In this document: piece after piece, positions 1 to 44,142 of the stretch
How the letters are laid out: each line of letters starts with the position of its first letter
Numbering within the stretch: position 1 is the first letter of the stretch
Assembly (NCBI GenBank): GCA_013289395.1
Contig: JABCZY010000004.1
Span: 1-44,142, forward strand
Direction: 5' to 3'
DNA: 44,142 bases
From: Bacteroidota bacterium
GTDB lineage: Bacteria; Bacteroidota; Bacteroidia; JABEUT01
Made by a program: the position numbers and the translations under genes
Notes under the pieces: model-generated
Seen by the model: only the letters and a program-made list of their open reading frames with translations
Database searches by the model: none
Told to the model about the DNA's origin: nothing

Positions 1-333
1 GTTATTCCTCTCACTTACACGGTAAGTAATGGTATAGTCACCAGGCTTATTATTTAGCTTATGATGGTTCTTATTATGTGTAGGTATCCAGGCCCAAACA
101 GGAAACCCATAAAAACAAGTCAGCCACCAATCGGTGAGCATATTCAATGTTTTGTTCTTCCACATTGGCAAATGGTTATGGTTATGAGCCATAACAGCTA
201 CTGTAACCGCCATAAAAAGGCACCATACATAAAGTATTGGATTCAATGATTTAAGGTTCCATTGAACAATAAGCAACCCTGTGGTTATTGCCATGTAAAT
301 AAGCGATTTAATATCTGCCCTGTGTCGTAGCAT
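1..333 (-). CDS. Membrane fatty acid desaturase, N-terminal part (runs off left edge; not in ORF track)
   Basis: Manual translation from ATG at 333: MLRHRADIKSLIYMAITTGLLIVQW...VMAHNHNHLPMW...WIPTHNKNHHKLNN, open to base 1. Hydrophobic segments plus His boxes HNHNH and HNKNHH. Confidence 0.88.
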   Translation of the reverse strand, partial: MLRHRADIKSLIYMAITTGLLIVQWNLKSLNPILYVWCLFMAVTVAVMAHNHNHLPMWKNKTLNMLTDWWLTCFYGFPVWAWIPTHNKNHHKLNNKPGDYTITYRVSERNN

Positions 334-419
334 ATTAATGGAATAAAAAAATTATGAATTTCCGTAGGGTCCGGCGAACTGAGTAGTCGCCACTGTTGAC
401 AAGGAATACTTACCCGGTA

Positions 420-427
420 CAAAGGTA
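420..427 (-). promoter_or_regulatory. Bacteroidota sigma-A -7 element (TACCTTTG) for the desaturase
   Basis: caaaggta on the + strand matches TAnnTTTG on the - strand, about 90 nt upstream of the ATG. Confidence 0.55.
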
Positions 428-515
428 GTCTTAAATTGTGAGCCATTTACATTTCACTGCAAAGAATCTAAAAAACTTTACGCCCGGTAAGGGTTCCTGG
501 CTTATAACTTCTTAG

Positions 516-1835
516 TCAACTCTGTGAGAGGGAGTTAATATCTGCAGACTGTGTTGCTTTTCCTGTTAACACTGAAATAAGCAGCCCAATATTAATTAAT
601 ACCAATGGTGGAATTGGTATATGAAATCTGTTATTCTGCCAAAAACTTATGCCTGATATAAGTATTAATGCGACAGGTATTATCCAAAGTAAAATACAAT
701 ATAAAAGCAGCTTGTTTTTAAGTTTTCGTCGCAATAGAAAAACAAGAACGATAAGGGCGCCAGCTATGAAAGAAATTAAAAGATTCATATAACCCGAAAC
801 TGTAGTACACATATTTCTAAATACCTGCAATGCTTTATCATTGTCTTGTGATATTGCAAAATCACCACCTTGCGCTGAGTTAAAGTAAATATCAATGCAT
901 AGCGCTTTGAATAATTTTATTTTGTTATATTTCACATTGTGCCACATATCATTACTGGCCATGTATTTTATGCTATCCCATTCACCTTTGTTAAAATAAT
1001 TCCAATATTCTTTTCCTCTTCTATTTTTTTCAAGATGTAAGTCGTCCCCTGTTTCCATGGAATGTACATATGAACCTATGTAGACATATACTGTTTTCTG
1101 ACCGTCGATTGAAAGTGTAAATGTTCCATAGTCTTTTTTCATCAGCAGCATCTGCCCCAGTATAATAGTAATGCCTGATAAAATGATCATTAAAAATGTC
1201 CTCATTTTTTTAAAACCAATGCTGTTTCTTTTTTTTATTACATGTACTAAAATCAGGAAAAGCAACACGGGTAGCAAAACCATCAGAATGGGCCTTGTGA
1301 TTATTGAATAACAGTAAATAAAAAACGCCCAGCCAAGTGAAGTAATATTTTCAGTTACTATATATTTTGCGGTAAAATAAGCTATGAGGGTGAGAATGAA
1401 AGTGTAAATGGTTTCAGAGAGGGCAAAGTTCACGTATTCTATATTACCTATCAGAATGCAAAATATACATGCACTAAGTAAAGCAATCTTTTTATTACCT
1501 GTTAACAAATTAAGTGTTTTGAATATGAGGATAGAAGTGAATATCCAGGCAATGAAATTCAGAAACACACCCCAATAAATAATAGTGCTATAGTCAGCTT
1601 TAAAAACGCAGGGTATTCCTAAAAGCAGTGGGTACCCCTCCCCTCTTTCAATGTTAGCTTTAAAACCTTGTTGATACATCTCTTTCGCAGCTTCAATATA
1701 ACCACTGGTATCTAAACCCTGGTGGCCCTCAATTACATAATAGTGGAAAGTTGGCAAGAGAAAGCTGACAACGAAATAGAATACAATAGAAATACCTACT
1801 ATAATATATATTTCTTTTTTATTACGCGTCTTCAT
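516..1835 (-). CDS. Polytopic membrane glycosyltransferase, GT-C fold (ArnT/PMT-like)
   Basis: Many TM segments; acidic first loop (LDTSGY), GYPLLL, LSETIY and RP motifs typical of ArnT/PMT_2 proteins. Confidence 0.7.
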   Translation of the reverse strand: MKTRNKKEIYIIVGISIVFYFVVSFLLPTFHYYVIEGHQGLDTSGYIEAAKEMYQQGFKANIERGEGYPLLLGIPCVFKADYSTIIYWGVFLNFIAWIFTSILIFKTLNLLTGNKKIALLSACIFCILIGNIEYVNFALSETIYTFILTLIAYFTAKYIVTENITSLGWAFFIYCYSIITRPILMVLLPVLLFLILVHVIKKRNSIGFKKMRTFLMIILSGITIILGQMLLMKKDYGTFTLSIDGQKTVYVYIGSYVHSMETGDDLHLEKNRRGKEYWNYFNKGEWDSIKYMASNDMWHNVKYNKIKLFKALCIDIYFNSAQGGDFAISQDNDKALQVFRNMCTTVSGYMNLLISFIAGALIVLVFLLRRKLKNKLLLYCILLWIIPVALILISGISFWQNNRFHIPIPPLVLINIGLLISVLTGKATQSADINSLSQS

Positions 1836-2235
1836 TTTTTATGCACTTCTAATATCGCCTAAACCAGTGGGCGAGTGAATATCAAAATTAGCAAAATATA
1901 TGAGAGGATCTTTACTAATCCTGCTCCATTCCTACGGCTCAAGTTACTAACGACGACTATGGTGATGCTGGGTTTCCAAGTGCTTTCGGTCCATTCTCAT
2001 CCTGAAATACACGAATGAAATTACGCTTCACACTTTATTCATTTTAAAAATTGGAAATGATCCCTCTTTCTTTTATATACCGTCAGGGCTATTTGTTTAG
2101 AAGATCAATCTTCATACTATTTTTCTAAGCATAAAGTCTTATATTTACAGAATACAGAATAACTACAAGCGGTATTTCTTAATGATTAGCTCTAAAGCAT
2201 ATTTAGTTGACCTACTCACGTTTAAGTATTAGTAA

Positions 2236-3039
2236 ATGCATGAATCTATTACATTAAAGAGCTTACAAGGTAAATTAAGACTGAAAATGCTTGATTTATA
2301 TAAAATGGCAAATGCGGGGCATATAGGTTGCTCCCTAAGTTGCATTGATATTCTAATTGCCTCTTTGATTTTACGAAAGATTGAATCTGATGACTTTATA
2401 TTATCAAAAGGCCATGCTGCCGGTGCTTTATACGTTTGCCTTAATTATAAGGGTGAGCTTACCGATGAGCAATTAATGACTTATTATAAGAACGGAACAT
2501 CATTACCGGCACATCCTGCAGCAGGTAAACATGCAGGCATACCTTTTGCTACCGGCTCACTTGGTCATGGACTACCTATAGGTTGTGGTATTGCTAAAGC
2601 CAACAAAATGAAAAAAACAGATGGGTATGTATATGTTGTTATGAGTGATGGAGAAACTAATGAGGGTACAACATGGGAAGCTTCTCATTTTGCAATAACC
2701 CACAAACTGGATAACTTGATTGCAATTATTGACCGTAACGGAATACAGGGTTTTGGCAATACAAAAAATATATTAGGAGATACCGCAGCGCCAGATTTAT
2801 GGAAGAACTTGGGATATGATATGAGAGAGGTTGAAGGCCATGATGTAACAAAAATAGTTGAAACTATAGATGAGTTAAAAGGACTAAAAAATGGCAGGCC
2901 TAAACTTATTATTGCGAATACAATCAAGGGTAAGGGGGTGTCTTTTATGGAAAATGAGATGGCATGGCACTATTTACCAATGAATGGGGAGCAATTTGAA
3001 AAAGCTAAGCTGGAAATTGAAAAAAATTACTTGAGCTAA
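2236..3039 (+). CDS. Transketolase, N-terminal (ThDP-binding) subunit
   Basis: GHIGCSLS, LSKGHAA, GSLGHGL, SDGETNEG...DRN and TIKGKG motifs; 267 aa. Confidence 0.93.
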   Translation: MHESITLKSLQGKLRLKMLDLYKMANAGHIGCSLSCIDILIASLILRKIESDDFILSKGHAAGALYVCLNYKGELTDEQLMTYYKNGTSLPAHPAAGKHAGIPFATGSLGHGLPIGCGIAKANKMKKTDGYVYVVMSDGETNEGTTWEASHFAITHKLDNLIAIIDRNGIQGFGNTKNILGDTAAPDLWKNLGYDMREVEGHDVTKIVETIDELKGLKNGRPKLIIANTIKGKGVSFMENEMAWHYLPMNGEQFEKAKLEIEKNYLS

Positions 3040-3041
3040 GT

Positions 3042-4067
3042 ATGAATTCTCCTTATTCTATTTCTGAAGATTCGGTAAAGCAATTAAATTCTTTGCCAGG
3101 GCCAATTGCAGTTTTTGGCGCAGGTGGCTTTATTGGTATAAACCTATTGCTTGCAATTCTTGAACATAGAAAAGATGTATATGGTATATCTCAGGATCAT
3201 CAAAATAATTGGAGACTCAGCGCATCTCATGTGCCAATGACCAATTTATTATCATGCGATATAAATGACTTTACGCAGTTAAAAGAAGTTATTGAAAATC
3301 TTAAGCCTAAGACAATTTTTAATCTTGCGGCCTACGGAGCCTACCCCAAGCAAACAGAATACAAAAAAACATACCAAACTAATTTTAATTCCAGCATTGA
3401 TATGTTGGAAATATTGAAAAAACAAGGCTTTTCCGCATACGTGTATGCGGGCTCTAGTTCTGAATACGGAATAAATAGCGCAGCTCCGAGTGAGACAGCT
3501 GAACTAATGCCCAATAGTCATTATGCAGTTTCAAAAACCGCCATTTCTTCTGCTTTAAAATATTACGGCCTTATTGAAAAACTTCCGGTGATCAATCTTC
3601 GCCTCTATTCCGTATATGGTCCATGGGAAGAACCTGACAGACTTATACCTGTTCTGATTTCGCATGCCCGTAAAAACAAATTTCCACCATTTGTACAACC
3701 TGATATTTCAAGAGATTTTATATATATTACAGACGTTGTTGCTGCTTTTATTGCAGCTGCAGCTAATGCCGAAAGTAACCTCATCAAAGGCCAATCATTT
3801 AATATTGGTACAGGTAATAAAACTACTATACGCGAATTAGCTATTAAGACAAAAAACATTTGCAATATTAATGAAGACCCCTTGTTTGGCAATATGCAAA
3901 ACCGGAATTGGGATGTGCCGGATTGGTACGCAAATGCGGAAAAGGTTGCAAAAGAGCTCAAGTGGAAATACAGAATTGAATTGGAAGAAGGGTTAAAAAA
4001 AGTTATTGCATGGCAACATGAAGTTGGTTTTGATAATGCTTACTGGAATTGGACAAATAAAATATGA
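3042..4067 (+). CDS. NAD-dependent nucleotide-sugar epimerase/dehydratase/reductase (extended SDR)
   Basis: GAGGFIG Rossmann motif, GSSSEYG, YAVSK catalytic motif, VYGP and RDFIY. Confidence 0.9.
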   Translation: MNSPYSISEDSVKQLNSLPGPIAVFGAGGFIGINLLLAILEHRKDVYGISQDHQNNWRLSASHVPMTNLLSCDINDFTQLKEVIENLKPKTIFNLAAYGAYPKQTEYKKTYQTNFNSSIDMLEILKKQGFSAYVYAGSSSEYGINSAAPSETAELMPNSHYAVSKTAISSALKYYGLIEKLPVINLRLYSVYGPWEEPDRLIPVLISHARKNKFPPFVQPDISRDFIYITDVVAAFIAAAANAESNLIKGQSFNIGTGNKTTIRELAIKTKNICNINEDPLFGNMQNRNWDVPDWYANAEKVAKELKWKYRIELEEGLKKVIAWQHEVGFDNAYWNWTNKI

Positions 4068-4747
4068 GTAACAATTTATACTCCATTATACTTCCCGCAT
4101 ATAAACAGGAAAACCAGATTTCATTATTATATGAAACCTATGTAAATGCCCTTAGTTTGCTAAGTGACCCATGGGAATTGATATTTGTTATAAATGGGCA
4201 AAAAGATAATTCGCAAAAAATATTAGAAGATCTCTCAAAACATGATCCCAGAATTAAAATTCATTATCTTGAAAAAGGTGGATGGGGCAGGGCAGTTAAA
4301 TATGGCGTATCGGTTGCTACAGGTGAGTTTATTTGCTACACTAATTCAGCAAGAACCAATATTGACGATTTGATCCTAATGTTAAAATACGCTAAAATAA
4401 ATGACAAAGCAATTATAAAAGCCACCCGTATTGTAAGAGAAAGTTTCTTCAGGAAGTTTGGTTCAATACTTTATAATTTTGGGAACAGGTTTCTTTTCAA
4501 AACCCCTGTTTGGGATGTAAATGGTACGCCAAAAATTATTCCCAGAAAAATGCTTGATCTATTCGAAATTGTTTCAGACGATGACTTGATAGATGCAGAA
4601 ATTATGGCTAGGTGCTTTAAAAGCAAAATGATGATAATTGAAATACCTGTTATATCAACTACTCGAATCAGCGGTAAAAGCACAACCAACATACGTTCAG
4701 CATTTAAGATGTACTGGGGCTTATTTAAATTAAAGAAGATAATATGA
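4064..4747 (+). CDS. Glycosyltransferase family 2 (polyprenol-phosphate GT / DPM1-like)
   Basis: SIILPAYKQE start, GWGRAVKYG, WDVNGTPK, EIPV...R..GKS. The DxD position reads YTNSA. 4-nt overlaps with both neighbours. Confidence 0.8.
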   Translation: MSNNLYSIILPAYKQENQISLLYETYVNALSLLSDPWELIFVINGQKDNSQKILEDLSKHDPRIKIHYLEKGGWGRAVKYGVSVATGEFICYTNSARTNIDDLILMLKYAKINDKAIIKATRIVRESFFRKFGSILYNFGNRFLFKTPVWDVNGTPKIIPRKMLDLFEIVSDDDLIDAEIMARCFKSKMMIIEIPVISTTRISGKSTTNIRSAFKMYWGLFKLKKII

Positions 4748-5913
4748 GGAGCGCTGAACGTATATGGAAGAAACAGAATGAAGCCTTCCGTAATCCCCTA
4801 CAGGTTATTTCGTCATCAATTGCTGATTCCGGCATCACTGCTGATTCATTAACCAATATACCTGATACAGGATTTGTTCATTTACTCAGAAGGCTTGGTA
4901 TTACTTTATTAGTAACCCGTGAGTATGAAAATATGGCAATGGCCCTTTATTCAGGTTCGAAAGGGATCTCTCAAACATTTATGCCACTCCCTCACCCTTC
5001 TGGTATTGCGGTTGACAGAAAGAAAAATGCAGTATATATCGCAGCAACAAGAAACCCCAATCAGTTAATAGAGTTCTGCCCCTCAATAACAAGCATTCCC
5101 AGAAAAGAAACCAAAATAAAACCTTTGCACACAGGTTATCTTTTGCCTTCACGGATAAAGTTCTATCCCGGTTGTTATTATTTTCATGATCTTGCCATTA
5201 TTGGCAAGGATCTATACGCCAATTCAGTTGGAATGAATGGTGTAATAAAAGTAGATTGGGGGAAAAGCTCAGAGGAAGATTTGACATGGTTCCCTAACTG
5301 TATTAAAGACAAGAAGGGAAATCCTTTAACCAATGCCAATTACATACAACTTAATTCAATTGCAGCAGGAAAATCAATTAATAGCTCCTTTTTTACTGCA
5401 TCAGGTTCCAAGATAATTAAACAACGGCCGGGGCAAGCAGATTATCCGGTGGATAAAAAGGGAGTTATTTTTTCGGGCCGAACAGGTGAGCCTATTGTAA
5501 AGGGCCTTACCCGCCCGCATTCAGCCAAGCTTTATAAGGGAAAAATATACGTAAACAATAGTGGGTATGGTGAATTTGGCCTTATTGAAAACGGAAAATT
5601 TAAGATACTTGCGACACTGCCTGGATGGACAAGAGGCCTCTGTATTTACAAGGATATTGCTTTTATTGGTGTTTCAAGGGTATTACCTAAATTCAGACAG
5701 TATGCACCGGGTATTAGCAATACGAAACAAGTATGTAGTATATTTGCTTTCTCGCTCACTGAAAAGAAAATTTGCGGAAAAATAGAATGGCCTTTCGGGA
5801 ATCAGGTTTTTGGAATAGATTATATAGATAGTTCTGTAAGCAAGGGATTTTATTATGAAACTACAGCACCGGTTAGTGAAATTGAAACAACTGTTTTTTA
5901 TACTTCTAAGTAA
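4744..5913 (+). CDS. DUF4915 / TIGR03032-like beta-propeller protein
   Basis: Family-like motifs FHDLA, QLNSIA, GLTRPHS, NSGYGE, LPGWTRGL and FIGVSR. Confidence 0.75.
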   Translation: MRSAERIWKKQNEAFRNPLQVISSSIADSGITADSLTNIPDTGFVHLLRRLGITLLVTREYENMAMALYSGSKGISQTFMPLPHPSGIAVDRKKNAVYIAATRNPNQLIEFCPSITSIPRKETKIKPLHTGYLLPSRIKFYPGCYYFHDLAIIGKDLYANSVGMNGVIKVDWGKSSEEDLTWFPNCIKDKKGNPLTNANYIQLNSIAAGKSINSSFFTASGSKIIKQRPGQADYPVDKKGVIFSGRTGEPIVKGLTRPHSAKLYKGKIYVNNSGYGEFGLIENGKFKILATLPGWTRGLCIYKDIAFIGVSRVLPKFRQYAPGISNTKQVCSIFAFSLTEKKICGKIEWPFGNQVFGIDYIDSSVSKGFYYETTAPVSEIETTVFYTSK

Positions 5914-5948
5914 ATAATACCGATTTAATAATCAATAAATTAAAAACT

Positions 5949-6890
5949 ATGTCAAGTACTCCTTACAAAATGATAATGATCTCCGCAATGTATGAGAATG
6001 GAGGCAATACCACCCACAGGCTTATTGATGGGCATCCTCAGCTTTTCGTATACCCATTTGAGTCGCAGCCGGGAACTAAATATGTGAATGATTATTTTTC
6101 AAGTATGTATCCTTTAAAATATCGCTGGCCTCTTTTTCCCGGCACCGCTGCTGCTGAAGAAATGTATGAAATGATAATTGATGAGGAAGGTAAGGTTCGG
6201 TCGAAAACACCTAATAGCAGTAAATTCAAAGGGGCTGACTTTAGATTAGATGACAAAGACAGGAAAAAAGAATTTGTTCTTTTCTTAAAAAACAAACCAT
6301 TAACAAGAGCCAATGCTGTTGAAGCATTCTTCAGGTCTACATTTAAATCGTGGAAGAATTACAACCATAGCGGAAAGGAAAAAGCATATGTAGGATATAG
6401 CCCCATAATAGGTATTGATGGGGATAAAATTATCTCAGACTATGGTAAGAATGGGCATGTTTTACACGTAATAAGAAATCCTTTTTCAGCATATGCAGAC
6501 ACCAAAAAGAGAGCGGTGCCTTTGTCTATGGCTCATTACATAACAGGGTGGATATTGTGCCAATACCAGTCATTACTTTTTGCAGAGAAATATCCGAACA
6601 ACTACCATATAGTTAGGTTTGAAGATATTATTGAAAACCCTACAGAAGTGCTTGGTAAAGTATTATCAAAGATGGGGATCAGTAAAAGCTCAACGCTTGC
6701 TTATCCAAGTTGGAATGGAGAAAAACTTAAGGAAGTTTACCCTTGGGGAACAATAAGGATACCAACTGCTGAGGTGAATTTAAAAACCGCCAAAGAACTC
6801 AGTACCCAGGAAATAAAAGAAATTCATTCCCGGACAAATACTTATTTGAAGCTGCTTAATTATGAAGGTTTCTATAAGAAACTTGTATAA
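5949..6890 (+). CDS. Sulfotransferase-fold protein with atypical 5'-PSB loop
   Basis: LIDGHPQL, HVIRNPFSAY and VRFEDII..P match the sulfotransferase layout; the usual RSGTT is replaced by ENGGNT. Confidence 0.7.
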   Translation: MSSTPYKMIMISAMYENGGNTTHRLIDGHPQLFVYPFESQPGTKYVNDYFSSMYPLKYRWPLFPGTAAAEEMYEMIIDEEGKVRSKTPNSSKFKGADFRLDDKDRKKEFVLFLKNKPLTRANAVEAFFRSTFKSWKNYNHSGKEKAYVGYSPIIGIDGDKIISDYGKNGHVLHVIRNPFSAYADTKKRAVPLSMAHYITGWILCQYQSLLFAEKYPNNYHIVRFEDIIENPTEVLGKVLSKMGISKSSTLAYPSWNGEKLKEVYPWGTIRIPTAEVNLKTAKELSTQEIKEIHSRTNTYLKLLNYEGFYKKLV

Positions 6891-6899
6891 TATTTCCTT

Positions 6900-7808
6900 T
6901 TGAGAAAAACGTTTTCAAATACAATTGAGGAACTTGCAACTTCAGATGAGAGTATATTATTCCTCACGGGTGATCTTGGATACAATGCTTTTGAAGGGCT
7001 ACAGGAAAAATTAGGAGATCGTTTTATTAATATGGGCGTAGCAGAGCAGAATATGGTAAGCGCTGCAGCAGGAATGGCCTATAAAGGATATAAGGTGTTT
7101 TGTTACAGCATTGCTCCTTTTATTGTGTATAGATGCCTCGAACAATTTCGTAACGATGTTTGTTTTCATGCTCTTCCGGTTTTCCTTATAGGAAATGGTG
7201 GAGGGTATGGATATGGCATTATGGGTTCATCGCACCATGCACTTGAAGATATAGCATGCCTGAGTGGCATGCAAAACAATGGGACATGGGTGCCTGCTTT
7301 CAATGATGATATAAAGCCTTTACTTACCGAAATAGTTGCGCAATCAAAACCAGCATACATCAGACTAGGGCTTGGTAAACCATCACCGGTTAAGCCAACA
7401 AGGCACGGTTCTTTTAACTGTATTTTTGAAAATAATAATGCAAAAGGAATAATAATTACACTTGGTCCGATTGCAAATAATGTTCTTGATGCCCTGTCAA
7501 CAAGTGGATTAAAAGATAAATTCAATCTCTTTTCACTTGTTTCTTTACCTTTAGTCGTTGATGATTATATGTATAAGAAAATGGCCGAATGTGAAAATAT
7601 ACTTGTGGTAGAAGAGCATATATCACTGGGTGGAATAGGGCAGCAAATCGGAAGCTTCCTCCTTGAAAAACAGATAAACCCAAAAAGGTTTATTTCTCTT
7701 TTCGCTAAAGGATATCCCGGTAAATTATATGGTGATCAGGCTTTTCATCAAAAATTATCGGGCCTGGATGCTGAAAATATTGCCAGGATACTAAAGGAAT
7801 TCATCTGA
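6900..7808 (+). CDS. Transketolase, C-terminal subunit (pyrimidine-binding and C-terminal domains)
   Basis: TGDLGY, GVAEQNM, SHHALED, PAYIRL and VEEH...GG motifs; TTG start. Confidence 0.92.
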   Translation: MRKTFSNTIEELATSDESILFLTGDLGYNAFEGLQEKLGDRFINMGVAEQNMVSAAAGMAYKGYKVFCYSIAPFIVYRCLEQFRNDVCFHALPVFLIGNGGGYGYGIMGSSHHALEDIACLSGMQNNGTWVPAFNDDIKPLLTEIVAQSKPAYIRLGLGKPSPVKPTRHGSFNCIFENNNAKGIIITLGPIANNVLDALSTSGLKDKFNLFSLVSLPLVVDDYMYKKMAECENILVVEEHISLGGIGQQIGSFLLEKQINPKRFISLFAKGYPGKLYGDQAFHQKLSGLDAENIARILKEFI

Positions 7809-7869
7809 AAATTACCTTAGTTTAGATTTGTGCCGCCTAAACCAATAACATACTACGTAGTATTGGTCT

Positions 7870-9015
7870 TTAAATACTGTGCGTTATAAATTTCATTCTA
7901 TATAACTGCGGAAGTAGCGGATAAAAATCATCGTACACCAAATTTATAAGTATAACTAATGCCACTATCCTGAAAGCTTCTTCCTTTGGGAAGAGTTTAT
8001 CTAGTAGTATCAGGATCAATATGAGAATTAATATATCATAGGACATGCTTCTGTTACGATCAACCAATGACTGTGAAATAAAGAGCAATAACAAAAAAGT
8101 CATAATGAGCAAAGTAGGGAACATATAAATGCGTTTTCTAAATAAAGCAATAACAACTAAAACAAAAGGGATAATAAAACCTTCTAATCCTATATAAAAA
8201 GTATTGAAAAGCTTATTTATCTGTGCGAAGAAAAGATTCTCAGCTCCGGTTCCCGTATATAAACCAAAAGCATTATGTAAACTATACCTGATTACAAAAT
8301 ATACGCCCCAGGAAACAAATAAACAAATACTAGAGGAAAATAAAGCGCCCTTTAAAATAGATCTAAAGTCATCAAAGCTATTATTGTCAATCATGTTAAA
8401 AAGGAATATAGCAGGCGATACAATCAGTGCTCTTTCATCTGAAAAATAAGCCAGTAACAAAGGAACTATGACATACATTTTTTTGCGAGCTAAAAGCACC
8501 ATTAAAAGAAAGTCTAATGAAAGTGTATCAAATACGCCCCTATAATCGGAACCATAAACATGCCCTGCAACTACAAAACAGATAGGTAAAATAAAAATAA
8601 ATGATTTAGCCCTGTCATTAAAAAAACTATTAAAAACGAGTACTAATAAATAGTAAAAGAGTACTAGTGTGAAAAATTGAAATATTAAACCGGGTATTAC
8701 GGTATATATGTGTAAGAAATTCAATATAACTGCAGGCACAAATCTAAACGCTATATTATCGCTATGCGGACCATATAAATGGTTTGTGTGATGATTTACA
8801 AAAGGTTGTGCTCCTTGTATAAAAACGGCATCCCAATTATTACCCATTTCATTTGTCCTCAATACCACATCATATGAAGGAAAGCTCCAAAATACAACAA
8901 TGGCAACTAAAGCGAGGGTAGATAGAAAGTAACTTGAAATGATTGTTTTAAAAAGTCTTGTGTTTATAAGTAGTTCCAGTAATTTTGCTGGATAAGACAG
9001 TAATTTTTCTCTCAT
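7870..9015 (-). CDS. Polytopic membrane protein, possibly GT-C fold
   Basis: About 10 hydrophobic segments with charged loop motifs FRFVP, FDT, SDER and DRNRS; adjacent to the sugar operon. Confidence 0.5.
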   Translation of the reverse strand: MREKLLSYPAKLLELLINTRLFKTIISSYFLSTLALVAIVVFWSFPSYDVVLRTNEMGNNWDAVFIQGAQPFVNHHTNHLYGPHSDNIAFRFVPAVILNFLHIYTVIPGLIFQFFTLVLFYYLLVLVFNSFFNDRAKSFIFILPICFVVAGHVYGSDYRGVFDTLSLDFLLMVLLARKKMYVIVPLLLAYFSDERALIVSPAIFLFNMIDNNSFDDFRSILKGALFSSSICLFVSWGVYFVIRYSLHNAFGLYTGTGAENLFFAQINKLFNTFYIGLEGFIIPFVLVVIALFRKRIYMFPTLLIMTFLLLLFISQSLVDRNRSMSYDILILILILILLDKLFPKEEAFRIVALVILINLVYDDFYPLLPQLYRMKFITHSI

Positions 9016-9403
9016 TTTAAAATAAACATTGAGCTAAATTATACAAAAAAATAACTCCATTTACTAAAAGTGATATCCCGGAAGGAGTTGAGTTCAATAC
9101 CACATGCTATTTATAACCAGCACATTGTAACAAAAATGCGGATCACCCTTATTTACTGTCGTTGCAATTATGGCACAAAATGGCTTCAAACAGTAAGGGT
9201 CGACAGCAAGAAAAAATTCACATTTTTTTGCGTAAAGCAGAAGGTCAGTTTTTTATTTTCAGTGAAAAATTTTCGTCTACTCATTTTTTGTTTTAAAATA
9301 TAGTTTCATATTGTTGACAGAAAATTTGTAACAAAACCTTTGCAACGAGTATACCTTGCATTCGAAATCAACAAAAGTTCTAATTTTTAAAACCCTAAGT
9401 ATT

Positions 9404-10042
9404 ATGAACACACAAAAGATAGCGTTGTTCACAACCACAGGAGAAGTGGGAACACGCCTGGCTGAAGAAGCCCTGAAAAGAGGTCACTCTGTTACTGCAA
9501 TTGTAAGTAACGAAAATGAGTTCAAATTAAAACACCCTAACCTGAAAGTAGTAAGGGGTGATGGAAGAAGGAAAGAAGATGTGAGCAAACATTCGCGCGG
9601 GCATGATGTTGCTGTTTTCACCTATGAGCCTACCTTAAAGAATCCGCGTGAACACGTTGACATTACCCGCAACATGATTGAAGGTGCAAAGGAAGCAGGC
9701 GTGCAGCACATTGTTTCGGCAGCGCATCCGCTTTCACAACGTATGGAAAGCACGGAAGAGTTCTACAATTCCTTTAAACCTGTACTGCAGGCACAACAGG
9801 AAGCGTTGAAGCTTTTGCAAAAAGAAAAAGGTCTTTCCTGGGGCTACCTGCACACCATTGAACCTGAAGCAGGGCAAAAACCTCGTGAGTACCGCATAAG
9901 CAATGAGGTTTACCTTTCGCAGCCACAAGGTCAGGAAAGGGTACAGTTAAAAAACTATACTAATGCCATACTAGATGAAGCTGAGAAGAGCCAGCTTGAA
10001 ACACACGAATCTCACTACACAGACGATGACAGGTTGAATTAA
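9404..10042 (+). CDS. NAD(P)H-binding oxidoreductase (flavin reductase / YwnB-like)
   Basis: KIALFTTTGEVG..LAEEALKRGHSVTAIV and GHDVAV. ATG at 9404 preferred over the TTG at 9356. Confidence 0.75.
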   Translation: MNTQKIALFTTTGEVGTRLAEEALKRGHSVTAIVSNENEFKLKHPNLKVVRGDGRRKEDVSKHSRGHDVAVFTYEPTLKNPREHVDITRNMIEGAKEAGVQHIVSAAHPLSQRMESTEEFYNSFKPVLQAQQEALKLLQKEKGLSWGYLHTIEPEAGQKPREYRISNEVYLSQPQGQERVQLKNYTNAILDEAEKSQLETHESHYTDDDRLN

Positions 10043-10063
10043 AGCAATCTGCTTCTCTTCTAT

Positions 10064-10102
10064 GAAAACCCCTTTCCCTTGCGGAAAGGGGTTTTCTGTT
10101 TT
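10064..10102 (+). terminator. Rho-independent terminator
   Basis: Perfect 14-bp stem gaaaacccctttcc / ggaaaggggttttc, 5-nt loop, followed by tgtttt. Confidence 0.85.
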
Positions 10103-10212
10103 ACACCACCAAGAAATATTGAATATCCCTAACGACTAAAGATTTTATTTATTCCTCAAATTATTGTATCTTTTTGAAGTTTTTGCATTATAAGTATATC
10201 ACCAGAAAAGTC

Positions 10213-11577
10213 ATGAAGAAACTGTTGCTATTTAAGTTATACTTTTTAACCCTGTTAGTCGGCGCCCAGCCAAAACCGAATAAATTCATTAAAGCATTCA
10301 GCCATCCGGTCTGGAAAATCGGCGGTTACGATGAAACAGGTGAATTCTATCCATTGCATGTCTCTGGAACAGTTGCTGTTGAAGAATCACAGAAAAAACT
10401 ACTTTCAGATACCTACCAACACCTTAGAGCATTTAACATTAAAACAGGGAAAACCTTATGGAAAATAAGTTGGGAAAATGACAACTGGTTTTACAATTCT
10501 TCTGCTATTGTATGGAACAATAAAATCTACTATACTGCTCATGGTATTTTATATTGCAGAGACATTAAAACCGGTGCGGCCTTATGGATGTGCCAAACAA
10601 ACAGCTATTTATGTACAAAGCAGACATATATAGCCGACTCTCTGCTATATACGTTTCCCTATGATAAATATAGTTCAAGCTACGAAGGAAAGAAAATGTT
10701 TGTGCTTAGTGCTTCAACCGGCAAAATCTTATGGGACTCAATAAACCCAATGAATATACCCAGCTTCGATGGTATACTGTATTCTTATAATAACAAAATT
10801 ATCGTCAAACCCGATAGTTTTTATATATGCTACAATGCGACTACTAAAAAAGAAATATGGAGATTAACAGCCTCAAATAAGAACTTCAATTATTATAATA
10901 TTGACTGGCAATGTACCAGGAGAGATACCATTTATTTCAGGAAGCACTTCAATATTTACCAAAATGGGTTTTACTTTATTAACATTGATACACTTATTTC
11001 TATTGACATGAACAGTGGGAAAATATTATTAAAATTTCAATCAATTGGATCAGTAAGGGCGGATAAAGAACATGCTGTTTTTTCTTTAGATGAGTTTTAC
11101 AATTTTACCGACTCAACACGAATATTCTCTCTAAACAAGATAGATTATATCAGTGGAAAAACAATTTGGAAAACAGAAATAGCAAAAGCGCCTTTAACAC
11201 CGAAAAACCTTGCCCATATGCATTTCTATCCGAATATCTGCTACAATGCTGATTCTTCCACTATTTACCTTTCAGTTGACAGCACCCTGTTTTGCTACTC
11301 GCAAGGCTCAGGCAAGCTACTGTCATCATTCAATTTACACATGTTTGTTATAGAACTGTTTTTAACCAAAGACTTCATCGTTTTGAATAGCGAATTTCCT
11401 TATCCTGCTGATATTGCAGAAGGTAATATGCTAGTGCTTGCTAAAAATGACTTCAAAAAATCTGCTCGGCTCCATTCTAAAAACTACTTTATTTTAGACC
11501 GTGCTTATCAGTATCCGGATATTCTATGTTTTCATGAGGAGCCTTTTGGTGGCTTACGCCTAATTAATATTAAGTAA
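10213..11577 (+). CDS. Secreted PQQ-like (BamB-type) beta-propeller repeat protein
   Basis: Signal peptide MKKLLLF...; repeated TGKxLW blade motifs (KTGKTLWK, KTGAALW, STGKILW, SGKTIWK). Confidence 0.7.
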   Translation: MKKLLLFKLYFLTLLVGAQPKPNKFIKAFSHPVWKIGGYDETGEFYPLHVSGTVAVEESQKKLLSDTYQHLRAFNIKTGKTLWKISWENDNWFYNSSAIVWNNKIYYTAHGILYCRDIKTGAALWMCQTNSYLCTKQTYIADSLLYTFPYDKYSSSYEGKKMFVLSASTGKILWDSINPMNIPSFDGILYSYNNKIIVKPDSFYICYNATTKKEIWRLTASNKNFNYYNIDWQCTRRDTIYFRKHFNIYQNGFYFINIDTLISIDMNSGKILLKFQSIGSVRADKEHAVFSLDEFYNFTDSTRIFSLNKIDYISGKTIWKTEIAKAPLTPKNLAHMHFYPNICYNADSSTIYLSVDSTLFCYSQGSGKLLSSFNLHMFVIELFLTKDFIVLNSEFPYPADIAEGNMLVLAKNDFKKSARLHSKNYFILDRAYQYPDILCFHEEPFGGLRLINIK

Positions 11578-11584
11578 AATAGTT

Positions 11585-12550
11585 TTACACCACTACATTA
11601 TATCCTTTCAGCTTGTTTTGCGCTAACTGGTAACCAATTTCATAATCGGCTTGAATTTGCGCCGCTGTAAACGTGCTTATGTCAATGGTCAGATCTTTAT
11701 CAGGTTGAATAAGTAGATGGTTTATTATTTTGTATGATTTCAAGGTATCGAGGTTCAGGTTTTTGCTGCGTGCTTCTGTTACCACATTATTTAAAAATGA
11801 AATCCATTGCGAGTCATTCTGCACATTCTGGTTCACAATAATATCTTCAATACGTCCGGCAAGTTGCATTAAATTCCCTTGGCTGAAATTTGTATTCTCC
11901 TGCACCGAATCAAGTTGTTCGGCCTGGCAAATAATGCCTATAATGTTATCTGCACCCTGGTTAATAGCATAACCCAGTGGAGCTACATCACGTGTTCCTC
12001 CATCAAACAACACCTCTCCCTTTTTCGAAATACTTGGTGGCATGGCAATTGGTATAGCTATACTTCCTTTTAGGTACGATATAAAATCAACATCACCAGG
12101 GCTGGCATATATCATGTTGCCGCTTAAAAAATCTACTGTGCCTACCACAAGCTTTGCAGGCGATTGTTTAGCAACTGTTACATCAACAATATTATCTATC
12201 ATTTTATTTATGGGTGTAGTGTCCGACAACCCGTTGAATTTTTTCCATAACAATTCCCACACATCCGATACCGCTGAACGTTGTATAGCAATATCGGCTG
12301 GTTTTTCAATATTGGTAAACCAAAAGTGCTGCAGATCATTGGCAATGGTTACCCAATCATCAGCGGTTAATTGTTTTTTACCCGATGCCACTAATTTGCC
12401 AGCTTCATTGGCCATAAACGCGCCGTTCAAACTACCTACAGATATGCCGTAAATAATATCGGGTATAAATCCTGATTCTAATACTGCTTTTATGGCTCCG
12501 GCCTGGTAACAGCCTTTTACTGCTCCGCCACTAAGTACTAATGCTTTCAT
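11585..12550 (-). CDS. Patatin-like phospholipase
   Basis: LSGGAVKG oxyanion loop, GISVG nucleophile elbow and DGG catalytic Asp. Confidence 0.9.
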   Translation of the reverse strand: MKALVLSGGAVKGCYQAGAIKAVLESGFIPDIIYGISVGSLNGAFMANEAGKLVASGKKQLTADDWVTIANDLQHFWFTNIEKPADIAIQRSAVSDVWELLWKKFNGLSDTTPINKMIDNIVDVTVAKQSPAKLVVGTVDFLSGNMIYASPGDVDFISYLKGSIAIPIAMPPSISKKGEVLFDGGTRDVAPLGYAINQGADNIIGIICQAEQLDSVQENTNFSQGNLMQLAGRIEDIIVNQNVQNDSQWISFLNNVVTEARSKNLNLDTLKSYKIINHLLIQPDKDLTIDISTFTAAQIQADYEIGYQLAQNKLKGYNVVV

Positions 12551-12852
12551 TATTTTTTGTTTTATATTTTGTTACGTTCTTTAGGCCTTCACCTAAGGCA
12601 AAATTCGTGCAGACCAAATTAGTATGGTAAGTATAACAATGATTTTTATTCACAACCCAAATTATGTTAATTTTACGTGTATGTACGTAGGCATTTGTAT
12701 GCGAATACCAATGCTTCTGTGGCGTTTGCAATGTACCCTCACCGCCTTGCTGGTGAGTATTTTGGCGGCTTTTCTGAAGGATTCATAGACACGAAGATGT
12801 ACACTTGTGAATAAAGGATAATTAAAATAGTTCCGCCTCGTGTTTTTCAGGG

Positions 12853-15138
12853 CTAAATGCGCACTCCTATCACCAAAATATCATCTACCTGCTCTACTCC
12901 TGCTTTCCACTTCTCAATATGATCATCTAAATATTGTTCTTGTTGAGGCATTGTTTTGTCTTGGATTGCAATAAGCAACTGCTTGAAATTCTTTGTAGTG
13001 AGCTTTTTCTGGTTAGGCCCTCCAAATGTATCTGCATATCCGTCAGAAAATATATAGAATGTATCTCCCTGCTCTAATTCTATCTCATGCGAATCAAAAT
13101 GTTGATCATCTTCTGTAAATCCGCCAATTGCTTTTTTTGTTGCCTTAATCTCTTCTATCTCGCTTTTACCTTTACGAATCAACCAGAAAGGCCTGTTAGC
13201 TCCTGCATACCTTACAATATGGCTTTTCATATCAATTGAACATATTGCAATGTCCATTCCATCACGAGTTGATTCTTTGTCCTCAGATTGATGCAGGGAA
13301 TTCTTGAGTTCCTTATTAAGGTAATTCAATATATGAGAAGTATCAGTACTTTGCTCCACAGCAAGGCTCAATTTCTCTGAGCCTATTATACTCATAAATG
13401 CCCCTGGAACTCCATGTCCCGTACAGTCCGCCGCTGCAATTAAAACTGAGTTTCCCTTAGTATGAAAAAAATAAAAATCTCCACTTACTATATCCTTTGG
13501 TTTAAAAAGAATGAAACTTTGTGGCAACGCGGACATAATTTCATTTCTCTTGGGAAGCCGGGCATGTTGAATTCTTTTTGCATACGTAATACTGCTCGTA
13601 ATATCCTTGTTCTTTTCTTCAATTATCTTATTCTTATCTTCCAGCAGAAAATTAGCCTTTCTCTTTTGCACATAAGCCCTTGAAATAAATGTAGCAAACA
13701 ACAACACAAGCATTAAGCCGGCAATACTAAAATAAGTTATTGTTTTCTGTCTCTGTTTTTCTTCTTTCACAATTACTTCTTTTTTTTCCTGTTCCGCCTT
13801 TTCTATGGCCTTCTTTTTTTCATACTCGTTCCGCAGATTTTCCTGCGCAAGCGCTTTATGAATTCCATCTTTGTTTAACTTTTCACTATATATAAAATAT
13901 TGCTGATAATGGGCGTAGGCACTTTTATAATCGCCCAATATCGAATCAAGTTGTGCGCAACATTTTTCATCAAGCATGATACTTGTCAGTTCCCCGCTTT
14001 TAATAGCAAGCGAAAGTGATTGTTGCATGTATTCCTTTGCCGTTTTATATTGCTTCTGATCCCAGTATATCAACCCTAATTGACTAAGACCTCTCGAAGT
14101 TTCAATGTCATAATCCCCATTTTTGATTGAATTCAATGCATCGTTACAATATCTGATAGCCTCACTATAATTCGCCTCATTTTCATATACCTGGCATATA
14201 GCACGAAGAACTCTGCTTGTCATATAATTATTATGCCCTTTTACAATGGGCAAATACTTTTGAAAATACTCAAGCGCTTTAGCAAAATTCTTTTGTCGAA
14301 AATATAACTGCCCTATATAAAAATACGCGATTCCTACGCCTTTTTCATTATTCTTTTTCTCAAATAGTATTATTGCTTTTTTAAAATAATCCAGTGCGTT
14401 AGCAGTATCATGAATTCTGGAATATAATATACCTATATTAATCAGGTTATTGCCAATCAAACTTGTATCCTTCAATTCATTGACCACAGATAAACTCATT
14501 TGCATTTTCTCTAAAGCCTGAGTAGTATCCCCATAATCCATGTAAATGCTTGCAACTTGAGACAACAACAGCTGCATGCCTTTTTTATAATTCATTTTAT
14601 TTAATAACTCTATATTCTGCTGGTAATATTCCAGTTGTTTCATAACATTGCCCTGCCTTGCATAGTCAAACCCAATATCATATATAGTTTTAGCAAAGCC
14701 TTTATTATCATTAATTTCCTTGTATATCAAAAGCATTTTTTCATGATACATTAATGCTTTGGGAGTACCTCCTCCTTCATACTTCTGGTAATACTCTATA
14801 ATGCAGGAAAAAGCATTAGCCTTTTGCTCCAGAATAGATTTACGGGCACTTTTATAATTATCCACAGAAAGTAAACTATCTGCCAGTTTTACTAAAGGTT
14901 CAGCATACTTCAGGTTATCCTTAACATCGCATGCATCGCAAAGAGCGGAATATAAACGCAATTGGCTCGTATCGGCCTTTTCGGTTTTGATTAATGCAAG
15001 AAGTGAGTCTATCTTATGAGCGCTCTGCCCCATAATACCGGAAGCATATAACAAGCCAAATACCAGTAAACCGGCAAATCGCGAAATAGAAGGCCGGAAT
15101 ACTTGGTTATGAAACTGCACGCTCATTAATTTCTGCAC
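12853..15138 (-). CDS. TPR sensor - TM - SpoIIE/RsbU-type PP2C phosphatase
   Basis: N-terminal signal, TPRs, TM (YFSIAGLMLVLLF), then SGDFY, ADCTGHGVPGAFMS, DGMDI, SDGYAD and DDILVIG. Confidence 0.88.
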   Translation of the reverse strand: MQKLMSVQFHNQVFRPSISRFAGLLVFGLLYASGIMGQSAHKIDSLLALIKTEKADTSQLRLYSALCDACDVKDNLKYAEPLVKLADSLLSVDNYKSARKSILEQKANAFSCIIEYYQKYEGGGTPKALMYHEKMLLIYKEINDNKGFAKTIYDIGFDYARQGNVMKQLEYYQQNIELLNKMNYKKGMQLLLSQVASIYMDYGDTTQALEKMQMSLSVVNELKDTSLIGNNLINIGILYSRIHDTANALDYFKKAIILFEKKNNEKGVGIAYFYIGQLYFRQKNFAKALEYFQKYLPIVKGHNNYMTSRVLRAICQVYENEANYSEAIRYCNDALNSIKNGDYDIETSRGLSQLGLIYWDQKQYKTAKEYMQQSLSLAIKSGELTSIMLDEKCCAQLDSILGDYKSAYAHYQQYFIYSEKLNKDGIHKALAQENLRNEYEKKKAIEKAEQEKKEVIVKEEKQRQKTITYFSIAGLMLVLLFATFISRAYVQKRKANFLLEDKNKIIEEKNKDITSSITYAKRIQHARLPKRNEIMSALPQSFILFKPKDIVSGDFYFFHTKGNSVLIAAADCTGHGVPGAFMSIIGSEKLSLAVEQSTDTSHILNYLNKELKNSLHQSEDKESTRDGMDIAICSIDMKSHIVRYAGANRPFWLIRKGKSEIEEIKATKKAIGGFTEDDQHFDSHEIELEQGDTFYIFSDGYADTFGGPNQKKLTTKNFKQLLIAIQDKTMPQQEQYLDDHIEKWKAGVEQVDDILVIGVRI

Positions 15139-15387
15139 TCTGCTTTTTTTATTTCAAATTATTAGATTGAGTGATAGAATACAGTAAAAATACCATTAAA
15201 ATCTAATTGAAATACCATGTGGAGGAAGAGAAATCGATTAGAATACGCTATTGTGGTTTCCCTGAGGCTAAGAGCAAAATTCAAAACCCTACATCACTAA
15301 ATTCAATGATGGTGTTTTGCCGATGTAATTGCCAATGCAATTTTGTTACGAAACGGCAGAGAGAAAAGCCCTTAACAATTGTAAAAG

Positions 15388-15431
15388 CGAAAAAGGTGCT
15401 ATTTCGCGCCTTTTTCGAGGTGCCTAGCGGA
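15388..15431 (-). repeat. Diverged copy of tRNA-Cys 3' end plus its terminator (att-like relic)
   Basis: gaggtgcctagcgga (15417-15431) matches gaggtcccgagcgga (20509-20523) at 13/15. Both are preceded at the same offset by a related hairpin aaaagg(t/c)gc...gcg(c/t)ctttt. Confidence 0.6.
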
Positions 15432-15554
15432 ATATACGTTGCGTGTCATAAGCTATTGATTATTTGAGGTATACTATTGCTGGCTCTTTCATAAACCACG
15501 CAATAATGAGTGAAAACCATAAAAAAATTACTTTTATAATCTTAATTGTAACGA

Positions 15555-17807
15555 ATGTCTTGGCTTAATAGGTTTTTATTTTCATTTTTTGTTACAGGGG
15601 TTGGTGTGGTTTCCCCCTACTTCGCTTCTGCACAAAACTCTCAGATAGATTCGTTAACGATGGCCTTAAAAAAGTCAGTTAGCGATACAAACCGTGCATT
15701 TTATTTAAATAAACTCAGTTTTCAATATGAAAACATAGGAAACTATATTATGGCCGATTCTATGTCGCACCAAGCCCTAAACTTGGCAACTAAAGAAGGG
15801 TATAAACGTGGCATTGCTTTAGCGTACACTCAAATGGCAAGCGTATATGAAGATCAGGGGAATTATCAAAAAGCGCTGGAAAATTTCTCGAAGGCACTAG
15901 CGATTCGTAAACAATTAAAGGATAAAAGTGGTACTGCGAACTCCCTTAAAAGAATAGGTTTTGTATATAATGAGGAAAGTGAATACTCACTTGCCCTAGG
16001 TTACTTGCAAGAAGCCTCAATGATATACCAGGAGATAAAAGATAAGCATGGTATAGCCATGGTGCAAATTGATATTGGTAAGGTATATACCAACCAGGGC
16101 AATTACGCCAAGGCGCTTGAAGAGCATTTAAATGCTTTAAACGTATTGGAGGAGACAAATGATACCAGCAACATGATATTAACCTACCAGAACATTGGGA
16201 ATGTTTACAGCGGGCAAAAAGCTTATGATAAAGCTCTTGATGAGTATAGAAATGCACTTTTATTAAGCGAAAAGAAGCAAGACACCACAAATATAGCCGA
16301 TGCAGAGAGTAATATTGGCCTTACATACAGTAATAAGGGAGAATACCCGAAAGCCTTGGCAGAAAATTTTAAAGCGCTGGATATACGTACAAAACATAAT
16401 GACAAAAATGGCATTGCAACTTCTCTTATAAATATAGGTGGCATATATTATGCGCAGCAAGATTTCCCGAAAGCTTTAGATTATATTGGTAGGTCGTTGG
16501 ATATTTTTGAGAAGATAGGAAATAAGGACGGCGTTGCAGCTTGCCTTGGTGGTATTGGTCAGGTTTACCAGATGCAAAAAAATTATCCGAAAGCGCTGGA
16601 ATTTGAAAACAAAAGCCTGGACCTTGCTAAAAGTATTGGCTCACTTGATGATATTGCAAGTTCATACCTGACTTTGAGCAGTACTCTGGAGTTGACAGGA
16701 AATACAGGCAAGGCCCTTGAATACTACAAGGATTTTATAAAATATCAAGACAGCATATCGAATAAAGAGAATACAAAAAAAACTGTGCAGGCCGAAATGA
16801 ATTATAATTTCGAAAAGAAACAGGCCGCCGAAAAAGCCGACCAGGACAAGAAGGACGCGATACAGGCAGAAGCGGTAAAAAAACAGAAAATAGTTATTTA
16901 CTCTGTATCAGGTATACTGTTACTGGTTATTGGTTTTGCCATTTTTGCTTATCGCAGCAATTTACAAAAACAAAAAGCCAATCGAGAACTGGATATTAAG
17001 AACAAAAAGATAGAGGCCGCCTATACTATTATTGAAACAAAAAACCATGAAATAACCGATAGTATAAATTACGCCCAGCGAATACAGCAGGCCATACTTC
17101 CGAAAAAGAAAGAAATACTTGAGAGCATACCCGAAAGCTTTGTGCTTTTTAAGCCCAAAGACATTGTAAGCGGAGATTTTTATTTTTTTGCCAACAGGAA
17201 CAATACTAAATTTATTGCAGCGGTAGATTGTACAGGGCATGGCGTTCCGGGTGCATTCATGAGTATGATCGGATGGGAAAAATTGAATGATGCAGTAGAA
17301 GAGACTCCACATACCGGTGAGGTACTAAAGTTATTGAACAGGCGAATAAAAACAGCACTGCACCAATCCAATGACAGAGACAGTACACGGGACGGAATGG
17401 ATATTGCCATCTGCTCTATGCAATATAACCCCGGTGGATTGGATCTTTCTTTTTCCGGAGCTAACCGCCCTATATGGATAGTAAGAAAGGGTACAAAGCA
17501 AGTGGAAGAAATAAAGGCCACCAAAAGATCGATAGGAGGTTTTTCAGAAGAAGATCAGGATTTTGAGGAGCATCAACTGGCCTTGAAGCACGGAGATTCT
17601 TTTTATATCTTCTCTGACGGATACGCCGACCAGTTTGGTGGGGAAAAACAAAAAAAACTTACCACCAAAAAATTCAGAGAGCTCATACTTGATATATGTG
17701 AGCTTCCCATGAACGAACAGGAAAGACACCTGGATGATTTCATTGAAAAATGGAAAGTAAACAGCGAACAGATAGATGATATTCTGGTAATAGGTATAAG
17801 GGTATAA
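15555..17807 (+). CDS. TPR sensor - TM - SpoIIE/RsbU-type PP2C phosphatase (paralog)
   Basis: Signal peptide, regular TPRs (G.VY..QGNY.KAL), TM, VDCTGHGVPGAFMS, DGMDI, SDGYADQFGG and DDILVIG. Confidence 0.9.
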   Translation: MSWLNRFLFSFFVTGVGVVSPYFASAQNSQIDSLTMALKKSVSDTNRAFYLNKLSFQYENIGNYIMADSMSHQALNLATKEGYKRGIALAYTQMASVYEDQGNYQKALENFSKALAIRKQLKDKSGTANSLKRIGFVYNEESEYSLALGYLQEASMIYQEIKDKHGIAMVQIDIGKVYTNQGNYAKALEEHLNALNVLEETNDTSNMILTYQNIGNVYSGQKAYDKALDEYRNALLLSEKKQDTTNIADAESNIGLTYSNKGEYPKALAENFKALDIRTKHNDKNGIATSLINIGGIYYAQQDFPKALDYIGRSLDIFEKIGNKDGVAACLGGIGQVYQMQKNYPKALEFENKSLDLAKSIGSLDDIASSYLTLSSTLELTGNTGKALEYYKDFIKYQDSISNKENTKKTVQAEMNYNFEKKQAAEKADQDKKDAIQAEAVKKQKIVIYSVSGILLLVIGFAIFAYRSNLQKQKANRELDIKNKKIEAAYTIIETKNHEITDSINYAQRIQQAILPKKKEILESIPESFVLFKPKDIVSGDFYFFANRNNTKFIAAVDCTGHGVPGAFMSMIGWEKLNDAVEETPHTGEVLKLLNRRIKTALHQSNDRDSTRDGMDIAICSMQYNPGGLDLSFSGANRPIWIVRKGTKQVEEIKATKRSIGGFSEEDQDFEEHQLALKHGDSFYIFSDGYADQFGGEKQKKLTTKKFRELILDICELPMNEQERHLDDFIEKWKVNSEQIDDILVIGIRV

Positions 17808-17876
17808 GCCTGTATACAGAATTTTCTTATTTTTATTTCATATTATTTAACCCTAATAATATTAATTAATATCTAC

Positions 17877-20405
17877 GTGAAAAAAATAGCAGCTATTTTA
17901 AGTTTTTGTATTCTATTGTTTGTATCAAATGCACAAACACTAAACCGGAGGCCAACAGCTGCATCAGGCAGTGCAATTGGAATGACATCAGGTGGCGGCA
18001 GTAAAGGATTTGGAGTCATTTTCCAATATGATATTGGAACCGGAAAAGACCATACTCCCACTCATTTTAATGGGAAAAAAATTGAACTTACTTATGGTAA
18101 CCCGCTGGGTAATCTTATACAAGCCTCTAACGGCAAATTATATGGCCTGACATGGTTTGGCGGGACTAAAGGGTATGGTGCAGCATTTTGCTACAACCCA
18201 AAAACCGGCAAGGATAGTGTAATTATTAGCTTCAATGGCCCTAATGGCGCTTACCCGGCAGGCAGTCTTTTTCAGGCGACTAATGGCTTACTGTATGGAA
18301 TGACCGATAGTGGAGGCGTTTCTAATAATGGGGTGTTCTTCAGCTATAATATAGCAACAGGGAAGGACAGTATTATTGTAAATTTTAACGATACAACCAA
18401 TGGTGCAAATCCAACCGGCAACCTTATACAGGCTAAAAATGGATGGTTATATGGAATGACGGCATGGGGTGGAGATAGCACTATTAAAGACGGCACTATT
18501 TTTACATACAATCCGGTTAGCGGAAAGGATTCACTGTTTCATGACTTCCAGTATAATGACGGTGTTTCACCTGAAGGTACATTGGTTCAGGCTTCAAATG
18601 GTTTATTATACGGGATGACATATGAGGGTACTTCATCTAACGATGGAGCACTTTTTGTAATAGACCCCATAACCGGCAAGGATAGTGTCATTTTTGGTTT
18701 CGATAGTGTGCACGGAAGATACCCTACATACAATACATTGATGCAGGCGAAAAATGGTATGCTTTATGGATTGGTATCTGAGGGTGGTAATAATGACGGC
18801 GGAGTGCTTTTTGCATTAGATCCTAAAAATGGCTTAGATACTACTGCTTTCCTTAGCCTTGATGATATAGGCGGAGATTACCCTAACGGAAGCCTTATGC
18901 AGGCAAAGAACGGCCTTCTTTATGGTATGACTACCCAGGGTGGTTATAGTAATTATGGAAGCCTTTTTATTTATGATCCTGTTTCGGGAATAGATAGCAT
19001 ATTATTTGATTTTAGCGGGAATAATGGTGCCTATCCATACGGAAGCCTGGTGCTCGATTCGAATGGATTATTGTATGGAATGACCTACAGTGGTGGTCAT
19101 TATGGATATGGTGTACTTTTCTGTTACAATACCATTACCCTTAAAGACAGTGTACTGTTTAACTTTAACGGAGCCGTTAGTAATAATAATTGTATGGTGC
19201 AGGGCACAGGCGGACTTTTATATGGAATGTCACTTGTAGGAGGTAATAATTTTTATGGTGATATTTTCAGTTTTGATCCAAACTCTGGTACTAATACAGT
19301 GATTTATAGTTTCGATAGTACCTCAGGCCAATATCCTTACTCAGGCCTTATTCAGGCTTCGAATGGCTTGCTTTATGGCATGACACAATATGGTGGTGCG
19401 AATAATGAGGGTGTTCTATTTAGTTATAATACAGGTAGCAATACAGAGGCTGTTGCAGTAAACTTTAACGATGCAAACGGTTCTTATCCGGAGGGGAATT
19501 TATTGCAGGCCTCAAATGGTTTGATTTATGGAATGACTCCTAATGGCGGAAGCAATGCGGAAGGTACTCTGTTTTACTATAACCCGGTATCGGGCAAAGA
19601 TAGTGTGATGGTTAATCTGTCGGATAATATCGGATTCTCTCCTTATGGTGGGGTAATACAGGCCAATGATGGCCTCCTTTACGGAATGACGAATAGCGGG
19701 GGGACTAATTATGATGGTGTGATATTTAGTTTTAATACAAAAACTAAATCATATAAGGCTCTGTACAGCTTCAATGATTCAACAAGCGGAGAAGCGCCTT
19801 ACGGTAACCTTGTTCAGGCTGAAGATAGCCTGTTATATGGAATGACATACTTTGGTGGCAAGCAGGGCGATGGAGTATTATTCAGTTTTAATACGAAGAC
19901 TAATAAAGAAATACCCTTAATGAATTTTAAAGGAGCAAATGGCGCAAACCCAACAGGAACATTGGTGTTAGATAGTGCAGGTACAACTCTTTATGGTACA
20001 ACATCTATCGGCGGGCAATCAAACTATGGTGTGCTCTTTAGTTATAATATACTTACCGGTAAAGATTCTGTTTTACTCAGCTTTAGTGATACTAACGGAG
20101 CTAACCCAACCAGCTTGCTTATTATAGGAGGTTTTGTTTCGGGTATTAATACAATAACTGAAACTCATGATGTAATAATGGTATATCCAAATCCTTTCAG
20201 GGATGCTGCTACGGTGCTCTTTAGTACAGCGGGAGAACATTATGTGGAAATGTATAGCCCGAGTGGTGAAATGATCAGGTCGCTATCATGCAATACTTCA
20301 CATTGCGAAATTTCGAGGAATAATCTTCCTGCAGGAATTTACTTCTTGAAATTCTATAATAGCAATCATGCTTTTGAATATACTTCCAAAATTATTATTC
20401 AATAA
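17877..20405 (+). CDS. Gloeo/Verruco (GloVer)-type repeat beta-propeller protein with T9SS type A C-terminal domain
   Basis: 14 repeats of about 50 aa (13 with L(L/I)YG(M/L/T) plus one degenerate; consensus P.G.L.QA.NGLLYGMT..GG...G.LF.Y). C-terminal VYPNP...GIYF...KIII. Confidence 0.85.
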   Translation: MKKIAAILSFCILLFVSNAQTLNRRPTAASGSAIGMTSGGGSKGFGVIFQYDIGTGKDHTPTHFNGKKIELTYGNPLGNLIQASNGKLYGLTWFGGTKGYGAAFCYNPKTGKDSVIISFNGPNGAYPAGSLFQATNGLLYGMTDSGGVSNNGVFFSYNIATGKDSIIVNFNDTTNGANPTGNLIQAKNGWLYGMTAWGGDSTIKDGTIFTYNPVSGKDSLFHDFQYNDGVSPEGTLVQASNGLLYGMTYEGTSSNDGALFVIDPITGKDSVIFGFDSVHGRYPTYNTLMQAKNGMLYGLVSEGGNNDGGVLFALDPKNGLDTTAFLSLDDIGGDYPNGSLMQAKNGLLYGMTTQGGYSNYGSLFIYDPVSGIDSILFDFSGNNGAYPYGSLVLDSNGLLYGMTYSGGHYGYGVLFCYNTITLKDSVLFNFNGAVSNNNCMVQGTGGLLYGMSLVGGNNFYGDIFSFDPNSGTNTVIYSFDSTSGQYPYSGLIQASNGLLYGMTQYGGANNEGVLFSYNTGSNTEAVAVNFNDANGSYPEGNLLQASNGLIYGMTPNGGSNAEGTLFYYNPVSGKDSVMVNLSDNIGFSPYGGVIQANDGLLYGMTNSGGTNYDGVIFSFNTKTKSYKALYSFNDSTSGEAPYGNLVQAEDSLLYGMTYFGGKQGDGVLFSFNTKTNKEIPLMNFKGANGANPTGTLVLDSAGTTLYGTTSIGGQSNYGVLFSYNILTGKDSVLLSFSDTNGANPTSLLIIGGFVSGINTITETHDVIMVYPNPFRDAATVLFSTAGEHYVEMYSPSGEMIRSLSCNTSHCEISRNNLPAGIYFLKFYNSNHAFEYTSKIIIQ

Positions 20406-20480
20406 GCTAGAGGATGTCTTTGGCGAATAGTGTAAATAAGAGATAGTTTCTATACGATCTTTAATCTTTATTAAAAACAC

Positions 20481-20508
20481 GAAAAGGCGCGAAAAGCGTC
20501 TTTTTTTT
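20481..20508. terminator. Terminator between the convergent propeller gene and tRNA-Cys
   Basis: aaaaggcgc-gaaaa-gcgtctttt hairpin flanked by A and T tracts. Confidence 0.65.
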
Positions 20509-20509
20509 G

Positions 20510-20580
20510 AGGTCCCGAGCGGATTCGAACCGCTGTACAAGGTTTTGCAGACCTCTGCCTAGCCACTCGGCCACAGGACC
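20510..20580 (-). tRNA. tRNA-Cys (GCA)
   Basis: Reverse complement GGTCCTGTGGCCGAGTGGCTAGGCAGAGGTCTGCAAAACCTTGTACAGCGGTTCGAATCCGCTCGGGACCT forms a cloverleaf with GCA anticodon and U discriminator; CCA not encoded. Confidence 0.97.
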
Positions 20581-20697
20581 TTTTTTCAAGGTAAATTGTT
20601 CCATTTGCCGTCTTATTCAACAAATTGGGAACCTTATTTCAATAAAAGTACTGTTTATCCGTTATCTGGCTGAACAGTACCTTTTTTACTTGGGCTG

Positions 20698-20728
20698 CAA
20701 ATGTAATAAAATTAACAATGTATCTTTG
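20698..20728. promoter_or_regulatory. Back-to-back -7 elements: TACATTTG (-, tRNA-Cys) and TATCTTTG (+, ABC transporter)
   Basis: caaatgta at 20698-20705 and tatctttg at 20721-20728. Confidence 0.6.
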
Positions 20729-20750
20729 AACCTTATTAACTTAAAATCAC

Positions 20751-22607
20751 TTGAAAGGACTACTTAAAATACTTCGGTATATAAAGGGCTATAAGCGCTT
20801 TGCTGTGTTAAACGTGATATTTAATATTCTGCAACTGGTGTTTTCCCTCTTTTCCCTCACCATGGTAATTCCACTTATTCAGCTATTATTTAACACCGAT
20901 CCGGCTGAATATGCAGAAACATTGAAAAAACTTCCTCCAGAGATTAGCATAGGGCATTTATCTCCTAAAAACTTAACCGAATATCTTAAATACCACATTA
21001 CCCAATCAATAGTAAATGGTGGCGCAGAACGGATACTACTTACAATATGTATTGTTTTTGTAATTGTTGTGCTACTCAAAAATCTATTCAGGTACCTGGC
21101 TATCTTTTATATGGCTCCCATCCGGAACGGAGTAGTTAAAGATATACGCAACGAAATATTCAGTAAAGTACTGGAGCTTCCTCTATCCTATTATTCTGAT
21201 GAGCGTAAAGGCGATATAATGTCGCGTATGACAACCGATGTGCAGGAGGTAGAATGGTCTATTATGCAATCCATTGAAATGCTTACGGTAAACCCATTGC
21301 AGATAATTATTTTCGTTGGCGCACTTATATTTATAAGCCCGCAACTTACCTTTTTTGTATTTGTTCTTTTACCGGTAACAGGTTTACTTATTGCCCGAAT
21401 AGCTAAAAGTCTTAAGCGCAGTTCCACCAAATCGAAAGAACAGATGGGCCGTATTTTTTCCATGATGGAAGAAACACTTAGTGGTTTACGCATTGTTAAA
21501 GCTTTTAATGCAGAAAATATTACCCGTACAAATTTTATTGAGGAGAATAATAATTACACTCACACTATGAATCGTGTGTATCGTAAAACTGACCTAGCTT
21601 CCCCGTTAAGTGAATTCTTAACTTCAATTGTTATAGCCGTTATTATGTATTTTGGTGGCAAACTGGTATGGAGCTCAGCACATACATTAAGTGGCGAACT
21701 GTTTGTATACTATCTGGTGGTTTTTTCACAGCTTATTCCTCCTGCTAAAGCTTTTACCCAGGCATATTATACGGTGCAAAAGGGAATGGCCTCGGTAGAA
21801 CGTATTGATAAAATAATTCAGAGTGAGGTTACTATTCGTGAGAAAGAAAATGCAATTACCATTAACTCATTCGATAAAGAAATAGAATATAAAAACGTAT
21901 CATTTGCATACCAGCGTGGCGATAATGGCTGGGCTTTGAAGGATGTAAACCTTAAAATACCTAAGGGCAAAACCATTGCAATTGTAGGGCAATCTGGCTC
22001 GGGAAAGAGCACCCTGGTAGATATGCTTCCGCGTTTTTACGACCCCACCGATGGCGAAATAACTATTGATGGTAAACCGCTTAAAGACCTTACACTTACC
22101 AGTATTCGTAACCTGATGGGTATTGTTACGCAGGAGAGCATTTTGTTCAACGATACGGTAAAGAACAACATTGCCTTTGGCATGAAAAACATTACCACCG
22201 AACAGGTTATAGAAGCAGCCAAAGTAGCCAATGCGCACGATTTTATAATGCGCATGGAAAATGGCTACGAAACAAATATTGGTGACAGGGGAAGTAAACT
22301 ATCGGGTGGTGAACGCCAACGTATGAGCATAGCACGTGCCATTCTGAAGAATCCACCTGTACTAATATTAGATGAAGCGACATCAGCACTCGATACTGAA
22401 TCGGAAAGGCTTGTGCAAGATGCCCTTACCAAGCTTATGGCACACCGTACTTCTATAGTAATTGCACACAGGCTTTCTACCATTAAAAATGCCGACGAAA
22501 TTATAGTTATGCAAAAGAGCCTTATAGTTGAAAGAGGTACACATGCTGAGCTTTTGACCCATAACGGCACGTATAAAAAGCTGTACGACCTGCAAAGTTT
22601 TGTATAA
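20751..22607 (+). CDS. msbA: ABC transporter, fused permease/ATPase, MsbA-like
   Basis: TM domain followed by GQSGSGKS, LSGGERQR, ILDEATSALD and IAHRLST. The symbol is tentative. Confidence 0.85.
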   Translation: MKGLLKILRYIKGYKRFAVLNVIFNILQLVFSLFSLTMVIPLIQLLFNTDPAEYAETLKKLPPEISIGHLSPKNLTEYLKYHITQSIVNGGAERILLTICIVFVIVVLLKNLFRYLAIFYMAPIRNGVVKDIRNEIFSKVLELPLSYYSDERKGDIMSRMTTDVQEVEWSIMQSIEMLTVNPLQIIIFVGALIFISPQLTFFVFVLLPVTGLLIARIAKSLKRSSTKSKEQMGRIFSMMEETLSGLRIVKAFNAENITRTNFIEENNNYTHTMNRVYRKTDLASPLSEFLTSIVIAVIMYFGGKLVWSSAHTLSGELFVYYLVVFSQLIPPAKAFTQAYYTVQKGMASVERIDKIIQSEVTIREKENAITINSFDKEIEYKNVSFAYQRGDNGWALKDVNLKIPKGKTIAIVGQSGSGKSTLVDMLPRFYDPTDGEITIDGKPLKDLTLTSIRNLMGIVTQESILFNDTVKNNIAFGMKNITTEQVIEAAKVANAHDFIMRMENGYETNIGDRGSKLSGGERQRMSIARAILKNPPVLILDEATSALDTESERLVQDALTKLMAHRTSIVIAHRLSTIKNADEIIVMQKSLIVERGTHAELLTHNGTYKKLYDLQSFV

Positions 22608-22663
22608 TCTGCACAGATTATGAAAAATTCACTACTTTCGTGGTCCTTAAAAAAAGCATCAAT

Positions 22664-22747
22664 GCCCGGATGGCGGAACCGGTAGACGCGCTGGTCTCAA
22701 AAACCAGTTCTTTCACGAGAATGCCGGTTCGATTCCGGCTCCGGGTA
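22664..22747 (+). tRNA. tRNA-Leu (CAA)
   Basis: GCCCGGA/TCCGGGT acceptor stem, CTGGT-CTCAAAA-ACCAG anticodon arm, long variable arm and GTTCGATTC T-loop. Confidence 0.97.
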
Positions 22748-22819
22748 CTGAAGCAAATTTCTTTTCAACTCTTAGCTAATTTTCGGCATTTACAAGTAAA
22801 GATGTAGGTTTGTCTTATT

Positions 22820-23884
22820 ATGCCAAGCCAAATGACGAAATATTTAAATCACATTTACCCGCTGCTTATCTTATTAGTTTTTTTCCCTTCCTGCAAGGGA
22901 CAAGATCAAAAATCAATTGAAAACAAATCTGAACAGGTTGCCAAGGCAATTGCAGGCGATACAGTTTCTGAAATTGGCGGGGCTATCCGTTGCATTTTTC
23001 AAGACTCCAAAAATAACTTTTGGTTTGCTACCGATGGAGAAGGCGTGTTTAAATATGACGGAAAAAAAATGGTACAATTTACAAGCAAGCATGGACTCAG
23101 CTCGAATTTTGTTTGGAATGTTCAGGAAGGTAAGAATGGAAATATCTGGCTCAAAACAAAGGATGGCATTTGCTATTTTGACGGCAAAGAATTTAAAACA
23201 ATCCCGGCCGATACTTCTGCTCTTCAAACAACGAATTATAACTATCTGAATGATGAATTGTTAGTTGAATACTATTACAATGGGAAATCACTGGTAAAAA
23301 TTCAATTACCTAAAACTTCACCACTTAAGAATGATAATAATTCCCGATTTCAATATGACATTTATTGCACCTGCAAAGATAGAAATGGTAATTTGTGGTT
23401 CGGAACCTGCACCGCGGGTGTTTGCAAATACGATGGAAAAACGTACACCTGGCTTGACAATAAAGAGTTAGGTGCCCCGGTCCGGTCAATTTTTGAAGAT
23501 AAAAACGGAACTATTTGGATGGGCAATAATGGATACGGCCTGTTTCGGTACGATGGGAAAAGTTTGACCAACATTACAAAAGAAAAGAAACTGGAAAACC
23601 CGAATTTCATAAAAACTTTTGAGAGCAAAGAAGGCACTTTGGCTCGTGTCTGGACAATTACAGACGACAAACAAGGAAACCTTTGGGTAGGAACAATAGA
23701 TGCAGGAGCTTGGATGTTTGATGGCAAAACGTTAACCAATTTTACAACTAAAGATGGGCTTGGCAGCGATAATATCTGGACAATCTATAAAGACAAAAAC
23801 AATAATCTTTGGTTTGGAACAGACGGAGCTGGAGTTTATACTTTTAACGGAAAGACATTTCAAAAATTCCGCCTAACAAAGTAA
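22820..23884 (+). CDS. Lipoprotein with two-component-regulator (Reg_prop) propeller repeats
   Basis: Lipobox-like FFPSCKGQ; repeats of D..GN.WFGT...G...YDGK; no kinase domain. Confidence 0.8.
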   Translation: MPSQMTKYLNHIYPLLILLVFFPSCKGQDQKSIENKSEQVAKAIAGDTVSEIGGAIRCIFQDSKNNFWFATDGEGVFKYDGKKMVQFTSKHGLSSNFVWNVQEGKNGNIWLKTKDGICYFDGKEFKTIPADTSALQTTNYNYLNDELLVEYYYNGKSLVKIQLPKTSPLKNDNNSRFQYDIYCTCKDRNGNLWFGTCTAGVCKYDGKTYTWLDNKELGAPVRSIFEDKNGTIWMGNNGYGLFRYDGKSLTNITKEKKLENPNFIKTFESKEGTLARVWTITDDKQGNLWVGTIDAGAWMFDGKTLTNFTTKDGLGSDNIWTIYKDKNNNLWFGTDGAGVYTFNGKTFQKFRLTK

Positions 23885-23989
23885 GTTAATCACCCGGAAA
23901 TTTGCAGTAATTATCTATCGATTTTCCTGCCATTGAAAATCACCTAAAAAGTTCGATATTGGGTACCCACCGGATGCTCAAAGTGTAAG

Positions 23990-24898
23990 TCATTTATTTT
24001 TCATAACCTTTTTCATACGTGAAGGCTTACCTTTACCTTTGGTGATAAGATTCCGTAAACTCTGCTTTAAATATTCACCCCATGCATCAGAACAGGTTAC
24101 GTAGCACTCAATCTCCGGAACTAAACCTTTGTGTGTAAACAGGATTTGTGTATTGCTATCCTTATCCGAGATTTCCCAGATCAATTTCGTGCCTTTCCAC
24201 TCTTTCTTGTTTTTAAGCCATGGTTTATTACAATCTGTAACAAACCAAACTATTTTTTTTCCGGGAACTAATTCGGTTACTTTCATCGTTATGTAAACTT
24301 CTCCGAATCGCACAGTAAAAATATCGTTCTGCTTTCTCAAACTCCCTTCCACGTCTTCGGTCCACCAGCTGTGAACATTATTGATTGCATTGAATGCTTC
24401 CTTATGCGATGTTGTAACAATAATAGTTGCTGTATAATCCTTCTGTTTAACCTTCTCTTTTTTATTCGGATTGCCTTTACCTTTGGTTATCAAGTTCCGC
24501 AAGCTTTGCGTTGCATATTCTCCCCAGGCATTGGAACATATCTCATAACATTCGTAAGCGGGAACTAGTCCCTGGTGGGTAAAGCGGATTTGCGTCTTCT
24601 TCTCTTTTTTAGAGATTTCGAAAATAATTTTTGTGTCTTTCCATTCGCTTTTATCTTTTGTAAAACTAAAATAGTTGTCCAGTACAAGCCACACTACTTT
24701 TTCATTCGGAATGACCTCTATTAATTTCATCCGGCAATTGTGCACGTCTTTATAATGGTAGGTAAACTCATCATTGAGTTTTTCCGTATTGCCTTCAATT
24801 TCTTCACTCCACCATCCACGAGGGTTAGTTATTGCTTTGAATGCTTCTGCCGTGGTATTGTCTACCAATATTGTAGCTGTAAAATCTTTCGTTTTCAT
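23990..24898 (-). CDS. Tandem SRPBCC/AHSA1 (START-like) domain protein
   Basis: Two homologous halves of about 150 aa (GWWSEEIEG / SWWTEDVEG; FTHQGLVP.YECY / FTHKGLVP.IECY; both end LRNLITKGKG). Confidence 0.85.
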   Translation of the reverse strand: MKTKDFTATILVDNTTAEAFKAITNPRGWWSEEIEGNTEKLNDEFTYHYKDVHNCRMKLIEVIPNEKVVWLVLDNYFSFTKDKSEWKDTKIIFEISKKEKKTQIRFTHQGLVPAYECYEICSNAWGEYATQSLRNLITKGKGNPNKKEKVKQKDYTATIIVTTSHKEAFNAINNVHSWWTEDVEGSLRKQNDIFTVRFGEVYITMKVTELVPGKKIVWFVTDCNKPWLKNKKEWKGTKLIWEISDKDSNTQILFTHKGLVPEIECYVTCSDAWGEYLKQSLRNLITKGKGKPSRMKKVMKNK

Positions 24899-24927
24899 TT
24901 TGTTTATGTTTTTGATTGTCGGATTTT

Positions 24928-25512
24928 TTAATTTTTATTGTACTTAACGCTATTATGCATTTTATACTGGATGATATGCACGCCCGATTTTAATTGTATG
25001 CTATTTACATATTTAAGCGACAATGGGGTGTCCAGTTTCAGTTTGTCGGAAAGGCGCACACTACCGTGACCGGCGATGTGAGGCTGAATGCAGAAGTAAA
25101 AGTCATCTATTAACTTCATTTCCGTTAATGCCGCAACCAGGCTCAAACTGCCTACTGTAAGCAATCCCTTTTTACCCTCCTCCTTATAAGAGTTAATATG
25201 TTCCGCATCTATTTTTTCAACAATAGTGGAATTGCTCCATACAGTCGTTTTCAATGCCGATGAGTAAATCACCTTTGGTATATCTGTCAGTGCCCTTGCC
25301 AATTTCCTTTGACCTTCGGTTGCATTTTCATTTTCCAGTCTGGGTGGCCAGATATTTTGAAATAGTTCGAACGTGTTGCGCCCAAAGGCAACTGTCGCGC
25401 TGTTCGATAGAAGGCTCCGGGCAAACTCATGAAATTCGTCATCGACAATTAGAAATTTAGCATCTGCAAAGCCATCCGGCGTGGTATTCATTAAACTGAC
25501 TATTTTTCCCAT
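24928..25512 (-). CDS. Dihydrofolate reductase / RibD C-terminal family protein
   Basis: MGKIVSLMNTTPDGF, FGRNTF, PKVIYS and IDDF..CIQP. ATG at 25512 preferred. Confidence 0.82.
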   Translation of the reverse strand: MGKIVSLMNTTPDGFADAKFLIVDDEFHEFARSLLSNSATVAFGRNTFELFQNIWPPRLENENATEGQRKLARALTDIPKVIYSSALKTTVWSNSTIVEKIDAEHINSYKEEGKKGLLTVGSLSLVAALTEMKLIDDFYFCIQPHIAGHGSVRLSDKLKLDTPLSLKYVNSIQLKSGVHIIQYKMHNSVKYNKN

Positions 25513-25564
25513 GCTATTTTTAGATTTAATTAAACTATTAATTATTGACTTCAAATTGACGATA

Positions 25565-25651
25565 CAAAAGTACTATCGTAATTTGATACCAGTAGGGTGT
25601 AAAATAGACAATGTAATGGGTTGATTTGGACAAGGCAAAGTAATATCTTTG
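25565..25651. promoter_or_regulatory. Divergent promoters with a putative AraC-type direct-repeat operator
   Basis: TACTTTTG (-, 25565-25572) and TATCTTTG (+, 25644-25651). Between them GGGT...GACAA occurs twice, with the GACAA copies 22 bp apart. Confidence 0.5.
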
Positions 25652-25670
25652 CTACTCAAAATCGAATACC

Positions 25671-26648
25671 ATGAAACAAGTAATTATAGTTGTGCCTAAA
25701 GGGAACATTAACATAAGTAGCATTACAGGCTCATTTGAAATACTTACACGTGCAAACCAATATTGGCAAAAGTTGGGGAATAAACCCATGTGGGAAGTAC
25801 GTATAGCCGGTTACGTTAAAGAGCTAAACTTAGGTGAGGGTTTCTTTTCGCTCCATCCAATAGATATTAAGGAAATAGCCAAAACCGACTTAGTTATCAT
25901 TCCTTCCCTTACGTACGACTATGATTATGTACTGAAAGAGAATAAAGCACTTATTGCCTGGCTTACAAAACAATATAAAAGCGGCGCCGAAATTGCAAGC
26001 ATCTGCACCGGTGCATTTTTACTAGCCTCTACCGGCTTGCTTGATGGAAAGAGCTGCTCTACACACTGGAATGCGGCAGCTGATTTCAGAAGGTTATTCC
26101 CCAATATCGACCTGCAAATTGATAAGTTGATTGTTTCTGAACCTGGTATATATACAAATGGCGGAGCTTATTCATTTTTAAATCTGATACTATTTTTGAT
26201 TGAAAAATATTTTGACAAGCAAACTGCTATTTATTGCTCAAAGGTTTTTCAGATCGATATGGAGCGGACATCGCAATCACGGTTTTTTATTTTTCAGGCA
26301 CAGAAAAACCATGGCGATGAATTGATACATAAAGCGCAAAAATATATTGAAGAGCATTTGACCGAACGTATATCTTTTGAAGAATTAGCTTCGAAACTGG
26401 CCATTAGCAGGCGGAATTTTGACAGGCGCTTTATAAAAGCTACGGGCAATACTCCGGTAGAATACTTGCAGCGTGTAAAAGTGGAAATCGCAAAAAGCAC
26501 ACTGGAAAAAGGTCGGAAAACCATTTTCGAAGTAATGAATGACGTAGGCTATGCAGATGACAAAGCATTTCGTGAAGTGTTTAGAAAAATAACAGGAATG
26601 TCACCATTGGAATATAAGGGGAAGTATAATAAGGAAGTTGTAGTTTAA
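25671..26648 (+). CDS. GlxA-family transcriptional regulator (DJ-1/PfpI + AraC HTH)
   Basis: SICTGAFLLA..GLLDGK.C.THW; C-terminal R.F.RRF..ATG.TP..Y and VGY.D...FR. Confidence 0.92.
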   Translation: MKQVIIVVPKGNINISSITGSFEILTRANQYWQKLGNKPMWEVRIAGYVKELNLGEGFFSLHPIDIKEIAKTDLVIIPSLTYDYDYVLKENKALIAWLTKQYKSGAEIASICTGAFLLASTGLLDGKSCSTHWNAAADFRRLFPNIDLQIDKLIVSEPGIYTNGGAYSFLNLILFLIEKYFDKQTAIYCSKVFQIDMERTSQSRFFIFQAQKNHGDELIHKAQKYIEEHLTERISFEELASKLAISRRNFDRRFIKATGNTPVEYLQRVKVEIAKSTLEKGRKTIFEVMNDVGYADDKAFREVFRKITGMSPLEYKGKYNKEVVV

Positions 26649-26679
26649 CTAATCTGTTTCCTTTAGATTTAGTATTTGC

Positions 26680-27438
26680 TTACCAGCTTCCGCTGGCACC
26701 ACCGCCGCCAAAGCTACCGCCACCAAATCCACCGAAGCCACCACCGCCGCCACCTCCAAAACCACCACCTGAGCCACCGCCGCCCATAAATATGAATGGC
26801 AAGAAACCTCCGCTACCATAGTGCCCGCTTCTTCCACCACCGCCTGAGAATATGGAGAAGATGATAAAAAGAAGAATTATTGCGAGAATGAAATACTTGC
26901 TGTAATCTTTTGCAGTAACAGGTGTATCTGCTTTAAACTCGCCCCTCATGGCCTGCATAATAGCTGTAGTAGCAAGGTCAAGCCCCTGGTAATAATTTTG
27001 CTGCCGGAAGTTAGGCGTAATGAACTGTTCAATTATATGCTTTGCAGTTACGTCAGGAACGGCTCCCTCTGCTCCCCTACCTGTAGCTATATTTACACCA
27101 TGCGGTTGCATGGCAATGGTTATAAGTATGCCGTTATCTTTTTGCTTCTTCCCTATTCCCCAGTAGTCACCAAGCCTTGCACCAAACTCTGCAATATCAT
27201 CATCAACCGATGGCACAATAACAATAGTTATTTGTGTGGATGTGGAATCATTATACGCAACCAGTTTGCGTTCCAGTATTTGAACCTGGTCGCTTGAAAG
27301 TATATTGGCATAATCGTTCACCAGCCTTGGTGGGTTCGGCTTAGCTGGCAGGTCTTTATTATTCTGGGCATACAGGCTACCAATGGCAAGCCACATGAAA
27401 ACAAACAATGATACTATTTTCTTTATGTATGTTTTCAC
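26680..27438 (-). CDS. TPM-domain protein (YgcG-like) with Gly-rich tail
   Basis: VNDYANIL, WGIG...DNGIL, TM segment and GGFGGFGGGSFGGGGASGSW end. Confidence 0.9.
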   Translation of the reverse strand: MKTYIKKIVSLFVFMWLAIGSLYAQNNKDLPAKPNPPRLVNDYANILSSDQVQILERKLVAYNDSTSTQITIVIVPSVDDDIAEFGARLGDYWGIGKKQKDNGILITIAMQPHGVNIATGRGAEGAVPDVTAKHIIEQFITPNFRQQNYYQGLDLATTAIMQAMRGEFKADTPVTAKDYSKYFILAIILLFIIFSIFSGGGGRSGHYGSGGFLPFIFMGGGGSGGGFGGGGGGGFGGFGGGSFGGGGASGSW

Positions 27439-27875
27439 TTGCCGCGGTTTATAGTGTCTGAATACCCTTGCTTATTATTGGGGTCGAATGGAAACGATTC
27501 TTTTAGTTTTTCCCCAACCAGTCTTACTCCTTCACAAATTCCTTCTGTTAATTCTCCACGCTTAAAAAATTCAGCCATTTTATCTTTTACATTCTCCCAA
27601 AAAATATCAGTAACCTTAGTATGAATACCTTCATCGCCAATTATGGCAAACTTCTTGTGATCCTTGGCAAGGTATATCAATACTCCATTCCTGTGGTTCT
27701 TTTCATGAAGCTTTAAGTGATGAAATACGGCAACACTTCTTTCGTACGCATCACCTTCACATTTCGATTCAACATAAAACCGTATTTCGCCCGATGTGGA
27801 ATGCTCTGCCAGTTTAATGGCATCAATTATCTGCTTTTCTTCTGCAGCCGAAAAAAACTTCTTCTTAAAGAACAT
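27435..27875 (-). CDS. Short TPM-domain protein
   Basis: AE..TSGEIR, RNGVLIY and FAIIGDEGI; lies in the LemA operon. Confidence 0.88.
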   Translation of the reverse strand: MFFKKKFFSAAEEKQIIDAIKLAEHSTSGEIRFYVESKCEGDAYERSVAVFHHLKLHEKNHRNGVLIYLAKDHKKFAIIGDEGIHTKVTDIFWENVKDKMAEFFKRGELTEGICEGVRLVGEKLKESFPFDPNNKQGYSDTINRGK

Positions 27876-27877
27876 GG

Positions 27878-28471
27878 TTAGAAGCTAACATTAGGAACCT
27901 TGTCTGTACCCGCCTGAGCCTGGAAATAACCCTTGGATGTAAAGCCATACATATTGGCCACAATATTATGCGGGAATGTCATTATATAGGTATTATACTC
28001 TTTAACAACATCGTTAAAATCCTGTCTTGCCTTATTAATGCGGTTCTCAGTGCCTTCCTGCTGGGTTTGAAAATCCTGGAATGCAGCCGTTGTTTTCAGG
28101 TCGGGGTATTGTTCTGCAATAGCCATTAACCTGCCGAATGAACTTTTAAAACCATCCTGTGCCTGTTCAAATTGCTTTACACTTTCAGGTGTAAGCTTAC
28201 TTGCATCAACTGTAATACTTGTCGCTTTCGAACGTGCGTCAATAACTTCCGTTAATGTTTGTTGCTCAAATTTTGCAGAACCCTTTATAGTTGCCATTAC
28301 AGTACTGTACAAATCATTTCTGCGCTGGTATTGTGTTTCCACATTGCTCCACATCTGGCTTGTATTTTGGCTACGGCTTACCATACCATTGTATGGGCCT
28401 ATAAATATTCCGAATACAACTAACAATGCAAGACCAACAACAACTAATAAAACAATCGTTCCCTGTTTCAT
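27878..28471 (-). CDS. lemA: LemA family protein
   Basis: N-terminal TM, YQRR.DL, E.YPDLK, EGTENRI..AR..FN and FP.N. Confidence 0.93.
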   Translation of the reverse strand: MKQGTIVLLVVVGLALLVVFGIFIGPYNGMVSRSQNTSQMWSNVETQYQRRNDLYSTVMATIKGSAKFEQQTLTEVIDARSKATSITVDASKLTPESVKQFEQAQDGFKSSFGRLMAIAEQYPDLKTTAAFQDFQTQQEGTENRINKARQDFNDVVKEYNTYIMTFPHNIVANMYGFTSKGYFQAQAGTDKVPNVSF

Positions 28472-28516
28472 AATTTTTTATTTAATAATTAAAGCAAAGA
28501 TAGCTAAAGGCTTTCA

Positions 28517-29677
28517 CTAATTAGTGATGACCATTTTACAGGTATGCACTACTCCCCTACCCGTTGTTCTTATAAAGAAAAATCCTTTTTCAGGCAGATA
28601 CATATCTAACAGCTTCATACCTTGCACATTTGCTTTTTTAATAAGACGCCCTATAGCATCTATTACTTCAATTTGCTCTGTATTATCTGGTAACTGAACT
28701 GTAAAATTACCTGCACTTGGGTTAGGATATACAAGGTAATTATCAGTTGATGCGGTGGCTTCATTAATATCTGTTACGGTATAAGGAATACAACGATAAA
28801 AAACAGCCGTGTCGGACATGAATGAGTCTACAACTGTTTTGGTAATTGCACTTGCGGTAAAATAAACCGCTGAATTACCGGTAAGCGGATTGAACCCTGT
28901 AGAAGGAACTGTGTTGTAATTATTATACCGTATAAGTGCATAGCTTTTACCAATAGTAAGTGAATCAGCAATTATTTGTGCTTTCATCATGCGTGGTTTT
29001 GCACCAAGACTAACGTTGGGTTCATCATTTGAATCGAGTACTATATGTACGGGCCGTGTAACATGGCCAGGGTCTTTATTTCCTGTAACAACAACACCAT
29101 AATCAACATCTTGCGGTACATAATATGGAAATGGGGCCGAATTATTAGCAACTGTACGGGTACCGTATAATGTGGAAAAGATTCGAGTAAAAGGCATAGT
29201 ATCGAAATTACTGTTGTAAGTAAGTGAATCGGTACTTGTATACGTGCCTATACTCTTAGCATTAAAGCCAATGGCAGGAATAATATGGTCATAATCAGGA
29301 TCACTCGCCCCGCTTACATATACAACAATAATTACCGGCTGTTTTTTATTCAAATATTGCTTTACCCAATCAAGGTAACTCGTATACTGTGGTGAAGCAC
29401 CATTGGGATCCCATTCAACATAATTGAATGAAAGGGTGTTAAGCGCTATAGTGTCATTCACATATATAAGTAACTCTCCACCCGCAACATTACGGCAAAG
29501 CCCTTCCGAAATATAATCGCCATAATACAGCCCGCACATCTGTATGGAGTTCTCTCCGCAATACCCATTATTATTGGGCCACTGTATACGTGAAGGTATA
29601 TTTAACCTTGTGCTGACCTGTGCATTCAGGCACAGTGACAATGCAACAACAAATATGCTGAGTATATTTTTTTTCAT
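28517..29677 (-). CDS. T9SS type A cargo protein with putative papain/C39-like N-terminal domain
   Basis: Signal peptide; QW....GYCGE, YDHIIPAIG and YNSN; C-terminal VYPNP...G sorting domain. Confidence 0.6.
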   Translation of the reverse strand: MKKNILSIFVVALSLCLNAQVSTRLNIPSRIQWPNNNGYCGENSIQMCGLYYGDYISEGLCRNVAGGELLIYVNDTIALNTLSFNYVEWDPNGASPQYTSYLDWVKQYLNKKQPVIIVVYVSGASDPDYDHIIPAIGFNAKSIGTYTSTDSLTYNSNFDTMPFTRIFSTLYGTRTVANNSAPFPYYVPQDVDYGVVVTGNKDPGHVTRPVHIVLDSNDEPNVSLGAKPRMMKAQIIADSLTIGKSYALIRYNNYNTVPSTGFNPLTGNSAVYFTASAITKTVVDSFMSDTAVFYRCIPYTVTDINEATASTDNYLVYPNPSAGNFTVQLPDNTEQIEVIDAIGRLIKKANVQGMKLLDMYLPEKGFFFIRTTGRGVVHTCKMVITN

Positions 29678-29839
29678 AGCCACAGATGAATATGTTCAGG
29701 TAAATGTAACGATTTAGATTATTGATTTACAATTTATTAGCAGAAAACTACTTTTGGTGGGAGATAGGGCATTATTCCTTCTTACAAACACCCGTTTTTC
29801 ATCAATATCTCTATCTTTGCCACCTCTAATATTACACTT

Positions 29840-30553
29840 ATGGGACGCGTATTTGAAAAAAGAAAATATACAATGTTTGCCCGTTTTGCCAAAATGGCTA
29901 AAACATTTACAAAAATTGGTAAGGATATTGCTATTGCTGTAAAAGCCGGTGGACCAGACCCCGATACGAACCCACGTTTACGTATGTGCATACAAAATGC
30001 CAGGGCCGTAAATATGCCAAAAACAAATGTTGATGCGGCAATAAAAAGGGCATCGGACAAGGATGTTTCAAATTATGAAGAAGCTATATACGAAGGATAT
30101 GCACCGCATGGTGTACCTGTGTTAGTTGAATGTACTACCGATAACCCGACCCGTACGGTTGCTAACATCCGAATGTATTTTTCACGTGCCGGAGGAAATT
30201 TGGCAACAAATGGCTCAGTAAGTTTTATGTTTGAAAGAAAAGCGCTTTTTAAAGTTGCGGCGGCTGGCTTGAATAAAGAAGAAATTGAATTTGAACTGAT
30301 AGATTTTGGAGCGGAAGAATTTACCTGGGACGATGAGCATAATGAACTGATCATTCAAACTCCTTTTTCTGAATTTGGCCATATGCAAAAAGCATTGGAA
30401 GAAAAGAAGTTCGAGATAAAAGAAAGCTCGAAAACATTTATTCCTACTACACATAAGGAACTAACAGATGCCGAGGAAGCAGACCTGGTTGCACTCATTG
30501 AAAAGATGGAAGAAGATGACGATGTTGTAGCGGTTTTCCATAACGCCCGTTAA
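29840..30553 (+). CDS. yebC: YebC/PmpR family protein
   Basis: GGPDPDTNPRLR, NMPK, YEGYAPHGV, TDNPTRT and EDDDV. TATCTTTG promoter box at 29812-29819. Confidence 0.95.
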   Translation: MGRVFEKRKYTMFARFAKMAKTFTKIGKDIAIAVKAGGPDPDTNPRLRMCIQNARAVNMPKTNVDAAIKRASDKDVSNYEEAIYEGYAPHGVPVLVECTTDNPTRTVANIRMYFSRAGGNLATNGSVSFMFERKALFKVAAAGLNKEEIEFELIDFGAEEFTWDDEHNELIIQTPFSEFGHMQKALEEKKFEIKESSKTFIPTTHKELTDAEEADLVALIEKMEEDDDVVAVFHNAR

Positions 30554-30653
30554 TTTAACCTGTTACCTGCGTAAATACATTTAGCCTTATTCGCACAAAG
30601 GCCATATGCCTATTTTACTACCTTTGAAGTATAACGAACCCATTAAACTTAAA

Positions 30654-32702
30654 ATGAAAAAACATTTATCATCCCTGGCACTACTTGTTCTAATTGCAGC
30701 ATTTACTTCATGTAATACTGCATCAAAGAAAACGGAAGGCATTGTTTCTGACGAATTGGCTTCACATATTGATTCTACTGTAAAACCAGGTAACGATTTT
30801 TTTCTGTATGCTAATGGTAAATGGTTTAAGAATAACCCTATACCTAATAGTGAACAGCAAAACGGGTTATGGCAATTGATACAGGACACAATTAATGCAC
30901 AGATACTGAATCTTTGTAAAACATCGGCAGCACTTACAAATGCTGCACCAGGTTCGAACAAACAAAAAATAGGAGATTTTTATTATTCAGGTATGGATAG
31001 CGTTACTCTGAATAAAAATGGTATTTCAGGACTTAATGATGCACTCAGCAAAATTGATAATATAAAAGATCTTAAAGGTGTTATTCAAACTGCAGCATAC
31101 ATACATACGGTTGCAGGCGCACCTTTATTCCATTTCTCGGTTCGGCAAGATGATAAGTTGAGCAGTAAAAATATGATTGCAATAGAGCAAGGTGGACTAA
31201 GCCTGCCTAACCGCGATTATTATTTTGATGCAGACCAAAGAGCCGTGTCCGTTCGTGAAAAATTTCTTGTTCACCTTACCAACATGTTTACCATAATGGG
31301 GTATGATGAAAAGAAAGCTAAGGCAGCAACTGACAACGTAATGAAGCTGGAAACTGCTATGGCTAAAACATCAAGAAAGAAGGAAGATACACGCGACCCC
31401 TTAAAGAACTACAACAAAATTACCTATAAACAATTACAGGCACTAACTCCGAATTTAGATTGGTCCATTTTTATGGATGAAGTAAACCTGCATAACGTAG
31501 ATACAGTTATGGTTGGCCAACCTGAATTCCTGACTGCGCTAAATGGTGAGCTGAAAAGTTTTTCATTGGACGATTGGAAGAACTACTTAAAATTTCATTT
31601 GGTTAATGGTCTGGCTCCATATACCGACGACAAAACCTATATGGAATATTTCAGTTTCTATGGCACCGCATTAAGGGGAATAAAAGAACCTAAGCCAAGG
31701 TGGAAGAGAGTTGTGGAATCAACCGATGAAGCTTTGGGAGAATTAATTGGCCAGGTGTACGTTACGGATTACCTGCCGAAAGGAACAAAAGAAAAATTGC
31801 TGGAAATAGGAAAGGCTATTAAAGATGTATATGCATCGAGAATAAAGAATCTTGATTGGATGAGCCCCGCAACAAAAGAAAAGGCTTTGAACAAGCTGAA
31901 CGTAATGGTTGTGAAAGTAGGCTATCCTGATAAATGGAAGGATTTGAGCGCATTGAAAATAGACAGAACATCGTACCTGCAAAATGAAATGAATGCCAAT
32001 AAGTGGGAATTCAATTACATGACAGCCAAGTATGGAAAACCAGTTGACCGTACCGAATGGGAAATGGAACCACAAACCTACAATGCTTACTATGAGCCTA
32101 CTAACAACGAAATTGTAGTACCCGGATGTAATATAATTATACCTGGCTATGAGCATAAATTTGCCGATGATGCATTGTTATATTCAATTATTGGTGGAAC
32201 ATTCGGCCATGAAATGACCCATGGGTTTGATGACCAGGGAAGCATGTATGATGAGAAAGGGAATATTAATAACTGGTGGACAGCGGAGGACAGCATTAAG
32301 TTTCATGCACGTACAAAAAAACTTATTCAGCAGTTTAACGAATACATTCCAGTTGATAGCCTGCATATAAATGGTAAGGTAACCTTAGGGGAAAACCTTG
32401 CCGATCTTGGTGGAATAATGTTTGCATACGAAGCATTCAAAAAAACAAAACAATACCAGGACAATCAAATAATTGCCGGCTTAACTCCCGATCAGCGTTT
32501 CTTTTTAGGATATGCATACGGGTGGATGATAGACACAAGGCCTGAAGCATTGGCTGACCAGGTAAAGAGCAATGAACACTCTCCTGCCAAATTCAGGGTT
32601 ATTGGTCCACTTACAGATATGCCTGAATTCTATAAGGCTTTTGATATTAAGCCAGGTGATAAATACTGGCGTGCTGATAGCTTAAGGGTCCACATCTGGT
32701 AA
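30654..32702 (+). CDS. pepO: M13 family metalloendopeptidase (PepO/neprilysin-like), lipoprotein
   Basis: Lipobox FTSC, DFFLYANGKW, NAYY, GHEMTHGFDDQG, GENLADLGG and HSP..FR. Start moved to ATG 30654 because a TACCTTTG box lies at 30619-30626. Confidence 0.93.
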   Translation: MKKHLSSLALLVLIAAFTSCNTASKKTEGIVSDELASHIDSTVKPGNDFFLYANGKWFKNNPIPNSEQQNGLWQLIQDTINAQILNLCKTSAALTNAAPGSNKQKIGDFYYSGMDSVTLNKNGISGLNDALSKIDNIKDLKGVIQTAAYIHTVAGAPLFHFSVRQDDKLSSKNMIAIEQGGLSLPNRDYYFDADQRAVSVREKFLVHLTNMFTIMGYDEKKAKAATDNVMKLETAMAKTSRKKEDTRDPLKNYNKITYKQLQALTPNLDWSIFMDEVNLHNVDTVMVGQPEFLTALNGELKSFSLDDWKNYLKFHLVNGLAPYTDDKTYMEYFSFYGTALRGIKEPKPRWKRVVESTDEALGELIGQVYVTDYLPKGTKEKLLEIGKAIKDVYASRIKNLDWMSPATKEKALNKLNVMVVKVGYPDKWKDLSALKIDRTSYLQNEMNANKWEFNYMTAKYGKPVDRTEWEMEPQTYNAYYEPTNNEIVVPGCNIIIPGYEHKFADDALLYSIIGGTFGHEMTHGFDDQGSMYDEKGNINNWWTAEDSIKFHARTKKLIQQFNEYIPVDSLHINGKVTLGENLADLGGIMFAYEAFKKTKQYQDNQIIAGLTPDQRFFLGYAYGWMIDTRPEALADQVKSNEHSPAKFRVIGPLTDMPEFYKAFDIKPGDKYWRADSLRVHIW

Positions 32703-32746
32703 TAGCATTGTAGGTATGAATATTTCTTAATGAAATCAGCATAAGA

Positions 32747-33742
32747 ATGAAGAGGTGTTTCCTTTCTCTGGTTGTTATTCTTTTTATTTCTATTACTGCC
32801 TTATCACAAAAATATTGCATATCTGGCCGCTTTACAAAAACTGACTATTTTAAAGATAGTTCAATTACTTTTTTAAATAAAGTAGTGTATGGAAGTGCAA
32901 TAGACTGGCAAGGCAAACTTAAAGAAGTGGACATGTCAGTTTTCATGCCCAAAAATAATGTTGACTCATTAAAAAAACGACCTCTTATACTTTTCATCCA
33001 TGGCGGGTCATTTAATGGCGGAAGTAAAACATCGTTCCACAATTTAGCAAGGTTACTGGCAAGGCAAGGTTTTGTTACTGTCTCAATTAATTATCGTTTA
33101 GGCTGGATAATAGATTTCGGCAGGACAGATACTTCATTTAACGAAGACTATTATCGTGCCGTACAAGATTCTAAGGCAGCTATTCGTTTCCTGGTTCATA
33201 ATGCTGCGGAATATGGTATCGATACTTCAGAGATATTCCTTTGCGGTGGAAGTGCCGGAGCTATTACCATATTGACCGACGCATTTTATACACAAAAAAT
33301 ATGGGATACGTATTTTCCTTGGCTACATAAAAAACTGGGCGCAACCGATAGTTCTACCAATAAATTACTTGAACACTATTCTATTAAAGGCTTAGTATCA
33401 ATGTGGGGACAAATAAGAGACACAACCCTTATCACTTCACAAATAGCAAAACGTATTCCCATACTTTTATGTCATGGTACTGCCGATAGGGTAGTTGCTT
33501 ACGTAAAATCAGATACAGCACACTACCCGAAGTTACTTAATCCTGCGTATGGCTCTTACCTTATTGCACAGCGCTACAAACACCTGGGTGCTTGTTATCA
33601 GCTTAATACAAAAATAAATGGTGGCCACGGAGAAGACTTCAGCGATAATTTCTTGGCAGAAAAAATCGGTAGCTTCTGTAAAAGCATACTTTGCAGCAAT
33701 TGTAAGTCGGAAGAATTTTCCACAACCTTTATCGAAAAATAA
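32747..33742 (+). CDS. Secreted alpha/beta-hydrolase (carboxylesterase/lipase)
   Basis: HGGSF, NYRLG, GGSAG nucleophile, HGTAD and GGH. Confidence 0.85.
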   Translation: MKRCFLSLVVILFISITALSQKYCISGRFTKTDYFKDSSITFLNKVVYGSAIDWQGKLKEVDMSVFMPKNNVDSLKKRPLILFIHGGSFNGGSKTSFHNLARLLARQGFVTVSINYRLGWIIDFGRTDTSFNEDYYRAVQDSKAAIRFLVHNAAEYGIDTSEIFLCGGSAGAITILTDAFYTQKIWDTYFPWLHKKLGATDSSTNKLLEHYSIKGLVSMWGQIRDTTLITSQIAKRIPILLCHGTADRVVAYVKSDTAHYPKLLNPAYGSYLIAQRYKHLGACYQLNTKINGGHGEDFSDNFLAEKIGSFCKSILCSNCKSEEFSTTFIEK

Positions 33743-33750
33743 CTTAAACT

Positions 33751-34401
33751 ATGGCTACACCAAGTAATGAACCAACATTCGGAGGAAAGCAGTCACGTTC
33801 TATGCGCATATGGCACTGGAGCACATTTATAATTATAATGGGTTCATTGGTAACAGTACTGTTGGCAAAAACAATATTCAATACACGTAGTAATATAGCA
33901 CTGGTTAAGGATAGTTTGCAAGAAAATAATATTGCGGTTACCGATCAACAAGCCAGGTCAGTATCGCATGAGTTTAATGACTTGCTATGGCATTGGCATA
34001 TTTATATCGGTTATGTATTAGCTGGCTTGTTTTTGTTTCGCTTGATCTTTGAATTCTTTCAGCCTGCGGAACAAAAATTAATACCTGCTCTTAAAAAAGC
34101 ATTGAACTATTTAAAAATGCCCGGAGCTGATAAAAAAGAAACGAAACATTACATAGTCGTAAAACTTCTTTACCTGTTCTTCTACTTCTCACTTTTTATT
34201 CAAACCTGTACCGGCTTGTTCATGGTATATTCTGATGATGTAGACAACATGAAAGACATAAGACACACGACAAGCGATATTCATTCTGTTTTTATGTGGG
34301 TACTTATTACTTACATTGTTGTGCATATTGGTGGTGTTATACTTGCTGAATTAGGTAAGAACAAGGGCATAGTTTCGAAAATGATAAACGGGGGCAAATA
34401 G
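33751..34401 (+). CDS. Cytochrome b/b6-domain membrane protein (Ni/Fe-hydrogenase cyt b / b561-like)
   Basis: RIWHW, WHIYIGY, DIHS and VHIGGV give four heme-ligand His in TM helices. Confidence 0.82.
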   Translation: MATPSNEPTFGGKQSRSMRIWHWSTFIIIMGSLVTVLLAKTIFNTRSNIALVKDSLQENNIAVTDQQARSVSHEFNDLLWHWHIYIGYVLAGLFLFRLIFEFFQPAEQKLIPALKKALNYLKMPGADKKETKHYIVVKLLYLFFYFSLFIQTCTGLFMVYSDDVDNMKDIRHTTSDIHSVFMWVLITYIVVHIGGVILAELGKNKGIVSKMINGGK

Positions 34402-34660
34402 ACTTTCTCTGTCAATTTGACACGAAAGAATTTTAGCAATCACATTACCGCCATATCACAATGATTACCACCAAGATGCGTAAAACATTGCTATATAAAT
34501 TAGTAAAATGATTCATTGTATTTTATTGTAAATAACAATAACTACTCCTTCCACACTTATAACAAATGGCAGATATAACTTGAGTGGGTTGTTGATAGCT
34601 TTCGTCTTTAAAATTTACACTGACACTTTGTATGCCTAATTTTGTTTTATGACCTTATTG

Positions 34661-34690
34661 TGCAACCATTCTTATGCGTTTGTATTATTG
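34661..34690 (+). promoter_or_regulatory. Putative ECF promoter TGCAACC-N15-TATTATTG
   Basis: Lies upstream of the sigma gene; the same bipartite motif recurs at 35257-35286. Confidence 0.6.
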
Positions 34691-34710
34691 CCATATAGTA
34701 TTCGTTTAAC

Positions 34711-35271
34711 ATGGATGAAGAAGTTGAATTGCTGAATAGAATTAAAGCAAGCCCGGGAAACTTTTCTGAAGTTTTTAAGCTATACTATAAGCCAATTTTT
34801 GGATATATACTGCGCCGCACCGGTAATTTTGATGAAACGGCCGACATTGCAGCGAACACTTTTCTTAAAGCCTATACCCACATAAACAATTTTACGTATA
34901 AAGGCATTTCCATTAAGGTATGGCTCTACCGTATAGCTACAAATGAAACAAATCAGTTTTTCAGGTACAGAAAAAAATACAATTCCTTATTTGAGAAAAT
35001 TGATTTTGAAAATAAAGAGCTTTTCAGAAATTACCTGCAAGATGACAGAGAAGAATTAGAACAAGAGCTTAAAAAGCACCATCAGTTTATTTCGGTTATC
35101 ACAGCTTTGAAAACATTACCCAACAAGTACCAGGAGGTAATTTCATTACGTCATTTTGAAGGGAAAGACAATAAGGAAATTGTTGATATTTTGAATATTA
35201 AAGAAGGGACATTGAAATCTTTATTATCCAGAGGAATTGAAAAGTTGAGAGAAAAGTGCAACCAAATTTAA
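34711..35271 (+). CDS. ECF RNA polymerase sigma factor
   Basis: Region 2 (DIAANTFLKAY, WLYRIATN) and region 4 (LP..YQEVISL, EI..IL....GTLKS.LSRG). Confidence 0.92.
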   Translation: MDEEVELLNRIKASPGNFSEVFKLYYKPIFGYILRRTGNFDETADIAANTFLKAYTHINNFTYKGISIKVWLYRIATNETNQFFRYRKKYNSLFEKIDFENKELFRNYLQDDREELEQELKKHHQFISVITALKTLPNKYQEVISLRHFEGKDNKEIVDILNIKEGTLKSLLSRGIEKLREKCNQI

Positions 35272-35286
35272 CGTTTAGCATTATTG
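35257..35286 (+). promoter_or_regulatory. Second copy of the putative ECF promoter, TGCAACC-N15-CATTATTG
   Basis: Overlaps the last codons of the sigma gene and ends 3 nt before ATG 35290. Confidence 0.55.
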
Positions 35287-35289
35287 ATC

Positions 35290-35709
35290 ATGGAAGCAGA
35301 AAAATTTGAAAATATATTAATGCAAATGAGCAAACCAAAAGTTGCTCATTTAAAACACCAGGATATGTTGGCAAACGCAATAACAAATGCAAAAGATAAG
35401 TCTGTTTTAAGCTTATGGTGGTTAAGTGTACCGCTATATATTATTGCAGCACTGTTAATGAAAACATGTTTTATGCCTAACACAACACTAGCATCGAACA
35501 TTCATGAATTGGCAAACAAAGGAAAGTATTCAGCTTTGTTCATCTTTATTGTAATACCAATATTATTTATTGTAATAAATGCTGCAACGATCAGGAAAAT
35601 CTATTTTCTGTCAGGTAGTCCGAAAAGTGCAAGCTTTCTTAAAGAGATTTGGGTTAACGTTTTTATCATACTCGCTTCCATTCTCATTCTGATAATTTAT
35701 TTACTTTAA
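35290..35709 (+). CDS. Membrane protein, putative anti-sigma factor (3 TM)
   Basis: Short cytoplasmic N-terminus then three hydrophobic helices; directly follows the ECF gene. Confidence 0.55.
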   Translation: MEAEKFENILMQMSKPKVAHLKHQDMLANAITNAKDKSVLSLWWLSVPLYIIAALLMKTCFMPNTTLASNIHELANKGKYSALFIFIVIPILFIVINAATIRKIYFLSGSPKSASFLKEIWVNVFIILASILILIIYLL

Positions 35710-35721
35710 AAAAACAATAAA

Positions 35722-35958
35722 ATGAAATTACCTTGGTTTAAGCGCAACGGGTTATTCTTTATGCCTATCAGCATAATTGGGTGGCTTATCCTTATTGTAG
35801 GGATAGGGTACTCAGTTTATACTTTCATCGAAATTAATAATCAGGGGCACTCTGTAAGTGACATACTTATTAATTTTGTCTTCAGTCTTATTATTATCGG
35901 GGCTATTTATTCTTCTATAGCCTATTTTACCAGCAGGCCATGGCCTCAAAAGAAATAA
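35722..35958 (+). CDS. Small 2-TM hypothetical protein
   Basis: MKLPWFKR.G...P....GW start; A-rich translation initiation region. Confidence 0.65.
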   Translation: MKLPWFKRNGLFFMPISIIGWLILIVGIGYSVYTFIEINNQGHSVSDILINFVFSLIIIGAIYSSIAYFTSRPWPQKK

Positions 35959-35985
35959 AAACCACATTTTTCGTACCTTTGATAT

Positions 35986-37194
35986 GTGCAGCACTTCCCC
36001 AAAAACATAATACACCCCATTTTCAGGGCATGGATACAATGCACAGCTTATTTCTATTTTGAAAAAGTAATTGTAAGTGGTGAGGAGAACATACCCGACA
36101 CCGGTCCAGTAATATTAGCCAGCAATCATCCAAATTCCTTTCTCGACCCTTTGCTAATAACATCTTATTATAACAGGCCTATCTATTACATGGCTCGAGG
36201 AGATGTTTTTGCAACCAGGCTTGCATCTGCATTACTGGGGTTTCTGAATATTATTCCTATTTACCGAAAAGAAGAAGGCGCCGAGAATTTCCCTAAGAAC
36301 GAAAGCACTTTCACTTTTTGTATAAAGGCATTTGAGCAGAACGGGACCGTCCTAATATTTTCGGAAGGGCAATCAGAGAATGAGTGGGAACTGCGGCCGT
36401 TGCGTAAAGGCACAGCGCGGTTGGCTTACGATGCTTGGCATAGCCAGGGGATAGGCCAGGAACTTAAAATACTTCCCGTGAGTATTAACTATAGTTCATG
36501 GTTACATATAAATTGTGTTGCCCACTTGTCTTTCGCACCTGTTATTTCAAAAAGCAATTTACCCGAAGATATGGAGCAAGGCTTGTTTCACAGAAAATTC
36601 AATGAGCAATTAAAGAGTGAACTACAGGAACACTGTGTGGTTATTGATACAGAGAAGCAGATAGAGTTGCAAGAGATCCTTGTAGCGTTTCTGCTTAAGA
36701 ACATGATAAATGGGAAGAAGTTTGCAAAGCGGGCAATAGAAAAAATAAGCGGAGAAAGCGAAACGGAGAGAGAAAAAACAATATTGTTTGCCAATTACAT
36801 TAAAACACATAACATTAAATACTTCGAAGAGCCAAGTGTAGAAGGCTTTTTAGCAGGTGTTTTTATTTACCCATTAGCAATTGTATTCAATTTTATCCCC
36901 TACACTATTTGTAAGTTCATTGCTACACGCACCACACACCATAACGAGTTTTACGATTCTGTACTCTTCTGCACACTTCTGTTTATATACCCCATATATA
37001 TCTTAGCCTTGTTCGCAGTAACTATTAGTATTACGCATTCCATTGTAAGCAGTATAGCTATAAGTGCATTGGCATTGCTTGCAGCAAAATGGCGTGAAAA
37101 AGCCAGAAGAAATATTATTTGTTTCAGTAAAAGAAAAGAAATGAAGACCGTTTCAACTATGCTACGCGGGCTTTTTGAAAAAGGTAGTGACTAA
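35986..37194 (+). CDS. PlsC-family acyltransferase with C-terminal TM region
   Basis: NHPNSFLD (HX4D), FSEG and KGTARLA. TACCTTTG box at 35974-35981. Confidence 0.88.
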   Translation: MQHFPKNIIHPIFRAWIQCTAYFYFEKVIVSGEENIPDTGPVILASNHPNSFLDPLLITSYYNRPIYYMARGDVFATRLASALLGFLNIIPIYRKEEGAENFPKNESTFTFCIKAFEQNGTVLIFSEGQSENEWELRPLRKGTARLAYDAWHSQGIGQELKILPVSINYSSWLHINCVAHLSFAPVISKSNLPEDMEQGLFHRKFNEQLKSELQEHCVVIDTEKQIELQEILVAFLLKNMINGKKFAKRAIEKISGESETEREKTILFANYIKTHNIKYFEEPSVEGFLAGVFIYPLAIVFNFIPYTICKFIATRTTHHNEFYDSVLFCTLLFIYPIYILALFAVTISITHSIVSSIAISALALLAAKWREKARRNIICFSKRKEMKTVSTMLRGLFEKGSD

Positions 37195-38194
37195 CTATCC
37201 ATTCATCTCCATTGTTATAGCCCCAAAGCTCAGCACAGGCCATAAAAAATATTCTCCAATATACCCACCACTTTACAGCTTGCTCAGCCCCATAAACACG
37301 TTTCATTATTTCCATTATCTCGGTCTTATGCCCATCCATATTTTGCAACCAGGCTTCCGATGTTTTTTGATAATGTGTACCACTGACTCTCCAGTGCTTT
37401 TCTATATTAATGTGTTCAGGAAAATATAAGAGCAAATGATCACTTGGCATTATGCCACCAGTAAAGAAATACTTACTCATCCAGTCGGTCTCATCAATTA
37501 CCTCGAACTTGTATGCGTATTCCTTATGTGTAAAAATATGCACGAATAACTTACCATCATCCTTCAGAAAGCCTGCCACCTTTTTAAGCAACAGGTCGTA
37601 ATTGCGCATATGCTCAAACATTTCAACCGATACAACCCTATCAAACTTACCACCGGTTTGAAACACATTCATATCAGCTGTTACAATTGTCAGGTTAGTT
37701 ATGTTTCTCTGCTTAGCCTGTTCATCAATAAAAACTTTTTGGCTATGCGAGTTTGACACTGAAGTCACTTTACTATTGGGATACTTAGTCGCCATAAATA
37801 AGGAGAGAGAGCCCCAGCCGCAACCCAGTTCAAGGACCTGCTGGCCATCTTTCAGTTCTGCGCGTTGGCAAGTTAGCTCCAGCATATCTCTTTCTGAAGT
37901 GTCAATATCTGTCACTCCATCCTTCCAATAACCAGAGCTATATTTTAAATACTTACCTAATACTCTTACAAAAAAAACTGCCGGCACCTCGTAGTGTTGT
38001 TGGTTAGCATCAACAGTATTAACCGCAATAGCAGAACTTCTCAACTCAGCAAGGAGTTTCATAAAATGTTCTTGCTGCGCTTCAGGGTTGCCCTTATTCT
38101 CATCAATAAGCCTTTGCTTTAAAAGGTTACGAATACCGGTGCGCAATGCAAAATCAGGCAATGAATCTTTTTCAAGAAGTGATGTGTACCACAT
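37157..38194 (-). CDS. SAM-dependent methyltransferase, cyclopropane-fatty-acid-synthase family
   Basis: ANQQHYE, LKYSS, LELGCGWGS, SVEMFEH and YFFTGG.MPS. ATG at 38194 preferred. Confidence 0.9.
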   Translation of the reverse strand: MWYTSLLEKDSLPDFALRTGIRNLLKQRLIDENKGNPEAQQEHFMKLLAELRSSAIAVNTVDANQQHYEVPAVFFVRVLGKYLKYSSGYWKDGVTDIDTSERDMLELTCQRAELKDGQQVLELGCGWGSLSLFMATKYPNSKVTSVSNSHSQKVFIDEQAKQRNITNLTIVTADMNVFQTGGKFDRVVSVEMFEHMRNYDLLLKKVAGFLKDDGKLFVHIFTHKEYAYKFEVIDETDWMSKYFFTGGIMPSDHLLLYFPEHINIEKHWRVSGTHYQKTSEAWLQNMDGHKTEIMEIMKRVYGAEQAVKWWVYWRIFFMACAELWGYNNGDEWIVSHYLFQKARVA

Positions 38195-38198
38195 AAAA

Positions 38199-38978
38199 TT
38201 ATTTCTTTTTAAACCAGGGTACAAATACTGACGTAGTCCTTTGGTATTCTTTGTATAGATCTCCCTTCGACCTGATCGACTGCTCTTCAGTCATGGGAAT
38301 ACCGGTAACCCTGAATAACAGCAGCAGAATTGTTATAGGGCTCAATATCCCGATCCAGCCACAATCAGCATTCAGTGAAACCATGAAATAACCTACCCAA
38401 ATCATTGATTCGAAAAAGTAATTGGGGTGGCGTGAATAGTTCCATAAACCGGCATTACACACCCTACCTTTATTCGCGGGATTGCTTTTAAACTTCTTCA
38501 ACTGCCCGTCGGCAATACCTTCACCCAAAATACTTATGGCCCAAACTACTACTCCTGCATATTCGAGCACTGATAGTTGAGGCTTAGGATTAAATGCAAT
38601 CAGAAAAAAAGGAATAGCGAGGTAAATATTTGAGAGCGCCTGCATTTGAAAAAAGTAAAAGAATTTCCGGTCAGGCTTAGGAGCCCATTCTTCACGTAAT
38701 TTCTTGTACCTGCCTTCTTCAACTTGTAAGTGTGATCCGACCCTTATCAGGAGATATATACCAAGGCGCATGCTCCATATTAATATCATGGCACATATTA
38801 GCAACTTACGTTCCCAATACCCTGTTGCCATTAGGCACAACACTATTGCTATAAACGAAAAGTTAAATGACCAGAAAATGTCAACTACACCTGCATTTTG
38901 AATGGCCTTGGCCCAAACCCACACAAAAAGCATTATTAAGCAAGAAACCAGTGTACAAACAAGAATAGTTAAAAGCAT
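38199..38978 (-). CDS. DUF1295 (steroid 5-alpha-reductase-like) membrane protein
   Basis: VDIFWS, EEGRY, GLWNYSRHPNYFFE, TGIP.TE and YQRTTS.FVPW. Confidence 0.9.
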   Translation of the reverse strand: MLLTILVCTLVSCLIMLFVWVWAKAIQNAGVVDIFWSFNFSFIAIVLCLMATGYWERKLLICAMILIWSMRLGIYLLIRVGSHLQVEEGRYKKLREEWAPKPDRKFFYFFQMQALSNIYLAIPFFLIAFNPKPQLSVLEYAGVVVWAISILGEGIADGQLKKFKSNPANKGRVCNAGLWNYSRHPNYFFESMIWVGYFMVSLNADCGWIGILSPITILLLLFRVTGIPMTEEQSIRSKGDLYKEYQRTTSVFVPWFKKK

Positions 38979-39068
38979 GTTTATTTCTATTTAAAAGACA
39001 TACGATAATAAGATAATTACAGATTTCTAAAAATAACAAATATATTTACCATAGTAAATTAATAGAAC

Positions 39069-39926
39069 ATGCTGGTTAAAACATATGGAAGTGCAGTTAG
39101 CGGAATAGATGCTACAACAATTACAGTCGAAGTAAATGTGAGTGCAGGGGTTAATTTCTTTTTAGTGGGATTGCCCGATAGCGCAGTTAAGGAAAGCCAG
39201 CAGCGGATAGATGCCGCTCTTAAAAATAATGGGTTCCGTTTGCCCGGTAAAATGATAACCGTAAATATGGCGCCGGCCGATATTCGTAAGGAAGGTTCTT
39301 CTTATGACCTAACTATAGCAATTGGCATACTAGCCGCTTCGGAACAAATAACAAGCGAGAAGGTTGGCGAATATGTAATTATGGGCGAACTGTCTCTTGA
39401 TGGAGGACTACAACCCATAAAAGGCGTATTGCCTATAGCCCTTAATGCCCGAAAAGAAGGATTTAAAGGGCTTATTCTGCCTGAGCAGAATGCTAAAGAG
39501 GCTGCAATTGTAGAAGGCCTGAATGTATATGGTATTAAGAATATTAAGGAAGCGATTGATTTTTTAAATGGCGATATAGAATTACAACCTGTTGTAGTTG
39601 ATGCTCTCGAAACATTTCATACTCAGTTATCATTGGCCGATGTAGATTTTGCAGATGTAAAAGGCCAGGAAAATATAAAACGGGCACTTGAAATTGCAGC
39701 TGCCGGCGGGCATAATGTAATACTGATCGGCCCTCCGGGTGCCGGCAAAACTATGTTAGCAAAACGCCTACCCACCATATTACCTCCACTTACATTAGAT
39801 GAAGCACTTGAAACCACAAAAATACATTCCGTTGCAGGTAAGGTAGGAAGTGGCAAAGGGCTTGTAGCATCGCGTCCGTTCCGTGCTCCGCACCATACTA
39901 TTTCAGATGTGGCTTTGTTGCAATGA
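39069..39926 (+). pseudogene. comM: comM (YifB / Mg-chelatase-like AAA ATPase), 5' fragment interrupted by an insertion
   Basis: VGLPD.AVKES, NMAPAD.RKEG, GELSLDG, GPPGAGKTMLA and RPFRAPHHTISDVAL, then LQ-stop instead of the conserved VGGG. 285 aa against about 500 aa for the family. Confidence 0.92.
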
Positions 39927-41612
39927 GGCATTTTTAGTATCAGGTCCTAATTCCCATATTCCCCCATCTTCTTTCTCAATACCAATAGGATGCCATCCAA
40001 GCCCTTTTTTGGGTATTTCATATATCCAAGGAGCAAGCTTTAATTCCAGGTTAAAAATGACCTTAACAATATGCGTGTTTGCCTTTTCGTCAAATCCAAT
40101 TCGAATCTGATGTATATAATTTTTCAATAATTCCCTTTTTTCTATATCGGTTTTACTGTCAAGATCAGAGTTTAAGTCTTCAAATACCTTTATATTGGGG
40201 AACTGAAGGTCCTTTTTGGATTGTAGGAATTTAAGCTCATTAATTGCTGATTGTATTTTACCTTCTAAATTTCCAATTTCTTCAATAAATTCATTATTTT
40301 TTTGAGTCAACTGCTCATCTGAAAATATTCTTTTAGTTGCAAGAGTAAGCAAGGTATTTTGTTGGTCTTTAATACTCGAAATCTGATTGTAATAGGTCTT
40401 GACATAATGTTCCAATTCTTTTATTTTCTTTTCATCTATTCCAGTCCCAAGCTCATTTATTGCCTTTACCAAAAGAATATTCGACTCCTTAAAATTTGTC
40501 CAAACGACCTCATTCAACCGATCAATATTAATACTCCTCATATTGCACTCTTTATGCCGTTTTGAGACACATGAATAAACCCGCATACTTCTTTTGGGTT
40601 TTATTATACCATACATACCTTTTCCGCATTTTTCACATCGAATAAAACCCTTGAGCATATAAAAATGGACTTTATTGTTCCTTCCTGCAAGAATACTGTT
40701 ATTCTTAAGGTTTTTTTGAACAGCTTCCCATAGAGACACTTCAATCATCGGTGTCACAGGTAATATTAGACCCTTATATCGCCTATGCCCTTTATAAATT
40801 GGATTTTTTAAAATACTCAAGATGGTATTAGGTCTCCAAATAATATCTTCTTGATTAACGTGTCGAACTTCACCGGTTAGTCTGTCTTTTAATTTTAAGC
40901 CATTTACAAGGCTTTTCCTGCCTCGTGTCGGAACTCCTTCCTCATTTAGATTCTTGGCTATTGTTGCCGTACCAATGCCTTCTAAACTCATCTTGAAGAT
41001 TTTTATAATGATTAAAACTTCATCCGGGTGAAACTCTAATGGTCCGCTTTCAATTTTAATGATTTCGTCACCATCAAATATTTTTATAGATTGCCTACGA
41101 AATCCATAAGGGAGCATAACACCACCACTCCATTTGCCTTTTTTGGCTGATTGTTCCAAGGTTCGCACTACCCTCTCATTTTTCAACCTTATTTCATGCA
41201 TGCTCAATACATTACTTATACCAAGCATTAATTCATGTGTAGGATTATTTTTGATGTCATATATATTATGGGAATCATAAAATAATATGCCATACTTCTT
41301 AAATATGCCTTTAATATAAGCTCCAATTTTTTCATTTCTGGCTAACCTATCCCACTCAGTACAAAAAATATGCTTAACCACCCCTTTCTCGCATCCTTCC
41401 AATAGACCTTTAAATACTGGTCTATTGTCTAAATTATCAGCAGTAGCGCTTGTGCCGGTGTTTTCATCACCTTCTCTCTGAATAATGGGAATCAAGTTAT
41501 AAGTATTTCCAATTCTTAAACCTGTCTCTTCTTGTGCAGGTGGGCTATTATCTTTTTTAGCGCTTTTATCTCCAGAGACCCGAATATAAATATGCAATTC
41601 TTCCTTCTTCAT
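39903..41612 (-). CDS. Large serine recombinase (resolvase + recombinase + Zn-ribbon/coiled-coil)
   Basis: YIRVS catalytic Ser, RP, DRLAR, PYGF, ILKNPIYKG, CEKCG...YSC...C and a coiled coil. Confidence 0.95.
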   Translation of the reverse strand: MKKEELHIYIRVSGDKSAKKDNSPPAQEETGLRIGNTYNLIPIIQREGDENTGTSATADNLDNRPVFKGLLEGCEKGVVKHIFCTEWDRLARNEKIGAYIKGIFKKYGILFYDSHNIYDIKNNPTHELMLGISNVLSMHEIRLKNERVVRTLEQSAKKGKWSGGVMLPYGFRRQSIKIFDGDEIIKIESGPLEFHPDEVLIIIKIFKMSLEGIGTATIAKNLNEEGVPTRGRKSLVNGLKLKDRLTGEVRHVNQEDIIWRPNTILSILKNPIYKGHRRYKGLILPVTPMIEVSLWEAVQKNLKNNSILAGRNNKVHFYMLKGFIRCEKCGKGMYGIIKPKRSMRVYSCVSKRHKECNMRSINIDRLNEVVWTNFKESNILLVKAINELGTGIDEKKIKELEHYVKTYYNQISSIKDQQNTLLTLATKRIFSDEQLTQKNNEFIEEIGNLEGKIQSAINELKFLQSKKDLQFPNIKVFEDLNSDLDSKTDIEKRELLKNYIHQIRIGFDEKANTHIVKVIFNLELKLAPWIYEIPKKGLGWHPIGIEKEDGGIWELGPDTKNASLQQSHI

Positions 41613-41685
41613 GATTCCGTTACAGTTTCGTTATTTTAGCTATATCCTGATATAACCCAGTAAATTTCAATTTAAATTACCTCAA

Positions 41686-41712
41686 CAAAAAAGCCTATCA
41701 ATAAAGGCTTGT
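41686..41712 (-). terminator. Rho-independent terminator between the tyrosine integrase and serine recombinase genes
   Basis: Minus strand aagcct-ttattgat-aggctt followed by ttttgttg. Confidence 0.55.
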
Positions 41713-41788
41713 ATAGAATTATATACTGCCTTAAATTCTCTATAAGAATTATGGTCAAATGTTACTGAGCTCCATAATCGTTTGATAT

Positions 41789-41845
41789 ACTGGGTATTCC
41801 ATTTTATTCGTTATTATTTTCGTTAATTTCAACAGAATACCCAGT
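41789..41845. repeat. Perfect 11-bp inverted repeat with 35-bp spacer
   Basis: ACTGGGTATTC at 41789-41799 and GAATACCCAGT at 41835-41845. Confidence 0.75.
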
Positions 41846-41853
41846 TAAATTAA

Positions 41854-43005
41854 TTAGGCAGCTATATTTCCAATACCCACTATGTCCAATTCCGGAAGTG
41901 TATCGAACCTTACATCAAAGTAGTGTAATAAGGTTGCCTCCTTCAATTCACTCTCTAGGATTTCTCCATAATTTGTCATTCCTATGGTATTAGGAACGTG
42001 ACCAAGTGCTTTCTCCATAATCTCTACCCTCTTAGTATGGTTTAGTATTAGATTAGCAAAAGTTTTTCGGCAGCAGTGAGTAGTAATATGCTTGGGAATA
42101 CCAGCTGCTTTTACCCAGTTAAAGAGTGCCTTTCGGAATAAATGATATCCAATGATCTTGAATCCTGGGAAAATGAAATCATTATCATTACCACGCTTTC
42201 CCAATAATCTAACAACATCAGGACGTATGTAAATGTGTAACAATTTGCCGGTCTTAGACATACATTTATTTAGGACGTACTCATTATTACCCTTTTCAAG
42301 AATATGTTTCCATTGCAGGCTTTTCAGATCTGAAATTCTTAGCCCAGAAAAGACACCAAATATTACAGAAACCTTTATGAAATCATATTTGCAATAAGCA
42401 GCCCACATAGCTGATACATCTTCAGCACTTAATATCTCTTTCGACGCACATGGTATTTTTCTTATGGGTTTAACATCAAGATAATTGTGAATCAAACCAT
42501 ACTTCGTTGCCACATTTAATACATGGCTGATTTTAGTAAAATTACCATACGAAGTATTAATATGCCGACATTTCGCTATGAAGAATTCTTGCAAGTCATC
42601 AACAAAAAACTGGTCAATTCTATTAAATGGCAGCTCGTTTGTTCTCAAGCCTTTTGACTGCAAAAAGTCCTTAAGAAGATTTCTTGGGTATTTATATGTT
42701 TTTTTCGTATGTGCTTTTTTACCCATCTCTACTTTTTCATAAAGAGCAAGAAAATCCTTTCTCCATCCATCAGATAAATAGAAGTTTTCATTTACTTCAG
42801 TTTCCAATCTAATTCTCTCCATTTCAGCTCTTACCATGGCATCCTTATCATCCAGGCTTGTAGCTTTAAAATCTAATCGTCTAGTAAGTTCTGCGTTACG
42901 AATTCCTGTTGCTTTATCTTTGAATTCAATGTAAAGTGTATATCCGTCCTTTTTAGGTGTTAGGTCCACTCTTACTCGACCTTTATATTGTGTATTGTTT
43001 TCCAT
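41854..43005 (-). CDS. Tyrosine recombinase/integrase (Bacteroidota type)
   Basis: Arm-like N-terminus, SAM-like domain, then SGLRISD, KTGK, HCCRKTF, LGH and TNY, giving a full R-K-H-R-H-Y set. Confidence 0.9.
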   Translation of the reverse strand: MENNTQYKGRVRVDLTPKKDGYTLYIEFKDKATGIRNAELTRRLDFKATSLDDKDAMVRAEMERIRLETEVNENFYLSDGWRKDFLALYEKVEMGKKAHTKKTYKYPRNLLKDFLQSKGLRTNELPFNRIDQFFVDDLQEFFIAKCRHINTSYGNFTKISHVLNVATKYGLIHNYLDVKPIRKIPCASKEILSAEDVSAMWAAYCKYDFIKVSVIFGVFSGLRISDLKSLQWKHILEKGNNEYVLNKCMSKTGKLLHIYIRPDVVRLLGKRGNDNDFIFPGFKIIGYHLFRKALFNWVKAAGIPKHITTHCCRKTFANLILNHTKRVEIMEKALGHVPNTIGMTNYGEILESELKEATLLHYFDVRFDTLPELDIVGIGNIAA

Positions 43006-43042
43006 AATTGTTTGTTTTTTAATTTTTATTTATTTAAATTGG

Positions 43043-43486
43043 TTAAAAGGGGATGACTTCATTATTTGATGGCTTCAACACTTCGCATGATAGATATGCC
43101 CTGCGTACTTCATTAAGGGTAAAATCCTCCAAGCCAATAACCTTGCCCCATTCCTCACAATAAATATTAATGTGATAGTAACTCAGCTTATTCAGGGCAG
43201 GAAAAACATAGCTATCATTACTTAAACGATCACCTAGTTGTTGCCTGATAATTGGGCGTATAAAATGTCTAAACCTCTCACATGAAAGTTCTATTAAGAA
43301 GCTTATTAAATGTTTTCCATCTGGGGTATCAATAATGTTCGACCATTTCAGGTTCTGTATTTCTACTCTACGCAACCCAGTATTTGCTACTAATATCAAG
43401 GCTGGTTTTAACTCCGGTATTCTACATGGCATTGAAAGAAGATGCTTCAATTGGATGGTTGTCGGCATTGTTTTCTTTGTTTTCAT
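43043..43486 (-). CDS. Truncated tyrosine-recombinase catalytic-domain homolog (147 aa)
   Basis: NTGLRRVEIQNLKW..I, IRP, VFP and TLNEVRR; lacks the K, H, LGH and Tyr residues. Intact ORF with a TAGGTTTG box at 43510-43517. Confidence 0.7.
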   Translation of the reverse strand: MKTKKTMPTTIQLKHLLSMPCRIPELKPALILVANTGLRRVEIQNLKWSNIIDTPDGKHLISFLIELSCERFRHFIRPIIRQQLGDRLSNDSYVFPALNKLSYYHINIYCEEWGKVIGLEDFTLNEVRRAYLSCEVLKPSNNEVIPF

Positions 43487-43545
43487 AATGTTTGTTTTTT
43501 AATTTTTGACAAACCTATCGTGTATATCTCTTGTGGAGATGCGTA

Positions 43546-43573
43546 CAATGGAAGATCATTCAATCTTCCATTG
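43546..43573. repeat. 11-6-11 palindrome (candidate recombinase core site or operator)
   Basis: CAATGGAAGAT-cattca-ATCTTCCATTG, with no adjacent U tract. Confidence 0.75.
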
Positions 43574-43598
43574 CAAATACCTAAACTATTCTTCTTGA

Positions 43599-44142
43599 TT
43601 ATTTTGTCAGGTGACCCGATGGCATGGTAAACTCACTATACCATTGTGCACTTAAGGATTTATTTTTCCCCAATAAGTTATTTACAGCCCTTAGATACAT
43701 GTCTATTTTGCTGTTTTGGTCTAGAGTATCGTTGCCCTTAAAACAGTCACAAAAATTCTTAGCAATATACCCGGCAATACTCCAAATTTGTCCCTTAACA
43801 AATTTATGTGTTTGATTATTGTGAACTATCCATTCTTTCATTGTTCTATTAATAAATAGAAGCCAAGCAGTATCAGACATTTTTTTATTTCTTCTTTGCT
43901 TTTTAATAGTAAGCCGAACAGTGTACTTTAATAAATCATTAAATCCATTATACTTCCTATACTCGTCCTTAGTATCGGGATTGATATACTTTGTAGCCTC
44001 GAAAAAATAACTCCTTTGTTTATGAAAATAAGTTAAAGCCACTGATAACCTATCTTCGATTACCTTGGTGTAATACAAGCCTTCTTCAAGCCTGATGTCA
44101 TGCAATAAACTGAAGCATTTGACAATTTTATGATTACTGACT
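43599..44142 (-). CDS. Hypothetical protein, 5' end beyond the window
   Basis: The frame stays open from the TTG at 44105 to the window edge; no recognisable motif. Confidence 0.6.
   Translation of the reverse strand, partial: VSNHKIVKCFSLLHDIRLEEGLYYTKVIEDRLSVALTYFHKQRSYFFEATKYINPDTKDEYRKYNGFNDLLKYTVRLTIKKQRRNKKMSDTAWLLFINRTMKEWIVHNNQTHKFVKGQIWSIAGYIAKNFCDCFKGNDTLDQNSKIDMYLRAVNNLLGKNKSLSAQWYSEFTMPSGHLTK

Follow-up and report, generated by a model that had tools for sequence, protein, structure and literature searches.

A six-gene bacterial cassette combining a split transketolase-like enzyme, a DUF4915 propeller and a sulfotransferase-fold protein, with a possible role in cell-envelope glycosylation

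GtrA/GtrB/GtrC and CsbB/GtcA/YfhO are three-component glycosylation systems, while the Arn pathway consists of ArnA, ArnC and ArnT. We know of no function for DUF4915 or TIGR03032. In the miharamycin and amipurimycin pathways, a split-gene transketolase acting after an oxidoreductase was proposed, though not demonstrated, to attach a hydroxyacetyl group as a branch on a keto-sugar, and it is uncharacterised in vitro according to the available portion of a review, which also describes YerE-type ThDP enzymes in the branching of O-antigen sugars (PMC12247030). Split transketolase genes, with no function assigned in the available portion of the report, also occur in the wps-2 exopolysaccharide cluster of Actinoplanes missouriensis (PMC13390465). 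No description of the six-gene cassette presented here was found in the literature searched.

The window, which is the whole stretch of 44,142 nucleotides analysed from a Bacteroidota bacterium, contains the cassette (tkN to tkC) between two membrane-protein genes (memA and memB), as listed below.

memA, 516-1835, minus strand: polytopic protein, divergent from tkN with a 400-nt gap; candidate ArnT/PMT_2-like GT-C glycosyltransferase
tkN, 2236-3039, plus strand: 267 aa; predicted ThDP-binding N-terminal subunit of a split transketolase-like enzyme (Pfam Transketolase_N, 5.5e-33)
sdr, 3042-4067, plus strand: 341 aa; extended SDR of the NDP-sugar epimerase/reductase kind (Pfam Epimerase, 3.9e-43)
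gt2, 4064-4747, plus strand: 227 aa; soluble GT2 of the GtrB/ArnC/DPMS kind lacking DxD (Pfam Glycos_transf_2, 8.3e-17)
duf, 4744-5913, plus strand: 389 aa; predicted cytoplasmic six-bladed beta-propeller (Pfam DUF4915, PF16261, 8.7e-43)
sulf, 5949-6890, plus strand: 313 aa; sulfotransferase fold with an atypical donor loop, from the predicted structure
tkC, 6900-7808, plus strand: 302 aa, TTG start; predicted pyrimidine-binding/C-terminal subunit of the split transketolase-like enzyme (Pfam Transket_pyr, 4.8e-24)
memB, 7870-9015, minus strand: polytopic protein of an unnamed family of about 380 aa, convergent with tkC with a 61-nt gap

All eight open reading frames were found as an earlier sequence-only reading had described them, which confirms its observation of this locus: six tightly coupled genes with spacings, calculated from the coordinates, of +2, -4, -4, +35 and +9 nt from tkN through sdr, gt2, duf and sulf to tkC, and two membrane-protein genes that flank them on the other strand, whose products have 8 (memA) and 10 (memB) hydrophobic segments.

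For comparison, 80 loci were fetched around DUF4915 relatives, making 81 sources together with the window. The tblastn searches with the window proteins recovered gt2 in 78/80, sulf in 76/80, sdr in 67/80, tkN in 65/80 and tkC in 63/80 loci, with many of the misses falling at contig ends. The co-occurrence of the six genes elsewhere, on which the sequence-only reading had depended, was thus observed for each partner in 63-78 of the 80 loci. All-against-all clustering of 1180 ORFs revealed that only the six cassette families exceed 8 of the 81 sources, each being present in 61-77 of them, while the next commonest family reached 8. At least 43 of 77 sources have all six genes within 7 kb of one another, and the co-occurrence of the gene set far exceeds chance. 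The cassette is distributed across many bacterial phyla in differing genomic surroundings; it is patchily distributed and has probably been horizontally transferred.

The arrangement with tkN first and tkC last holds for the window, but it is not a general feature, as most loci carry tkN and tkC adjacent to each other; the window-type order was common to only a few Bacteroidota loci among those compared and arose by rearrangement in some members of that phylum only. The cassette consists of two modules, tkN-tkC-sdr and gt2-duf-sulf, which are separable in genomes. Five loci contain gt2-duf-sulf without the other three genes, and in four of these five genomes a trio of tkN, tkC and sdr was located elsewhere, unlinked and bearing the same GNGGGY signature. 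Some genomes carry the two modules unlinked, so the pathway is not wholly self-contained, contrary to what had been supposed. Fusion proteins also exist, joining DUF4915 to Sulfotransfer_3 (733 aa) and TK_N to DUF4915 (693 aa).

The reading that we favour, and to which we give an even chance, is that this two-module biosynthetic cassette produces a modified sugar that is set on a cell-envelope acceptor by lineage-specific membrane glycosyltransferases. The analysis shows which genes belong together and that they form two modules, along with the changed motifs, the folds and an enrichment of polytopic and GT-C genes nearby; the chemistry set out below is inferred, as are the lipid carrier, the succession of steps and the acceptor. 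Both modules would be cytoplasmic. In the first, comprising a tkN+tkC heterodimer and the extended SDR, the SDR would oxidise or reduce one ring carbon of a nucleotide-activated sugar, and the ThDP enzyme, whose pocket would no longer fit a sugar phosphate, would transfer a two-carbon ketol unit (hydroxyacetyl/glycolaldehyde) to the SDR-made carbonyl or take one away from it, so that the sugar becomes branched or altered in its chain. The second module, comprising the GT2, the DUF4915 propeller and the sulfotransferase-fold protein, is inherited as a unit and would act on the same sugar, most likely loading it onto polyprenyl phosphate at the inner membrane face and tailoring it there, with the propeller as a His/Arg-rich, possibly metal-dependent partner that may be catalytic or substrate-holding. 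A GT-C enzyme would then transfer the sugar outside the cytoplasm, the candidates being memA in the window and a YfhO- or PMT_2-type protein elsewhere. The cassette enzymes lack several textbook catalytic motifs and likely make an unusual cell-surface sugar.

The sdr product reached no NCBIfam equivalog (best 98.8 bits, cut-off 365), and its solved relatives (1e-20 to 1e-22) comprise dehydratases, epimerases and reductases of NDP-sugars; all 23 of 23 sequences share G26/G29/G32, the S138-S139 stretch, Y161 and K165. The best solved matches of the gt2 profile were GtrB (5ekp, 6.3e-13), ArnC (9hwj, 4.4e-12) and DPMS (5mlz, 1.8e-10), all of them polyprenyl-phosphate glycosyltransferases, and R-E-f-G-e-S of ArnC has its aligned counterpart in the C-terminal R201-x-x-G204-x-S206. 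In the profile alignments, N94-S-A96 stands opposite the DAD motif of GtrB, ArnC and DPMS, and N44 stands opposite the Asp of DGS, the nucleotide-binding Asp of GtrB and ArnC; both N44 and N94-S-A96 are invariant in 22/22 sequences. Since gt2 lacks DxD and this Asp, simple GtrB/ArnC chemistry is not to be assumed, and as membrane helices are also absent from gt2, it may not transfer a sugar from an NDP-sugar to polyprenyl phosphate in the first place.

The flanking membrane proteins of the window, earlier taken as partners of the cassette, are not conserved as such, as tblastn detected relatives of memA or memB in 0/80 DUF4915 loci. This, together with their orientation opposite to the cassette, counts against the favoured reading. 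memA has no Pfam family, with Glyco_transf_22 matching only at E 0.14, and only three relatives in a word-indexed search; its language-model look-alikes (atlas, 0.99) are ArnT-family, GT39 and PMT_2 clusters, so its ArnT/PMT_2-like character is a lead from language-model features, not proof. The memB family has 362 representatives at E <= 0.001, with D193-E194-R195, Y239 and D319 invariant; no solved relative was found by sequence, and no Pfam family at E <= 0.01 in 51 members scanned, which gave five chance-level hits (E 0.026-0.077). Relatives of memB were present in 5/400 other genomes of the phylum, and among six places elsewhere none adjoins the cassette, while three are in glycan-type loci.

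A possible but rather unlikely alternative is that the cassette yields a small soluble compound (for example a modified sugar, a glycoside or a signalling or protective metabolite) and uses no carrier lipid, the membrane neighbours reflecting only a location in an envelope region. This would suit the greatly varying surroundings of the cassette, the features that gt2 lacks relative to polyprenyl-phosphate transferases, the absence from the six proteins of the membrane segments typical of carrier-lipid enzymes (no hydrophobic segment in gt2, duf, sulf or tkC), and the lack of conservation of any single GT-C family or, in the clustering of 1180 ORFs from 81 sources, of a flippase. However, polytopic genes are enriched beside the cassette, with 54/250 polytopic ORFs within two genes of it against 22/413 farther away (odds ratio 4.9; the p value of 4e-10 overstates this, as the loci are related). 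A polytopic gene is immediately adjacent in 36/77 loci and co-directional with a gap of <150 nt in 23 of the 77, while many of the 41/77 loci having none are cut by contig ends. Pfam scanning of 40 polytopic neighbours identified YfhO in nine and PMT/PMT_2 in six (four above the cut-off), which together with the polyprenyl-phosphate relatives of gt2 argues against a soluble product; the others comprised DUF6044 (one), an F5/8 domain (one), membrane and TPR regions only (three), unrelated transporters or receptors (three) and no family (17). The 41 loci with no adjacent polytopic gene, the 17 neighbours outside any family and the three transporters or receptors weigh against the favoured reading, as do the lack of a conserved flippase and the generic structural matches of duf. 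The proposed pairing of a short GT2 with a GT-C gains support from the YfhO and PMT_2 proteins directly beside other cassettes, often co-directional with them, but not from the motifs of gt2 itself.

The sulfotransferase-like character of sulf was borne out by its structure: Pfam matches are sub-threshold (Sulfotransfer_3, 17.9 bits, cut-off 27), but in a Foldseek search with a confident AF2 model (pLDDT 93.3) the best matches were all sulfotransferases, namely CurM ST 4gbm (8.9e-07), OLS ST 4gox and TPST2, with E of 8.9e-07 to 1e-05, TM of 0.50-0.57 and sequence identity of 10-14%, and the modelled fold is a genuine sulfotransferase fold. The donor-loop motif of sulfotransferases is P-K/R-S-G-T-T. 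In sulf, the loop joining strand 1 to helix 1, Y15-E-N-G-G-N-T-T22, is invariant or nearly so in 51 sequences, as is R176-N-P-x-S180, and it carries no Lys or Arg at the corresponding position, the register being inferred. The AF2 model of duf (pLDDT 95.1, pTM 0.94) is a six-bladed propeller, for which structure searches gave generic propeller matches only (top Z 25; lactonases and PAL, Z 20-21) and no specific functional match. Fifty residues, including H84, H148, D149, H259, R59, R103, R257 and R297, are invariant in 64 sequences. The cassette gives a functional context to its own DUF4915 subclade, but not to the wider family. The single canonical DUF4915 looked at (371 bits) is encoded in a different setting, with an outer-membrane-protein gene on one side and a gene for a T9SS cargo protein on the other.

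Two-step sulfation is known for caprazamycin, and a sulfated sugar as end product, with sulf using PAPS and the propeller possibly serving as a second sulfate-relay component, is an improbable outcome here. It would agree with the fold of sulf, with a marginal profile match (0.012) across the RNP 3'-phosphate-binding region of CurM ST, with the DUF4915+Sulfotransfer_3 fusion, with an APS kinase (213.5 bits) in the genome of the window, and with propeller aryl-sulfotransferases matching duf (3elq, Z 19.8; Cpz4 9kf6, Z 19.0), though no higher than generic propellers do. Nevertheless, the donor loop lacks its basic residue, and in the 10 other host genomes APS kinase was strong in one, weak and partial in two and not found in seven, against 11/14 control genomes in which it was found. 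ATP sulfurylase was detected in 0/5 small-genome hosts, as was the CysD/PAPS_reduct family (14/14 controls), these hosts being metagenome-assembled with completeness not established. PAPS-dependent sulfation by sulf is doubtful.

For the transketolase-like enzyme, the best solved relatives were the split transketolase 6yak for tkN (3.7e-49) and 6yaj for tkC (4.7e-23). The cofactor residues Asp138 and Asn168 and the catalytic His29/60/93/245 of tkN are retained in 61-63 of 63 family members, and the catalytic Glu and His112 of tkC are invariant, so the enzyme looks catalytically competent. Of five substrate-pocket positions checked, three have changed throughout the family, namely those of the sugar-phosphate-binding His, Arg and Asp: tkC has Gly at the position of human TK His416 (60/60), never Asp at Asp424, and Lys or Leu but never Arg at Arg474. 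As an internal control, two of the four genomes with an unlinked trio (G006 and G009) also encode a canonical split TK that keeps His, Asp and Arg. The altered acceptor pocket is consistent with a substrate other than a sugar phosphate, and the view that this is a distinct, non-housekeeping subfamily held. Split transketolases are common housekeeping enzymes, and the nearest solved structure is of that type, from Carboxydothermus hydrogenoformans, but an ordinary or catabolic enzyme standing by chance among unrelated sugar genes of no common pathway is very improbable, given that the six families keep together in many phyla, that the phosphate-binding residues are replaced, that canonical enzymes coexist in the same genomes and that the NCBIfam equivalog cut-off of 488 bits was missed (207 and 89 bits). 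Overall, the sequence-only reading was partly supported: co-occurrence and the distinct transketolase agreed with it, but the split gene order as a general feature, the flanking partners, simple GT2 chemistry and self-containment were not supported or needed revision.

In comparison with known systems, duf is a clear member of DUF4915 (PF16261; 147 bits, cut-off 35), but it falls short of the TIGR03032 equivalog, scoring 80 bits where 251.5 are required. The CurM and olefin-synthase 'activating' sulfotransferases and the tyrosylprotein sulfotransferases are the best structural matches of sulf, with the RNP region shared with CurM, but they differ from it by low identity and by its donor loop, and sulfate activation genes were not found in several cassette hosts. 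The miharamycin and amipurimycin pathways likewise combine a split transketolase with an oxidoreductase in a sugar pathway, but they belong to Streptomyces antibiotic clusters, as far as the available text describes them, whereas the cassette is envelope-associated, occurs in many phyla and has three extra partners; YerE belongs to a ThDP superfamily other than that of the cassette transketolase (PMC12247030). The wps-2 cluster also holds TK-N and TK-C genes in a glycan locus, but with DegT aminotransferases and Wzx/Wzy, and the available portion of its report mentions no DUF4915, GT2 or sulfotransferase-fold partner (PMC13390465). The Gtr, Csb and Arn systems resemble the cassette in its short GT2, nearest to GtrB, ArnC and DPMS, and in the YfhO or PMT_2 membrane proteins that adjoin it in many loci, and the Arn pathway also in an NDP-sugar-type SDR, as in ArnA. 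Unlike them, the cassette has a GT2 without DxD, nucleotide-binding Asp or membrane helices and no conserved flippase, and it adds three obligatory components that those systems do not have: a transketolase-like enzyme, a propeller and a sulfotransferase-fold protein.

The source genome bin has 1.87 Mb and is 52% complete, and the window lies in its contig C4. Coordinates, Pfam and NCBIfam matches and hydrophobic segments confirmed what the sequence-only reading had claimed for the locus, namely six tightly coupled genes with polytopic membrane proteins (six or more hydrophobic segments) on the opposite strand at both sides. The features are as follows.

516-1835, minus strand: memA, polytopic membrane protein with 8 hydrophobic segments, without Pfam family
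2236-7808, plus strand: cassette of six genes, in the order of the next six lines
first gene, plus strand: tkN, split transketolase-like subunit (TK-N), 267 aa
second gene, plus strand: sdr, extended SDR, 341 aa, gap of +2 nt after tkN
third gene, plus strand: gt2, GT2 protein, 227 aa, -4 nt relative to sdr
fourth gene, plus strand: duf, DUF4915 propeller, 389 aa, overlapping gt2 by 4 nt (-4)
fifth gene, plus strand: sulf, sulfotransferase-fold protein, 313 aa, gap of +35 nt after duf
last gene, plus strand: tkC, split transketolase-like subunit (TK-C), 302 aa, TTG start, gap of +9 nt after sulf
7870-9015, minus strand: memB, polytopic membrane protein with 10 hydrophobic segments, without Pfam family

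Five of the six cassette proteins were clearly named by Pfam or NCBIfam, while sulf obtained sub-threshold sulfotransferase matches only. The GC content is even over the region (0.32-0.39). An Rfam scan of positions 1-10500 gave no match at E <= 0.1, and a promoter and terminator scan of 1700-9400 detected 32 and 3 sites, respectively, against 32.6 and 5.3 expected, with Bacteroidota promoters lying outside the models of the scan. None of the papers listed by the full-text literature searches describes this cassette, and no paper on DUF4915 or TIGR03032 was retrieved.

Other parts of the window were also annotated. T9SS sorting domains are encoded in it and, like the nearest relatives of the DUF4915 protein, indicate Bacteroidota. 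A paralogous, divergent pair of TPR plus SpoIIE (PP2C-type phosphatase) genes occupies 12853-15138 (minus) and 15555-17807 (plus), with the product of the former resembling the SiaA biofilm phosphatase (4.6e-50, under its cut-off). A possible lipid-modification set at 35986-38978 groups acyltransferase, CMAS-type methyltransferase and DUF1295/steroid-reductase-like genes. At 39069-39926, a ComM-like ChlI/Mg_chelatase gene covers no more than the first 91 of the 207 Mg_chelatase profile positions. It runs directly into the gene of a large serine recombinase (39903-41612, minus), after which come two tyrosine-integrase genes (41854-43005 and 43043-43486), and the stretch 39069-43486 has the appearance of a comM gene with a mobile element in it.

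A word-indexed protein search with the DUF4915 protein returned 2514 relatives at E <= 0.001, mostly unnamed or called only 'TIGR03032 family'. When one genome per species was scanned, 322 pattern matches emerged, 295 of them encoding a relative, and the best 80 loci were taken as the set, with up to 10 kb fetched on either side. By tblastn with the window proteins, relatives of gt2 were detected in 78, sulf in 76, sdr in 67, tkN in 65 and tkC in 63 of the 80 loci, many of the misses being at contig ends; memA and memB had relatives in none (0/80 each). All-against-all clustering of 1180 ORFs revealed exactly six families in 61-77 of the 81 sources, with the next family in eight. Co-occurrence of the six genes elsewhere, which had been set beforehand as a test, was thus borne out by both analyses. 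Chance adjacency of the six genes was rejected, as exactly these families recur.

Judged by their labels, the loci of the set cover Bacteroidota, several candidate-phyla-radiation groups, Cyanobacteria, Melainabacteria, Chloroflexota, Acidobacteriota, Planctomycetota, Omnitrophota, Elusimicrobiota, Desulfobacterota, Nitrospinota, Latescibacterota, Poribacteria, Dormiibacterota, Heliomicrobium and others. Metagenome-assembled genomes contributed 79 of the 80, so nearly all hosts are uncultured, which would explain why the cassette has gone unstudied. The remaining locus (L080) belongs to Spirulina sp. 06S082. Among 400 other sampled genomes of the phylum of the window, the sulf profile matched none and the DUF4915 subclade profile gave one weak match (1e-22). 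In a quick maximum-likelihood analysis of 71 DUF4915 proteins, the tree, unrooted and with many weak forks, contained two fully supported groups, one of Bacteroidota with all four candidate-phyla-radiation rows, and the other a mix of Acidobacteriota, Cyanobacteria, Chloroflexota and others. The rare, patchy distribution and the interleaved phyla would fit a horizontal spread of the cassette. One bin labelled Asaia bogorensis (Pseudomonadota; locus L006) carries a cassette DUF4915 that groups with Taibaiella (Bacteroidota) and a YfhO neighbour resembling Chitinophagales loci, and this contig may be mis-binned.

The gene order varies among the sources. The commonest order is tkN-tkC-gt2-duf-sulf-sdr (15 sources), followed by tkN-tkC-sdr-gt2-duf-sulf (nine sources), while the order of the window, tkN-sdr-gt2-duf-sulf-tkC, is shared by L026 and L029, and L002, L019 and L025 show it together with additional genes. 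The placing of the transketolase halves first and last, which the sequence-only reading had pointed out, occurs in few loci, others keeping tkN and tkC adjacent, and is therefore a local rearrangement instead of a system property. Two modules can be separated, tkN-tkC-sdr (Module A) and gt2-duf-sulf (Module B). Five loci contain gt2-duf-sulf without the other cassette genes; four of these five genomes carry the tkN-tkC-sdr trio elsewhere, with the TK-C of the unlinked trios sharing 34-41% identity with the window tkC in tblastn alignments, and the fifth has only a partial match at a contig end. The tightest link is that of gt2 and duf, a pair that abuts in nearly all loci. Natural fusions of DUF4915 with Sulfotransfer_3 (733 aa) and of TK_N with DUF4915 (693 aa) are present in the protein collection. 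One Omnitrophota assembly has two full cassette copies on different contigs (L037 and L052), each next to a polytopic protein, which is PMT_2 for one copy and matches the C-terminal part of YfhO for the second.

Polytopic genes adjoin the cassette directly in 36 of 77 loci, and are co-directional with a gap of <150 nt in 23. Up to two genes away from the cassette, polytopic proteins account for 54 of 250 ORFs, and at greater distance for 22 of 413 (odds ratio 4.9, with a p-value that overstates the enrichment because the loci are related). Pfam placed 40 polytopic neighbours as YfhO (nine), PMT or PMT_2 (six, four of them above cut-off), DUF6044 (one), membrane domain plus TPR repeats only (three), F5/8 domain (one) and unrelated transporters or receptors (three), with no family for the remaining 17. 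Proteins of the YfhO and PMT_2 kinds are membrane-bound glycosyltransferases whose donors are polyprenyl-phosphate sugars. In the window itself, memA, a candidate GT-C glycosyltransferase, reached no Pfam family (Glyco_transf_22 at E 0.14 only) and had only three sequence relatives, and its look-alikes in the protein Atlas at 0.99 were ArnT-family, GT39 and PMT_2 clusters. memB belongs to an unnamed polytopic family of about 380 aa with 362 representatives at E <= 0.001, in which a D-E-R motif, Tyr239 and Asp319 are invariant. Among 51 members scanned, none matched Pfam at E <= 0.01 (five chance-level matches, E 0.026-0.077), and the memB profile found no relative by sequence among solved structures. 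Relatives of memB were located at six places in five genomes of the phylum, three of glycan type (among GT2, methyltransferase, DegT and PMT_2 genes) and three not, and none of the six beside a cassette. Neither memA nor memB had a real relative among the ORFs of the 80 loci by phmmer at E <= 10.

Among solved structures, tkN and tkC come nearest to the two chains that make up the Carboxydothermus hydrogenoformans split transketolase. The cofactor-binding D138 and N168 and the catalytic H60, H93 and H245 of TK-N are kept in 63/63 sequences and the catalytic H29 in 61/63, while in TK-C (61 sequences) the cofactor-activating Glu is kept in 59/59 and His112 in 60/60. Substrate-pocket positions were mapped onto TK-C through alignment to human transketolase, in which we take R318, S345, H416, D424 and R474 to be the residues holding the substrate phosphate and the C2 hydroxyl. 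Arg318 is kept (59/59) and Ser345 is variable. His416 is replaced by Gly in 60/60, the Asp424 position is never Asp (Ala 30, Met 18, Asn 7, others) and the Arg474 position is never Arg (Lys 43, Leu 13, others), so three of the five mapped positions are replaced throughout the family. Against the NCBIfam transketolase equivalog, the scores were 207 and 89 bits, where the cut-off is 488. A housekeeping transketolase was consequently rejected, for His, Asp and Arg are replaced throughout and two trio-bearing genomes (G006 and G009) also contain a canonical split transketolase that keeps all three. Grouping with the housekeeping enzymes had been named as a result that would tell against the pathway, and the cassette enzyme proved distinct from them on both counts.

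The sdr protein retains the Gly-rich motif (G26, G29, G32) and the Ser-Tyr-Lys triad (S138/S139, Y161, K165) invariantly in 23/23 sequences and matches Pfam Epimerase at 3.9e-43. It is related to NDP-sugar 4,6-dehydratases, 4-epimerases and 4-reductases at 1e-20 to 1e-22, and reached none of the curated NCBIfam equivalogs. To judge from its family, its substrate would be a nucleotide sugar.

For gt2, the best solved matches of the profile were GtrB (5ekp, 6.3e-13), ArnC (9hwj, 4.4e-12; further ArnC structures 9bhc and 8vxh) and archaeal DPMS (5mlz, 1.8e-10), all polyprenyl-phosphate glycosyltransferases. The C-terminal R201-x-x-G204-x-S206 aligned with the R-E-f-G-e-S of ArnC. However, the D-A-D motif of GtrB and ArnC corresponds to N94-S-A96 followed by R97, and the nucleotide-binding Asp of their D-G-S to N44, both invariant in 22/22 sequences. 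At 227 aa, the protein is shorter than the solved GtrB, ArnC and DPMS relatives (322-374 aa), ends about where their membrane helices would start, and contains no hydrophobic 19-residue segment (highest mean hydropathy 1.08). Since the solved relatives are all of this clade and the DxD, the Asp and the helices are missing, gt2 has the overall shape of the clade and lacks two of its defining features. Its mechanism is possibly metal-independent with use of Arg97, or its donor is possibly something other than an NDP-sugar.

The structure model of sulf (pLDDT 93.3) gave 17 Foldseek matches listed at E <= 0.001, all of them sulfotransferases; the best were CurM ST, olefin-synthase ST and the tyrosylprotein sulfotransferases, with TM 0.50-0.57 and identity of 10-14%. 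PAPS sulfotransferases bind the 5'-phosphosulfate through a P-K/R-S-G-T-T loop, with Lys or Arg, and the 3'-phosphate through an R-N-P region. In sulf, R176-N177-P178 and S180 are invariant (51 sequences), and this region aligns with the R-H-P region of CurM ST. Strand 8-13 and helix 19-26 are joined by a loop with the sequence Y-E-N-G-G-N-T-T, which is near-invariant in the same number of sequences and lacks Lys or Arg where the PAPS-sulfotransferase loop has one, in a register inferred and not taken from residue-level structural alignment. A census of sulfate activation in the hosts bears on the same point. The window's own genome has a strong APS kinase match, and the ten other host genomes gave one strong match (Heliomicrobium), two weak partial ones and seven none. 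All four candidate-phyla-radiation genomes are among the seven without a match, and ATP sulfurylase (Sat) and the CysD/PAPS_reduct family were each detected in 0/5 small-genome hosts. With the same searches, control genomes gave APS kinase in 11/14, ATP sulfurylase in 5/14 and CysD/PAPS_reduct in 14/14. The census counts against PAPS dependence of sulf but, the host bins being of uncertain completeness, is not decisive; nor does it support, for this DUF4915 subclade, a link to sulfate-activation genes.

In its structure model (pLDDT 95.1, pTM 0.94), the duf protein forms a propeller of six blades that is capped by helices at the N terminus, and it matches Pfam PF16261 at 147.2 bits (gathering cut-off 35). 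Foldseek and exhaustive VIA-align searches retrieved generic YWTD, NHL and SGL-type propellers only, with 1npe at the top (Z 25), followed by lactonases (Z 21), peptidyl-hydroxyglycine lyase (Z 20.4) and propeller aryl-sulfotransferases (Z 19-19.8), and no functional class stands out among them. By sequence, the duf profile had chance-level matches only to solved structures (E >= 0.16), and with PF16261 excluded its look-alikes in the protein Atlas were unnamed clusters and one cluster at 0.88 with NHL repeats in 20% of its members. Three His, four Arg and Asp149 are among the 50 invariant DUF4915 residues, and in the duf model the invariant His, Asp and Arg lie at or next to strand starts in successive blades, which would put this set at the usual site of a propeller active site.

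Against NCBIfam TIGR03032, duf scored 80 bits, under the cut-off of 251.5, and is not that equivalog. A canonical DUF4915 (371 bits) was located in a complete Bacteroidota genome (L107:5882-11231; G285:C16), flanked on one side by an outer-membrane-type protein of the CarboxypepD_reg kind and on the other by an FG-GAP protein that carries a T9SS sorting tail. The functional context that the sequence-only reading had offered for DUF4915 thus holds for the subclade of the window only and does not extend to the family, of which the one canonical member examined sits in an unrelated context. A third fusion, of an outer-membrane barrel with a partial DUF4915 (P0276), looks like a chimera and may reflect an adjacency of the L107 type.

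On the best-supported reading, the cassette encodes a pathway of two modules that makes an unusual sugar for the envelope, and we infer every chemical step of it. The oxidoreductase and the transketolase-type enzyme would carry out a two-carbon remodelling of an activated sugar, the GtrB-like protein, the propeller and the sulfotransferase-fold protein would process or load the remodelled sugar, and a variable GT-C enzyme would export it onto the envelope. Three cassette enzymes have lost textbook motifs, and this allows for new chemistry. There is a bolder reading, which we hold to be rather improbable, of Module B with its GtrB-like protein lacking DxD, its propeller with a His- and Arg-rich centre and its sulfotransferase fold lacking the catalytic basic residue: Module B would perform neither NDP-sugar glycosyl transfer nor PAPS sulfation, and gt2-duf-sulf, perhaps as a complex, would be a new enzyme system that acts with another donor on an intermediate, a sugar or a lipid, that bears phosphate. 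If true, this would be the first function for DUF4915.

The cassette matters in several respects. It is a compact, defined set in which to ask whether transketolase-type enzymes branch or remodel activated sugars, it offers a way into the role of the DUF4915 propeller family, and it bears on the capacities of GT-A-fold and sulfotransferase-fold proteins once textbook donor-binding motifs are lost. It also occurs in candidate-phyla-radiation bacteria whose genomes measure about 1 Mb, which suggests that even organisms that synthesise very little else need the product at their cell surface. Among known systems, an Actinoplanes exopolysaccharide cluster contains split transketolase genes without an assigned role (PMC13390465). 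Hydroxyacetyl branching by the split transketolases of miharamycin and amipurimycin, never demonstrated in vitro according to the review, has been proposed, and this proposed reaction is the nearest precedent for Module A (PMC12247030).

Follow-up and report, generated by a model that had tools for sequence, protein, structure and literature searches.

A large serine recombinase (LSR) whose reading frame leaves an integrated element and takes its stop codon from the interrupted host gene raises a double question: which protein does the gene encode when the element is free, and does the difference serve a function? The locus considered here lies in the window, i.e. the whole stretch of DNA analysed, which is the entire contig C4 (44,142 bp) of a MAG that is 52% complete, comprises 112 contigs and has a G+C content of 39%. 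The interrupted gene is comM. Its 5′ part occupies positions 39069..39905 of the forward strand and covers residues 1-279 of a 511-aa ComM, up to the base before the crossover, as given by the ORF list, Pfam and the join with a second contig, C80. The comM reading frame itself (39069..39926, +) encodes 285 aa with the C-terminal end ...HHTISDVALLQ, in which Pfam recognizes ChlI and the first 91 of the 207 Mg_chelatase positions. According to the ORF list, the last part of this truncated frame (39908..39926, +) is derived from the element and includes the TGA stop at 39924-39926.

The recombinase gene lies on the opposite strand. In its integrated (attL) form it extends over 39903..41612 (−) and encodes 569 aa (ORF list, Pfam, protein search). 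The protein ends in ...LQQSHI, and its last four codons are the exact in-register antisense of the comM codons D-V-A-L (39906-39917). Its TGA stop (39903..39905, −) is supplied by the host as the complement of the comM serine codon TCA; attR carries AGC at this place, hence GCT (Ala) in the attP form. A preliminary description had noted this antisense crossing in codon register, the reverse-complementary relation of QSHI to the D-V-A-L codons and the double exchange of stop codons, by which the LSR ends on a host serine codon and comM on a TGA of the element; the ORF list and the sequence agree with it in every detail.

All recognized domains of the LSR precede this end. The catalytic domain belongs to PF00239 (Resolvase, residues 8-161, E 1.3e-17) and is followed by PF07508 (Recombinase, 196-305, E 5.9e-15) and PF13408 (Zn_ribbon_recom, 319-373, E 1.1e-10). 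Residues R11, S13, R64, R89 and R92 are invariant across an alignment of 14 sequences, and the zinc ribbon contains four conserved cysteines (C326, C329, C348 and C356). LSRs have a long coiled-coil within the zinc-ribbon domain; in an AlphaFold2 model of the homologue P0061, i.e. of the homologue's protein and not of the window's, helices are predicted at 356-462 with pLDDT values mostly of 80-92. The enzyme is the single LSR of the MAG and matched solely these three serine-recombinase families in Pfam, PF00589 being confined to neighbouring ORFs. These neighbours are a 383-aa tyrosine recombinase ORF with Phage_integrase and SAM-like domains (41854-43005, −; Pfam), at 240 bp from the start of the LSR gene, and a 147-aa tyrosine-recombinase fragment (43043-43486, −; ORF list, Pfam). 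One element end thus carries recombinases of both classes, serine and tyrosine (tyrosine ORFs at 41854-43486, −), and the tyrosine recombinase ORFs could be a nested second element. A 180-aa ORF (43599-44141, −) follows before the left end of the element, delimited by ORFs and Pfam as 39908..44142, runs off the contig.

The other end of the element is found on contig C80 (5,665 bp), which contains the sole Mg_chelatase_C match of the MAG and in which foreign DNA precedes the comM 3′ half. The two contigs have in common a 12-bp stretch, GATGTGGCTTTG (39906..39917), which is identical in attL and attR, has one exact match each in the window and in C80 and encodes comM D-V-A-L and LSR Q-S-H-I on opposite strands. 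When the flanks of C4 and C80 are joined by script at this 12-mer, two uninterrupted genes are restored at once: a 511-aa comM and a 604-aa LSR, 35 residues longer than the integrated form. In the latter, a sense codon stands in place of the TGA and translation extends by 35 codons into the element's right end (L001:2170-2274, +), 2.6 kb of which, including these tail codons, are present on C80. Two more metagenome contigs contain this junction of right end and comM 3′ half at 99.6% identity, with the 108-nt tail region unchanged. According to its protein cluster record, the identical LSR is present on a contig of 84.8 kb. The restored comM, the common 12-mer and the symmetry of the attP arms make it most likely that the ends on C4 and C80 belong to one element. 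In the free form, two co-oriented ORFs would follow the LSR (L144:630-2765, +, right end on C80), one of 158 aa with a hydrophobic N-terminus and one that exceeds 545 aa, has a high content of Thr, Ser, Asn and Gly and is cut off by the contig end; Pfam assigned no family to either of them or to the 180-aa ORF of the left end.

Searches for the free form of this particular element returned integrated forms. Its own MAG holds each end once and no attP junction, and metagenome contigs scanned with a 30-mer of the right end gave two matches, both attR forms and no attP. Contigs of four sequencing runs showed neither a loose end at 39906-39917 nor an attB or attP form, at a cover so thin that it is uninformative on excision; run X2, a possible source run, spans the attL stretch and a 151-nt contig of run X7 bridges attL at 39892-40042. 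A terminator scan after the free-form LSR stop of the window's element gave 0 sites.

The position of the crossover is best approached by comparison. Both junctions were obtained for seven related elements (L004, L008, L009, L011, L012, L017 and L019), which gives eight pairs with that of the window. The core common to attL and attR varies from 12 bp in the window down to GA alone in L008 (range 2-12 bp), and the one dinucleotide that attL and attR have in common in 8/8 pairs is GA, with which the comM Asp codon begins. Arms of 24 nt were also scored for dyad symmetry around each candidate centre at shifts from −8 to +8. In all eight rebuilt attP sites the symmetry peaks at GA, with 13-17 of 24 arm matches vs 2-13 at the 16 other shifts; summed over the eight sites, there are 116 matches at shift 0 vs 31-58 elsewhere, and in the window's attP 13/24 vs at most 9. 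Such a short attP, with an imperfect dyad about a 2-bp crossover and little identity to attB beyond the core, is an att site of the LSR type. On these comparisons, the crossover most likely lies at 39906..39907, GA on the comM strand and TC on the LSR strand. The preliminary description had placed the junction at about 39917/39918, which holds as the right edge of the 12 bp common to attP and attB; as a crossover this point was rejected, the symmetry centre being about 11 bp further left. The host origin of the LSR stop is independent of this placement since attR reads differently at 39903-39905. With arm lengths inferred from the dyad, attL would extend over 39882..39931 and comprise a 24-bp host B arm, GA and a 24-bp P′ arm of the element (39908..39931, −), which, according to the att site alignment and the arm comparison, serves at once as the final ~8 sense codons of the recombinase gene.

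It had been proposed from the window that attP lies inside the recombinase gene and that the excised form may encode a different C-terminus. Reconstruction from both junctions supports both points: the LSR frame reads through the rebuilt attP in 8/8 elements as well as in one natural free form, the viral contig L086, and the window's enzyme would have 604 aa in the rebuilt form vs 569 aa in the integrated one, i.e. a frame 35 codons longer, with the same pattern in the seven other elements.

The arrangement recurs among relatives. The protein search gave 35 relatives, the closest at 52% identity, and the locus searches gave 77 genome and 49 viral loci (126 loci); eleven of the nearest LSR loci that bear an organism name are from Bacteroidota. 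The restored comM matches 25 of the 126 loci by tblastn, and in 21 of these 25 the gene is broken at comM residues 269-288, the break lying elsewhere in four (L027, L089, L097 and L109). The 21 loci comprise eight in which the LSR 3′ end faces the antisense comM 5′ half, as in the window (type A), two in which the LSR 3′ end is followed by the comM 3′ half (type D), ten with comM beside the LSR start and one (L032) with comM 4.8 kb from the LSR. A comparison of the C-termini, which the preliminary description had suggested, gives a consistent picture: the LSR frame crosses the junction and reads into comM in 7/8 type A and 2/2 type D loci. The exception, L012, has an LSR frame that ends 327 bp early, about 110 codons before the crossover, and is open again over the last 104 codons before it. 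This gene (L012:5986-7893, from an uncultured Bacteroidales MAG) is interrupted by comparison with its close relative L008, which reads through in a 654-codon frame; a mutation or an error of assembly would account for it.

After the crossover, the integrated frames contain 0 (window), 1, 1, 3, 3, 14, 20 and 28 host-encoded codons. Seen against these relatives, the immediate stop in the window is a matter of chance, other elements running through 1 to 28 host codons first, and the borrowed stop is the shortest case of a general read-through. That the LSR frame reaches and crosses the site is, by the same comparison, not a matter of chance, given its recurrence in types A and D. An extreme case is found in Salegentibacter tibetensis (L016:5953-8403, +), where the LSR frame continues through the complete comM 3′ half (232 residues) as an in-frame fusion with 816 open codons; its rebuilt free form would stop 17-18 codons past the crossover. 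Among 162 database LSRs of at least 450 aa, 11 have C-terminal peptides that correspond to comM at this site translated out of frame; one of these matches (P0098) looks spurious. The type A layout requires at least four changes on the LSR tree and therefore does not define one clade. The opposite layout is seen in ten comM-targeting loci (L006, L007, L014, L022, L025, L033, L015, L030, L036 and L085), in which comM lies within ~50-250 bp of the LSR start and attP upstream of the gene; in these, integration would alter the promoter side rather than the C-terminus.

A further question is whether the tail gained in the free form is a real coding sequence. In the eight rebuilt attP sites, the LSR frame remains open past the crossover for 35, 36, 30, 40, 30, 27, 34 and 33 codons. 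With the natural form L086 included, it is the longest of the three frames in 9/9 attP forms (27-40 codons), the other 18 frames closing after 0-25 codons with a median of 7.5. Relative to the crossover, the LSR frame is 0, 1 or 2 depending on the element. A chance model with a stop-codon probability of 0.083 per codon predicts 27-35 open codons in 10% to 5% of cases, and between 73 and 579 of 5000 shuffles per sequence reach the observed tail length. For the window's own tail, which has no close relative, 309 of 5000 shuffles reach 35 open codons, and the support for its being coding comes from its open frame and from analogy with relatives. In closely related pairs the tails can be compared site by site. 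Between L008 and L012, synonymous differences per site amount to 0.48 vs 0.23 for non-synonymous ones, and between L011 and L017 to 0.91 vs 0.30, an AGT/TCC serine switch included (30 codons per pair). L009 enters the crossover in another frame than L011 and L017, and a 1-nt indel ~27 nt downstream restores the common tail frame.

Natural long forms seem to exist as well. In L086, a P′-arm-like box, TC, a P-arm-like box and 34-35 further codons all belong to one LSR ORF; no comM is present within 5.7 kb after this LSR, which falls with the window's LSR in the starred six-row clade of the tree, and its TAA stop is followed by what by eye is a GC-rich hairpin with a T-run. The database protein P0061 (599 aa) matches in residues 555-585 the attR-end tails of L011 and L017, with modest pairwise E values of 5e-4 each, and appears to be a natural long form. 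Taken together, these comparisons show the tail in relatives to be a real coding sequence under purifying selection.

The tails of different lineages align poorly with each other in MAFFT, and tail fragments entered as separate rows were spread by MAFFT across the N-terminus. A short-query BLAST of the nine tails against the 178 collected proteins gave no significant match, one mid-protein hit (E 0.027) being taken as spurious. Residues 519-599 of P0061 have pLDDT values below 50 in AlphaFold2 with a 34-row alignment, so no fold or contact can be deduced for the tail. Judged by the usual characteristic ending of the ssrA tag, none of the nine tail ends is ssrA-like by eye; other degrons are possible. 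The reading frame of the ~16 codons that overlie the attP arms varies with the lineage, the outer CC.CC-type box of the P′ arm giving Pro-Pro in some and Phe-Pro-His in another, and this arm-encoded stretch looks like a linker dictated by the DNA site. In a neighbouring LSR clade (L013, L020, L021, L023, L024, L028, L029, L031 and L034), in which no comM was found in the flanks examined, the proteins end in a strongly conserved motif, hydrophobic-x-Tyr/Leu-x-Phe-Asp, directly before the stop. Extreme C-termini can therefore be functional in the LSR superfamily.

The state of comM in related organisms informs on the dynamics of insertion. The gene is intact, with an identical PHHTISDVALVGGG site, in 7/7 same-genus loci examined, so that the rebuilt attB agrees with natural empty sites. 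In another MAG of the same genus, G011, comM is broken at the same GA, and another contig (1,953 bp) carries an intact site. The empty sites in same-genus relatives and the presence of both states in G011 point to a mobile or recent insertion. In G011 (L153:723-1992 and L154), only ~430 bp of foreign DNA come after the GA of the broken comM; this stretch bears a 145-aa ORF, which also crosses the junction into a host-derived stop, and beyond it lies an ORF whose product seems to resemble the C-terminal part of DnaK. The insertion looks like a remnant or a polymorphic insertion. Genome G008 contains an intact comM whose site reads differently, HHTASSVSLVGGG (L136), as well as a contig with an LSR joined to a comM 3′ half of another sequence (L010); two strains were probably binned together. 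In the literature, comM is a known hotspot for other elements (PMC11472951) and DNA competence genes are enriched among LSR targets (PMC10083194).

These data can be assembled into a mechanism. An integrative element would have been inserted by its own LSR into comM at codons ...HHTIS|DVAL.... Its attP would be a site of ~50 bp, with two imperfectly symmetric 24-bp arms around GA/TC, embedded in the 3′ part of the LSR frame. In the free circle, the LSR gene would read through both arms and ~27 more codons to produce a 604-aa enzyme, the form that integrates. Integration would cut the gene at the crossover, leaving its last 35 codons at the far end of the element, beside the comM 3′ half; the gene body would then run into antisense comM, meet the host TGA at once and encode the 569-aa protein, the form available to the integrated element. 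Excision would rejoin gene and tail. The comparisons support the view that truncation of the LSR, with loss of a conserved 35-residue tail, is the main effect of integration, rather than the borrowed stop codon.

The sequence evidence thus favours a model in which the LSR gene spans attP and integration removes a selected tail that serves a function specific to the free form, and we regard this model as probable. A free-form-specific function would follow from the contrast between a tail that selection maintains and host-encoded replacements that are arbitrary (0-28 residues in type A relatives or, in L016, a ComM fusion of 232 residues). Such a function could concern the integrative reaction, or how much enzyme is present and how stable it is; a built-in switch of activity, stability or directionality, as suggested in the preliminary description, may be the result. 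Excision must still be possible with the tail-less LSR, presumably aided by a directionality factor: without cycling through the free form, tails separated from their gene would be under no selection and would decay. A narrower version is conceivable but has clearly less than an even chance of being right: the tail may be a direction-specific module, the long form being tuned for attP x attB recombination and the shortened form being inefficient in, or excluded from, any more integration or untimely excision as long as a directionality factor is absent, with the arm codons as a mere linker.

The most serious alternative is that the overlap is harmless: the att site sits at the end of a compact element, the ORF happens to cover it, both isoforms behave alike and no switch exists. 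This reading accounts for the arm-encoded residues, which occur in three frames across lineages and are thus tolerated as an arbitrary linker, and it is compatible with the lack of predicted structure over the last 80 residues of P0061, with replacement tails of 0 to 28 host residues alongside otherwise intact LSR frames and with the scatter of the layout over at least four places of the tree among relatives with attP upstream of the gene. It fits poorly with what lies beyond the arm. Under neutrality, the read-through should end after ~7 codons, like the other frames, whereas the tail is open in 9/9 cases over a narrow range, and both the deficit of non-synonymous differences in the two close pairs and the frame-restoring indel argue for constraint. 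Harmless overlap is accordingly judged unlikely, though it deserves to be kept in mind.

Far less probable is a suicidal integrase of the SSV type, in which integration would inactivate the LSR and lock the element in unless another copy helps. The design is formally that of the SSV integrases, which are split by integration (PMC7253208). Fusion to 232 ComM residues in L016 could well disable the enzyme, and the LSR of L012 is interrupted. The loss is nevertheless limited to 27-40 of ~600 residues, after all Pfam domains, and purifying selection on tails at the far end of the element requires a regular return to the free form. The coexistence of occupied and empty comM in one same-genus MAG, together with the intact gene in all seven same-genus relatives examined, also indicates that the insertion is not fixed. 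As for an artefact of pairing, i.e. ends from different elements or from a tandem array, with an extension open by chance and an LSR that truly ends at the host stop or has lost its own, the fragmentation of the MAG, the absence of a spanning contig among those examined and the shuffles that reach the window's tail length leave it some room, but it is hardly credible in view of the perfect comM obtained on joining, the arm symmetry about GA, the same right end beside the same comM 3′ half in two more contigs, the single LSR of the MAG and eight other attP forms that behave alike.

A free form that differs from the integrated one by its recombinase has precedents among tyrosine recombinases. 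The integrase gene of myxophage Mx8 extends across attP, and intP is altered to intX on integration, as described in one study (PMC4383910), which confirms the precedent named in the preliminary description. The likeness lies in an attP situated within the integrase reading frame and in a C-terminus altered by integration; the difference is that Mx8 Int is a tyrosine recombinase, whereas the enzyme of the comM element is an LSR with a 2-bp crossover and dyad-symmetric arms, and is known here from sequence. The prophage form of the Mx8 integrase is reportedly less active. Archaeal integrases of the SSV type also have the recombination site inside the integrase ORF, which is split by integration (PMC7253208). 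They too are tyrosine recombinases, but they are divided into two inactive pseudogenes, whereas the window's LSR loses only the last 35 of 604 codons, after all recognized domains.

A related principle governs a different gene in mycobacteriophages BPs and Brujita, where immunity depends on integration and attP lies within the repressor gene (PMC6109161). There too, attP is near the 3′ end of a gene and integration gives a shortened protein with other properties; the gene concerned is a repressor, however, the integrase is of the tyrosine type and the lost tail is an ssrA-like degradation tag, whereas here the gene is the recombinase itself and its tail is, by eye, not ssrA-like. With the canonical LSRs, such as those of Listeria A118, phiC31, Bxb1 and SprA of SPbeta, the window's enzyme has in common a three-domain architecture, attP arms that flank a central dinucleotide and a coding gene as target. 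LSRs recombine attP and attB by breaking both strands in concert, with a stagger of 2 nt. In the canonical systems attP adjoins the integrase gene and is not known to lie inside it, and a single polypeptide acts in both directions with the help of a directionality factor; the window's LSR differs by an attP inside the gene. In a search of open-access papers and bioRxiv, no serine integrase came to light whose reading frame is described as containing attP. The comM element is, on its sequence, a case of the Mx8/SSV design carried out by a serine integrase and thus a variant of a design known from tyrosine integrases; its LSR resembles that group in layout but is not a member, as it matches no family of tyrosine chemistry.

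In textbooks, serine integrases exemplify direction control that relies on a separate cofactor, and they are widely mined for genome engineering. If a whole clade has attP in its own gene, the enzyme that integrates and the enzyme of the integrated state are different proteins. LSRs mined from integrated copies would lack their natural tail and carry host residues instead, which could affect the activity of mined enzymes. With ~16 of its codons prescribed by the very site to which its product binds, the LSR gene would be under an unusual double constraint. Should the tail prove dispensable, the finding would still provide a useful annotation rule for the comM-targeting LSR family. If, on the other hand, the tail is a direction-specific module, directionality or a lysogeny-like stability would be written into gene topology and not left to a cofactor alone. 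Were this also general, a widespread and hitherto undescribed layer of control would exist in serine integrases, and many database LSRs would be truncated isoforms of the integrated state.

Follow-up and report, generated by a model that had tools for sequence, protein, structure and literature searches.

When recombinase genes of two different chemistries stand in a row inside one interrupted gene, do they form a single machine, or have separate elements come to lie side by side? This question is raised by the end of a 44,142-nucleotide stretch of Bacteroidota DNA (hereafter the window, by which we mean the whole stretch that was analysed), where the 5' part of comM is followed by genes for a large serine recombinase (LSR), a tyrosine integrase and a short tyrosine-recombinase-like protein. 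We consider that the LSR belongs to an island in comM and that the tyrosine genes probably are a nested or accreted second element, or the remnant of one, with no cooperation between the two chemistries.

The interrupted gene and its two junctions

The comM 5' fragment (39069..39917, plus strand), which encodes ChlI and the N-terminal part of the AAA+ domain of a protein of the ComM/YifB family, is read in an open reading frame of 285 aa (39069-39926(+)), in which Pfam recognises ChlI and positions 1-91 of the 207 of Mg_chelatase and which ends ...HHTISDVALLQ*. The original prediction that comM is cut after HHTISDVAL proved correct, the break lying at 39906-39917, within the Asp-Val-Ala-Leu codons, and the missing 3' half, which was expected to begin at about VGGG, was found in the same genome at G000:C80:2375-3103(-), where it starts ...SDVALVGGGG and shares its contig (C80) with the right arm of the island. 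The longest string common to both junctions is a 12-bp core, GATGTGGCTTTG, identical in attL (39906..39917) and attR (C80 3062-3073), and the sequence suggests GA at 39906-39907 as the probable crossover dinucleotide. When the two halves are joined computationally they give an in-frame comM of 511 aa, in agreement with the idea that precise excision would restore the frame, and no excision product was seen among the contigs examined. In the genus, comM is split in 3 of 18 genomes, whereas 11 genomes have an intact homologue whose frame reaches 512 aa or more, and an empty site is seen in G011, G003, G009 and G002. G011 is the nearest sister species, and its empty site aligns with both flanks (90.6% and 89.2% identity) with a 16-nt overlap. 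Halves of the target gene on both sides and an empty site in relatives are what a comM-targeted LSR island would be expected to display.

The large serine recombinase

The LSR (569 aa; 39903..41612, minus strand) is assigned as the island integrase from its Pfam and PHROG matches and from homologues at the same comM site. It contains Resolvase (PF00239, 1.3e-17), Recombinase (PF07508, 5.9e-15) and Zn_ribbon_recom (PF13408, 1.1e-10) domains and matches PHROG 95 (integrase) at 2e-72. This is the organisation of a serine integrase, with a nucleophilic serine in the resolvase domain and the Recombinase and zinc-ribbon parts C-terminal to it; the R11-V12-S13 stretch is invariant among nine homologues (alignment A1). 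Against the NCBIfam XisF equivalog model, the protein scored 82 bits, below the cut-off of 375. The end of its frame, including the stop codon, falls in the att core and in comM-derived DNA. The prediction of a comM-targeted element with the LSR at the junction is supported. The frame thereby crosses attL, and the protein computed for the excised state has 604 aa instead of the 569 aa of the integrated state. LSRs catalyse attP x attB integration, and in many systems excision needs a directionality factor (RDF). To our knowledge RDFs have no common signature, and Pfam, PHROG and NCBIfam profiles recognised no RDF-like gene in the ~4.2 kb of island within the window.

Islands at the same codon in relatives

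Two sister species, G014 and G015, have different islands at the very same comM codon. Both have their LSR at the corresponding end, and these LSRs are 62% and 35% identical to that of the window, respectively. The junctions of the G015 island, which is complete (12.7 kb), share only GATG, while those of the G014 island (at least 31.9 kb) share only GA. Tyrosine recombinases have an overlap of 6-8 bp, and the G014 junctions therefore fit a serine recombinase rather than a tyrosine recombinase. The strings shared by the three pairs of junctions (12, 4 and 2 bp) are all in register, consistent with a 2-bp crossover. In addition, among 14 other LSR loci of Bacteroidota (L057-L070) there are 11 in which a comM half adjoins the LSR, with tblastn alignments ending at the same residues, and the LSR frame ends in comM-derived DNA in all three same-orientation relatives in which the junction is covered (G015, L057 and L064). 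It is close to shown that the LSR inserted the island into comM and made the junctions. The exchange would likely proceed by a 2-bp stagger at the GA with which Asp is encoded in ...HHTIS-D-VALVGGGG, the window end corresponding to the left arm of the island, with the LSR gene at attL.

A second, small recombinase is found in 11 of 14 comM-LSR islands, at no more than 130 bp from the LSR in six of these. It is usually a serine resolvase/invertase of ~200 aa (located at most 100 bp upstream of the LSR in G014, L062 and L064), while in two islands, L059 and L069, the LSR is followed after 25-126 bp, on its downstream side, by a short tyrosine recombinase with a complete catalytic set; several of these small genes adjoin restriction or defence genes. 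The G014 and G015 islands contain no tyrosine recombinase among the 30 and nine ORFs scanned, tblastn with the window's integrase, short paralog and ORF180 (see below) gave no match in 24 LSR loci, and neither a full-length tyrosine integrase nor a relative of the short paralog occurs in the covered sequence of the 13 other comM-LSR islands. The synteny among homologues that a joint module would lead one to expect is thus absent: within this sample the tyrosine pair never accompanies LSR homologues at comM, which counts against such a module. Another LSR adjacent to a tyrosine integrase is present on G003:C67, where several elements are stacked and an Xis-like gene is found as well.

As to the class of the island, the sequence covered amounts to ~6.8 kb (~4.2 kb in the window and ~2.6 kb on C80), in which PHROG matches integrases only. 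No conjugation or mobilisation genes (relaxase, coupling protein or oriT) were seen in this sequence or in the islands of the two sister species. Phage genes were likewise not seen in the G015 island, which is complete, or in that of G014, of which 31.9 kb or more is covered. Relatives were absent from viral_contigs, and phage records were at most 28% identical. No source has the island in one piece, the longest contigs for its two arms being 84,786 and 197,629 bases.

The tyrosine integrase, its short neighbour and their surroundings

The tyrosine integrase (383 aa; 41854..43005, minus strand; Phage_int_SAM_5 and Phage_integrase in Pfam) has the full catalytic set that had been predicted, namely R223, K251, H310, R313, H336 and Y346 (alignments A3 and A5). 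Its AlphaFold model (pLDDT 84) suggests a three-domain, lambda-Int-like build, in which an N-terminal sheet (strands 7-13, 21-30 and 42-48) and helix (54-74) precede a SAM-like core-binding domain and the catalytic R-K-H-R-H-Y domain, and Foldseek aligned the protein with full-length lambda Int (1z1b, 1z1g and 5j0n) over 368-390 columns. By sequence, the core-binding domain PF13102 is recognised (6.9e-08) and the arm-binding domain PF17293 is not. The lineage of this integrase is rare: its nearest homologue, on a 1250-bp contig, shows 48% identity, and the second nearest shows 30%.

The spacer between the LSR and integrase genes (41613..41853) contains an inverted pair of 10-mers, TACTGGGTAT (41788-41797) and ATACCCAGTT (41837-41846), of which a further copy stands at 42112. 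All three exact copies of TACCCAGT in the 44-kb window lie within 41789-42119, at the 3' end of the integrase gene, and this is the only cluster among the 62 copies in the 1.87-Mb genome. As repeated sites (41788-42119), these sequences are candidates for binding by the tyrosine integrase. Palindromes had been noticed between the genes, an observation that is confirmed in part. Besides the inverted 10-mers there is a terminator-like hairpin in the same spacer (41691-41710(-)), which is not significant on its own (one site versus 2.2 expected), and a weak AT-rich near-palindrome at 43023-43048.

The short tyrosine-recombinase paralog (147 aa; 43043..43486, minus strand) is present as described, its Phage_integrase score of 27.6 bits lying just above the threshold (27.1), and all three recombinase-family genes are indeed co-oriented. 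It is just 19-20% identical to the neighbouring integrase and retains the first catalytic Arg, while the hairpin Lys, the His of HxxR, the second His and the Tyr are missing (alignments A3, A6 and A7). Its AlphaFold model (pLDDT 79.8) suggests a fold corresponding to the first two thirds of a catalytic domain, with XerH, XerA and Cre as Foldseek matches (TMq 0.59-0.68). It belongs to a tiny family of similarly short proteins without catalytic residues, in which P0070 (196 aa) and P0071 (145 aa) are nearest to it and align with it collinearly from Met1. Directly upstream of the integrase start there is an 18-nt leader, GTTTGTTTTTTAATTTTT (43010..43027), the second copy of which (43490-43507) lies upstream of the short paralog, and there are just these two in the 1.87-Mb genome. 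Collinear short relatives and a shared leader suggest a working gene pair and not debris. Further on, ORF180 (at least 180 aa; 43599..44141, minus strand), which is co-oriented and open at the window end, belongs to no recognisable family: there was no match in Pfam, PHROG or NCBIfam, no usable atlas match, and matches in 61 genomes were at chance level.

In two read runs, long high-depth contigs end inside the integrase gene, at 42578 in X3 (depth 61) and at 42126 in X4 (depth 98), the latter 6 nt from the repeat copy at 42112. Past these points, only short contigs of depth 1-4.5 were present within the 2 kb covered. These ends are a weak hint of a separate tyrosine unit. No joints were found in the read-run contigs, which drop rare forms.

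One machine or two elements?

In the reading that we hold probable, the integrase and the short, catalytically dead paralog, probably together with ORF180, would constitute a second integrative element or its remnant, located inside the island and beside the LSR gene. The integrase gene would read outward toward its own attachment-site remnant, represented by the TACCCAGT repeats. The LSR alone would make, and could undo, the comM junctions, while the tyrosine integrase would serve its own element only. That the tyrosine genes are a separate unit is suggested by the apparent arm-type build of the integrase, the unique cluster of sites, the terminator-like hairpin and the absence of these genes from other comM-LSR islands. 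Of the two options left by the original prediction, the nested element fits, but a joint module is at odds with sister islands in G014 and G015 that lack a tyrosine recombinase. Nevertheless, several observations are difficult to reconcile with a nested element. The points at which X3 and X4 diverge lie within the integrase gene instead of coinciding with a boundary of the element in the spacer. The far end of the putative element falls outside the sequence covered, and the 52%-complete genome contains no second TACCCAGT cluster, so that no attL/attR pair is seen for the inner element. The signs that the short paralog and the integrase are a working pair also speak against it, as does the frequency of second recombinases (11 of 14 islands), which could mean that an accessory recombinase is a regular part of such islands.

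In another view, possible if unlikely, the tyrosine integrase is borne by the island and acts on sites inside it (by inversion, cassette exchange or resolution), creating strain variability from its own gene on, and would not belong to a separate element. The drop from high to low depth inside the integrase gene, the inverted 10-mers beside this gene with a further copy at 42112, the small resolvases/invertases or short tyrosine recombinases of other comM-LSR islands and the fact that the island is unassembled as one piece in every source can all be cited in its favour. However, the X3 and X4 breaks are 452 bp apart and thus not one site, depth does not return to high values within 2 kb past them, unlike what an inversion would produce, and the arm-binding-type N domain suggested by the model is typical of integrases and not of simple invertases or resolvases. 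Joints are missing from the contigs as well, although contigs drop rare forms. A co-evolved module in which the LSR integrates while the tyrosine integrase and the short paralog provide resolution or directionality in place of an RDF would account for co-oriented and closely spaced genes, the lack of a recognisable RDF, the second recombinase beside the LSR in several relatives (G014, L062, L064, L059 and L069) and the common leader. We regard it as very unlikely, because the complete G015 island occupies the same site without a second recombinase, the closest LSR (G014) is paired with serine-type genes, the covered sequence of the 13 other islands shows neither a tyrosine integrase of full length nor any protein related to the short paralog, and the LSR gene is set apart from the integrase gene by a terminator-like hairpin. 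We also know of no mechanism by which a tyrosine recombinase would set the direction of an LSR, which weighs against the module. So does TnpX of Tn4451, which is described as acting in both directions without an RDF (Guedon 2017, PMC5704250). Finally, it is extremely improbable that the tyrosine integrase made the comM junctions, with the LSR as cargo. The 12-bp core would be long enough for a tyrosine-recombinase overlap, but islands at the same codon share 4 bp (G015) or 2 bp (G014) and have no tyrosine recombinase, 11 more loci have an LSR gene directly at the comM junction, and the LSR frame ends in comM-derived DNA in G015, L057 and L064. The G015 and G014 junctions and the abutting LSRs come close to refuting this role for the integrase.

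Implications

The island is a well-resolved addition to the preference of LSRs for comM, in which the junctions are known exactly, the crossover is probably at GA and a sister species has the site empty. This crossover would be common to three LSRs that are just 35-62% identical, and such LSR/att pairs could serve as orthogonal integration tools for Bacteroidota. Islands of this kind generally disrupt comM. Three recombinase genes that stand in a row do not have to form a machine, and comparing islands at the same site can tell a resident integrase from a lodger. A broader proposal, decidedly unlikely in our estimation, is that Bacteroidota LSR islands are regularly two-recombinase systems, with a second serine or tyrosine recombinase for resolution, inversion or excision control, a part that would be played here by the arm-type integrase, paired with the short non-catalytic YR-domain protein. 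If this were true, the short protein might be a non-catalytic subunit or a regulator of the adjoining integrase, and short YR-domain proteins without catalytic residues might represent a previously undescribed family. The small group of such short proteins deserves specialist attention, and so does the fact that comM-LSR islands so often have a second small recombinase.

Comparison with known systems

LSR elements that interrupt a gene and restore it on excision include Listeria phage A118 in comK, the Bacillus skin element (SpoIVCA) in sigK and the Anabaena fdxN element (XisF). The island resembles them in having an LSR at a junction in a coding gene, the frame of which (511 aa here) would be restored by precise excision. 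However, no phage genes and no sign of regulated excision were seen in the covered part of the island. The tyrosine integrase, in turn, is akin to lambda Int and to integrases of the CTnDOT/NBU type in its R-K-H-R-H-Y set, PF13102 core-binding domain, modelled N-terminal three-stranded sheet plus helix and short repeats beside the gene. It differs from arm-type integrases in that its identity to homologues with context does not exceed 30%, in the failure of sequence searches to detect PF17293 and in a spacing from the last His to the Tyr that is longer by one residue.

Insertion of LSR elements into the ComM gene family is already published and is a known, common habit: of the LSRs predicted to be site-specific, 12.4% target Mg-chelatase/ATP-dependent protease homologues (Durrant 2022, PMC10083194). 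The elements described there are alike in having at the insert edge an LSR composed of Resolvase, Recombinase and Zn-ribbon domains, a split ComM/YifB homologue, diverse LSRs at one conserved site and an empty site in relatives. What distinguishes the present island from that description is the Bacteroidota soil lineage, the LSR frame across attL and the extra tyrosine integrase. In Acinetobacter, AbaR/AbGRI islands likewise inactivate comM, and the rationale given is that this lowers island removal by transformation (Tuffet 2024, PMC11441513). By analogy, the same rationale may apply to an LSR island, although AbaR islands are Tn7-like transposons and not LSR elements, and their hosts are known to be transformable. 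Tandem and decayed integrative elements (accretion) are common (Guedon 2017, PMC5704250), and the locus resembles them in its two unrelated, adjacent integrases, with one tyrosine-recombinase-like gene being non-catalytic. The same source describes MTnPi elements of Prevotella, in which a Bacteroidota duo of tyrosine recombinases is likewise found and both members are described as recombinases, whereas the second protein here has 147 aa and no catalytic residues.

Anatomy of the interrupted comM

The anatomy proposed in the original prediction, a cut comM gene and three co-oriented genes of recombinase type, was confirmed by ORF listing and Pfam searches. The comM-family ORF (39069-39926, plus strand) contains ChlI and positions 1-91 of the Mg_chelatase AAA+ profile (207 in all), and ends in HHTISDVALLQ followed by a stop codon. 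The minus strand carries a 569-aa large serine recombinase (LSR; 39903-41612; Pfam Resolvase, Recombinase and Zn_ribbon_recom), a 383-aa tyrosine integrase (41854-43005; Phage_int_SAM_5 and Phage_integrase), a 147-aa short paralog (43043-43486) that barely passes the Phage_integrase threshold (27.6 bits versus a cut-off of 27.1) and ORF180 (43599-44141), which is open at the window end and has no family match. The insert is lower in G+C than comM (0.31-0.36 versus about 0.42).

The genome (G000) is 52% complete and consists of 112 contigs, of which the window is one (C4). The predicted 3' half of comM was found on another of its contigs, C80, where Pfam identified Mg_chelatase_C and the remainder of Mg_chelatase at 2405-3082 (minus strand) in a frame reading ...SDVALVGGGGFPQ... 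No k-mer overlap was found between the ends of C4 or C80 and any other contig of this genome, and neither a single-protein scan of genome contigs nor two metagenome scans extended the island; in cluster look-ups, its two arms sit on separate longest contigs of 84,786 and 197,629 bases. The right arm on C80 (3529-5664) encodes two signal-peptide proteins without family matches, one of 158 aa and the other of at least 545 aa, Thr/Ser/Asn-rich and repeat-like. C80 has 10 N in a row at position 155.

Junctions and crossover

The two junctions of G000 have exactly 12 bp in common, GATGTGGCTTTG, at 39906-39917 of the window and 3062-3073 of C80, and comM halves rejoined computationally at this core would give an in-frame protein of 511 aa, a result that concerns lengths only. 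The stop codon of the LSR (39903-39905) is the complement of a comM Ser codon, and the last LSR codons therefore come from the core and comM DNA. When the junctions of G000 were aligned with those of two sister species carrying other islands at the same comM codon, left and right ends proved identical, always in register, over 12 bp for G000, over 4 bp (GATG) for G015 and over 2 bp (GA) for G014. Serine recombinases use a 2-bp non-palindromic overlap, while tyrosine recombinases require 6-8 identical bases. Taken with these rules, the identities indicate that the LSRs made the comM junctions, and that the LSR is the integrase of the island comes close to being demonstrated. Judging from the aligned sequences, crossover most likely takes place at the GA of the comM Asp codon.

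That precise excision could act as a switch restoring comM, as originally suggested, is possible in sequence terms only. Neither joints nor a loose end at the att core were seen in the contigs of four sequencing runs (X1-X4), a result that is neutral either way since contigs drop rare forms. By calculation, the LSR frame in the excised form would be longer by 35 aa in G000 and by 64 aa in G015. A swap of the C-terminal tail was considered as a directionality switch and rejected: the G000 and G015 tails are unrelated in sequence, so the swap is probably incidental. Nine LSR homologues in one alignment (A1) end in the loose pattern PPxxTxSH[RHI], a stretch whose codons come from the att core and flanking DNA. 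The conserved LSR C-termini may reflect a constraint on the DNA site rather than protein function.

comM across the genus and beyond

The state of comM was tallied in 18 genomes of the genus. A frame of at least 512 aa is present in 11 genomes, comM is contiguous across the site and interrupted by a contig end alone in G011 and G002, frames of 427 and 453 aa that exceed the 3' part are found in G004 and G016, and the gene is split at the insertion site in G000, G014 and G015. The nearest sister, G011, has an empty site: its ComM 3' part is 99% identical, and it matches the flanks of the window and C80 at 90.6% and 89.2%, respectively, the two matches overlapping by 16 nt at the core. In G015, the island is complete on one contig (12.7 kb), and its LSR, 35% identical to that of the window, lies at the same island end with a frame that likewise terminates in comM DNA. 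The cargo (L018:10327-19919 and L054) includes RadC, an OLD-TOPRIM ATPase with a UvrD-like helicase and a 1388-aa Type ISP restriction enzyme; the ATPase and helicase form a Gabija-like pair. The G014 island spans at least 31.9 kb and has a 62% identical LSR. Its cargo (L017/L053) comprises LanB/LanC lanthipeptide genes, a DNA methylase, a Z1/ResIII protein, DUF2130, DUF2779 and an rve transposase.

A scan with a second LSR alignment (A2), at one genome per species, returned 24 loci. Of the 14 Bacteroidota-type loci (L057-L070), 11 have a comM half directly adjoining the LSR according to tblastn, in four orientations. Matches to the 5' part of comM invariably stop at residues 279-283, and those to the 3' part begin at residue 1. 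Where the 3' end of the LSR points toward the 3' half of comM, the recombinase frame continues without a shift into comM at L062:7436-9877 (+) and L058:7925-9820 (+), predicting an LSR-ComM(C-half) fusion ORF of about 813 aa in L062. With two cases at one-in-three odds each, this may be chance. According to Durrant et al. (2022; PMC10083194), 12.4% of predicted site-specific LSRs target Mg-chelatase/ATP-dependent protease homologues, and the targets are enriched in competence genes. LSR insertion at comM, the core of the present finding, is therefore an already known phenomenon. In Tuffet et al. (2024; PMC11441513), the reason given for targeting comM is that its disruption lowers island removal by transformation.

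The integrase and the short paralog

The tyrosine integrase has a full catalytic set (R223, K251, H310, R313, H336 and Y346). Its AlphaFold model (pLDDT 84) displays an N-terminal three-stranded sheet with a helix, a helical core-binding domain and a catalytic domain, and full-length lambda integrase aligns to it over 368-390 columns in Foldseek; as modelled, it resembles an arm-site integrase rather than a simple invertase or a resolvase of the Xer type. The motif TACCCAGT occurs in three exact copies in the 44-kb window, all at 41789-42119, against 0.89 expected per window, a statistic that is indicative only since the motif was picked after being seen. An inverted 10-mer pair occupies the spacer between LSR and integrase, and further copies lie within the 3' end of the integrase gene; of the genome's 62 copies, no others form a cluster. 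Integrase and LSR are separated by a terminator-like hairpin at 41691-41710 on the minus strand. The integrase lineage is rare: its best homologue, on a contig of 1250 bases, is 48% identical, and no other exceeds 30%. No tRNA or RNA gene was found as a target of an inner element.

The short paralog is 19-20% identical to the neighbouring integrase. It keeps the first Arg alone, lacking the hairpin Lys, the HxxR His, the final His and the Tyr, and its model (pLDDT 79.8) folds as the first two thirds of a catalytic domain. It could be a gene fragment, a reading weakened by an exhaustive HMMER search, in which the top real matches were P0070 (196 aa, 39%) and P0071 (145 aa, 36%), both collinear with the short paralog from the first Met and missing the same catalytic residues; the longest contig of each is 160,004 bases (ENA). 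The other matches are mostly integrases of 340-410 aa aligned at the catalytic domain, and the order, which comprises only the 18 genomes of the genus, returned full-length integrases alone. An 18-nt string, GTTTGTTTTTTAATTTTT, is found at 43010-43027 and 43490-43507, its only two copies in the 1.87-Mb genome; the first lies just ahead of the integrase start codon and the second just ahead of that of the short paralog. The short collinear relatives and the common string suggest that the short paralog may be a conserved protein that partners the integrase without catalytic activity. ORF180 and the short paralog could in principle be two pieces of one broken integrase; against this, ORF180 shows no similarity to the N-terminal half of the integrase and has no Pfam or atlas match, and its genome matches are chance ones to unrelated enzymes.

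The DNA beyond the integrase gene may differ between strains. Single contigs of X1 and X2 span comM to ORF180 and continue for 10.6 and 14.4 kb. The long contigs of X3 and X4 (depth 61 and 98) end inside the integrase gene at 42578 and 42126, the latter 6 nt past a TACCCAGT-type copy (42111-42120), and beyond these ends the remaining window is covered by short contigs alone at depth 1-4.5; depth is one value per contig, and X1-X3, from which the window may derive, are not independent. The contigs of the four runs contained neither a joint nor a loose end that would reveal replacement DNA. This tentatively suggests that the comM-LSR junction is common to strains while the DNA from within the integrase gene onward varies.

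Do the three recombinase genes travel together?

Within the sample (G014, G015 and the 24 LSR loci), LSR, integrase and short paralog are not syntenic, and the originally envisaged single module, in which LSR and tyrosine genes would cooperate, lacks support. Integrase, short paralog and ORF180 have no tblastn match in any of the 24 loci, and Pfam identified no full-length tyrosine integrase in 61 ORFs of 110 aa or more on the element side, picked from 161 listed. Second recombinases of other kinds are frequent. Proteins of about 200 aa of resolvase/invertase type occur in L057, L058, L060, L062, L064, L067 and L070, and a short (175-200 aa), catalytically complete tyrosine recombinase directly follows the LSR in L059 and L069. 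Counting G000 and G014, a second, small recombinase is present in 11 of 14 comM-LSR islands, in six of them within 130 bp of the LSR; none was found in the G015 island or in L061 and L068, which offer 3-4.6 kb of element each. Among three LSR loci examined outside comM, one (L066) has a small resolvase, with none in L065 and L063. This frequency, which has no matched control, is an unexplained regularity.

In G014, two genes come before the LSR: a 174-aa resolvase-like ORF (L017:1011-1535, minus strand), which overlaps the LSR start codon, and a second LSR. The 174-aa ORF has Asn in place of the nucleophilic Ser (RVN versus RVS) and no DNA-binding tail, a non-catalytic serine-recombinase-like protein that echoes the non-catalytic tyrosine-recombinase-like protein of the window. 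In another genome, G003, a 513-aa LSR is followed 192 bp on by a co-oriented 353-aa tyrosine integrase (L031:9690-12484, contig C67), then by a 253-aa ORF, a 96-aa Xis-like HTH protein and a 150-aa ORF, with methylase, restriction and transposase genes around. This locus looks like stacked mobile elements.

We hold with moderate confidence that the integrase and its short partner would be a second integrative element, or the remnant of one, lodged beside the LSR gene. Such a second element fits the LSR/tyrosine-integrase neighbourhood among the stacked elements of G003, and it agrees with how elements accrete and decay according to Guedon et al. (2017; PMC5704250).
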